From: Ruminococcus albus 7 = DSM 20455
GTDB lineage: Bacteria; Bacillota; Clostridia; Oscillospirales; Ruminococcaceae
Reading direction: 5' to 3'
NCBI RefSeq assembly: GCF_000179635.2
Contig: NC_014833.1
Coordinates: forward strand, 1,980,001 to 2,012,000
Length of the DNA stretch: 32,000 nucleotides
Shown here: positions 1 to 32,000 of the stretch, piece after piece
How positions within the stretch are numbered: the stretch's first letter is position 1
Layout: each line of letters starts with the position of its first letter
The notes under the pieces: model-generated
The model's database searches: none
What the model was told of the DNA's origin: nothing
Seen by the model: only the letters and a program-made list of their open reading frames with translations
Program-made: the position numbers and the translations under genes

Positions 1-270
1 GTTTTCAAAAGTTGATCTGGTAAACTCATTCAGCCAGCGAATTATCGATCGCAACCCTATCTGAGTCAGCATAAGAATGACGGTAAGCAGTACATAGTAC
101 CTGAATGCCCCTTTATTATGAGCCGTGGCACTGTCAACTATGTTTCGTAAAAACAATGCGTACAGAACTCCGCTTGCTCCAAGCATCGCCTGTACCAGCA
201 TAAGTGCGAGAATATACAGCTTTTTATTTCCCGGTACAGAGTAAAGCCATTTTATCGCGTTATTAGTCAT
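1..270 (-). CDS. ABC transporter permease/ATP-binding protein, first 90 codons only (gene continues past the left edge)
   Basis: Not in the ORF track. The reverse complement of 1..270 is open from ATG 270..268: MTNNAIKWLYSVPGNKKLYILALMLVQAMLGASGVLYALFLRNIVDSATAHNKGAFRYYVLLTVILMLTQIGLRSIIRWLNEFTRSTFEN. The layout (helix, IVDS, helix) matches the N-terminus of an MsbA/MdlB-type exporter TMD. The ATG overlaps the upstream stop (ATGA at 267..270). There is no C39 peptidase domain at the N-terminus. Confidence 0.65.
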   Translation of the reverse strand, partial: MTNNAIKWLYSVPGNKKLYILALMLVQAMLGASGVLYALFLRNIVDSATAHNKGAFRYYVLLTVILMLTQIGLRSIIRWLNEFTRSTFEN

Positions 271-701
271 CTTTTCAGTTTTCTTTTCAGCCATTTCGGT
301 GTTCTCTTTGCTTTAAGGATAAAGGCGCGTACAGGGAAGAAATCACACCACAAATGTACATATATCCGATATCTGATATCTGTCATAGATATCTCTCTGC
401 CGTTGCGTACTACTGCTGTCAGCACACCGATGATATTACGATCTGTTATCCCGTATTCTTTTGAGTATCGGTTATCTCCGCAGATCACATAGTCATCACT
501 GCGTACTTTCAGTACCCTGTGAAGTACGTACTGTCCGCTGTCTCGCTTGTATAGCGGTACATCATACTTTTTCATCCTACCTTCTTTTTTCTCTATGATA
601 AGTATATCCCTGTCCTGTCGTATCAGCGGTTTCATACTGTCGCCAACATTGGTATAGACAAGTCTTCCATCTCGATCTATCACATCTTCAAATTTAATCA
701 T
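267..701 (-). CDS. S24/S26-family serine peptidase, SipW-like (ER/archaeal-type Ser/His) motifs
   Basis: 144-aa ORF. GDSMKP carries the nucleophile Ser motif and YVLHRVLKV resembles the HR box of S26B/SipW-type peptidases. There is no N-terminal TM helix. Start and stop overlap both neighbours by 4 nt. Confidence 0.65.
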   Translation of the reverse strand: MIKFEDVIDRDGRLVYTNVGDSMKPLIRQDRDILIIEKKEGRMKKYDVPLYKRDSGQYVLHRVLKVRSDDYVICGDNRYSKEYGITDRNIIGVLTAVVRNGREISMTDIRYRIYVHLWCDFFPVRAFILKAKRTPKWLKRKLKR

Positions 702-1426
702 TGCATACCCTCATAAGCTGTTTTAGCAGCTGATATATCCATGTTACAGCCAAGATTATACAGTCCGACCGAATCAGCAAGTTTGTCCACCAGATTTAGG
801 GTCTTCATCATTTTAACAGCATCATCAGGTCGGTGGACCTGCTGCATGAGTATCGTATAAGCCTGTCCTGTGGTTACAGGTATTATATGGTTGTCAGCTG
901 CTCTTGTCAGTATACAGATCGCTTTCAACGGAACTGAAATATTTTCTCCTAGTCGGTGTTTTCCGTTGTACGGTGTGCCAAACGCTGTCACACCTTTGTC
1001 AGAAATGTGAAGCAGAGGCTTATCGTCATTTACCATTACGGCACGATCGCCTAAATATTCTCTCCATAGCCTTGTATGAGTGGATTTACCAGTACCTGAC
1101 TTCGCTGTGAACAGGTATCCGACTCCGTCCACTGCAATAACAGAACCGTGAAAAAGTATAGTGTCATAGTTTATCAGTTCTTCCGCGATCTTGCGGTATA
1201 CAGCTAATTCTTCAAGATAACTGTCAGTGAAATGCCTAACGGGTAAACCCTCTATTTTGTCTTCTCTCTCAGACTTTTCCCGTTCAAAGTCAATATCTGA
1301 TCGTGTAGTTGTAATGGAATAGTCTGCAGGCTCGTCTGTCAGATAGTCTGCACAGTAATCGTGTACTTCTTTGTATATTGAATTTATCTCTGCAACTTTG
1401 TCTGCTATCTTATACCTATTTACCAT
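698..1426 (-). CDS. HPr kinase C-terminal-domain-like P-loop kinase (HprK-related kinase)
   Basis: 242-aa ORF with the Walker A-like motif FTAKSGTGKSTHTRLW. Size and context match the HprK-like kinases found next to PqqD-family proteins in RiPP clusters. Confidence 0.65.
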   Translation of the reverse strand: MVNRYKIADKVAEINSIYKEVHDYCADYLTDEPADYSITTTRSDIDFEREKSEREDKIEGLPVRHFTDSYLEELAVYRKIAEELINYDTILFHGSVIAVDGVGYLFTAKSGTGKSTHTRLWREYLGDRAVMVNDDKPLLHISDKGVTAFGTPYNGKHRLGENISVPLKAICILTRAADNHIIPVTTGQAYTILMQQVHRPDDAVKMMKTLNLVDKLADSVGLYNLGCNMDISAAKTAYEGMQ

Positions 1427-2519
1427 ACTTGTTCACAGCCTTTATGATATTTTTGAGATAGTTGCGTCGTATCACCAGGATCCTTCCCCAGCGGTATACG
1501 ATCCCGATAGGATAAAGAACAGGGCATTTGTTTACAAATTTTACCGAACGTTTCATATAATCGACATTCGGAAACATATTTCTTAGGATATAGCCCGACT
1601 TGGTCTGATCCTGCAGTGCCTTTTTCATAGTGTTATCAAAGTTTCCGTATGTGCCTGCTGTCAGGTAGTACATCAGCATTTTTTCTTCATTCTCGGATAA
1701 GTCGGGAAGGTTCTCGGATGAAAACACCTTATCGGCAAGTGTACGCCGTTCTTTTTCAAAATCTTCTATCTTAAGCTTTCTGCATTGTTCTGTTATGTAA
1801 TCAAAGTCAAGAGTATCACCCTTGCTTTTCAAGAAGACATAGCAATCCAGAAGCGAGCGTATACCCGTACCGCTGCTGTTATAGTGTTTCCATTCATGTG
1901 CAGTCATGTATACATAAAAATCTTCGTCAGAAAAATGATAACTGTACTCACATCCTTCATCTTTCAACAGCATACTCTTTGTGTCAGCGTAATAACTGTA
2001 AAGCGGTTCGGGGTGTGAAGTATCAAACAGAGAGGTGTGCAGTTCAAAGTTCAGCACCGGAGGCTTCTGGTATACATCGTGATTGCTTATGCCGTAATGT
2101 TCAGCAGTATATCCGTGTGAAAGCATGATCTTATAAGTCAGTTCCTGCTTATCTTTATCGAACAGTATATCATTGTCCGACATTTCACGCATACCGTTTT
2201 CCGGATATAGATCTTTTAATACCGCACCTTTAAGCGGCATATGCCAGATCCGGTTGTTTTCAAAATCAGAGAGGATAGAGATGCGTTCCATATCCAGATA
2301 GATATTCTTCCGTAAAGCCTTCTTGTATGCCTGATCAAATTTATTATCGACTACGCCGGCGCTTTTCAAGGCGATGTTTACTGCTGCACGTACAGTATGG
2401 TATTTTGCAAGCTGATAAAGTCTTTCAATATCAATGTCCTTTATTCTCACAGAGTCAGGTTCTATACCGTTTACAGCACAGTAAAGCAGATAAATGATGT
2501 CATTATAGTTTTGGTTCAT
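1416..2519 (-). CDS. Nucleotidyltransferase family protein (NTP_transf_5 / PF14907-like)
   Basis: 367-aa ORF. MPLKGAVLKDLYPENGMREMSDNDILF matches the family signature (KG..l...Y....R.msDiDiL). It overlaps the upstream gene by 4 nt and the downstream gene by 11 nt. Confidence 0.65.
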   Translation of the reverse strand: MNQNYNDIIYLLYCAVNGIEPDSVRIKDIDIERLYQLAKYHTVRAAVNIALKSAGVVDNKFDQAYKKALRKNIYLDMERISILSDFENNRIWHMPLKGAVLKDLYPENGMREMSDNDILFDKDKQELTYKIMLSHGYTAEHYGISNHDVYQKPPVLNFELHTSLFDTSHPEPLYSYYADTKSMLLKDEGCEYSYHFSDEDFYVYMTAHEWKHYNSSGTGIRSLLDCYVFLKSKGDTLDFDYITEQCRKLKIEDFEKERRTLADKVFSSENLPDLSENEEKMLMYYLTAGTYGNFDNTMKKALQDQTKSGYILRNMFPNVDYMKRSVKFVNKCPVLYPIGIVYRWGRILVIRRNYLKNIIKAVNKYGK

Positions 2520-2779
2520 TCGTTTATAGCACCTATCGATCGAAGTTTGCTGATAGTATTCGTAACATCACGCTCTACCGTCTTACGATCAGCATCCTTG
2601 TATTCAGCCAGGAGCTTATCTACTACAGCACTTTCAGTGATATCTGACTTAAGGCATTCGATAATGAATGCTGCTGTTTCATTGTTTTTAACGATACCTT
2701 TGAAACTGGTATTGCTTGTGCTGATCATATAGTGTTCACCCTTTGTTTCGTGGGTGAGAAATCTGGGATCTAATTTCAT
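2516..2779 (-). CDS. PqqD-family peptide chaperone (RiPP recognition element, RRE)
   Basis: The track ORF 2516..2824 starts at a TTG. The internal ATG at 2779..2777 (MKLDPRFLTHE...) is preceded by AAAGGA 7 nt upstream. NETAAFIIECLKSDITESAVVDKLLAEYKDADRKTVERDVTNTISKLRSIGAI is the typical PqqD/RRE pattern. Confidence 0.7.
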   Translation of the reverse strand: MKLDPRFLTHETKGEHYMISTSNTSFKGIVKNNETAAFIIECLKSDITESAVVDKLLAEYKDADRKTVERDVTNTISKLRSIGAINE

Positions 2780-2932
2780 AGATATATCCTTTCTATATTC
2801 AGTGGCTTTATGCGTGAAAAACAATTTCTTGTGTATACGATCATTAGTATCATTTGGGTGATAGAAAAAGTCTGTACATTTGAAATTGTGAACTTCTTAT
2901 TCATCAAAACACATATCTTAATTAATAAATTT

Positions 2933-2961
2933 ATATTAACACACATTAGTTAAATTGTCAA
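2933..2961 (-). promoter_or_regulatory. Sigma-A-type promoter of the PqqD/kinase/exporter operon
   Basis: The minus strand reads TTGACA (2961..2956), a 17-nt spacer, then TAATAT (2938..2933) with TG at the extended -10 position (TGtTAATAT). Confidence 0.55.
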
Positions 2962-3191
2962 GAGAATTTGAAGACCATTTATTATAGTTATCTATTTAGC
3001 GCACCTACTTAAACTCTTTATATCAAGGATAACCGCCACATATTAAAATATCAGATATTACACCAATTAATTTGGTGCATCAGAGGGATGATCGGATTAT
3101 TTATTAATTAAGAGATCTTCTGATTCAGTTTTTTGAATTTAATGATAATCTGTATGTTGCCAATAAACTGAAAGAAAAATATTTAATTTGC

Positions 3192-3220
3192 TGGACTTTT
3201 TTTTGTTTTTGTGTTATAAT
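3192..3220 (+). promoter_or_regulatory. Candidate promoter of the AI-2E transporter gene
   Basis: TGGACT, 17 nt, TATAAT (3215..3220), with extended -10 TG at 3212..3213. Confidence 0.45.
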
Positions 3221-3251
3221 AATAGTAAATATTTTTAAGAAAGGACAGACT

Positions 3252-4547
3252 ATGAAAATATATGCAAATAAAAAGTATCAGACGATCGCTGTATATGCTG
3301 CAGTCGTAATTGCTGTAAATGTACTGCTTGTTCTGGCACTTAATAATATTTCTGATATACTCGAAAGTATCTATAATTTTTTTAACGTTCTTCAGCCTGT
3401 GACATGGGGGTTGGTCATAGCATTTCTTACAAACCCTGTCATGGAGAGAACAAGCAAACTGTTGCAAAGGTTTAACAAATCTGAAGAAAAAAAGCCCGGA
3501 TTTTCAAAGCTTATAAAGGCAGTTTCTGTTATAATAACCGAGCTTTTGTTTCTCGGTATCGTCACAGGTATTGTTGCAATAGTTGTCCCGGAACTTATAA
3601 AATCAGTAATGGATATTTTTGACAATGCAGGTTCGATAGTTGAGAGCGTCCAGAAATGGATAAATAAAATATTCCGCAACTATCCTTCGCTTGAAAAGTC
3701 GGCGACAAAGTGGCTTTCAGATTTCAATACTGACGTCGGAACTATCTATGATAAACTTAAACCTATGCTTGAAAATATTCTTTCAGGTGCCTGGGGCATT
3801 GTTACTGTTGTTAAGAATTTCCTGCTCGGTTTTATAGTATCCGTATATATGCTTTGCAACAAGGAAAAACTTCTGGCTCAGATTAAGAAGATAATAATAT
3901 CCATGACAAGAAAGCGCACCTGCGAAAAGCTCATGTCTGCATTTGAACAGGCCAATACTGTTTTTTCAGGCTTTATAACAGGAAAGATAATTGATTCCAT
4001 TATTATAGGTCTGATATGCTTCATAGGCCTTACTATAATGAGTATGCCTTATGCGACTATGATAAGCGTAGTGATCGGAGTTACCAATATCATCCCATTT
4101 TTCGGTCCTCTGTTCGGTGCAGTCCCAACGGGACTTCTGATACTCCTTATCGCGCCCAAGAAGTGTATCATATTCATAATCTTCGTTGTGGTACTACAGC
4201 AGTTTGACGGTAATATCCTAGGCCCGAAGATACTAGGTGATTCTACGGGACTTCCCGGATTCTGGGTGCTGATCTCCCTGATATTGTTCGGCGGTCTGTT
4301 CGGCTTTGGAGGAATGGTGTTTGCTGTTCCGACTTCTGCACTAGCTTACAGCTTTATACGAGGTTCTGTGGAGAATAAGTTACGCAAGAAAAATCTTCCC
4401 GTCAGCACTGAGTATTATATGAATAATGTTGCACATCTTTATAAAAAACCGCCGGAACGCACTCCTCTTACAGCGGAAGAACTAATGCAGCTGGATATCC
4501 CTTCTATAGATGAAGTAAATGAGGTATCAGTTGCAAGTGAAGAATAA
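3252..4547 (+). CDS. AI-2E family transporter (PerM/YtvI-like permease)
   Basis: 431-aa polytopic membrane ORF. Typical family core: NIIPFFGPLFGAVP ... QQFDGNILGPKILGDSTGLPGFWVLISL. RBS AAAGGA lies upstream. Confidence 0.85.
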   Translation: MKIYANKKYQTIAVYAAVVIAVNVLLVLALNNISDILESIYNFFNVLQPVTWGLVIAFLTNPVMERTSKLLQRFNKSEEKKPGFSKLIKAVSVIITELLFLGIVTGIVAIVVPELIKSVMDIFDNAGSIVESVQKWINKIFRNYPSLEKSATKWLSDFNTDVGTIYDKLKPMLENILSGAWGIVTVVKNFLLGFIVSVYMLCNKEKLLAQIKKIIISMTRKRTCEKLMSAFEQANTVFSGFITGKIIDSIIIGLICFIGLTIMSMPYATMISVVIGVTNIIPFFGPLFGAVPTGLLILLIAPKKCIIFIIFVVVLQQFDGNILGPKILGDSTGLPGFWVLISLILFGGLFGFGGMVFAVPTSALAYSFIRGSVENKLRKKNLPVSTEYYMNNVAHLYKKPPERTPLTAEELMQLDIPSIDEVNEVSVASEE

Positions 4548-4564
4548 ATATAACAATTATAATT

Positions 4565-4602
4565 TGCTGCTGCCTATAAATGACAGCAGCATTTTTGTTT
4601 TT
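4565..4602 (+). terminator. Rho-independent terminator after the AI-2E gene
   Basis: Stem TGCTGCTG (4565..4572) pairs with CAGCAGCA (4584..4591), followed by TTTTTGTTTTT. Confidence 0.7.
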
Positions 4603-4606
4603 GTAG

Positions 4607-4634
4607 GTATATTTTTCCTCGTACCGCATATATA
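4607..4634 (+). promoter_or_regulatory. Candidate sigma-E-type (mother-cell) promoter of the spoIIIA operon
   Basis: GTATATT, 13 nt, CATATATA resembles the B. subtilis sigma-E consensus (kmATATT ... CATACA-T). It sits about 30 nt upstream of the spoIIIAA RBS. This is a match by eye only. Confidence 0.35.
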
Positions 4635-4665
4635 TTTATCAGGGACAAGCAAAGGAGTGACACTG

Positions 4666-5562
4666 ATGATTGTAAATACGGTATTGAAATGTGCATTGAA
4701 GCTTCTGCCTGTATATATCGCAGATATAATAAGTAAGCTTCCGCAAAGAGTACAGCTTAAGATCTGTGAGATACGGCTTCGGGCAGGAAGACCATTCACG
4801 ATAACTTTGTCAGATGGTACTTTTACACCTGATAATAATATATGTGTATCATCAAAAGATCTATTGACAGTTTGTTCGAGAGCCTTTGGATTTTCTATGC
4901 ATAGCAGTATCAGTCAGTTGTGCGAAGGTTATGCTGTTTATGAAAACGGATGCAGGATAGGAATATCAGGTACTGCTTGTGCAGATAACGGTAAGATCGT
5001 TAATGTTAAAAATATAACTTCGCTAAATATACGTATACCCCGTGAGATAAAGGGCTGCGCTGGAAGTATATTTGATCGTTTTATGTCAGCAGCGCCGCGT
5101 TCATTACTGATAGCAGGTTCGCCATCATCGGGCAAGACAACATTTCTTCGTGACTTAACAAGACTTTGCGGCCATCGGTACAGGACATCACTTATAGATG
5201 AGAGAGGTGAGATCGCGGCTTCTGTGGGCGGCATACCTGCGAATGATATTGGTATAATGACAGATGTATTTGACAGATATCCTCGTAAAGAAGCCGTACA
5301 GACAGCGGTCCGGGTTATGTCACCGCAGGTAATAGTATGTGATGAGATAGGTTCAGCGGAAGATATCACATCTCTTGAATATGCAGTAGATTCAGGTGCT
5401 GAGCTTATAGCTTCATGTCACTGCTCGGGCTTGTCGGATCTTATCCATAAACCGAATATTTCAAAGCTGGTTTCAGACGGTGTTTTTGATGGCGCAGTTT
5501 TTCTCAAAGATCACAGGATACATGAAGTACGAAATGCAGGTGAACTACAGTGCTTGGTATAG
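4666..5562 (+). CDS. spoIIIAA: Stage III sporulation protein AA (ATPase)
   Basis: Start refined to ATG 4666, with AAAGGAG 8 nt upstream; the track ORF start at 4519 would read through the upstream terminator. Walker A IAGSPSSGKTTFLRDL and Walker B VIVCDEIG are present. It is first in a conserved AA-AH gene order. Confidence 0.9.
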   Translation: MIVNTVLKCALKLLPVYIADIISKLPQRVQLKICEIRLRAGRPFTITLSDGTFTPDNNICVSSKDLLTVCSRAFGFSMHSSISQLCEGYAVYENGCRIGISGTACADNGKIVNVKNITSLNIRIPREIKGCAGSIFDRFMSAAPRSLLIAGSPSSGKTTFLRDLTRLCGHRYRTSLIDERGEIAASVGGIPANDIGIMTDVFDRYPRKEAVQTAVRVMSPQVIVCDEIGSAEDITSLEYAVDSGAELIASCHCSGLSDLIHKPNISKLVSDGVFDGAVFLKDHRIHEVRNAGELQCLV

Positions 5563-6023
5563 TAGGGTTTATACTGATTACGTCAGCAGGTGTCATAGTT
5601 GGTGAAAATGCTGTGCTTGGACTGAAAAAGCGTGAAAACGAGCTCAGGGAACTGAGCGGTCTTATGGCAAGGATCGACATATATCTAACTTCATGCTGTC
5701 TTGATACGACGGAACTGTTCGGGCGTATATCTTCCGAAGGCGGATGTTATGACCGTCTTTTTTCTTCGGTTGAAGAAGATATCACAGAATCCGTATCATA
5801 TCGGATAAGGACAAGCGGTCTTGAGATGTGTGATGTACTGGCAGATCATATTGCTAAATTCGGGTGTACTGATCTTGACGGTCAGCTTGCACAGAATGCT
5901 CTTATCAGGTGTGACGTTGATGCGGCTTTGGAGGATGCCTGTAAAAGGAGAATAAAATACACAGGTATCTACAGAGCAGTGGGAGTGTCAGCAGGGCTGA
6001 CCGCAGCTTTGTTGATGATTTAG
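5550..6023 (+). CDS. spoIIIAB: Stage III sporulation protein AB
   Basis: GTG start. MLGIVGFILITSAG resembles the B. subtilis SpoIIIAB N-terminus (MLKLLGAVFIV). There is a C-terminal TM helix and the operon position fits. Confidence 0.8.
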   Translation: MLGIVGFILITSAGVIVGENAVLGLKKRENELRELSGLMARIDIYLTSCCLDTTELFGRISSEGGCYDRLFSSVEEDITESVSYRIRTSGLEMCDVLADHIAKFGCTDLDGQLAQNALIRCDVDAALEDACKRRIKYTGIYRAVGVSAGLTAALLMI

Positions 6024-6032
6024 GTGAAAGCT

Positions 6033-6230
6033 ATGGATATTGATCTCATTTTCAAAATTGCTGCTGTTGGAATAATCGTTGCGGTTCTGAATCAGCTCCT
6101 TAAACGTGCTGAACGAGATGAACAGGCGATGATGACGACCCTGGCGGGACTTGTAGTTGTGCTTATGATGGTTGTCAGCAAGATAGGAGAGCTTTTTGAA
6201 ACTATCAAGAGAATTTTCGGGCTCGGATGA
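6033..6230 (+). CDS. spoIIIAC: Stage III sporulation protein AC
   Basis: ATG 6033 has AGGTGA 5 nt upstream. MDIDLIFKIAAVGIIVAVLNQLL aligns with B. subtilis SpoIIIAC (VDVNVIFQIAGVGIVVAFLH). The product is a 65-aa two-TM protein. Confidence 0.9.
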   Translation: MDIDLIFKIAAVGIIVAVLNQLLKRAERDEQAMMTTLAGLVVVLMMVVSKIGELFETIKRIFGLG

Positions 6231-6616
6231 TGGATATTGTTATTATCTGTGCATTTGCCATGTTTTCTGCAGTAATGTGCCTGTGGCTGAAAACTGATAC
6301 CCGTGAGATAAGATTTCTGCTTACAGCTGTATCCTGCATTGTTATCCTGCTAAAAACAGTAGATTCTCTCAGCGGTATCATAGCTGAGATCCGTTCGTTG
6401 TTTACTATAAGTGGTTTGGATCCTGAGTATCTTCGTATACTTCTGAAAGGTCTTGGAATATGTCATATCACTGGATTCACATCGGGTGTATGCCGTGACA
6501 GCGGAGAATCTGCCCTTGCCGAACAGACAGTGATTGCAGGAAAAACGGCACTTGTTCTGTTGGCTCTGCCTATGCTTGAGACGTTGATATGTTTTTTGAA
6601 GTCACTTCTTCAGTGA
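6227..6616 (+). CDS. spoIIIAD: Stage III sporulation protein AD
   Basis: 129-aa membrane protein. LKGLGICHITGFTSGVCRDSGESALAEQTVIAGKTALVLLALPML matches the SpoIIIAD core (KIIGIAYIAEFGAQLTKDAGQGAIASKIELAGKI). ATGA overlap with spoIIIAC. Confidence 0.9.
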   Translation: MMDIVIICAFAMFSAVMCLWLKTDTREIRFLLTAVSCIVILLKTVDSLSGIIAEIRSLFTISGLDPEYLRILLKGLGICHITGFTSGVCRDSGESALAEQTVIAGKTALVLLALPMLETLICFLKSLLQ

Positions 6617-6625
6617 GGTCAAATT

Positions 6626-7753
6626 ATGAAAAAGATCATTGTGTTTTCTGTTCTTATATGCTTCATGATATATTTTTGTCCTGTAGTCAGTGTTTCGGCT
6701 GCTTCTAAACGTCTTGACAGGTTGAGAGAGCAAGTAGATTACGAACTTAGTAGAGATCTTGACGACAGCACAGCTGAAGATATTTCAGAGCTTGGGATAT
6801 CTCCGTCAGATCCGGTCGGAATCGAAAAAATAGACATGAGACAATTTTTCAGATGGCTGCTGGATCGTTTTTTATCTTCTCTCAAAGCTCCCGTTATGAT
6901 GCTTGGGCGGATAATTGCTGTAACTATACTGTATTCTGCCGTAAGTTTTCTGGGATCTGAAAATTCGGATATCGAAAACACATACGGTACTGTATGCGTG
7001 ATCGTTGTGATAGCTGTAATGGCAGATGCGTTTTCTCCGAGCCTTGATATGTTGAAGGATTCATTAAGCTGTATAAACAGATTTATGATAACATATATCC
7101 CTGTATTTTCCGCAGTATCTACTGTAGGCGGAAATCCTGCTTCTGCAGGAGTATATACATCATCTACTCTGCTTTTATGTGAAGTGGCAGAGTATATAGC
7201 TTCTGTGGTGCTCATGCCTTTTTTGTCATCATTAACAGCTATGGCTGTCGTATCGGCTATAGATACTCGCATTAAAATATCGGGTGCAGCAGAAACCGTA
7301 CGAAGATTCACAGTATGGCTCTTGGCAGCTGTGATGATAGTATTTGTAGGTTTGCTGACCATACAGGGAGTGACCTGTGCTGCTGCAGATTCTGTGGCAG
7401 CAAGAACAATTCGTTTTACCGCTTCAAGTTTTATCCCTGTTATTGGCAGTTCGGTTTCAGATGCTTATCTGGCAGTCAAAAGCGGAGTCGGTGTTATAAG
7501 GTCCGCTGTAGGAGGCTTCGGTATGGCTGTGGTATTTGTTATTGCACTTCGTCCTTTCCTTATGATATTATCTATGCGTGTTACTTTATGGGCGGGAAGG
7601 ATAGCAAACGAGTTGCTCGGATTGAAAAGAACGGCGGAACTATACAGAACTCTGGATTCTGTTTTGTCTGTTGGTGTAAGTATACTTATAGCTATTACTT
7701 CATCATTCCTTGTAGCAACGGCAGCTGTTATGTCGTTTATGACAATGGGGTAA
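6626..7753 (+). CDS. spoIIIAE: Stage III sporulation protein AE
   Basis: 375 aa with a signal peptide plus a polytopic membrane domain. The size and operon position are those of SpoIIIAE. Confidence 0.88.
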   Translation: MKKIIVFSVLICFMIYFCPVVSVSAASKRLDRLREQVDYELSRDLDDSTAEDISELGISPSDPVGIEKIDMRQFFRWLLDRFLSSLKAPVMMLGRIIAVTILYSAVSFLGSENSDIENTYGTVCVIVVIAVMADAFSPSLDMLKDSLSCINRFMITYIPVFSAVSTVGGNPASAGVYTSSTLLLCEVAEYIASVVLMPFLSSLTAMAVVSAIDTRIKISGAAETVRRFTVWLLAAVMIVFVGLLTIQGVTCAAADSVAARTIRFTASSFIPVIGSSVSDAYLAVKSGVGVIRSAVGGFGMAVVFVIALRPFLMILSMRVTLWAGRIANELLGLKRTAELYRTLDSVLSVGVSILIAITSSFLVATAAVMSFMTMG

Positions 7754-7756
7754 AAA

Positions 7757-8260
7757 ATGTCTTTTATAAGATCTCTTGTGTTGACAGCCTGTATGATGGG
7801 TATCGTCAGCTCCGTTTTAAATATGATATCACCTGTTGGCAAGATGAAAAAACATCTTGTCTCACTGATCGGTATAGCTGTTCTAGTGTCAATTATAAGC
7901 GGTTTTTCAACGGACGGGTTCAGGCTGACACTCCGAGAGATAGATTTATCGTCTGAAATAGATCATAAGATCAATAATACGTCATCTGATGTATCTGAGA
8001 TCTTTCTTGAAGAAGCAGAGGATCGGTTTGATGAATATTTCATTGATCTGCTGAATAAAAATGATATAAGCGGAGCAAAGGTCAATACTAATCTTCAGCT
8101 TAACGATGAAAATGAACTGGATATAGTTGAGGTCATGGTTGCTGTTGCAGACATATCACAGGTATCTCATGCAGAAAAGATAATTTCAGATGAGATCGGC
8201 GGAGAATACGTGAGAGTAGGGCTGATAGAGGATAATGAAGCTTCAATGGTTGGCGAATAA
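7757..8260 (+). CDS. spoIIIAF: Stage III sporulation protein AF
   Basis: 167 aa with two N-terminal TM helices followed by an acidic soluble domain. Called mainly from its position between AE and AG. Confidence 0.75.
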   Translation: MSFIRSLVLTACMMGIVSSVLNMISPVGKMKKHLVSLIGIAVLVSIISGFSTDGFRLTLREIDLSSEIDHKINNTSSDVSEIFLEEAEDRFDEYFIDLLNKNDISGAKVNTNLQLNDENELDIVEVMVAVADISQVSHAEKIISDEIGGEYVRVGLIEDNEASMVGE

Positions 8261-8777
8261 GTTTAAAACCGATAACGGAAGGATCAAAGCAGCTGTTATC
8301 ATCGGAGCAGCAGGAATGCTAATGATAATGCTGTCAGAGCTTATTCCCGAAAACAACGATGAAAGTCAAGACAAAGATATCACGATCATTAAAAGTGATG
8401 AGAATGATGATTTCCGAAAACAGACTGAAAGAGAGCTAAAAAAGCTTCTTGAACAGATAGACGGAGTAGGAAAGTGTGTAGTGATGATATCGCTTGAAAG
8501 CAGTACAGAATACATATATGCTGAAAATATCAGCAGATCATCTGATGTTAATGCAGACAGACGAAATGAAAAAACAGACGAGGAAATCGTCATTACCGAG
8601 TGCAACGGTGAAAGAAAGCCGCTTGTTAGAAAGATCATTGATCCTCAGATAGGCGGAGTGGTTATAGTATGTGAGGGAGGAGGGGACATCAGTATCAATG
8701 AAAGGGTCCAGAAAACTGTTTCGACCGCCCTGAATATATCGTCTACAAGGGTTTGTGTTGAAGCTGGATGCAGATAA
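8235..8777 (+). CDS. spoIIIAG: Stage III sporulation protein AG
   Basis: 180 aa with an N-terminal TM helix, an acidic linker and a C-terminal ring-forming domain carrying IGGVVIVCEGGGD (SpoIIIAG-type VVAEGA motif). Confidence 0.85.
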   Translation: MKLQWLANKFKTDNGRIKAAVIIGAAGMLMIMLSELIPENNDESQDKDITIIKSDENDDFRKQTERELKKLLEQIDGVGKCVVMISLESSTEYIYAENISRSSDVNADRRNEKTDEEIVITECNGERKPLVRKIIDPQIGGVVIVCEGGGDISINERVQKTVSTALNISSTRVCVEAGCR

Positions 8778-8796
8778 ACGGAAAGAGGTAAGATCT

Positions 8797-9342
8797 ATGA
8801 AAAAACCAAGTTTTATTATAGGCAAAAAACAGATAGTATTAGCAGGCATGACACTTATGCTCGGCATAGCTGTATATGCAAACTATGCAGTTACTTCATC
8901 GGGCGGTGAGATCAAGGTTACTGACAAGATACAAAAGCCTACTGTAGAGTATGGTGAAGCGGAACTTGTAAGTGCGGACAAGAATACCGAGGATTATTTT
9001 GCCAGAGCAAGGTTAGATCGAATGAATGCCCGCGATGAGGCAAAAGAAACCCTTAAAACTATTATTAACGGTGGTGATGCCACTGAGGAGGAAAAAGACG
9101 TTGCAGCTAAAGAAGCTGCTGCTATGACCGGTCTTATGGAATCAGAAAGCAAGATAGAATCACTTGTAAAGGCAGCAGGTTTTACGGATTGTGTGTGCTA
9201 TCTTGACGGAGATAATGCTAATATAGTTGTTAAAGCAGGCGATGAAGGTCTGATAGCGAGCGAAGCGGCTGCCATAAAAGACATTCTTCTGAGCGAAGTT
9301 TCCATTCCCAATGAGAATATCCGTATATTCGATGTAACCTGA
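8797..9342 (+). CDS. spoIIIAH: Stage III sporulation protein AH
   Basis: Start refined to ATG 8797 (AAAGAGG upstream). N-terminal TM helix, and a C-terminal YscJ/FliF-like segment VKAAGFTDCVCYLDGDNANIVVKA. It is the last gene of the operon. Confidence 0.85.
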   Translation: MKKPSFIIGKKQIVLAGMTLMLGIAVYANYAVTSSGGEIKVTDKIQKPTVEYGEAELVSADKNTEDYFARARLDRMNARDEAKETLKTIINGGDATEEEKDVAAKEAAAMTGLMESESKIESLVKAAGFTDCVCYLDGDNANIVVKAGDEGLIASEAAAIKDILLSEVSIPNENIRIFDVT

Positions 9343-9367
9343 TATTTAAATGTATTATGCTGAGATG

Positions 9368-9397
9368 TACCCGTACTATATTATAAAAGTGCGGGTA
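9368..9397 (+). terminator. Weak candidate terminator after spoIIIAH
   Basis: TACCCGTAC (9368..9376) pairs with GTGCGGGTA (9389..9397) using one G-U pair. Only a T-rich tail (TATTTAT) follows. Confidence 0.35.
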
Positions 9398-9409
9398 TAT
9401 TTATGATAA

Positions 9410-11479
<2,070 letters not shown>

Positions 11480-11510
11480 AGCATCACATACTGATATTCT
11501 CAGATAAAAT

Positions 11511-11538
11511 GGCCCCCGTACTTTTTTGTACGGGGGCC
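11511..11538. terminator. GC-rich hairpin between convergent ligA and the DUF815 ATPase gene (probable bidirectional terminator)
   Basis: GGCCCCCGTAC, TTTTTT loop, GTACGGGGGCC: a perfect 11-bp stem. The only T-run is in the loop, so efficiency is uncertain. Confidence 0.5.
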
Positions 11539-11544
11539 TGATCA

Positions 11545-12753
11545 TTATTCGGTACCTTTGATGTATTCAATGAACTGTTTTGCAACACGCGGCGAACGTC
11601 CGCCTTTTGAAAGTGCAAATCCTTCCGCTTTTATCTCCAGTTCTGCACGGTCGGTCTTAATCTCGTATTCATCAGCCATTTTGTTTATAAGATCGAGGAA
11701 TAGTTTTTTATCAGGCTTCTGGAATGTAACAGTAAGTCCGAAGCGGTCAGATAGCGAAAGAAGTTCCTGCATGGTATCCTTGAAATGTATCTCATCGCCT
11801 TTTCGTGCCGTGAAAGTTTCACGTACCAGATGACGGCGGTTAGATGTGGCATAGATCACCAGATTTGAAGCCGTAGAAGCTACACTGCCTTCGAGAATAG
11901 CTTTCAGTGCGGCGTAGTCGTTGTCGTCCTCGGTGAAGGACAGATCATCGATGAAGATAATGAATTTCAGCGGATTCTTACTAATTTTTTCGACGATGTT
12001 CGGTATCTCATGCAGTTGTTTCTTTTTCAGCTCGATAAGCCTGAGACCTTCACAAGCATACTCGTTTGCGATAGCTTTAACAGTCGAGGATTTGCCTGTG
12101 CCACAGTCGCCGTAAAGCAGAACATTATTGGCAGGTTTGCCTGCAAGCAGTGCCTTAGTGTTTGCTATGACCTGTGATCTTTCATTTTCATAATCATGGA
12201 GCTGTGACAGTCTTATTGGATCGGCGTGCTCAACATGGGTCATAATTCCTTCCTTGATGATAAAGATATTGTGCTTTGAATAAATGCCATATCCTATCTT
12301 CTTTATATCATGAACTCTCTGTGCATATATCTGCGAGAAATCCCGTGGGCTTATTTTGTACTCAGGCAGAAATCCGTCATAATTGATCTTCGATATGAAT
12401 TCGCTGCTGGGGATAGTTGCCAATTCTTCAAGAAAAGCCAGTTCATTTGCAAGACAGTTGTCAAGCATCGTACCGGTTTCAAGATCTTGGCCTTTTTTGA
12501 GTATAAAAATATTATCATCCTCAAGAACTATTTTCATCATGTATTCTGTGAGATCATCTCCGTAATTATACAGTTCGGAACACATATCGCAGTAGAATTG
12601 TATGGAGTCCCCGGTATTATTCTCCTGTATTGACTGTATTGTCTGTATCATATTTAAGATCACAGGATCGTTTTTCCTTAGTTCTCTGAATATTACAAGA
12701 CTCCTTATCTGTTTTAATATTTGCTTGAAGTCATTCATTTTATTTTCCTCCAT
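11545..12753 (-). CDS. ATP-binding protein, DUF815-type AAA-family ATPase
   Basis: 402 aa. Walker A LLYGDCGTGKSSTVKAIANEY and Walker B FIIFIDDLSF. The length and motif spacing are typical of the DUF815 family. Confidence 0.8.
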   Translation of the reverse strand: MEENKMNDFKQILKQIRSLVIFRELRKNDPVILNMIQTIQSIQENNTGDSIQFYCDMCSELYNYGDDLTEYMMKIVLEDDNIFILKKGQDLETGTMLDNCLANELAFLEELATIPSSEFISKINYDGFLPEYKISPRDFSQIYAQRVHDIKKIGYGIYSKHNIFIIKEGIMTHVEHADPIRLSQLHDYENERSQVIANTKALLAGKPANNVLLYGDCGTGKSSTVKAIANEYACEGLRLIELKKKQLHEIPNIVEKISKNPLKFIIFIDDLSFTEDDNDYAALKAILEGSVASTASNLVIYATSNRRHLVRETFTARKGDEIHFKDTMQELLSLSDRFGLTVTFQKPDKKLFLDLINKMADEYEIKTDRAELEIKAEGFALSKGGRSPRVAKQFIEYIKGTE

Positions 12754-12904
12754 TTTATCTTAAACAGTATCTTGAACGGAACAGTCCGTTTTATTTTGCT
12801 AGTATTTTATCCTGCCGATGCACTGCATCAGACAGCAAGCCGGCAGTTTTGAACGATATGTATAGGCTCCCGTTCTCAGTGATATTCTTTCAGACAGCGT
12901 TTTA

Positions 12905-13276
12905 TCACCAGAACAGTCCGTTTTTTATCTCAGCTATCTTATAGCCGCTTTTTTGCAGAAGTTCATACCCGTTCACCGTACAGGTCTTTCGGCTGACAAA
13001 AGCGCCATCGCCCAACAGTGAAAGCACCAAAGCCGCGCCGCTTGGTCTGTCAGTCATAAAGCTGACACTCTCGCCGTCTTTCACTGCCCTTATTACTTCG
13101 GGAAAGATGTCTTCTTCGTCATCGCCTCCACGCGGAAAATACACCTTGACAATAGCAGTTTTATCCTTTTCTGGCGATAATTTCACATTTATCCCGCCAT
13201 TAAAGCATATAAGGCAGACATACCTTGCACCGCCGACAGTCAGCACGCGGGTCTTTTTCTTCAAAGTACCACCCAC
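12905..13276 (-). CDS. Hypothetical protein
   Basis: 123-aa ORF with no recognisable motifs. The start is ambiguous: GTG 13276, or TTG 13264, which forms a TTGA overlap with the upstream stop. Confidence 0.45.
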   Translation of the reverse strand: MGGTLKKKTRVLTVGGARYVCLICFNGGINVKLSPEKDKTAIVKVYFPRGGDDEEDIFPEVIRAVKDGESVSFMTDRPSGAALVLSLLGDGAFVSRKTCTVNGYELLQKSGYKIAEIKNGLFW

Positions 13277-13536
13277 TTCTCACCGACCGCCGATCTTTCA
13301 GCCGACTGCCCGTCTCCAAGCTCCGCCGTTTCACCGACGGTATTATCCAGCTTATAGATATATTGGAGCGATACCAGCCTTGCATCTTCATTACTGTGAT
13401 GACCGCCGCATAAAAATTGCCAATATCCGTCATCATCGTGAGAAACATAAAGCACGGGCTCACCCTCATCAGTAATATGGCAGCAGGTAAAAACTGCCAC
13501 ATCGGGGGAGTCAGCAAAAGGAAAAGTGTTTTTCAC
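13261..13536 (-). CDS. DUF2185-like (Imm33-like) small protein
   Basis: VFTCCHITDEGEPVLYVSHDDDGYWQFLCGGHHSNEDARLVSLQYIYKLD recalls the DUF2185 pattern (D.GWqFlcG...e.a.ivsl). The likely start is GTG 13536, 6 nt after GAGGTGA; the track starts at GTG 13545. Confidence 0.55.
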   Translation of the reverse strand: MKNTFPFADSPDVAVFTCCHITDEGEPVLYVSHDDDGYWQFLCGGHHSNEDARLVSLQYIYKLDNTVGETAELGDGQSAERSAVGEKWVVL

Positions 13537-13564
13537 TTTTTTCACCTCGCTTAAATACTTTTAT

Positions 13565-13593
13565 ATTATATAACATTTTCACTTATAAGTCAA
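13565..13593 (-). promoter_or_regulatory. Sigma-A-type promoter of the DUF2185-like bicistron
   Basis: Minus strand TTGACT (13593..13588), 17 nt, TATAAT (13570..13565). Confidence 0.55.
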
Positions 13594-13611
13594 TGTTTAA
13601 TAATTAAGTCA

Positions 13612-13641
13612 TTGACAAGCACCCCCAAGATGTAGTATAAT
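13612..13641 (+). promoter_or_regulatory. Sigma-A-type promoter of purL
   Basis: TTGACA (13612..13617), 18 nt, TATAAT (13636..13641). Confidence 0.55.
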
Positions 13642-13705
13642 ATAACATATATCGATACATTCTGTATCAGGGATAAGTAAAATAATCTGTAAAGGAGCTG
13701 CTGAT

Positions 13706-16700
13706 ATGTCAGTATACAGAATTTATGTAGAAAAAAAGCCGGAATTTGCAGTAGAGGCTGATTCGCTGCTGGGCGGTATCAAATCTGCATTGGGTCTAGA
13801 GAACCTCAAGGGTATGCGTGTTATAAACCGCTACGATGCAGAAGGTCTGCCTGTAAAGGATTTTGAACTCGCTATACCTGTGGTATTTTCCGAGCCTGCG
13901 GTCGATGTAACATACGATCATCTCCCCGCTGTCGGCGAGGACGAACAGATATTTGCAGTTGAATATCTTCCCGGTCAGTTCGATCAGAGAGCCGATTCCT
14001 GCGCGCAGTGTATCTCGCTGCTGACAGCAGGCAAGCGTCCTGTTATCAAGTCTGCACGTATTTACATTGTAAGCGGCAGTCTTTCCGATGAGGAACTTGC
14101 TCAGATCAAGCACTACATCATAAACCCAGTTGAGTCGAGAGAGGCTTCTCTTGATGAATTTGAGACACTGGATATCAAGTATGATATCCCCACAGAAGTT
14201 TCAACTGTTGAGGGCTTTATTGATTCATCCGAGGACGATCTCAAGGCAATGCTCAGCGATCTTGGCCTTGCTATGGATCTTGATGATATCAAGTTCTGCC
14301 GTAAGTATTTCAAGGAGCAGGAGAAGCGTGATCCTACTATCACCGAGATCAGAATGATCGATACATATTGGTCGGATCACTGCCGTCACACAACATTCTC
14401 AACTATTGTTGATAATGTTTCTATTGAGCCCGACTATATCGCAGCTACCTTTACCGATTATATAAATGCCAGAAAAGACCTCTACGCAGGCAGAACAGAC
14501 AAGCCCATAACCCTTATGGATCTGGCTTGTTTCGGTGCTAAGCAGCTCAAGAAGGCAGGTCTGCTGAAAGATCTGGATGAGAGTGAAGAGATCAATGCTT
14601 GTTCCGTAAAGATCAAGGTCGATGTTGACGGTGTTGATGAGGACTGGCTGTTGATGTTCAAGAACGAGACGCACAACCATCCCACTGAGATCGAGCCTTT
14701 CGGCGGTGCAGCTACTTGTCTCGGCGGTGCTATCAGAGATCCGCTGTCAGGACGTTCGTATGTATATCAGGCAATGCGTGTAACAGGTGCAGGTAATCCA
14801 CTTGTTCCCGTTGAAGACACTATCGCAGGTAAGCTTCCTCAGAGAAAGCTTGTAGTTGGTGCTGCTAACGGTTATTCTTCCTATGGTAACCAGATCGGTC
14901 TTGCTACTGGTCACGTAAATGAGATATATCACCCCGGATACGTTGCAAAGCGTATGGAGATAGGTGCTGTTATCGGCGCTGCTCCAGCTTCCAATGTAAG
15001 GCGTGAAAGACCTGCTCCGGAGGATATCGTTATCCTGCTGGGTGGTAAGACCGGACGTGACGGCTGCGGCGGTGCAACAGGTTCATCAAAGTCCCATACA
15101 CTGCATTCTCTTGAGACCTGCGGTGCTGAAGTTCAGAAGGGTAATGCTCCCGAAGAAAGAAAGCTCCAGAGACTGTTCAGAAATCCTGAAGTTACTGCTA
15201 TGATCAAGCGCTGCAACGACTTCGGTGCAGGCGGTGTATCCGTTGCTATCGGTGAGCTCGCTGACGGTCTTCAGATAAATCTTGATCTTGTTACAAAGAA
15301 ATATGACGGCCTTGACGGTACAGAACTTGCTATCTCCGAATCTCAGGAGAGAATGGCTGTTGTTATCGCCAAGGAAGACCTTGAAAAGTTCATGGCTGAG
15401 GCTGCTAAGGAAAATCTTGAAGCTACTATGGTAGCGAGGGTTACTGAAGAGCCCAGACTGAGAATGAACTGGAACGGTAAGACAATAGTTGATCTTTCCA
15501 GAGAGTTCCTTAACTCCAACGGCGCAGAAAAGCACACTGATATCGAAGTGCCTACTCCTGTATTTGCAAATGATGATGGCGGTGCAGACACGGCTGACCG
15601 TTGGGAAGCTATGATCTCTAACCTTAATATCTGCTCTCAGAAGGGTCTTGTAGAACGTTTTGACTCCACTATCGGTGCAGGTACTGTACTTATGCCTTAC
15701 GGCGGTAAGTATCAGAACACTCCTACTCAGGCTATGGCTTGCAAGCTCCCAGTACTTAATGGTGAAACTACCACAGCTTCTGTAATGGGCTGGGGCTTTA
15801 ATCCTTTCCTGTCCAGTGTAAGCCCTTACCACGGTGCAATGTCCGCAGTTGTTGAATCAATATCCAAGGTTATCGCGACCGGTGGTTCTTACAAGCATTG
15901 TTGGCTGACATTCCAGGAGTATTTCGAGAGAACTCAGAATGATCCTTCAAGATGGGGACAGCCTTTCTCCGCACTGCTTGGCGCTTATAAAGCTCAGATA
16001 GAACTGGGCTGCGGCTCTATCGGCGGTAAGGACTCAATGTCGGGTACTTTTGAGAATATCGACGTTCCTCCTACTCTTGTATCTTTTGCAGTTTCCACTG
16101 CTAAGACTGATAAAGTCATCTCACAGGAGTTTAAAAAGGCAGGCTCCAAGGTAATACTCATCAAGCCTGAATATGATGCAAATAATCTCGTTAACTTCGA
16201 CAGCCTGAAAAAGGTATTCGAGAAGGTCGAGAAGCTTATAGCTGACGGCAAGGTACTGTCCTGCTGGTCTGTAGCTTACGGCGGCGTTTCCGAGGCTGTT
16301 GCTAAGATGGCATTCGGAAATAAGATCGGTTTCAAGTTTATCGGTAAGGTAACTCCTGCTGAACTCTTCCGTGCTTGCTACGGCAGCTTCGTTATCGAAC
16401 TCGCTGACGGCGTTGATGCTGATGAAAGGATCATCGGTATCACAACAAATGATTATATCATCGAAAACAACGACTATACTGTTGACCTGAATAAACTTCA
16501 GGCACTGTGGGAAGGCAAGTTGGAACCCGTTTACCCCGTTCACGTAAGCGAGCCAGCTGAAAAGCCCAATAAGTATACCTTCAAGGCAGAGGAGAGAAAA
16601 GCTCCGGCTATAAAGGTAGCTAAGCCTAAGGTGCTTATACCTGTATTCCCCGGTACCAACTGCGAATACGATACGGCAAGACAGTTTGAGAAGGCCGGTG

Positions 16701-17419
16701 CTGAGGCTGAGATATTCGTGGTAAGGAATCTATCCGAGCAGGCAATCAAGGAATCTGTTGATGCTATGGAAAAGAAGATCAAGCAGTCACAGATTGTTAT
16801 GCTGCCCGGCGGTTTCAGCGGCGGTGATGAGCCTGACGGAAGCGGTAAGTTTATCGTATCATTCCTGCGCAATCCCAAGCTGACAGATGCTATCCATGAT
16901 CTTCTTAAAAATCGCGATGGTCTGATGCTTGGTATCTGCAACGGTTTCCAGGCTCTGGTAAAACTGGGTCTTGTACCTTATGGTGAGATCGTTGATATGC
17001 GTGATGATTCACCCACACTGACATTCAACACTATCGCAAGACATCAGTCCAAGATGGTAAATACACGTATCGCTTCTAACAAGTCGCCTTGGCTGGCAGC
17101 TTGCGAAGTAGATGATATCCACAGTATAGCTATCTCTCACGGTGAGGGAAGATTCGTGGCTACTGCTGAGGAGATCGCCAAGCTTGCAGCTAACGGTCAG
17201 ATCGCAACACAGTACGTTGACTTCGACGGCGAACCCACATTTGATATCCACTGCAACCCCAACACATCATTCGATGCTATCGAGGGTATCACTTCGCCCG
17301 ACGGCAGAGTGCTGGGTAAGATGGGTCACTCCGAAAGAATGGGCAACGGTGTATGCATCAACGTTCCCGGTGCAAAGGATCAGAAGATCTTTGAGAGCGG
17401 CGTAAAGTATTTCAAATAA
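13706..17419 (+). CDS. purL: Phosphoribosylformylglycinamidine synthase, single-chain (synthetase plus glutaminase)
   Basis: 1237 aa. FGAM synthetase motifs (NETHNHPTEIEPFGGAATCLGGAIRD; GGKDSMSG) and a C-terminal class-I amidotransferase domain (GICNGFQAL with the nucleophile Cys; ISHGEGRF). Confidence 0.97.
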   Translation: MSVYRIYVEKKPEFAVEADSLLGGIKSALGLENLKGMRVINRYDAEGLPVKDFELAIPVVFSEPAVDVTYDHLPAVGEDEQIFAVEYLPGQFDQRADSCAQCISLLTAGKRPVIKSARIYIVSGSLSDEELAQIKHYIINPVESREASLDEFETLDIKYDIPTEVSTVEGFIDSSEDDLKAMLSDLGLAMDLDDIKFCRKYFKEQEKRDPTITEIRMIDTYWSDHCRHTTFSTIVDNVSIEPDYIAATFTDYINARKDLYAGRTDKPITLMDLACFGAKQLKKAGLLKDLDESEEINACSVKIKVDVDGVDEDWLLMFKNETHNHPTEIEPFGGAATCLGGAIRDPLSGRSYVYQAMRVTGAGNPLVPVEDTIAGKLPQRKLVVGAANGYSSYGNQIGLATGHVNEIYHPGYVAKRMEIGAVIGAAPASNVRRERPAPEDIVILLGGKTGRDGCGGATGSSKSHTLHSLETCGAEVQKGNAPEERKLQRLFRNPEVTAMIKRCNDFGAGGVSVAIGELADGLQINLDLVTKKYDGLDGTELAISESQERMAVVIAKEDLEKFMAEAAKENLEATMVARVTEEPRLRMNWNGKTIVDLSREFLNSNGAEKHTDIEVPTPVFANDDGGADTADRWEAMISNLNICSQKGLVERFDSTIGAGTVLMPYGGKYQNTPTQAMACKLPVLNGETTTASVMGWGFNPFLSSVSPYHGAMSAVVESISKVIATGGSYKHCWLTFQEYFERTQNDPSRWGQPFSALLGAYKAQIELGCGSIGGKDSMSGTFENIDVPPTLVSFAVSTAKTDKVISQEFKKAGSKVILIKPEYDANNLVNFDSLKKVFEKVEKLIADGKVLSCWSVAYGGVSEAVAKMAFGNKIGFKFIGKVTPAELFRACYGSFVIELADGVDADERIIGITTNDYIIENNDYTVDLNKLQALWEGKLEPVYPVHVSEPAEKPNKYTFKAEERKAPAIKVAKPKVLIPVFPGTNCEYDTARQFEKAGAEAEIFVVRNLSEQAIKESVDAMEKKIKQSQIVMLPGGFSGGDEPDGSGKFIVSFLRNPKLTDAIHDLLKNRDGLMLGICNGFQALVKLGLVPYGEIVDMRDDSPTLTFNTIARHQSKMVNTRIASNKSPWLAACEVDDIHSIAISHGEGRFVATAEEIAKLAANGQIATQYVDFDGEPTFDIHCNPNTSFDAIEGITSPDGRVLGKMGHSERMGNGVCINVPGAKDQKIFESGVKYFK

Positions 17420-17431
17420 TCTGATATCCTG

Positions 17432-17464
17432 ACAATCGTCCGTGAAAGCGGACGATTGTTTTTT
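17432..17464 (+). terminator. Rho-independent terminator after purL
   Basis: ACAATCGTCCG (17432..17442) pairs with CGGACGATTGT (17449..17459), followed by TTTTT. Confidence 0.8.
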
Positions 17465-17471
17465 GCGTTGA

Positions 17472-17500
17472 TTGACTTTCAGTTCCAGTTATGTTATAAT
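17472..17500 (+). promoter_or_regulatory. Sigma-A-type promoter of the S66 peptidase gene
   Basis: TTGACT (17472..17477), 17 nt, TATAAT (17495..17500), with TG at the extended -10 position. Confidence 0.6.
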
Positions 17501-17525
17501 TGTCCACATGAAAGGAGCGATAAAA

Positions 17526-18578
17526 ATGTTAATACCTTCAAGACTTAAAAAGGGGAGTAAGATTGCGATCGTTTCGCTTTCATGGGGAATACTCGGTGAT
17601 CCGAGCAGTTCTTTCTGTATTGATCTCGGAGTAAAACGCATGAAAGAAATGGGGTTGGAACCTGTTTTCATGCCCAACGCGCTTAAAGGTGAAAAGTTTA
17701 TCCAAGATAATCCCGATGCCCGCGCATCCGATCTGAAAGCTGCTTTTGCGGATAAAAATATTGACGGTATATTCTGTGCAATCGGCGGTAATGACACTTT
17801 CAGGACGCTGCCGTTCCTCATAGATGACCCTGAGTTTGTAAAACTTGTTCATGAACATCCAAAGGTTTTCATGGGTTATTCAGATACAACGGTTAACCAC
17901 CTGATGTTTTACAAACTTGGCTTACAGACTTACTACGGCCCTTCTTTTCTTGATAATTTTGCAGATTATGGAAAGGATATGTTGGAGTATACTAAAGAGT
18001 CGGTAAAAACTCTTTTTTATGGTCATACTTTATCCGAGATACATCCTGCACCGTTATGGTTTGAAAACAGGAAAGACTTTTCCGAAAGTCAGCTTGGTGT
18101 GCCGCGCATATCACATAAAGAAGAGCACGGATTTGAACTTTTGCAGGGTGATGAAGGATTTTCAGGTGAACTCATCGGAGGCTGCCTTGAAAGCATCAGT
18201 GATCTGCTGACAGGTGACTGTCATTCCGAAGAGAAAGTTATATGTGATAGATATGGCATTTTCCCGGAAAAGGATGAATTACATGGCAAAGTGCTGTTCA
18301 TTGAGACCTGTGAGGAATGTCCATCGCCTGAGAAGTTTGCTTATGAACTCGAACAATTGAAAAAGCGAGGCGTTTTTGAAGCAGTAAATGGTGTCATAGT
18401 GGGTAAGCCTTATGACGAGATATACTATGAAGAATATAAGCCTGTGCTTAAAAGGGTCATTGATGACCCTGCACTTCCTATACTCTATAACGTTAATTTT
18501 GGTCATTCGCATCCCAAGACCATACTGCCATATGGTGCCGGTGTAATATGTCTCAGGGGCAGGATCGTTTTCACTTGA
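17526..18578 (+). CDS. S66-family LD-carboxypeptidase (MccF/LdcA-like)
   Basis: Start refined to ATG 17526 (AAAGGAG upstream). GSKIAIVSLSWG, the nucleophile motif MGYSDTT and the C-terminal NFGHSHP are typical of the Ser-His-Glu S66 peptidases. Confidence 0.85.
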   Translation: MLIPSRLKKGSKIAIVSLSWGILGDPSSSFCIDLGVKRMKEMGLEPVFMPNALKGEKFIQDNPDARASDLKAAFADKNIDGIFCAIGGNDTFRTLPFLIDDPEFVKLVHEHPKVFMGYSDTTVNHLMFYKLGLQTYYGPSFLDNFADYGKDMLEYTKESVKTLFYGHTLSEIHPAPLWFENRKDFSESQLGVPRISHKEEHGFELLQGDEGFSGELIGGCLESISDLLTGDCHSEEKVICDRYGIFPEKDELHGKVLFIETCEECPSPEKFAYELEQLKKRGVFEAVNGVIVGKPYDEIYYEEYKPVLKRVIDDPALPILYNVNFGHSHPKTILPYGAGVICLRGRIVFT

Positions 18579-18611
18579 AAACTGTGTTATATACTTTTGT
18601 TTGTTGGTGTC

Positions 18612-18640
18612 TTTACTTTTTTGAGTATATATGATATAAT
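18612..18640 (+). promoter_or_regulatory. Candidate promoter upstream of the 124-aa hypothetical gene
   Basis: TTTACT, 17 nt, TATAAT (18635..18640), with extended -10 TG (18632..18633). Confidence 0.4.
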
Positions 18641-18642
18641 TA

Positions 18643-18671
18643 AGACAGTACTGTTAAGAGCAGTACTGTCT
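18643..18671 (+). terminator. Perfect 11-bp hairpin (terminator of the S66 gene, or a 5-prime leader structure)
   Basis: AGACAGTACTG (18643..18653) pairs with CAGTACTGTCT (18661..18671). It is followed by TTAATCTTTATT, a broken T-tract. Confidence 0.45.
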
Positions 18672-18699
18672 TTAATCTTTATTATGTCGGTGATAGAAA

Positions 18700-19074
18700 A
18701 TGGATGACAAGCAGCTGCTTATAGAAAAGTATCATCTTATACATGAAAACAATGCGTGGTATTCGGACAGGGAAAACTCTCATAAGCATCTTATTTTTAA
18801 AGATGTTTTCTATGAGCGGAACGATGTCATTGGACTGCTTTTTCGCATAAACAAGCTTTGTGCTGCCAAGGTAAAATACTTTCGTGCAAATATAGATAAA
18901 TTTGATCCGATGAAGTATGACTATAAAAATGGATTTATATCCGTCCCTCTGTGGGATGCTGATTTCCTGAAACATCGTGCATCCGGATTTATCATTGATT
19001 TCAGGTATTTACAGACTATTACTGTATATGAGGATTTTATTGCTCTTTGTGAAGAGCTTGAGCGTTTTGAATGA
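18700..19074 (+). CDS. Hypothetical protein
   Basis: 124-aa ORF with GGTGA 5 nt upstream of the ATG. No motif recognised. Confidence 0.5.
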   Translation: MDDKQLLIEKYHLIHENNAWYSDRENSHKHLIFKDVFYERNDVIGLLFRINKLCAAKVKYFRANIDKFDPMKYDYKNGFISVPLWDADFLKHRASGFIIDFRYLQTITVYEDFIALCEELERFE

Positions 19075-19151
19075 TAATACAAACAAAGCTAAACTGTGGC
19101 ATAAAGCTTATATTAGTGATCTGCCACTGTCATCGAGAAGGAGGTCTACTT

Positions 19152-19631
19152 ATGGAAAAACTGCTGAAACTTTTAAAGTCAAATGCAAGACTCTCAAATG
19201 CCGAACTTGCTGTAATGCTCGGTAAGACTGAGGGTGAGGTCGCCGCGGAGATAGAAAAACTGGAAAAAGACGGAATAATTACCGGTTATACTGCTATAGT
19301 TGACGAAGCTGTGTATGATCCTAATTCTGTTACCGCTTTGATCGAATTAAAAGTTACCCCACAGTCACAATCCGGCTATGATGATATAGCTAAATCCATA
19401 GCAGCTTATGATCAAGTAGAATCCGTACGACTAATGTCAGGAGTATATGACATACTGGTATCAGTTACAGGTACAAATATCCGTGAAGTTTCAAGATTTG
19501 TTGCTGAAAATCTAGCAGCTATGGATGGTGTGCAGTCTACAGCAACTCACTTTCTGCTGAGAAGCTATAAAGTCAATGGTATATCCGTTACTGCTGATGA
19601 TAAAGATGAGAGGGGATTGATGTTCCCATGA
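19152..19631 (+). CDS. Lrp/AsnC-family transcriptional regulator
   Basis: Start refined to ATG 19152 (AGGAGG upstream). The N-terminal HTH LLKSNARLSNAELAVMLGKTEGEVAAEIEKLEKDGIITGY is followed by a RAM/ACT-like domain. Confidence 0.9.
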   Translation: MEKLLKLLKSNARLSNAELAVMLGKTEGEVAAEIEKLEKDGIITGYTAIVDEAVYDPNSVTALIELKVTPQSQSGYDDIAKSIAAYDQVESVRLMSGVYDILVSVTGTNIREVSRFVAENLAAMDGVQSTATHFLLRSYKVNGISVTADDKDERGLMFP

Positions 19632-20809
19632 TAGATTACAATAAGATCCTTTCTCCTGCTATTGTGGATATGAAGCCATCCGGCATACGAAAATTCTTCG
19701 ATATTGCACAGCAGCTGGAGGGTGTTATCTCTCTTGGTGTTGGTGAACCTGATTTCAAAACACCGTGGGTGGTCAGACGTGAAGCGATAAACGTACTGGA
19801 AAAGGGCAGAACTTCTTATACTGCAAATGCAGGTCTCGCAGAACTCCGCAAAGAGATAGCACGTTATTTCAGCGACAGGATAGGTGTAAACTATGATCCC
19901 AATGATGAGATAATCGTAACCGTAGGAGGTTCTGAGGGAATAGATCTTTGTATCAGGTCCATTGTAACAGCAGGTGATGAGGTATTGATAGTTCAGCCTT
20001 CATTTGTCTGTTACAGCCCCATAGTTACACTATGCGGAGGAGTTCCTGTGCCTATAGAGACTAAGGCTGAAAATGAATTCCGTCTTACTGCCGAGGAATT
20101 AAGAAGTAAGATAACCGAAAAAACAAAACTTCTGGTTCTGCCTTTCCCGAATAATCCCACAGGTGCGATCATGCGCAGAGAAGATCTTGAAGAAATTGCA
20201 GAAGTTCTTCGTGATACAAATGTCCTTGTTCTCTCTGATGAGATATATTCTGAGCTTACATACAGCGGAAAGCACGTTTCAATTGCGTCCCTTCCTGGGA
20301 TGAGAGAGCGTACAATTGTCATAAACGGATTTTCAAAGGCTTATGCCATGACAGGCTGGCGACTTGGTATCGCTGCTGCCCCCCGGGAGATAACATCGCA
20401 GATGCTTAAACTCCACCAGTACGCTATTATGTCTTCACCGACAGTCAGTCAGTTCGCAGCGATTACAGCACTAAGGGAATGTGATGAAGATATCGCAAAA
20501 ATGCGTGATGAATACGATATGCGTCGTCGTTATCTCGTTGATGCTTTCAATAAGCTTGGTCTTGATTGTTTTACGCCTCAGGGTGCGTTTTATGTGTTCC
20601 CATGTATCAGAAGTACCGGGCTTTCAAGCAGCGATTTTTGTGAAAAACTGGTTTACAGTAAAAAAGTTGCTGTTGTTCCGGGTAATGCATTCGGTGATTG
20701 TGGCGAGGGTTTTGTGCGTGTCTCCTATGCATATTCTCTAAGCCACCTCAGAGAAGCGATAAAGCGTATCAGCGAATTTTTAGAGGAGCTTAAAAATGGC
20801 ACTGTATAA
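19628..20809 (+). CDS. Class I/II PLP-dependent aminotransferase
   Basis: 393 aa. NPTG motif (FPNNPTGA) and the PLP-lysine motif NGFSKAYAMTGWRLG. ATGA overlap with the AsnC regulator gene. Confidence 0.9.
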   Translation: MIDYNKILSPAIVDMKPSGIRKFFDIAQQLEGVISLGVGEPDFKTPWVVRREAINVLEKGRTSYTANAGLAELRKEIARYFSDRIGVNYDPNDEIIVTVGGSEGIDLCIRSIVTAGDEVLIVQPSFVCYSPIVTLCGGVPVPIETKAENEFRLTAEELRSKITEKTKLLVLPFPNNPTGAIMRREDLEEIAEVLRDTNVLVLSDEIYSELTYSGKHVSIASLPGMRERTIVINGFSKAYAMTGWRLGIAAAPREITSQMLKLHQYAIMSSPTVSQFAAITALRECDEDIAKMRDEYDMRRRYLVDAFNKLGLDCFTPQGAFYVFPCIRSTGLSSSDFCEKLVYSKKVAVVPGNAFGDCGEGFVRVSYAYSLSHLREAIKRISEFLEELKNGTV

Positions 20810-21695
20810 TAATATCAAAGTCAAGGCATACGGCAAAATAAACCTTTTGCTGGATATAATAGGAAGGCGTGAAGACGGATATCATATGCTTAATACCGTC
20901 ATGCAGACGGTAAGTGTGTATGATACGCTTGAACTTTCGATAGACGCTGATTCTCCGGAAGGTATAGAGATTGTTTGCGACAAGGAGGGATTCCCCCTTG
21001 ACAGCAGTAATCTTATCTGGAAGGCAGCTGAGTTATTCAAAGAGTATACGGGTATCACTTTCGGCGGAAAACTTATAGTCAAAGTTGAGAAAAATCTGCC
21101 GTCTCAGGCAGGTATGGGCGGCGGCAGCGCCGATTGCGCGGCCATGCTGAAAGCTATGAATACATTCTTCTGTACACTGAAAGATGAGGATGAACTCTGT
21201 GAACTTGGTGCAAAGCTTGGTGCAGATGTTCCGTTTTGTATAAAGGGCGGTACAAGGCTATGTCAGGGTATAGGTGAGATAACAAATAAGCTGCCATCCA
21301 TAGACTGTGCTTTTGTTATAGTCAAGCCGGATGTCAGTGTTTCCACACCTGAGGCTTATAAGCGTTATGATCTTATGAAATCTCCTCCGAGGAGCCATCT
21401 CGATTATTTCCTTAAATCGCTTGCTTCCGGTAATGTTTTCTCCACTATCATATACCTCTTCAATGTTTTTGAAGCAGCCATAGACCAGCCGGAGATAGCA
21501 CAGGCTAAACAGACCCTAAAAGAGGCAGGTGCCCTCAATACACTTATGACAGGCAGTGGTTCAGCTGTATTCGGTGTTTTTGAAAATGAAAAATATGCTG
21601 AACAAGCTGCTGCAAAACTTTCAGGCAAGTATAATTACTGTGAGGTATGTGTTCCCGTAAAGAGTGGATATGAGCTTATGTGGGTCAACAGATAG
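20796..21695 (+). CDS. ispE: 4-diphosphocytidyl-2-C-methyl-D-erythritol kinase
   Basis: AYGKINLLLDIIGRREDGYH and the GHMP kinase motif PSQAGMGGGSADCAA. Confidence 0.93.
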   Translation: MALYNNIKVKAYGKINLLLDIIGRREDGYHMLNTVMQTVSVYDTLELSIDADSPEGIEIVCDKEGFPLDSSNLIWKAAELFKEYTGITFGGKLIVKVEKNLPSQAGMGGGSADCAAMLKAMNTFFCTLKDEDELCELGAKLGADVPFCIKGGTRLCQGIGEITNKLPSIDCAFVIVKPDVSVSTPEAYKRYDLMKSPPRSHLDYFLKSLASGNVFSTIIYLFNVFEAAIDQPEIAQAKQTLKEAGALNTLMTGSGSAVFGVFENEKYAEQAAAKLSGKYNYCEVCVPVKSGYELMWVNR

Positions 21696-21717
21696 TATAG
21701 GAAAGGAAGGCAATTGA

Positions 21718-22719
21718 ATGAACTATAAATGTAAATTCTGCGGATACAGATTCAAGGACAAGGATGAACAGATATGTCCTGAATGCCTTACTGCCCGTGA
21801 AGATGATATTTCCTGTGGTATTTTCGGTGAAGACGAACACAGCCATGAACGTTTCGATGCTGATAATTTCTATGATGGTCGTGTTGTAAAAAGTGATACG
21901 TTCAAAGACGGTAAAGCAGATTTTCTGAAAGAAGAACGCCGTGAAGAGAACCGCGCTGCTGCTGCAAAGTACGAACGAAGAAATGGTGGAGATATCAACG
22001 TTGAGGCAACTCCGTCTCCTAGACTTTCAATAAATACGCAGTCATATAATTACGGTAACCAGTTTTCTGCAGTAAATAAAACAAATAGCCCTAAGAAGAA
22101 AAGCAGCGGTAAGGGTTGTGCTGTGTTTATTATTATTTTGATAATGCTCGGTATGTTCGGTGATAGGATACCTGAACTGATTGACAAAATCAAGGAAGAA
22201 ATAAATAGCACAAATAACAGTTCTTCCCAAGTCAGCAAAAATACCAAAGAACCCGAGATACAGGGTATTAAGGGTTCAAAATCGATCGACTGTGATTTTG
22301 ACATTTATTTGGAAAGTTTTGATATCAGCAGCATGACCTATGACGAAATGACTATTTTCCAGAAGCCTAATATTTTTTATTCGGATAATGACAACTGGAT
22401 TCCAGTCGAGGAAAGTGATCAGCGTGACTTAAAGTCTATGAAAATGACTTTTGTTTTTGAATACCCCGATCACAAAAAAGTAGAATCAGAAGATGTAGAG
22501 ATAAAAGATATCTACAGCTTTGGATATAATGCCGATAATGAGGCTACTAGTTTATATACCGGTTCAATTAATGATACTAACATTGTTAGTATCAAAAGAA
22601 CTGTTCTCAGCCCCACCATGTTTTTTGATGCAGGTTCTGAATCGGGATACATATTTATTGATCTTGATTATAAGGGCAAGGAGGTTACATTCACTTTCCC
22701 TGTTGAATTAATAGAATAA
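21718..22719 (+). CDS. Zinc-ribbon membrane protein, function unknown
   Basis: N-terminal CKFCGYRF...CPEC zinc ribbon, a single TM helix (GCAVFIIILIMLGMFG) and an extracytoplasmic C-terminal domain. Confidence 0.6.
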   Translation: MNYKCKFCGYRFKDKDEQICPECLTAREDDISCGIFGEDEHSHERFDADNFYDGRVVKSDTFKDGKADFLKEERREENRAAAAKYERRNGGDINVEATPSPRLSINTQSYNYGNQFSAVNKTNSPKKKSSGKGCAVFIIILIMLGMFGDRIPELIDKIKEEINSTNNSSSQVSKNTKEPEIQGIKGSKSIDCDFDIYLESFDISSMTYDEMTIFQKPNIFYSDNDNWIPVEESDQRDLKSMKMTFVFEYPDHKKVESEDVEIKDIYSFGYNADNEATSLYTGSINDTNIVSIKRTVLSPTMFFDAGSESGYIFIDLDYKGKEVTFTFPVELIE

Positions 22720-23624
22720 TGATTAGTAAAGAATTGCTGAAAAGCTGCAAACTTTGTCCTCGTAAATGCGGTGCTGAAAGGTTTGCAGGTAAATTGGGAT
22801 TCTGCCGCGCGGGGGCAGAGATAAAGATAGCACGTGCAGATCTTCATATGTGGGAAGAACCTCCTATCAGCGGTACTAACGGCTCGGGTACTGTCTTTTT
22901 CTCAGGCTGCAATCTGCAGTGCTGTTTTTGCCAGAATCATGTGATATCTGCTGAGGGAAAGGGCTTCGTGCTTACTGCGAAAGAACTTGCCGACACGTTT
23001 CTGATGCTGCAGGATAGGGGTGCTCATAACATAAATCTTGTAACCGCGGCTACCTATGTTCCGCAGATAATTGAAGCTCTTGACATAGCAGGGGACAAGC
23101 TTAACATACCGATCGTTTACAACAGCGGCGGATATGAAAACATTGAAACACTTGAAATGCTGAGAGGCTATGTGGATATCTTCCTGCCTGATCTGAAATA
23201 TTACTCAGGTGAGCTTTCTTCAGATTATTCCGGTGCTTCTGATTACTTTGGGTGTGCATCAAGGTCGCTCATTAAAATGCACGAGCTTGTAGGTTCGCCA
23301 AAGTTTGATGAAAACGGAATAATGAAAAGGGGAGTAATCGTAAGGCATCTTGTATTACCCTCATGTCGTCATGATTCCGCTAAGATCATCGGCTGGCTGG
23401 CAGATAATTTCACACCAAATGAGATACTTATAAGCCTTATGAGTCAGTATACTCCTATGTATAAAGCAAAGGATATCGAGGCGCTGTCCCGCAGAACGTC
23501 AACCTTTGAATATGAGTACGTTTGCAGACTTGTTGAAGGCTGTGGATTTGATGGATTTTTCCAGCAGAGAAGCGCTGCTGAGGACAAATATGTCCCGGAA
23601 TTTTTTGATAAGAAATACTATTGA
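22719..23624 (+). CDS. Radical SAM protein, PflX-type (COG1313, activating-enzyme-like)
   Basis: The FFSGCNLQCCFCQNH cluster supplies CX3CX2C. The 301-aa size is right, and no SPASM-type C-terminal Cys cluster was seen. Confidence 0.8.
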   Translation: MISKELLKSCKLCPRKCGAERFAGKLGFCRAGAEIKIARADLHMWEEPPISGTNGSGTVFFSGCNLQCCFCQNHVISAEGKGFVLTAKELADTFLMLQDRGAHNINLVTAATYVPQIIEALDIAGDKLNIPIVYNSGGYENIETLEMLRGYVDIFLPDLKYYSGELSSDYSGASDYFGCASRSLIKMHELVGSPKFDENGIMKRGVIVRHLVLPSCRHDSAKIIGWLADNFTPNEILISLMSQYTPMYKAKDIEALSRRTSTFEYEYVCRLVEGCGFDGFFQQRSAAEDKYVPEFFDKKYY

Positions 23625-23638
23625 TATCGGAGCAGCAA

Positions 23639-23989
23639 ATGAAAGAATTTAAATTACAGCCATTGCGGATATGTGCAGGTTGGAAAGTAGCCTATAATAA
23701 TTTCTCGGAATATGACCCTGAGAAAGATGAATCGGAATATTCATACGAGCTATATGAGGATCTTTTGCAGCTTGAAAACAACGAGCTTCTTATTGATCTC
23801 GGTTGGTATCCGCATGGTGAACTTGAGGGAAGTTATAAACTGTATATGGTCAATATCACTTTTGAAGCACCCTTTCAACATCCACTTGAAGTTTTTTCTT
23901 CTCGCTCAAAAACGGAGATACTTGAAAAGCTTGAATACTGGACAAATTCTGGCTTTTATCAGAAGTATATCAGGCCTACTGTAAAATGA
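23639..23989 (+). CDS. Hypothetical small protein
   Basis: Start refined to ATG 23639 (GGAG 7 nt upstream); the track starts at TTG 23621. No recognised motif. Confidence 0.5.
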   Translation: MKEFKLQPLRICAGWKVAYNNFSEYDPEKDESEYSYELYEDLLQLENNELLIDLGWYPHGELEGSYKLYMVNITFEAPFQHPLEVFSSRSKTEILEKLEYWTNSGFYQKYIRPTVK

Positions 23990-24033
23990 TATAATTATCT
24001 CTTAAATATTAATCGATTTGTAATAACTAACCC

Positions 24034-24062
24034 TTGACAATCAGTACAAAATGCGTTATAAT
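24034..24062 (+). promoter_or_regulatory. Sigma-A-type promoter of the HD-domain gene
   Basis: TTGACA (24034..24039), 17 nt, TATAAT (24057..24062). Confidence 0.6.
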
Positions 24063-24144
24063 GACAATAAGAACTATGAATTGGTTCTTATCACAAAACA
24101 AACACATAATACTGATTGACAGATAAAGAAAAGAGGGAATGCCG

Positions 24145-24672
24145 ATGTCTAAAGCTATGGGTTCAAGATACTCTGTTGAAACCTCCAAGGAGAGCAGAGA
24201 GTATTTTGAGTTCGTCAAGGATCTTCTTGATAATGAAGTAGTGCGTGAGATGAAGAAATTCAGACACCACTATAGTACAACCTGTTACCAGCATTGTCTT
24301 AATGTGTCATATTATAATTATATCGTCTGCAAAAAGCTGGGTCTGAATGCGAAAGCCGCTGCGAGAGCCGGTATGCTCCATGACCTGTTTCTGTACGACT
24401 GGCGCGATGAGCCAAGGAAAAAAGGCGAGCTGCCTCATGGTTTTACTCATCCAAGGATAGCTCTTGAAAATGCTAAGGAGCATTTTGAACTGGACAAGGT
24501 CGAGGAAGATATGATAATCAAGCATATGTGGCCGCTGACAGTTAAATTGCCCAAATATGCAGAGTCCTATGTTATAGTTATGATCGACAAATATGCCGCT
24601 ATGCTGGAGTTCGGTGTTCACTTCAAGAACGTTCTTTCAAACACTGTTCACTCCATACACAAGCATAATTAA
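24145..24672 (+). CDS. HD-domain phosphohydrolase
   Basis: H...HD pattern (HHYSTTCYQHCLNVS ... GMLHDLFLYDW). The second ATG (24145) is better spaced from AGAGGGA than the first (24139). Confidence 0.8.
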   Translation: MSKAMGSRYSVETSKESREYFEFVKDLLDNEVVREMKKFRHHYSTTCYQHCLNVSYYNYIVCKKLGLNAKAAARAGMLHDLFLYDWRDEPRKKGELPHGFTHPRIALENAKEHFELDKVEEDMIIKHMWPLTVKLPKYAESYVIVMIDKYAAMLEFGVHFKNVLSNTVHSIHKHN

Positions 24673-24695
24673 GATGCCTGATACAGAAAACAACA

Positions 24696-24735
24696 AGTCT
24701 CCTGCGCTGATCCCGCAGGAGACTTTATTTTTTTA
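24696..24735 (+). terminator. Rho-independent terminator after the HD gene (ancestrally bidirectional with the DUF218 gene)
   Basis: AGTCTCCTGCG (24696..24706) pairs with CGCAGGAGACT (24714..24724), followed by TTATTTTTTTA. Confidence 0.8.
24728..24735. repeat. Target-site duplication (left copy) of the IS
   Basis: TTTTTTTA lies immediately outside the left IR and is identical to 25759..25766. Confidence 0.75.
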
Positions 24736-24761
24736 AATGGTTATCCCCTTAACACACCACA
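24736..24761. repeat. IS left terminal inverted repeat
   Basis: AATGGTTATCCCCTTAACACACCACA. The reverse complement of 25733..25758 is CATGGTTATCCCTTTAACACACCACA (24/26 identical). Confidence 0.85.
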
Positions 24762-24768
24762 AGTAAGA

Positions 24769-25644
24769 TCACTGCACCAAAGCAGCCAAGAGCCTTAAAT
24801 ACGCACTGTTTCCCAGCTTACGACGGTTGAATTTGTAACAGTATTCGGCAGCATATAACGCTGTGTGGATCTTTTCGTTTCCGTGGTAAGTTCCCATGAT
24901 CATTGCTTTGAAGTTTGAAATAACTTTATGCATCCAGTTCAGCTGACCGCTTGTCGGATCATATGTCTCAAAAACATGGAAGTATTTCTGTGCCAGCGGT
25001 TTCTTGTAACTTCGAGCATTATCACTCTCGATCTTCGAGCCAGCGCGGATATTATCCCTGGCAAATCTACCCACAGTTATACCCTTTAAATTCGGCACAT
25101 CGCTCATTTTAACGTACTCGAGATTTCCTGCTGCGTTCTTTGATAAAGCTACGATCATCTTGACTTTTTCAGTACCTCTGCCGCGCTTTTTACCGTGAGT
25201 CGGAGCACCGAGATAGGTGTCGTCAAGCTCAACTATACCGTCCAGCAAATAGCGTTCTTCACGGCATTTCATAGCTTTTCTGATGCGATGAAGGATGTAC
25301 CATGCAGTCTTGTAGGTCACCCCCAAAGACCTCATCAGCGTAACAGCAGAAACACTGCATTTGTTGCTCATAATGAGGAATGCGGTGACTATCCACAGTC
25401 TGAGCGGAATATGTGTTCTGTGCATAAAAGTTCCGTTTGTGGCGGAAATATCTGCTTTACATAACTTGCAGCGCAGCAGATGACGTGACCTTATCCTGCG
25501 GTACTCAGAGCCACCGCAAAACGGGCAGGCAAAGCCCTTTTCAAAGCGGATATCAAGCAGAAAATCCTTGCAAAAGCTTTCATCTGCGAACTTTGAGTAT
25601 ATCCCATCAAGTGTGATCTCAGGTTTCGGAAATCTTTTTGACAT
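24769..25644 (-). CDS. IS1595-family (ISXO2-like) DDE transposase with N-terminal zinc ribbon
   Basis: 291 aa. Zinc ribbon CPFCGGSEYRR...CKLCK, then the DDE_Tnp_IS1595-like core (VELDDTYLG ... IESDNARSY ... EYCYKFNRR). Confidence 0.9.
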   Translation of the reverse strand: MSKRFPKPEITLDGIYSKFADESFCKDFLLDIRFEKGFACPFCGGSEYRRIRSRHLLRCKLCKADISATNGTFMHRTHIPLRLWIVTAFLIMSNKCSVSAVTLMRSLGVTYKTAWYILHRIRKAMKCREERYLLDGIVELDDTYLGAPTHGKKRGRGTEKVKMIVALSKNAAGNLEYVKMSDVPNLKGITVGRFARDNIRAGSKIESDNARSYKKPLAQKYFHVFETYDPTSGQLNWMHKVISNFKAMIMGTYHGNEKIHTALYAAEYCYKFNRRKLGNSAYLRLLAALVQ

Positions 25645-25732
25645 AGCGACAGCTCCCTTCGGTTTCTGTCACTATTATACTATATTTTCTGAGTTTTGAG
25701 GTCTGTTTATTTGGACAGCATTGTAAATTATC

Positions 25733-25758
25733 TGTGGTGTGTTAAAGGGATAACCATG
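25733..25758. repeat. IS right terminal inverted repeat
   Basis: TGTGGTGTGTTAAAGGGATAACCATG, the partner of 24736..24761. Confidence 0.85.
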
Positions 25759-25766
25759 TTTTTTTA
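25759..25766. repeat. Target-site duplication (right copy) of the IS
   Basis: TTTTTTTA lies immediately outside the right IR. Confidence 0.75.
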
Positions 25767-25767
25767 T

Positions 25768-26526
25768 TTAATTTCCAAATACGAAGAAATGAGTTAGACC
25801 CAGCCATTCACGTACCCAGTAGGTCGGAACATATTTGGGCTGTGTATTGGCGGAATAGGCGGTCACGTTTTTAGCGCCCTCCTGCTTTGCGATAAGACTA
25901 GCGCGGTATTGGTGGAAACCGTCTGTAACTATCGTGATATCTCTGCCGCAGCCAAGTTTATCTGTTATGGCGAAAGAAAATTTGATATTCTCAAATGTGT
26001 TGGTAGATTTGTCCTCCATTATAAGACGGCTTTCATCAGCGCCTTTTTCCACAAGGTATCTTCGCATACCTTCTGCTTCGGAGATTTTTTCATCGCTGCC
26101 TTTCCCACCTGAGAGGACTACCAATGCATCGGGATGTTTTTGCATAGCTTCGTATGCAGCATCAAGTCTCCTCCTGAGCATTCGTGAAGGTCTTTCGCCC
26201 TTGACCTTACAACCGAGAACTATTATCAGGTCGGTTTCTTTAGGTTCATTTTCCTGTGCCTGGTACATTTTTGCGGAAAGTATACCAACATAGGTGAATC
26301 CGACAATTAGGAATAATATTACAGCTGTGATAATGCCTTTGCCCCACGCGTGTGACCATAGAATTTGTAGTAATTTGAAAAAATGAGCGTGTGCAGCTGT
26401 CGCCGCTATGAGTATTCCGAAAAAAGCAATTCCCGCAATATTTCCAGCATTTAATATTGGAAATGGTGCGATAAATAGCAACAGAAAAAATATTTCAACC
26501 GCCAGTATTACGTATTTAAAAGTCAT
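25768..26526 (-). CDS. YdcF/SanA-like DUF218 membrane protein
   Basis: 252 aa with N-terminal TM helices followed by the DUF218 core LIIVLGCKVKGERPSRMLRRRLDAAYEAMQKHPDALVVLSGGKG. RBS AAAGGAG. Confidence 0.85.
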   Translation of the reverse strand: MTFKYVILAVEIFFLLLFIAPFPILNAGNIAGIAFFGILIAATAAHAHFFKLLQILWSHAWGKGIITAVILFLIVGFTYVGILSAKMYQAQENEPKETDLIIVLGCKVKGERPSRMLRRRLDAAYEAMQKHPDALVVLSGGKGSDEKISEAEGMRRYLVEKGADESRLIMEDKSTNTFENIKFSFAITDKLGCGRDITIVTDGFHQYRASLIAKQEGAKNVTAYSANTQPKYVPTYWVREWLGLTHFFVFGN

Positions 26527-26556
26527 TGTTAGTGCTCCTTTTTTTAGTATGATACT

Positions 26557-26585
26557 ATTATAACATAGTGTACTGAATGATGCAA
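26557..26585 (-). promoter_or_regulatory. Sigma-A-type promoter of the DUF218 gene
   Basis: Minus strand TTGCAT (26585..26580), 17 nt, TATAAT (26562..26557), with extended -10 TG. Confidence 0.55.
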
Positions 26586-26598
26586 CTTATTTTTTTCT

Positions 26599-26629
26599 TA
26601 AAAAAACAGCAGACCCGAAAGTCTGCTGT
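26599..26629 (-). terminator. Rho-independent terminator after the HPr-like gene
   Basis: Minus strand: ACAGCAGAC pairs with GTCTGCTGT (26629..26606), followed by TTTTTTT. Confidence 0.7.
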
Positions 26630-26652
26630 TATACATCTCTTATTTACTCAAA

Positions 26653-26883
26653 TTATTCAACGATGAATTTCTTTATCTCTGCGAAGAACTTGTCAGCGTC
26701 ATCTGTGTGAGCTGTCAGCTGAATCGGGTTAGACAGATCGAGGCTGAATATACCCATTATAGACTTAGCGTCAACTGCATATCTTCCTGATGTCAGATCA
26801 ACATCAAAATCATACATCATAACGATGCCAACAAATTCCTTAACTGCCTGAATGGAATCAAGAGATATCTTAACCTTTTTCAT
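26653..26883 (-). CDS. HPr-family (Crh-like) small protein
   Basis: 76 aa. DAKSIMGIFSLDL matches the HPr Ser46 region (N/DAKSIMG.MSLG). The N-terminal region reads SIQAVKEFV where HPr has GIHARPA. RBS AAAGGAGG. Confidence 0.65.
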   Translation of the reverse strand: MKKVKISLDSIQAVKEFVGIVMMYDFDVDLTSGRYAVDAKSIMGIFSLDLSNPIQLTAHTDDADKFFAEIKKFIVE

Positions 26884-26954
26884 ATCGGTTCCTCCTTTAA
26901 TATCATGACTCTATAATTTAAATTTCTCCCGGCAGATCAACTGCCTACAATAAT

Positions 26955-26982
26955 ATTATAATCATATTTTCTAAAATGTCAA
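26955..26982 (-). promoter_or_regulatory. Sigma-A-type promoter of the HPr-like gene
   Basis: Minus strand TTGACA (26982..26977), 16 nt, TATAAT (26960..26955). Confidence 0.55.
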
Positions 26983-26988
26983 GTTATA

Positions 26989-27018
26989 TTTGCAAAAAAA
27001 AAGAAAATATGGTACAAT
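26989..27018 (+). promoter_or_regulatory. Candidate promoter of mtaB
   Basis: TTGCAA (26989..26994), 18 nt, TACAAT (27013..27018), preceded by TGG. Confidence 0.4.
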
Positions 27019-27121
27019 AGTCAATAGATGAGGTTAATCAAAGCTTCAATTGTGTGAACTCTACAATTGAGATGCCTTTATTTTGTGCATATCCAACATA
27101 TTTCGAGGTGGGCTATATTAT

Positions 27122-28426
27122 ATGAAAATATTCTACTATACTTTCGGCTGTAAGGTAAATCAGTACGAAACTGAAAATATCCGTGAAAGATTTGAGCAGG
27201 AGGGAGACACTGCTGCAGCGGATATAGCTTCAGCAGACGTGTGTGTTATAAACAGTTGTACGGTTACCGAACAGGCGGATTCCAAGTGTATGCAGATGCT
27301 GAGAAGGATACGCAAGGTCTCACCTCGGGCTGTAACTGTTCTTGCTGGCTGTTTTCCGCAGGCATTCAGTGATAAAGCAGAGAAGCTTACCGAATGTGAT
27401 ATCATAGTAGGAACAGATGACAAAGGACGTATACCCGAGTTTACAGATAGATTTATGAAAACAGGTGAGAGGATCATAAGTATCCGTAAACATGAAAAGG
27501 GTGAAAAATTTGATACTATGACAAACAAATGCAGCGGAGAAAAAACACGGTCGTATATTAAGATACAGGATGGCTGTGATTGTTATTGCAGTTACTGTAT
27601 AATTCCGTATGCAAGAGGTCATGTCAGATCAAAACCAATGGAAGATGTTGTACGTGAGGCATCGGAGAATATTGCCGCAGGTCATAAGGAGCTTATACTT
27701 ACAGGTATAAATCTGTGTTTTTATGGAAGAGATCTTTCTGAAAGACCAACTTTGACTGATGTTGTAGAGAAAGTATGTTCACTGGACGGTGAGTTCCGAG
27801 TAAGACTTGGTTCTATAGAGCCTGAAATGATGCTTGCCGATGATATAAAACGTTTATCGGTGTTGGATAAACTTTGTCCGCATTTTCATCTTTCATTGCA
27901 AAGCGGATGTGACAGTACTCTGAAGAATATGAACAGACGATATGACTCTTCTGGATATGCTTCACTATGTGCTACTATTAGAAATTATTTTCCTGATTGT
28001 GCATTAACTACTGATATAATGGTGGGCTTTCCCGGTGAGGATGAAAAGGCTTTTGAAGAATCGCTTTCATTTGTTGAAGAGATAGCTTTTGCAGAAGCTC
28101 ATATATTTCCTTATTCAAGACGTGCAGGTACTAAAGCAGACAGTTTTACAGATCAGGTACCTCAGCATATAAAACATGAAAGGGCAAAGCGTATGGCTGA
28201 GGTATGTGCTGAATCCAAATCCGGGTTTTTAGCTGGTTGTGTCGGAAAAGTATTTGATGTTCTTTTTGAACGAGAGACCGAGGCAGATTGGCACAGCGGC
28301 CATGCACCGAATTATGTTACAGTGAAAGTAAAGAGAAACAGTCCGTCAGATTCACTTCGCAGACAGATTCGTAAGGTTCGTATAATATCGTCAGATAAAG
28401 AAGTTTGCTATGGAGAATTTGTATAG
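27122..28426 (+). CDS. mtaB: tRNA threonylcarbamoyladenosine methylthiotransferase (MtaB-type radical SAM MTTase)
   Basis: Start refined to ATG 27122. The N-terminal UPF0004 domain has FYYTFGCKVNQYETE, the radical SAM cluster is QDGCDCYCSYCIIPYARG, and a C-terminal TRAM-like domain follows. Confidence 0.85.
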   Translation: MKIFYYTFGCKVNQYETENIRERFEQEGDTAAADIASADVCVINSCTVTEQADSKCMQMLRRIRKVSPRAVTVLAGCFPQAFSDKAEKLTECDIIVGTDDKGRIPEFTDRFMKTGERIISIRKHEKGEKFDTMTNKCSGEKTRSYIKIQDGCDCYCSYCIIPYARGHVRSKPMEDVVREASENIAAGHKELILTGINLCFYGRDLSERPTLTDVVEKVCSLDGEFRVRLGSIEPEMMLADDIKRLSVLDKLCPHFHLSLQSGCDSTLKNMNRRYDSSGYASLCATIRNYFPDCALTTDIMVGFPGEDEKAFEESLSFVEEIAFAEAHIFPYSRRAGTKADSFTDQVPQHIKHERAKRMAEVCAESKSGFLAGCVGKVFDVLFERETEADWHSGHAPNYVTVKVKRNSPSDSLRRQIRKVRIISSDKEVCYGEFV

Positions 28427-28461
28427 ACCTGACATTGATCGGTCTTTATGGAGAAATTATT

Positions 28462-28641
28462 ATGAAAACAATGATTTCACTTATAACTTCTGCTACAACT
28501 ACACTCACCGCGATCCCTGCGATCAGCGTTTCGGCGGGAAAATCAGAGTATTCGCGTTGGGAAAAGTTTCTGAAATACGATAACAGGCTTGATGTCTTTG
28601 ACTATATAATGATGAAAAGAACATTGTTAAAGGATCTTTGA
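28462..28641 (+). CDS. Small secreted peptide with a degenerate half-dockerin-like C-terminus
   Basis: The internal ATG 28462 has GGAG 9 nt upstream. Signal-like MKTMISLITSATTTLTAIPAISVSA, then ...YDNRLDVFDYIMMKRTLL, resembling one dockerin repeat helix (D.N.D....D...LKKYLL). Confidence 0.4.
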   Translation: MKTMISLITSATTTLTAIPAISVSAGKSEYSRWEKFLKYDNRLDVFDYIMMKRTLLKDL

Positions 28642-28662
28642 TACATTATATATAGCTTTAGA

Positions 28663-28706
28663 AGCAGTTACGGTATTATCACTGCCGTAACTGCTTTTGT
28701 TTTTTA
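28663..28706 (+). terminator. Rho-independent terminator after the mtaB / small ORF unit
   Basis: AGCAGTTACGG (28663..28673) pairs with CCGTAACTGCT (28685..28695), followed by TTTGTTTTTT. Confidence 0.8.
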
Positions 28707-28778
28707 TATGGTCAATAAATCATTTAATTATTTAAAAATTCATTTTCTGAATCGATATGAAGAACAGTTCAAAAACTA

Positions 28779-28807
28779 TTGACAATTTAATCGGTATATG
28801 ATAAAAT
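28779..28807 (+). promoter_or_regulatory. Sigma-A-type promoter of the LRR protein gene
   Basis: TTGACA (28779..28784), 17 nt, TAAAAT (28802..28807). This leaves a leader of about 140 nt. Confidence 0.55.
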
Positions 28808-28950
28808 ATGCATATAAATGGAATCATATCTGATTTATTTTCACTAATTAGTAAATGATAAAAAATAAATCTCAGCTGTTTCAGTATTATAATGGTTTTC
28901 GGCAGCGTATATGCCGCTTATCTACTTTATAACTAAGGAGGAATTGATCA

Positions 28951-30588
28951 ATGAATAATCATGTCGGATGGAAAAAAACAACAGCATTTATCATGGCATT
29001 GACTCTTGTAGCAGGCAATATGCCTGCAAACGTAGGAGGTTTTTTTACAGTAGGCACAGGCATTGTAGCTACAGCAGTACCGCCGTCTGAAAATAATTCT
29101 GGGATATTGTTTGAAAATGCATCCATAATTAATTCATGGACAAGCGGAGATTGTACCGTGACACTTGATTCTGAAGGTACTCTGACAGTATCCAAAAATG
29201 AAGGCAGCGGCAATGGCGCTATGGCGGATTATGGTTCTGCAGCTGACAGACCGTGGCACAGTATTTCTTCTGATATCAAGTCAGTAATCATCGAAGATGG
29301 TGTAACAACTGTTGGCAACGCTGCTTTTGCTTTATTTAGTGGATTAAATTCTGTAACTATTCCAGGTTCAGTTGAAATGTTAGGTTACAGATCTTTTTAT
29401 AGCTGTAATTTATCATCTCTTCATTTTGATACGAGAACAAATGATTTGACGCTTAATGTTCAAGCATTTAAAACCAATCCATTTACAACTACCGATATCA
29501 CTCCCAATAATTTGCAGTATGTTCCAATTAATAATTCAAATGCAGAACCTGCTTCTCTTACAGCAGATGCCCTTAAAAACGGTAATATTATCATAAAGGG
29601 TGTTTCTATAGTATATACACCTGTTGAAGCTAAAGCACCAACTTATGAAGAAAACGGAAATATCGCATATTATGTTGGTACAGATGACAAATATTATACT
29701 TATGATGAAACAACATCCTCATATACTGAAATAGATCTTGAAGACACTGTTATCCCAAAGCTGGAAATGCAGCCCTCTATGAATATAGTTGTTGATTCTT
29801 CTAAGATGGATCTGAATTTCTATGTTCCTATAGCTGACGATTATTCGATTTCAGATTATACTGTAACATACGGCGGCGAAGATCAGACACTTTCTGAGAT
29901 TCAGTTAAGTAATAAGAATTATGGTGTGTTTACTGTAAAGTGTGCCGCTAAGAATATGACAGATGAAAAACAATTCGTCATCAAAAACGGAGATACTCAG
30001 ATATTCAGCGAAAATATTTCTGCTGCAGGTTATCTTAAACAGCTGAAGGACCATTCGACTTACGGTCCTATGGTCAAATCCATGCTTCGATATGGTGCAG
30101 CCGCACAGAATTATTTCGGATACAAAACAGATGATCCGGCAAACAGTGGTATCGAAGGTTATGGACTTGATACTCTGAAAGAATTAAAAATTGATGATAA
30201 TTCACCTTCTCAAGTTCAATATTCTCAGGCATTTGACCTTCAGTATTCTTCATATTATGGAATGAATATGACCTATGATTATGATACATCACTGCTTATT
30301 GCATTCAGGATCACAGGCAGCTATGAAGCATCTAAGGCTGAGCTTGAAGAAAAATTCGTAAGTGAAACTTACGAAGTCACCTATGAAAAAGACAACACCG
30401 GCAATTTTATTATCGTTAAGGTAGCAAATATCCCGATCAAGAAGCTTGGTGAACCTGTCTTTACTTTTGGCGGTGTTGATGTCAAGGCAACTGATTATCT
30501 TGCAAGGATAGCAAATAATCTCGAAAAATCCGATAAATTGCGAGATCTGTGCAGAGGACTTTATGCGTTTTATGCTTCTGCAACTTAA
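28951..30588 (+). CDS. Secreted BspA-type leucine-rich-repeat (LRR_5-like) protein
   Basis: 545 aa. N-terminal signal/TM segment (TTAFIMALTLVAGNMPA). SVIIEDGVTTVGNAAFALFSGLNSVTIPGSVEMLGYRSFYSC is the BspA-like LRR pattern. RBS AAGGAGG. Confidence 0.8.
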   Translation: MNNHVGWKKTTAFIMALTLVAGNMPANVGGFFTVGTGIVATAVPPSENNSGILFENASIINSWTSGDCTVTLDSEGTLTVSKNEGSGNGAMADYGSAADRPWHSISSDIKSVIIEDGVTTVGNAAFALFSGLNSVTIPGSVEMLGYRSFYSCNLSSLHFDTRTNDLTLNVQAFKTNPFTTTDITPNNLQYVPINNSNAEPASLTADALKNGNIIIKGVSIVYTPVEAKAPTYEENGNIAYYVGTDDKYYTYDETTSSYTEIDLEDTVIPKLEMQPSMNIVVDSSKMDLNFYVPIADDYSISDYTVTYGGEDQTLSEIQLSNKNYGVFTVKCAAKNMTDEKQFVIKNGDTQIFSENISAAGYLKQLKDHSTYGPMVKSMLRYGAAAQNYFGYKTDDPANSGIEGYGLDTLKELKIDDNSPSQVQYSQAFDLQYSSYYGMNMTYDYDTSLLIAFRITGSYEASKAELEEKFVSETYEVTYEKDNTGNFIIVKVANIPIKKLGEPVFTFGGVDVKATDYLARIANNLEKSDKLRDLCRGLYAFYASAT

Positions 30589-30605
30589 GAAAGAGGTGAA
30601 CTTTA

Positions 30606-30728
30606 ATGGATAAGAAATATGTTACTCCCGAAATGGAGATCACCGAGTTTTTGAATGAAGATGTGATAACAACATCTACACCTGATTATACTGATCCCAA
30701 TACACCCGGCGGTGAAGGCTGGGGCTGA
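30606..30728 (+). CDS. 40-aa acidic peptide, candidate RiPP (lasso-like) precursor
   Basis: Not in the ORF track (<60 aa). AAGAGGTGA lies 6 nt before the ATG. Product: MDKKYVTPEMEITEFLNEDVITTSTPDYTDPNTPGGEGWG, stop TGA 30726..30728. A terminator follows 40 nt downstream. Confidence 0.55.
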   Translation: MDKKYVTPEMEITEFLNEDVITTSTPDYTDPNTPGGEGWG

Positions 30729-30767
30729 TAATACAACAATTAATCAGGATACAGTATTAGAGATATG

Positions 30768-30806
30768 CGCTGCGTCATTTCCATGTAGGGTTGACGCAGC
30801 GTTTTT
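30768..30806 (+). terminator. Rho-independent terminator after the LRR gene / small peptide ORF
   Basis: CGCTGCGTCA (30768..30777) pairs with TGACGCAGCG (30792..30801), followed by TTTTT. Confidence 0.8.
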
Positions 30807-30878
30807 ATGTGAGATTATAATTGTTTGATAAAAATATGTCATATAAATGACCGAGCAGCAAAATATAATGCGAGCGGC

Positions 30879-30907
30879 TTTACTTTTACGGCATAATGTG
30901 TTATAAT
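30879..30907 (+). promoter_or_regulatory. Sigma-A-type promoter of the mrp/apbC-like gene
   Basis: TTTACT, 17 nt, TATAAT (30902..30907), with extended -10 TG (30899..30900). Confidence 0.5.
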
Positions 30908-30938
30908 AAACTTATCATTACTGAAAGGAATGTTTTAA

Positions 30939-31757
30939 ATGAGTGAAGAATGTACACATGATTGCAGCAGCTGCTCAGCTGATTGCTCATCAAGAGATAA
31001 TGGCATAGAAAAAGCACCTGCACATTATATGTCTAATGTTAAAAAGGTCATCGCGGTAGTCAGCGGAAAGGGTGGTGTTGGTAAATCACTTGTTACATCT
31101 CTGCTGGCTGTTGATTTTGCCAGAAAGGGCTTCAAAACTGCTGTGCTTGATGCAGATATCACAGGTCCTTCAATCCCTAAGATTTTTGGCATTAATGAAA
31201 GACCTGTCAACAATGAGGAAGCTCTGTTCCCTTGTGAGAGCGAATTCGGTACTAAGGTCATGTCAATAAATCTGCTGATGGAAAATTCCTCTGATCCTGT
31301 TATATGGCGCGGCCCTGTTATAGCAGGTGCTGTAACACAGTTCTGGACAGATGTTGCATGGGGCGATGTTGACTATATGTTCGTTGATATGCCTCCCGGA
31401 ACAGGTGATGTTCCACTGACAGTTTTCCAGTCACTTCCTGTTGACGGTATTGTAATTGTAAGCTCACCTCAGTCTCTTGTATCTCTTGTTGTGGAAAAAT
31501 CTGTAAAAATGGCAAAGATGATGAATGTTCCCATACTCGGTATCATCGAGAATATGAGCTATCTTAAATGTCCGGATTGCGGCAAGGAGATCAAGGTGTT
31601 CGGTGACAGCCATGTAGATGAGATCGCTAAGGAATATGATCTCAAAGTTCTTGCAAAACTGCCTATCGACCCGCTTACTGCAACTCTCTGTGACAGCGGC
31701 AAGATCGAGATAATCGAAAATGATACTATTGCGGCTTTCAAGGATATCAAATTCTGA
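30939..31757 (+). CDS. Mrp/NBP35-family iron-sulfur cluster carrier ATPase (ApbC-like)
   Basis: Deviant Walker A VVSGKGGVGKS, CPDC motif (LKCPDCGKE) and an N-terminal Cys-rich stretch CTHDCSSCSADCSS. Confidence 0.92.
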   Translation: MSEECTHDCSSCSADCSSRDNGIEKAPAHYMSNVKKVIAVVSGKGGVGKSLVTSLLAVDFARKGFKTAVLDADITGPSIPKIFGINERPVNNEEALFPCESEFGTKVMSINLLMENSSDPVIWRGPVIAGAVTQFWTDVAWGDVDYMFVDMPPGTGDVPLTVFQSLPVDGIVIVSSPQSLVSLVVEKSVKMAKMMNVPILGIIENMSYLKCPDCGKEIKVFGDSHVDEIAKEYDLKVLAKLPIDPLTATLCDSGKIEIIENDTIAAFKDIKF

Positions 31758-31775
31758 TAGATGTTTTATTATAAT

Positions 31776-31812
31776 AAAAATGCTCTTCCGTCAGTTTGGA
31801 AGAGCATTTTTT
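31776..31812 (+). terminator. Rho-independent terminator after the mrp-like gene
   Basis: ATGCTCTTCC (31780..31789) pairs with GGAAGAGCAT (31798..31807), followed by TTTTTT. Confidence 0.8.
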
Positions 31813-31814
31813 AT

Positions 31815-31975
31815 ATGATTATCCCGATGACACACCACATTAATTAGTATTATATCGGAACTTGAAACACTTGGCGGTTATCCTCACCCCGCCGCAGACG
31901 GGGAAATGATAACTACGACACGATATTACCGTGTTATATAGCACTTTGTGGTGGTGTGCTAAATGGATAACCATG
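31815..31975. mobile_element. 161-bp non-autonomous (MITE-like) derivative of the IS1595-family element
   Basis: The left end ATGATTATCCCGATGACACACCACA and the right end (reverse complement CATGGTTATCCATTTAGCACACCACCACA) are homologous to the IS ends at 24736 and 25758. It has no ORF and is flanked by TTTTTTAT at 31807..31814 and 31976..31983. Confidence 0.65.
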
Positions 31976-32000
31976 TTTTTTATTTTTCATCCACAAGGTT

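Follow-up and report, generated by a model that had tools for sequence, protein, structure and literature searches.

Linear polyphosphorylated peptides (LPPs) are the products of the lpp cluster (lppA-K-B-S-D-N) of Paenibacillus alginolyticus and other Bacilli, the bacteria in which the LPP pathway was first described, in a report published in May 2026 (Popov et al., Nat Commun 2026, PMC13381572). In that system, LppK polyphosphorylates Ser3, LppS cuts the leader in an RRE-dependent manner, with cleavage abolished in S29/H68/D93 mutants, and LppB requires a YxxP motif for binding; for LppN, no activity was detectable (PMC13381572). The Bacilli leader consensus is YxxPxVLxHQxIxFETxxS, with a break marked after FET, and LPP precursors of up to 200 aa have been published (PMC13381572). 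Related enzymes occur in the paeninodin and pseudomycoidin lasso peptide clusters (PadeK/PsmK, PsmN), in which the RRE reads a [Y/W]xxP leader, the kinase polyphosphorylates Ser, and the NTP_transf_5 enzyme hexosylates the phosphate, as PsmN does in pseudomycoidin. A member of the same kinase-like superfamily is also paired with a PqqD-type protein, as in the locus described here, in the SynChlorMet (ScmC, TIGR04249) and HPr-rel-A (TIGR04352/TIGR04353) systems. SynChlorMet cassettes are centred on radical-SAM/SPASM enzymes.

The 32-kb stretch of Ruminococcus albus 7 DNA that we analysed (the window) begins with five minus-strand genes encoding, in order, a PqqD-type RRE, a PF14907 nucleotidyltransferase, an HprK/PEPCK-fold P-loop kinase, a Ser/His/Asp S26-type peptidase and an ABC exporter, that is, the order B-N-K-S-D in lpp lettering. 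Re-reading the ORF coordinates and all four junctions bore out the claim of an earlier note on this DNA that these genes overlap: TCAT (ATGA) start/stop overlaps lie at 2516-2519, 698-701 and 267-270, and the kinase and nucleotidyltransferase genes share 11 nt (1416-1426). The near-consensus promoter that the note described is present as a motif (2933-2961, minus strand; TTGACA, 17 nt, TAATAT, with the TG of an extended -10 and 10 of 12 consensus positions matched) and is sensibly placed, about 150 nt 5' of the first gene, but a scan found such matches as frequently in shuffled sequence as in the real AT-rich region, so that it is the position of the site that argues for it.

The first gene (2516-2779, minus strand) encodes a discrete, LppB-like PqqD-type RiPP recognition element of 87 aa (Pfam PqqD, E = 1e-12, above the Pfam cut-off), which starts at the ATG at 2779, behind an AAAGGA Shine-Dalgarno sequence, the TTG at 2824 being an unlikely start. 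The family profile of this RRE matched the lasso B1 proteins TbiB1 (2e-6) and TfuB1, along with PbaB1 (9x90) and LppB (9x8z, 2.9e-3); the match to LppB is weak (BLASTP 0.16) and no better than those to lasso B1 proteins. The nucleotidyltransferase (1416-2519, minus strand; 367 aa) is an LppN/PsmN-like member of NTP_transf_5 (PF14907, E = 3.8e-43, above cut-off) with a DND (DxD-type) motif, and by BLASTP it is slightly closer to PbaN of a lasso cluster (4.8e-7) than to LppN (1.6e-4).

The kinase (698-1426, minus strand; 242 aa) is LppK-like and of the ScmC type. A precomputed PF27840 (ScmC) assignment is common to this protein and LppK, whereas PbaK, the lasso kinase encoded near LppK, carries PF07475, and BLASTP gave 30% identity to LppK over 158 aa (E = 1e-16) versus 7e-5 for PbaK. 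In the AF2 model (pLDDT 96), every Foldseek match was a PEPCK or HprK/P, and H93, G111, G113, K114, T116 and D135 are invariant, with the Walker A motif (K114) intact. HMM scores fell under the curated cut-offs for both Hpr_kinase_C (0.0038) and NCBIfam ScmC; the latter is the best NCBIfam match (1.2e-7), yet it reaches 31 bits against a curated cut-off of 125 bits, and all scores to the SynChlorMet and HPr-rel-A models are likewise far below theirs.

The peptidase (267-701, minus strand; 144 aa) is a small SipW/S26-type Ser-His-Asp enzyme, LppS-like by hhalign (97.6%, E = 3e-12) and by BLASTP (3.8e-10), and its S22, H61 and D76 line up with the invariant Ser/His/Asp columns of the LppS family (S29/H68/D93 in the numbering of Popov et al.). 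Its fold (clan SF) matches LexA, SpsB and SEC11, and its HMM scores were again under the curated cut-offs (Peptidase_S24 0.015, sigpep_I_arch 7.9e-6). Thus, among the families that the earlier note had named, PqqD and NTP_transf_5 passed their HMM cut-offs but Hpr_kinase_C and Peptidase_S24 did not; the HprK-like and S24/S26 assignments nonetheless hold on the evidence of family membership, predicted fold and similarity to LppK in the one case, and of alignment to LppS, catalytic columns and fold in the other. With SipW and the archaeal-eukaryal signal peptidase I (S26B), the window peptidase shares the Ser/His(/Asp) set, the SM.P and HR motifs and a GDN box. Unlike those enzymes, it comprises only 144 aa, lacks an N-terminal membrane anchor and is encoded in a RiPP operon; S26B enzymes act on Sec signal peptides, whereas its homologue LppS makes a cytoplasmic cut in an RRE-presented leader. 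In the data of Popov et al., the single Ruminococcus peptidase (SCH01704.1) shares 36% identity with the window enzyme and falls in side cluster 9; edges in cluster 1 of their similarity network correspond to E ~1e-23 or better, against which the direct BLASTP match of the window enzyme to LppS is to be read.

The fifth gene (1-294, minus strand) continues past the window, and its translation is the N-terminus of an MsbA-like, LppD-like ABC exporter with the transmembrane domain first; the overlap reading places the gene at 1-270, and the gene caller favours the ATG at 294. On a longer contig carrying the same operon (L001), PF00664 runs from residue 29 and PF00005 is also present, and a domain search of this copy found no C39 domain, in agreement with the earlier description of an exporter lacking a C39 leader peptidase. 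Over the nucleotide-binding domain, identity to LppD is 31% (E = 2e-44). The reading frame is lost some 436 nt to the left of the window, where a poly-A run inside the transmembrane domain brings a +1 frameshift: it has 8 A, versus 7 A in intact sister strains. This frameshift was seen in every place examined for the strain, six with the DNA fetched, and the split gene calls are identical on 24 contigs. Because near-identical sister strains (kinase 99% identical) keep an intact 576-aa exporter, the lesion is either recent or reversible by slippage, and the poly-A slip having broken the exporter, export may therefore be off or phase-variable.

The gene set recurs without a cyclase, a point that the earlier note had proposed to check. 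All five genes are found in 22 of 80 related loci, in 20 of these 22 in the order K-B-S-D-N, as in lppKBSDN, and L007 and L011 share the gene order of the window; tblastn with the Paenibacillus PbaC and PbaB2 queries detected neither a cyclase nor a B2 protease in the window or within ~8 kb in any of the 80 loci. Gene by gene, the window set is homologous to a Paenibacillus lpp locus used for comparison (L087), whose LppS has 97% identity to the P. alginolyticus protein. Small ORFs that share the leader M.EKYxxPEMEV[VI]xFxxEDVITxS but vary in their core accompany the cluster in 32 of the 80 loci, one to six per locus and usually directly 5' of the kinase gene, like lppA. The Tyr, Phe, Glu-Asp and Ser of this leader are invariant, Pro is replaced in about one-third of members and the FET cleavage motif is not conserved; Tyr and Ser are 19 residues apart, versus 18 in LppA. 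This is a large, unnamed family of Clostridial precursors (3,587 clusters), whose leader and short, acidic cores do not resemble those of Bacilli.

No precursor adjoins the operon of the window, nor was one found in L007 or L011, for both of which the upstream flank was fetched, and an adjacent precursor is likewise missing from roughly half of the complete clusters of relatives. The earlier note was therefore right that the operon has no convincing precursor beside it, but a plausible one lies in the window, 28 kb away (30606-30728, plus strand). This candidate peptide of 40 aa, MDKKYVTPEMEITEFLNEDVITTSTPDYTDPNTPGGEGWG, also written MDKKYVTPEMEITEFLNEDVITTS-TPDYTDPNTPGGEGWG, was matched at E = 1.8e-9 by a leader HMM trained on 29 peptides that adjoin related clusters, and a GAGGTG Shine-Dalgarno sequence precedes its gene. 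The gene is called in assemblies from 40 index blocks, and in six of the six places shown it lies 3' of an LRR gene. In the window this is a gene for a secreted BspA-type LRR protein of 545 aa (28951-30588, plus strand; Pfam LRR_5), whose C-terminal part resembles large secreted proteins encoded directly 5' of precursors in four related loci (L035, L037, L042 and L044). A promoter-like site precedes the LRR gene (28779-28807; 11 of 12 positions, with TG), and an intrinsic terminator follows the peptide gene (30767-30806, plus strand; hairpin of -23.1 kcal/mol, z -4.5, then five U). The genes for the peptide and the LRR surface protein form a transcription unit separate from the operon, and the distal peptide is the likely substrate in the window strain.

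Taken together, these observations suggest that the operon encodes a Clostridial version of the LPP-type RiPP pathway, a reading to which we assign a probability of roughly three in four. The chemistry would follow that established experimentally in Paenibacillus and Bacillus. The 87-aa RRE would grip the Yxx(P)x(M/L) motif in the precursor leader, and the ScmC/HprK-like kinase, with ATP, would add at least one phosphate to the invariant Ser that closes the leader block (Ser24 in the window peptide). With the leader presented by the RRE, the SipW-like Ser/His/Asp peptidase would cut near the ...EDVIT-T-S junction, the NTP_transf_5 enzyme may decorate the phosphate, compare the hexose added by PsmN, and the MsbA-like transporter would carry the product out. 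The product is expected to stay linear because no macrocyclase takes part. The earlier note had offered, as one of two options, a stand-alone system that binds, phosphorylates or nucleotidylates, cleaves and exports a peptide, and this option is supported by its match to the experiments on the homologous P. alginolyticus cluster, but for the same reason such a system can no longer be called uncharacterised (PMC13381572).

The combination of a PqqD protein, an HprK-like kinase and an NTP_transf_5 enzyme is typical of Firmicute lasso clusters, and the earlier note was correct in describing the kinase and nucleotidyltransferase as lasso tailoring enzymes. As lasso clusters exist in Ruminococcus species and lasso B1 proteins are the best matches of the RRE profile, the operon might supply the tailoring and export functions of a standard paeninodin-type cluster, with the cyclase, the B2 protease and the precursor just outside the window. 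We give this explanation almost no weight. On L001, the flank to the left contains the remaining part of the ABC gene, then genes for nitroreductase, DUF1349 and hydrolase proteins (opposite strand), and after these the trp operon. Because the contig runs into unrelated genes, with no cyclase on L001 and with neither PbaC nor PbaB2 having a homologue in the 32-kb window or within ~8 kb in the 80 related loci, the other option of the note, a remainder beyond the left edge, is refuted. In addition, the kinase is of the LppK/ScmC and not the PbaK/Hpr_kinase_C type, an S26-type peptidase stands where B2 would be, and most candidate cores are too short for a lasso or lack a well-placed Asp/Glu acceptor. 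A different role for the kinase, as an accessory or scaffold protein of a SynChlorMet-like radical-SAM/SPASM system of which the window would hold a remnant, could be read from the ScmC model topping the NCBIfam matches, from homologues fused to radical-SAM domains (P0156, P0262, P0265 and P0270), and from the radical-SAM gene that adjoins the cluster in 6 of the 80 related loci and whose product, in L013, ends in a Cys-rich, SPASM-like region. We regard this as improbable, given that no radical-SAM gene adjoins in the other 74 loci or beside the window operon, that Walker A and the other catalytic-looking residues are invariant, and that LppK, the nearest characterised homologue and a member of the same Pfam family, is a proven Ser kinase. 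Contrary to the earlier note, the window does contain radical-SAM genes, two in number (22719-23624 and the MiaB-like 27083-28426); neither adjoins the operon, however, no SPASM-type domain was reported for either, and no SynChlorMet-type maturase was found in or beside the operon.

Two further explanations concern what the system does in this strain and on what it acts. With the exporter frameshifted everywhere examined and no precursor alongside, the cluster could be an inactive, decaying remnant from which no product is made. This appears unlikely, although it deserves consideration: the remaining four genes are intact with every conserved residue kept, the sister strains retain the exporter, the peptide gene is intact and has a ribosome-binding site, a promoter-like site and a terminator, and complete clusters without a precursor beside them are common among relatives. 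Alternatively, the real substrates might be proteins, the system serving to decorate the cell surface. Relatives encode lipoproteins of 150-190 aa between the precursor and kinase genes that end like the neighbouring core (e.g., ELPF[VI]Pxx), large secreted LRR or transglutaminase-like proteins consistently adjoin the related clusters, and published LPP precursors are up to 200 aa long. However, these lipoproteins are marked by Sec/lipobox signals and lack a Yxx(P) leader, so that recognition by a cytoplasmic RRE-guided pathway is not expected, the window has no such lipoprotein, and an ABC exporter with a leader peptidase suits a small-peptide pathway; we consider protein substrates very improbable.

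[quoted passage not shown] The LPP cluster has the same five families as the window, namely an ScmC/HprK-like kinase, a discrete PqqD RRE, a SipW-like peptidase, an MsbA-like exporter and an NTP_transf_5 enzyme, and neither has a cyclase. Its order, K-B-S-D-N, is the usual one in the Clostridial relatives, from which the window departs (B-N-K-S-D, with the precursor 28 kb off), and in both versions the precursors carry a Tyr-containing RRE motif in their N-terminal part and, 18-19 residues beyond the Tyr, an invariant Ser. The distance between the two versions is nevertheless considerable. The window proteins are only 22-31% identical to the characterised Lpp proteins, the leaders differ (YxxPEMEV[VI]xFxxEDVITxS in Clostridia versus YxxPxVLxHQxIxFETxxS), as do the cores (~8-25 aa and acidic versus ~45 aa and rich in Gly, Asn, Pro and Lys) and the neighbours, which are LRR/transglutaminase-like surface proteins and lipoproteins in Clostridia and capsule loci in Bacilli. 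The Clostridial version is found in rumen and gut Clostridia, whose sequences the network of Popov et al. touched only in small side clusters, and the system in the window would thus represent a divergent, unexplored gut/rumen branch of the LPP pathway.

Five genes are tightly packed on the minus strand at the left edge of the window from Ruminococcus albus 7, within positions 1–2961. They encode, in order, a PqqD-type RRE of 87 aa (2516–2779, with its ATG at 2779 behind an AAAGGA ribosome-binding site); three proteins defined by ORF reading, namely an NTP_transf_5 nucleotidyltransferase (367 aa, 1416–2519), an HprK/ScmC-type kinase (242 aa, 698–1426), and an S26-type peptidase (144 aa, 267–701); and an ABC membrane protein, of which translation gives the N-terminal start only before the gene runs off the left window edge. 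The overlaps described in the earlier note (ATGA at 2516–2519, 698–701, and 267–270, and 11 nt at 1416–1426) are exact, and its description of an ABC exporter that starts directly with the transmembrane domain and lacks a peptidase domain agrees with the domain annotation. The promoter claimed upstream held up in part: the promoter scan found TTGACA-17-TAATAT with TG at 2961–2933 (−), but shuffled sequence yields equally many sites, so that only its position speaks for this promoter-like site. The operon’s 5’ leader contains a 42-aa ORF (2776–2904, −) whose stop overlaps the RRE start (ATGA); it was considered as a precursor candidate and is probably not a gene, lacking both a Shine-Dalgarno sequence and a leader-motif match, with unrelated upstream regions in the four loci of the same gene order (L007, L008, L011, and L013).

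Two explanations had been offered for this gene set: a lasso-peptide cluster clipped by the window edge, or an uncharacterised stand-alone system that binds a peptide by its leader, phosphorylates or nucleotidylates it, cleaves it, and exports it. The first is refuted. On L001, a 55-kb contig encoding the same proteins, the operon continues leftward with the remainder of the ABC gene, beyond which lie nitroreductase, DUF1349, and hydrolase genes on the opposite strand and then the trp operon, with no cyclase, B2 protease, or precursor beyond the left window edge, and tblastn queries taken from a Paenibacillus locus, its lasso cyclase and its B2 protease, gave no match in the window or in 80 related loci. 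The second is borne out by the five-gene match to the cluster for linear polyphosphorylated peptides (LPPs; Popov et al., Nat Commun 2026, PMC13381572), the core set of which, lppA-K-B-S-D-N, encodes the precursor LppA, the HprK-like kinase LppK, the discrete RRE LppB, the SipW-like signal-peptidase homologue LppS, the MsbA-like exporter LppD, and the uncharacterised NTP transferase LppN; no more than about one third of LPP clusters adjoin a lasso cluster (PMC13381572). The operon is thus, to judge by its sequence relationships, most probably a Clostridial cluster distantly related to the LPP one (probability about 0.75), with the same parts list and, among most of its relatives, also the LPP gene order. 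The label “uncharacterised” no longer applies, as the LPP pathway has now been described, but the published analysis barely touched the Clostridial branch. That survey drew its 199 peptidases from a database of 2019, and its focus was a cluster of 126 members, mostly from Bacilli; the single Ruminococcus peptidase of its table, 36% identical to the window peptidase, falls in a small side cluster (PMC13381572).

To compare the two systems protein by protein, we took LppS from the supplement of PMC13381572 and used it to reach a Paenibacillus locus with a 97%-identical LppS. The kinase matched LppK at 30% identity (E 1e-16), against 33% over 52 aa (E 7e-5) for PbaK, the kinase of the neighbouring lasso cluster, and LppK belongs to PF27840, the family of the window kinase, in contrast to the PF07475 membership of the lasso kinase. 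The ABC nucleotide-binding domain matched LppD (31%, E 2e-44) and the peptidase LppS (26%, E 3.8e-10), with an hhalign probability of 97.6% between the peptidase family and LppS; in an alignment with 33 LppS-family proteins, S22, H61, and D76 of the window peptidase occupy the invariant S/H/D columns that correspond to S29, H68, and D93 in the numbering of the paper. The nucleotidyltransferase was 22% identical to LppN (E 1.6e-4) and 25% to PbaN of the lasso cluster (E 4.8e-7), and the RRE 28% identical to LppB (E 0.16). A profile of the RRE family matched LppB (PDB 9x8z) at 2.9e-3, no better than lasso B1 proteins, and 9x90 matched weakly too; a PDB sequence search with the window RRE alone did not recover LppB.

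The family assignments made earlier withstood scrutiny to differing degrees. The PqqD and PF14907-type assignments were confirmed over the Pfam cut-offs (PqqD, E 1e-12; NTP_transf_5, E 3.8e-43). The kinase and peptidase missed the curated HMM cut-offs (Hpr_kinase_C, 0.0038, and NCBIfam ScmC, 1.2e-7; Peptidase_S24, 0.015, and archaeal-type signal peptidase I, 7.9e-6), but annotation, fold matches, and invariant residues agree with their assignment. Precomputed annotation places the kinase in the newer Pfam family PF27840 (ScmC); its AlphaFold2 model, built from 32 homologues, has a mean pLDDT of 96, with the best Foldseek matches all ATP-dependent PEP carboxykinases or HPr kinase/phosphorylases, and its Walker A motif, H93, K114, and D135 are invariant in homologues down to 38% identity. 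In the peptidase, S22, H61, and D76 are invariant, and the fold of a model made with LppS-family sequences (pLDDT 80) matches LexA, SpsB, SEC11, and SipA, placing it in the S24/S26 clan. A literature search on ScmC/SynChlorMet and PF14907 found nothing useful.

The kinase family is very large, with 7,343 representatives at E ≤1e-3 and 866 at E ≤1e-30 in a scan of 1.84 billion entries, and the nearest relatives come from Ruminococcus and other rumen Clostridia. Scanning species-representative genomes yielded at least 583 loci, of which 80 were kept for comparison, and mapping the five window proteins onto these recovered all five genes in 22 and at least four in 43, many others being clipped at contig ends. 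The order kinase-RRE-peptidase-ABC-nucleotidyltransferase was found in 20 of the 22 complete sets, and the window order in the other two (L008 and L013). Clustering every flanking ORF revealed no further enzyme consistently linked to these loci. A radical-SAM gene adjoins the cluster in only 6 of the 80, that of L013 reading as a protein with a Cys-rich, SPASM-like C-terminus. Rare fusions among the kinase homologues (P0156, P0262, P0265, P0270, P0152, and P0134) combine kinase with peptidase, kinase with RRE, or radical-SAM with kinase, and thereby link the parts functionally; together with the six radical-SAM neighbours, they point to an apparent reuse of the module by peptide pathways of the radical-SAM type. 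In the locus of Ruminococcus flavefaciens Y1 (L010), a direct repeat some 60 nt long lies just upstream of the kinase gene (7689–7927) with no recognisable precursor, and a family-2-like glycosyltransferase gene, judged from sequence alone, lies upstream.

In many relatives, small ORFs upstream of the kinase gene share a conserved N-terminus and differ in their tails. Their leader consensus, M-x-E-K-Y-x-x-P-E-M-E-V-V-x-F-E-x-E-D-V-I-T-T-S, in which the Tyr, Phe, Glu-Asp, and Ser are invariant, is followed by 5–25 mostly acidic residues. An HMM of this leader has matches at 32 of the 80 loci, a single locus having as many as six copies in tandem; at L026 (2215–3223) and L075 (685–1336), five or six tandem precursor genes share one leader and have differing short acidic cores. 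In a profile search, we found 3,587 distinct clusters of precursor peptides, all unnamed and without a Pfam family, and Pfam and NCBIfam searches of the precursors returned no family. Eighteen clusters inspected among those without a leader-HMM match share no small ORF upstream of the kinase gene, and an adjacent precursor is missing both at the window operon and at L007 and L011, two loci of the same order for which the upstream flank was fetched. About half of all complete clusters lack an adjacent precursor, and genome-mining rules requiring one would overlook clusters such as that of the window. Pairing one cluster with one peptide is weakened by a Ruminococcus MAG (locus tags IJ555_) with at least three paralogous kinases, 77–79% identical to the window kinase (P0046, P0102, and P0115), as one genome can hold several clusters.

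The sole leader-HMM match in the window (E 1.8e-9) is a 40-aa candidate precursor, MDKKYVTPEMEITEFLNEDVITTSTPDYTDPNTPGGEGWG, encoded at 30606–30728 (+), some 28 kb from the operon. Its gene has a GAGGTG ribosome-binding site and starts 17 nt past a gene for a 545-aa secreted BspA-type LRR protein, and the two form a putative transcription unit (28779–30806, +) separate from the operon, with a good promoter-like site upstream of the LRR gene and a strong terminator after the peptide ORF (−23 kcal/mol, z −4.5). The peptide gene is called in assemblies of 40 index blocks and follows the LRR gene at each of the six places shown. Across strains, the LRR gene is only 94–96% identical, the peptide gene identical, and the downstream DNA 99.5–99.8% identical; being 100% identical at the DNA level in all strains found, the peptide gene offers no synonymous changes for a coding test. 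A PDB sequence search with the peptide did not recover LppA. An IS1595-family transposase gene (24769–25644, −) between the operon and this distal precursor might bear on the rearrangement that parted them. The rest of the window is housekeeping (spoIIIA, ligA, purL, an LD-carboxypeptidase, an aminotransferase/GHMP-kinase operon, the IS1595 transposase, and a MiaB-like enzyme), with two radical-SAM genes, both away from the operon. One plus-strand operon (18700–23989) encodes an AsnC-type regulator, a class I/II aminotransferase, a GHMP kinase, a 333-aa protein without a Pfam match, and a short radical-SAM protein of 301 aa; it appears to have no relation to the LPP-like finding.

By homology to the LPP pathway, the RRE would bind the Tyr-containing leader motif, the kinase would phosphorylate the invariant Ser that closes the conserved leader block, the S26-type peptidase, assisted by the RRE, would cleave near that Ser, and the ABC transporter would export the linear product. 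Experiments in B. subtilis showed that the LPP kinase adds up to four phosphates to core Ser3, that the YxxP motif is required for LppB binding, and that LppS cuts off the leader after Thr-1 in a reaction that requires LppB and is abolished by S29A, H68A, or D93A (PMC13381572). The Tyr-to-Ser spacing of the Clostridial leader is 19 residues, compared with 18 in LppA, which fits a conserved geometry. Small residues (Thr, Ala, Cys, or Val) occupy the position ahead of the variable residue and the Ser, as would befit a −1 site of the signal-peptidase type, and we therefore tentatively infer a cut after Thr22 of the window peptide. The nucleotidyltransferase may decorate the phosphate with a sugar or nucleotide, in the manner of PsmN on the pseudomycoidin phosphate; deletion of the LPP NTP transferase caused no change (PMC13381572).

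Export could be compromised in R. albus 7 itself. The exporter gene contains a poly-A run (12943–12963 on L001, some 436 nt beyond the left window edge; position 5850 in L095 and L096). In this strain the run has 8 A instead of 7, and the surplus A splits the gene into ORFs of 248 and 318 aa. The 8-A run occurs in all six places with fetched DNA, and identical split gene calls on 24 contigs, all of the same strain, whereas sister strains from sheep-rumen metagenomes (kinase 99% identical) have 7 A and an intact gene for a 576-aa exporter. The +1 frameshift could have inactivated the gene recently or could reflect slip-strand phase variation, and export in this strain may accordingly be lost or phase-variable.

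The neighbours of the precursor genes offer a first handle on biological function. In the relatives, as in the window, the precursor is usually preceded by a large secreted LRR or transglutaminase-like protein, and between the precursor and kinase genes there is often a lipoprotein of 150–190 aa. It combines a lipobox with a long linker rich in Ser, Thr, Glu, and Pro, and its last 10–20 residues resemble the adjacent precursor’s core, in many cases as ELPF[VI]Pxx. At L055 (7178–7946), the core GELPFVPAE faces a lipoprotein tail ending in IELPFVPAF, and the same pattern recurs at L035 (5341–6075), L023 (7405–7960), and L047 (7247–7980), with further lipoproteins at L020, L032, L037, L039, L042, L043, L045, L061, and L070; a search of the window found no core-like lipoprotein. 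These associations, which PMC13381572 does not mention, hint at a surface-recognition role. A more ambitious reading, to which we give only a small chance, is that the Clostridial branch is a separate family, much larger than the Bacilli LPPs, which makes linear peptides that are short, acidic, phosphorylated, and perhaps also glycosylated, and has its genes coupled to variable surface LRR/transglutaminase-like proteins and to lipoproteins bearing a tethered copy of the core. The peptide would then be a ligand in cell-surface recognition or signalling among rumen and gut Clostridia rather than an antibiotic, its gene having moved to the surface partner in certain lineages, this one included.

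The definition of LPPs dates only from 2026 and drew on about 126 clusters, mostly of Bacilli; the window points to a distant version that occurs very commonly among Clostridia of the rumen and gut. The pathway logic is already known; the Clostridial family is large and unannotated, with chemically different substrates, many of them small and tractable for probing the products of the kinase, the SipW-like peptidase, and the nucleotidyltransferase. The window operon is most probably a new, divergent variant of this recently described kind of RiPP pathway. Most relatives keep the LPP gene order, whereas the window has the order RRE-nucleotidyltransferase-kinase-peptidase-exporter with its sole candidate precursor 28 kb away. 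The Clostridial version differs from the LPPs of Bacilli in its leader and its neighbours and very much in its cores, and the F-E-T cleavage motif of the Bacilli peptides is not conserved in the Clostridial precursors.

Follow-up and report, generated by a model that had tools for sequence, protein, structure and literature searches.

Does a 40-codon open reading frame (ORF) that follows a leucine-rich repeat (LRR) gene in Ruminococcus albus 7 encode a genuine peptide, and if so, is it the precursor of a lasso peptide? A first-pass annotation, made from the sequence alone, had proposed both. We addressed the question within a 32,000-nt stretch of contig NC_014833.1, here called the window, and in loci of public assemblies that carry homologues of the peptide.

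A small conserved gene downstream of an LRR gene

We first re-examined the sequence. The ORF, its ribosome-binding site, the 17-nt gap after the LRR gene and the terminator are all present, as are the acidic, hydrophilic composition of the product (pI 4.05, GRAVY -0.89) and the absence of any hydrophobic segment. What had been observed at this locus is therefore confirmed, with the exception that the ORF is not unannotated, as it is recorded as ADU22253.1 / WP_013498418.1, a hypothetical protein. The features of the window are collected in Table 1. A simple terminator scanner missed the terminator only because its loop is long.

Table 1. Features of the window relevant to the peptide gene and the putative maturation operon.
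Position	Strand	Feature	Basis
28659..28699		Terminator-like hairpin preceding the promoter-like site	Sequence scan
28779..28807	+	Promoter-like site (TTGACA-17-TAAAAT with TG) ahead of the LRR gene; probably drives a two-gene LRR + peptide transcript	Consensus match only
28951..30588	+	Secreted LRR_5 (BspA-type) protein, 545 aa, ADU22252.1; stop codon at 30586-30588	Pfam LRR_5 2.1e-10
29782..30573	+	Uncharacterised ~270-aa C-terminal domain of the LRR protein (residues ~278-541)	Iterated HMM; AF2 model pLDDT 88.9
30591..30599	+	Shine-Dalgarno site AAGAGGTGA, 6 nt before the ATG	Read from the sequence
30606..30728	+	Peptide ORF, ATG at 30606, stop at 30726-30728; product MDKKYVTPEMEITEFLNEDVITTSTPDYTDPNTPGGEGWG	Family profile E = 1.5e-21, no disabling mutation
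30606..30677	+	Leader, codons 1-24, MDKKYVTPEMEITEFLNEDVITTS; contains Y5-x-x-P8-x-M10 and Ser24	Family alignment
30678..30728	+	Hypervariable acidic core, codons 25-40, TPDYTDPNTPGGEGWG, plus stop codon	Boundary after Ser24 inferred
30767..30806	+	Intrinsic terminator ending the LRR + peptide unit; 11-bp GC-rich stem (30767-30777 / 30792-30802), T run to 30806	MFE -27.7 kcal/mol, z = -3.9, 0 of 200 shuffles fold as well
2516..2779	-	PqqD-family protein, 87 aa, ADU22223.1, the presumed RRE that binds the leader	Pfam PqqD 6.9e-13; nearest NCBIfam model lasso_PqqD_Strm 9e-9, 35 bits against a cut-off of 70
1416..2519	-	NTP_transf_5 (PF14907, here NTP5) nucleotidyltransferase-fold protein, 367 aa; start overlaps the PqqD stop	Pfam 3.8e-43, 148 bits against a gathering threshold of 31.2; AF2 model pLDDT 92.5
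698..1426	-	ScmC / HPr-kinase-like P-loop protein, 242 aa, ADU22221.1; Walker A motif SGTGKST (111-117), ND134D135 motif	TIGR04249 ScmC 1.2e-7 and Hpr_kinase_C 0.0038, both below cut-off; precomputed Pfam PF27840 ScmC
267..701	-	S24/S26-type serine peptidase-like protein, 144 aa, ADU22220.1, presumed leader peptidase; motifs GDSMKP and GDNR	TIGR02228 7.9e-6 and Peptidase_S24 0.015, both below cut-off; RefSeq name 'S24/S26 family peptidase'; maximum 19-residue hydropathy 1.08, no membrane segment
1..294	-	First 97 codons of the operon's ABC exporter, cut by the window edge	HMM hit 2.2e-42

Pfam and NCBIfam gave nothing meaningful for the peptide. However, the exact peptide is called in at least 40 blocks of public assemblies, and a profile built from it finds 1,604 cluster representatives. 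Conservation of the reading frame had been named beforehand as a test of the annotation, and we measured it in the leader of 24 distinct homologues. Nucleotide differences fall 955/685/2884 on codon positions 1/2/3, with 2112 synonymous against 1172 non-synonymous codon differences, showing that the frame is under purifying selection. No family peptide was found in the plasmid collection. We found no paper that contains the motif strings or the protein accessions, and PF14907 was encountered only in an unrelated phosphonate paper.

The family alignment separates the peptide into two parts. In 124 aligned members Tyr5 and Ser24 are invariant, and Pro8, Glu11, Ile12, Phe15, Asp19 and Ile21 are at least 90% conserved. 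Position 10 is Met in 23 of 24 distinct homologues and otherwise Ile, Leu or Val. The cores that follow are 6–47 aa long, share no conserved residue and carry a mean net charge of about -3. The linear core of the window's peptide has an average mass of 1663.65 Da. The closest relative in a contiguous cluster is L021/L121 (the loci are designated by L numbers), with core VPDYNDPNTPGGEGWG.

Genomic neighbourhood of the peptide family

In order to see which genes accompany the family, we mapped its members by tblastn and HMM searches. One homologue (P0003) lies directly upstream of PqqD and NTP_transf_5. Of 64 informative non-redundant loci, 27 have operon genes within 5 kb downstream on the same strand, the peptide lying directly upstream of PqqD and NTP_transf_5. 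Seven of these have the full PqqD-NTP5-ScmC-S24-ABC set, and eight loci show only PqqD and NTP5, thus the kinase-like protein, the peptidase and the exporter are not obligatory neighbours. The remaining 37 of 64 loci are orphans, so physical linkage is frequent but not the rule. To detect any other maturase near orphan peptides we clustered 190 downstream ORFs, and the only recurrent families were operon members: NTP5 in 20 loci, ABC in 11, ScmC in 11 and S24 in 6. In the reverse direction, all four NTP5-homologue loci that we chose solely by the size of their contigs have a family peptide just upstream of PqqD, and two of these loci are new. Three MAGs each carry one operon-adjacent locus and one orphan locus, as R. 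albus does.

The PqqD protein of the window is 68–83% identical to the PqqD genes found directly downstream of family peptides. A precursor next to the window's own PqqD gene was not found, as the family profile scores only the ORF at 30606 in all six frames of the window, and the stretch 2825..3250 on the - strand has no plausible ORF. We also considered that a repeat upstream of PqqD might be a shared regulatory RNA, but it has no Rfam match and is restricted to R. albus contigs. In full contigs the exporter gene continues as 248 + 318 aa ORFs, split by a frameshift in an A8 run, so the pathway may be impaired in this strain.

In the NTP5 protein D115 and D117 are invariant and form the DxD motif. 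Its predicted fold gives weak matches to LnuA, ANT(2'')-Ia, Cid1 and FKRP (those to LnuA, ANT(2'')-Ia and Cid1 all with E > 0.001), consistent with a Pol-beta-type nucleotidyltransferase fold. The ANT(2'')-Ia entries 5cfs and 4xje are the same as those reported for PsmN (PMC6993621). Sequence searches of NTP5 and of the C-terminal domain of the LRR protein against the PDB returned nothing.

Upstream of the peptide the arrangement is even more consistent. Large secreted proteins, orthologous and paralogous, precede the peptide in 71 of 84 loci, as a same-strand ORF ending within 120 nt. In 11 of 16 genome loci the gaps are 3–28 nt, and as gaps of this length fall in mixed frames, we rejected read-through or a frameshifted extension of the LRR gene. 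An iterated HMM finds the C-terminal domain at the extreme C-terminus of 49 of 81 upstream ORFs, making it the family's most frequent upstream neighbour. Their N-terminal parts differ (LRR_5, Flg_new_2, cohesin/DUF285, F5/8-C). The other 32 of 81 lack the domain, and at least two other C-terminal types occur. The domain has no Pfam match. Its AF2 model is an Ig-like sandwich plus an alpha/beta subdomain with only generic Ig matches in the PDB, but this model rests on a shallow alignment, as a last homologue search gave only 4 hits, a limitation of the word index.

Comparison with lasso and other RRE-dependent systems

As the annotation had suggested a lasso peptide, we asked whether lasso enzymes accompany the family. 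We used a bona fide lasso cyclase (which has the PP-loop motif SGGLDS) and B2 protease from a control locus, L119, on Butyrivibrio fibrisolvens pNP243. Searching with these by phmmer gave 0 hits in 5,875 ORFs (1.14 Mb) around 118 family loci plus the window, while the same search found the N protein in 29 loci. No PP-loop ORF of 350 aa or more exists there either. Pfam annotation found neither a PF00733 cyclase nor a PF13471 protease in the window or within 10 kb beyond either of its ends, and an unrelated S24/S26-like serine peptidase takes the place of B2 in the operon. A published mining of the complete R. albus 7 genome listed no lasso locus in the parts that we consulted (PMC4289311).

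The precursor itself was compared with the lasso rules. A PqqD-type RRE is associated with the family, and a motif of the YxxPxL type is present, although its Tyr lies 19–20 residues before the junction against the canonical 17. Thr at the proposed -2 position is common but not invariant (Thr22 in 225 and Thr23 in 217 of 259 peptides, replaced by A/V/E/D/G/I/Y/M), with the cleavage site only inferred. Ile21 could serve as Ile(-2) if cleavage followed residue 22, for which there is a precedent (PMC10368454). The window's peptide has Asp30 at core position 7–9 only if the core starts at residues 22–24, being position 7 for a start at Ser24. With a start at residue 25, positions 7–9 are P-N-T. 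Across the family, 42 of 259 cores are 10 aa or shorter, some next to a complete operon (e.g. TTS|DPELEPQ in locus L077), which is too short for a ring plus a threaded tail. Asp or Glu at positions 7–9 occurs in 145 of 231 cores, barely above the 125 expected from shuffled cores. We conclude that the earlier interpretation is partly supported: a leader of the kind PqqD-type RREs bind, followed by a core, agrees with the data, whereas the lasso part does not find support.

The closest systems are lasso clusters of the Firmicutes/Proteobacteria type with kinase (K) and nucleotidyltransferase (N) tailoring, namely paeninodin (pade), pseudomycoidin (psm), Bradymonas bsf and L119. With these the present system shares a discrete PqqD-type RRE, a leader with (Y/W)xxPx(L/M) (compare MKAWNTPVMESLEINETAG of L119 with MDKKYVTPEMEITEF here), a nucleotidyltransferase (PF14907 here and in L119) with a DxD motif and an ANT(2'')-like predicted fold, an HPr-kinase-like P-loop protein with a DD motif, an MdlB-type ABC exporter and acidic, Gly/Pro-rich cores. 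Both N proteins of L119 are PF14907. NTP5 matches the N protein of that locus distantly (24% identity, 5e-10), and the ScmC-like protein aligns with its kinase at the P-loop and DD motif. Apart from the missing cyclase and transglutaminase-like B2, the differences are cores as short as 6 aa, the lack of a conserved C-terminal Ser, the peptide genes following large secreted-protein genes, and N (with PqqD) being the most constant enzyme rather than an optional tailoring step.

Haft's uncharacterised SynChlorMet cassette (ScmC, TIGR04249) and HPr-rel-A system (TIGR04352/04353/04355) likewise combine a PqqD-family chaperone with an HPr-kinase-like/ScmC protein in a presumed peptide-modification context, and ScmC is the best NCBIfam hit of the 242-aa protein. 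However, all scores are far below the curated cut-offs (31.4 against 125 bits for ScmC, 12.2 against 200 for HprK_rel_A and 16.2 against 35 for PqqD_rel_X), the operon contains no radical SAM gene where SynChlorMet has two radical SAM/SPASM partners, and the present system has an identified precursor family, which is not known for those cassettes. Generic RRE-dependent RiPP pathways such as PqqA/PqqD share a short ribosomal peptide with a conserved leader bound by a PqqD-fold domain, a hypervariable core, tandem and distal precursor copies, a dedicated peptidase and an ABC exporter. Here the modifying set is a nucleotidyltransferase fold with or without a kinase-like protein, without radical SAM, YcaO, cyclase or LanM-type enzymes, and we found no paper describing this set acting without the lasso cyclase and B2.

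Proposed pathway and alternative readings

Taken together, we consider it more likely than not that the ORF encodes the precursor of a so far undescribed, lasso-related but cyclase-less RiPP-type pathway, whose genes lie 28 kb away at the other end of the window. Our data establish that the gene is real and selected, that it belongs to a huge family with a conserved 24-residue leader and a hypervariable acidic tail, and that family members are physically linked to the operon in many genomes, in both directions of search. They also establish an ancestral arrangement (L021/L121) of secreted protein, peptide(s), PqqD, NTP5, ScmC, S24 peptidase and ABC, of which the secreted protein + peptide half and the operon half are 28 kb apart in R. 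albus. For the window's copy, a distal "orphan", the assignment to the operon rests on family behaviour and on this contiguous orthologous cluster.

The binding, modification, cleavage and export steps, like expression itself, are inferred by analogy. The PqqD protein would bind the leader through Tyr5/Pro8/Met10, as lasso B1 proteins bind YxxPxL, and present it to the nucleotidyltransferase-fold enzyme and, where present, to the kinase-like protein. The likeliest acceptor is Ser24 at the leader/core junction, as it is the only invariant residue outside the RRE-binding motif region and 36 cores contain no Ser, Thr or Tyr at all. Precedents are PsmK/PsmN, in which a Ser is phosphorylated and a hexose is then added to the phosphate, and BsfK, with B1-dependent phosphorylation of core Ser3 just after an Ile(-2) leader (PMC6993621, PMC8498205, PMC10368454). 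The S24/S26-type peptidase would remove the leader. As it lacks a membrane segment, we tentatively treat it as a cytoplasmic leader peptidase rather than an ordinary membrane signal peptidase for the upstream proteins. The ABC transporter would export a short acidic, possibly phospho-/glycosyl- or nucleotidyl-decorated peptide. The absence of any conserved core residue is unusual for a RiPP, and the stronger linkage to the upstream secreted protein hints at a role that this model does not explain. This tight coupling suggests a role at the cell surface or in signalling rather than a classical bacteriocin.

If this reading is right, at least 1,600 sequence clusters of small peptides, annotated only as hypothetical proteins or not called at all, are substrates of an RRE-dependent pathway missed by standard genome-mining rules, which look for the lasso cyclase and B2. 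It would also offer a natural system in which the lasso 'N' nucleotidyltransferase, of unresolved chemistry, is the core enzyme, its reaction being directly testable with a short linear substrate. The link to large secreted proteins of fibre-degrading rumen bacteria (LRR/BspA-type, Flg_new_2-type and cohesin-containing) may point to an unknown mechanism in surface-protein biology or cell-cell signalling in the rumen. For annotation, short ORFs that directly follow large genes should not be dismissed. A further-reaching reading, which we regard as possible but tentative, is a new class of ribosomal peptide system abundant in rumen and gut Oscillospiraceae/Ruminococcus, in which a lasso-type RRE recruits the PF14907 enzyme (with or without the HPr-kinase-like protein) as primary maturase acting at the junction serine, and the soluble serine protease is the leader peptidase. 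The product would be functionally coupled to the C-terminal domain, previously unrecognised and shared by otherwise diverse large secreted proteins, as a peptide/surface-protein module rather than a free antibiotic.

Among the alternatives, a chance ORF or non-functional remnant could be argued from the 40-codon length, the separation from the operon and the frameshifted exporter, but it is contradicted by the conservation data as well as by the canonical Shine-Dalgarno site, the terminator and the intact match to the family profile, and we regard it as all but excluded. A true lasso precursor, cut near Thr22-Ser24 and joined to Asp30 by a cyclase and B2 protease encoded elsewhere in the genome, is very unlikely. 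The YxxPxM motif, a PqqD partner closest to lasso B1 models, N and K-like genes typical of lasso tailoring and the position of Asp30 speak for it, but the missing enzymes around the family loci, the short cores and the near-random placement of acidic residues weigh heavily against it. We also find it improbable that the logic is inverted, with the conserved 24-mer as product and the tail as a discarded follower. In this view the peptidase cuts after Ser24 to create a C-terminal Ser, the substrate preferred by lasso-type HPr-kinase homologues, which is phosphorylated and further decorated by the nucleotidyltransferase. Ser24 does mark the end of conservation, PadeK/PsmK-type kinases act on a C-terminal Ser with little regard for the rest of the peptide (PMC8498205, PMC6993621), and small residues at -1 (Ser) and mostly at -3 (Thr/Ala/Gly) fit an S26-type cleavage site. 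However, the tails fall into conserved subfamilies (DPELEPQ, GDPETPFVPFSEK, ..DPNTPxxGWG, ..DFPxTPIP) that recur across loci, which implies selection on the tail, and in known RRE systems the RRE-bound segment is the discarded part. Moreover, the ScmC-like protein is only remotely related to these kinases, with 0 phmmer hits to a real lasso kinase and only a P-loop alignment.

An explanation that overlaps with the favoured one, but that we still consider unlikely, is that the peptide primarily serves as a partner of the upstream secreted protein, for example a subunit, ligand, anchor or inhibitor of its C-terminal domain, with the PqqD operon as mere maturation and export machinery. The upstream ORFs without the domain argue against this, the domain model gives no hint of a peptide-binding or catalytic site, and adjacency and co-variation could reflect shared descent and co-transcription only. 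In its favour are the close and frequent adjacency itself and the single promoter-like site and single terminator of the window unit. In one database protein (P0146, 1,032 aa) the peptide is fused in frame to that domain, although this single fusion could be an assembly or frameshift artefact. Finally, the type of core tracks the type of upstream protein.

The peptide gene and its family

We first verified the open reading frame (ORF) reported by the first-pass annotation. It was found exactly where it had been placed, and encodes MDKKYVTPEMEITEFLNEDVITTSTPDYTDPNTPGGEGWG, an acidic (pI 4.05) and hydrophilic peptide. The upstream LRR_5 gene stops 17 nt before its start codon. The terminator downstream of the ORF is real, with an MFE of -27.7 kcal/mol (z = -3.9), and none of 200 shuffled sequences folded as well. 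As the LRR gene is preceded by a promoter-like site and by another terminator-like hairpin, the LRR gene and the peptide gene look like a two-gene unit. A small ORF with a signal-like N-terminus, called as 59 aa in related contigs, lies between the MiaB/MtaB-like gene and the LRR gene and ends at this second, strong hairpin. Thus, the observation was confirmed, except that the ORF had been called unannotated. This holds only for the annotation track that had been inspected, since GenBank/RefSeq list the ORF from Ruminococcus albus 7 as a hypothetical protein (ADU22253.1/WP_013498418.1). The coordinates of all features are collected in the table.

Features of the window discussed in the text, with strand where given
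Position	Feature	Basis or detail
1..294 (-)	Start of an ABC exporter	Gene starts at 294
267..701 (-)	S24/S26-type peptidase-like protein, 144 aa	GDSMKP and GDNR motifs
698..1426 (-)	ScmC/HPr-kinase-like P-loop protein, 242 aa	Walker A and N-D-D motifs
1416..2519 (-)	NTP_transf_5 protein, 367 aa	Pfam, 3.8e-43
2516..2779 (-)	PqqD protein, 87 aa	Pfam, 6.9e-13; nearest NCBIfam model lasso_PqqD_Strm, below cut-off
2985-3075 (-)	Repeat element upstream of the PqqD operon	Inverted repeat
19071..23989 (+)	Run of genes, possibly a small-molecule pathway
24769..25644 (-)	IS1595-family transposase	DDE_Tnp_IS1595 + Zn_ribbon_IS1595
28405..28641 (+)	Small ORF	Signal-like N-terminus
28659..28699	Terminator-like hairpin
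28779..28807	Promoter-like site of the LRR gene
28951..30588	LRR_5 gene	Pfam LRR_5, 2.1e-10
28951..29090	N-terminal signal-like region of the LRR protein
29782..30573	C-terminal domain of the LRR protein	Residues 278-541
30591-30599	Shine-Dalgarno site AAGAGGTGA	6 nt before the ATG
30606..30728	Peptide ORF	ATG at 30606, TGA at 30726-30728
30767..30806	Terminator	11-bp GC-rich stem (30767-30777/30792-30802), T run to 30806
31845-31975 (+)	Repeat element downstream of the Mrp/ParA gene	Inverted repeat

The identical peptide is called in at least 40 assembly blocks. An initial homologue search yielded six relatives with the same N-terminal 24 residues and different tails. A profile search of 1.84 billion representative proteins then returned 1,604 cluster representatives at E <= 0.001, nearly all of which are 30–70 aa long. 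In an alignment of 124 members Tyr5 and Ser24 are invariant, Pro8, Glu11, Ile12, Phe15, Asp19 and Ile21 are at least 90% conserved, and nothing after Ser24 is conserved. To evaluate the conservation of the reading frame, which had been set beforehand as a test of the ORF, we compared the leaders of 24 distinct homologues taken from genome loci. The nucleotide differences fall 955/685/2884 on codon positions 1/2/3, and the codon differences are 2112 synonymous against 1172 non-synonymous, so the reading frame passes. The ORF is therefore a real gene and a member of a very large family. No Pfam or NCBIfam model covers this family, and none of the papers that could be searched contains its motif strings or accessions.

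Genomic context of the family and the operon in the window

The decisive lead was the homologue P0003, which lies directly upstream of a PqqD gene and an NTP_transf_5 (NTP5) gene. To see where the family sits in general, we collected 18 loci from species-representative genomes, 80 from metagenomes and several by exact protein look-up (designated with L numbers), and mapped the operon proteins with tblastn and iterated HMMs. Among 94 non-redundant loci, 27 have operon genes within 5 kb downstream on the same strand, 37 are orphans with at least 1.5 kb of sequence downstream, and 30 are too short to tell. The complete order is peptide(s), PqqD, NTP_transf_5, ScmC/HPr-kinase-like protein, S24/S26-type peptidase and ABC exporter, which recurs in L021/L121, L059, L070, L077, L102, L105 and L107. 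Reordered versions are seen in L064, L081, L086 and L112, and eight loci show PqqD and NTP5 only. Clustering of all 190 ORFs within 4 kb downstream of the peptides yielded only operon members as recurrent families. We also carried out the search in the reverse direction, with four NTP5 homologues chosen only because they sit on long contigs. All four have a family peptide just upstream of PqqD; two of these loci are new, and in one the peptide had not been called as a gene. Tandem pairs of precursor genes are common. In L021/L121, L022, L023, L036 and many metagenome loci they recur with a fixed pairing of core types, for example ..DPNTPxxGWG followed by ..DFPxTPIP, often with overlapping stop and start codons, suggesting two-peptide products.

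The same operon is present at the left end of the window, on the - strand. No family peptide or remnant lies next to it, as the family profile hits only the ORF at 30606 in the whole window. The closest contiguous relative, L021/L121, has an LRR-protein homologue (48% identical over the C-terminal 370 aa), a peptide 78% identical to that of the window with core VPDYNDPNTPGGEGWG, a second peptide, and then the full operon. In R. albus the two halves are therefore separated by 28 kb of housekeeping genes. Three MAGs likewise carry one operon-adjacent locus and one orphan locus. We conclude that the peptide of the window is a distal substrate of this operon, which is an inference from family behavior and not a demonstration.

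In R. albus the ABC exporter gene is split into ORFs of 248 and 318 aa by a frameshift inside an A8 homopolymer, just outside the left edge of the window (about 11135-11145 of locus L016). In L021, L070, L077 and L102 it is a single ORF of 566–593 aa. The split gene could be a pseudogene, a slippery or phase-variable site, or an error shared by the assemblies. Two copies of a ~110–150 nt element containing the inverted repeat GGCGGTTATCC...GGATAAC, one of them with a 47-nt insertion, are present, one lying upstream of the PqqD operon and the other downstream of the Mrp/ParA gene. The element has no Rfam match and occurs only in R. albus contigs among the fetched loci. An IS1595-family transposase between the HD-domain gene and the DUF218 gene is absent from the otherwise collinear same-species contigs L002 and L006 and is a strain-specific insertion. 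A further run of genes encodes an AsnC-type regulator, a class I/II aminotransferase, a GHMP kinase, a 333-aa protein with no family, a 301-aa radical SAM protein resembling glycyl-radical activases, and a 122-aa protein with no family. It may be a small-molecule pathway and appears unrelated to the peptide.

Comparison with lasso clusters and the inferred pathway

The first-pass annotation had interpreted the ORF as lasso-precursor-like. To evaluate this we used a genuine rumen lasso cluster (L119, Butyrivibrio fibrisolvens plasmid pNP243) as a positive control, in which Pfam readily finds B2 (Transglut_core3), the cyclase (Asn_synthase), the kinase (Hpr_kinase_C), two PF14907 N proteins and PqqD. 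Its precursor is MKAWNTPVMESLEINETAG/GYNQ..., with the slash at the leader/core boundary. Searching all 5,875 ORFs of the family loci and the window (1.14 Mb) with this cyclase and this B2 gave no hit, while the N protein hit 29 loci and the B1 hit 6, weakly. No ORF of 350 aa or more among them has a PP-loop. Thr22 and Thr23 are frequent (225 and 217 of 259) but replaceable. The cores are 6–47 aa long (median 15) and 42 are 10 aa or shorter, for example TTS/DPELEPQ, which lies next to a complete operon in L077. D/E at core positions 7–9 occurs in 145 of 231 cores, against 125 expected from shuffled cores. A published mining of the complete R. albus 7 genome reports, in the parts consulted, only a sactipeptide locus (PMC4289311). 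Thus, the earlier interpretation is supported in part: the peptide is an RRE-recognized precursor as judged from sequence and linkage but, judged from the family loci and the window searched, not a lasso precursor. The resemblance to lasso precursors is real, but reflects a shared RRE-binding logic and not a shared product topology.

Whereas the linkage of the family to the operon is shown by the analysis, the steps of the pathway, from leader binding through modification and leader removal to export, are inferred. In this view, the PqqD protein would bind the leader through Tyr5/Pro8/Met10, as lasso B1 proteins bind YxxPxL (PMC10368454). The NTP5 enzyme and, where present, the kinase-like protein would then modify the bound peptide. 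NTP5 has an invariant D115-x-D117 and a confident structural model (pLDDT 92.5). Its only structural neighbors, all weak (E > 0.001), are Pol-beta-type nucleotidyltransferases, namely LnuA, ANT(2'')-Ia, Cid1 and FKRP, and the ANT(2'') entries 5cfs/4xje are the same ones reported for PsmN (PMC6993621). The Walker A and N-D-D motifs of the ScmC-like protein align with the kinase of the control lasso cluster. In lasso pathways the K enzyme phosphorylates a Ser and N then adds hexose to the phosphate, and in the bsf pathway K phosphorylates core Ser3, just after an Ile(-2) leader, in a B1-dependent way (PMC10368454). In the present family the only invariant hydroxyl is Ser24, three residues after the nearly invariant Ile21, and 36 cores have no Ser, Thr or Tyr at all. 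Ser24 is therefore the most parsimonious acceptor. The S24/S26-like protein has no membrane segment and is the likely leader peptidase; small residues at -1 (Ser24) and mostly at -3 would fit cleavage at a putative site after Ser24. The ABC transporter would export the product, although the split exporter gene means that this strain may be impaired.

The system would work like the accessory half of a Firmicutes-type lasso cluster (B1, N, K-like, D), but it lacks both class-defining enzymes, has an unrelated serine peptidase, and N is its most constant enzyme. It is not a member of the lasso class, nor of the SynChlorMet or HPr-rel-A cassettes, for which all scores are far below the cut-offs. 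It does fit the generic definition of an RRE-linked precursor family, and we regard it as a probable RRE-dependent ribosomal peptide pathway, a kind that is already known. Literature searches that left out most subscription journals found no description of the peptide family, of this gene set without a cyclase, or of the C-terminal domain described below. We are fairly confident that the peptide is a substrate of the PqqD/NTP5 operon and not a lasso precursor, whereas modification at Ser24 by phosphoryl, glycosyl or nucleotidyl transfer remains a tentative proposal.

The upstream secreted proteins

In 71 of 84 loci a same-strand ORF ends within 120 nt upstream of the peptide, and in 11 of 16 genome loci the gap is 3–28 nt. 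These ORFs encode large secreted proteins with varied N-terminal regions (LRR_5, Flg_new_2, F5/8-C, cohesin/DUF285). Of 81 such ORFs, 49 end in the same ~270-aa domain as the LRR protein of the window. This domain, which appears to be previously undescribed, is shared by otherwise unrelated proteins and is always followed directly by a family peptide gene. It has no Pfam or PDB relative. Its model (pLDDT 88.9, from a shallow alignment) predicts an Ig-like sandwich plus an alpha/beta subdomain, with only generic Ig matches. One database protein, P0146 (1,032 aa), carries a family peptide (…KAYVTPEMEITLFSQEDVITTSGGEAVVPDPP…) fused in frame to this domain, which is either a natural gene fusion or an assembly artefact. 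The core type of the peptide tracks the type of upstream protein. The linkage to the upstream proteins is at least as consistent as that to the operon and is not explained by the plain RiPP model, and we keep a role tied to this partner as a partly overlapping rival explanation.

Many of the large upstream proteins also share a distinctive N-terminal signal-like region (…WKKTxAGLMALLIVxGxxP…AITAxA), seen for example in the LRR protein of the window and in L027, L031, L055, L100 and L106. An iterated HMM of this region hits 21 of the upstream ORFs, and it may be a specialized export or sorting signal.
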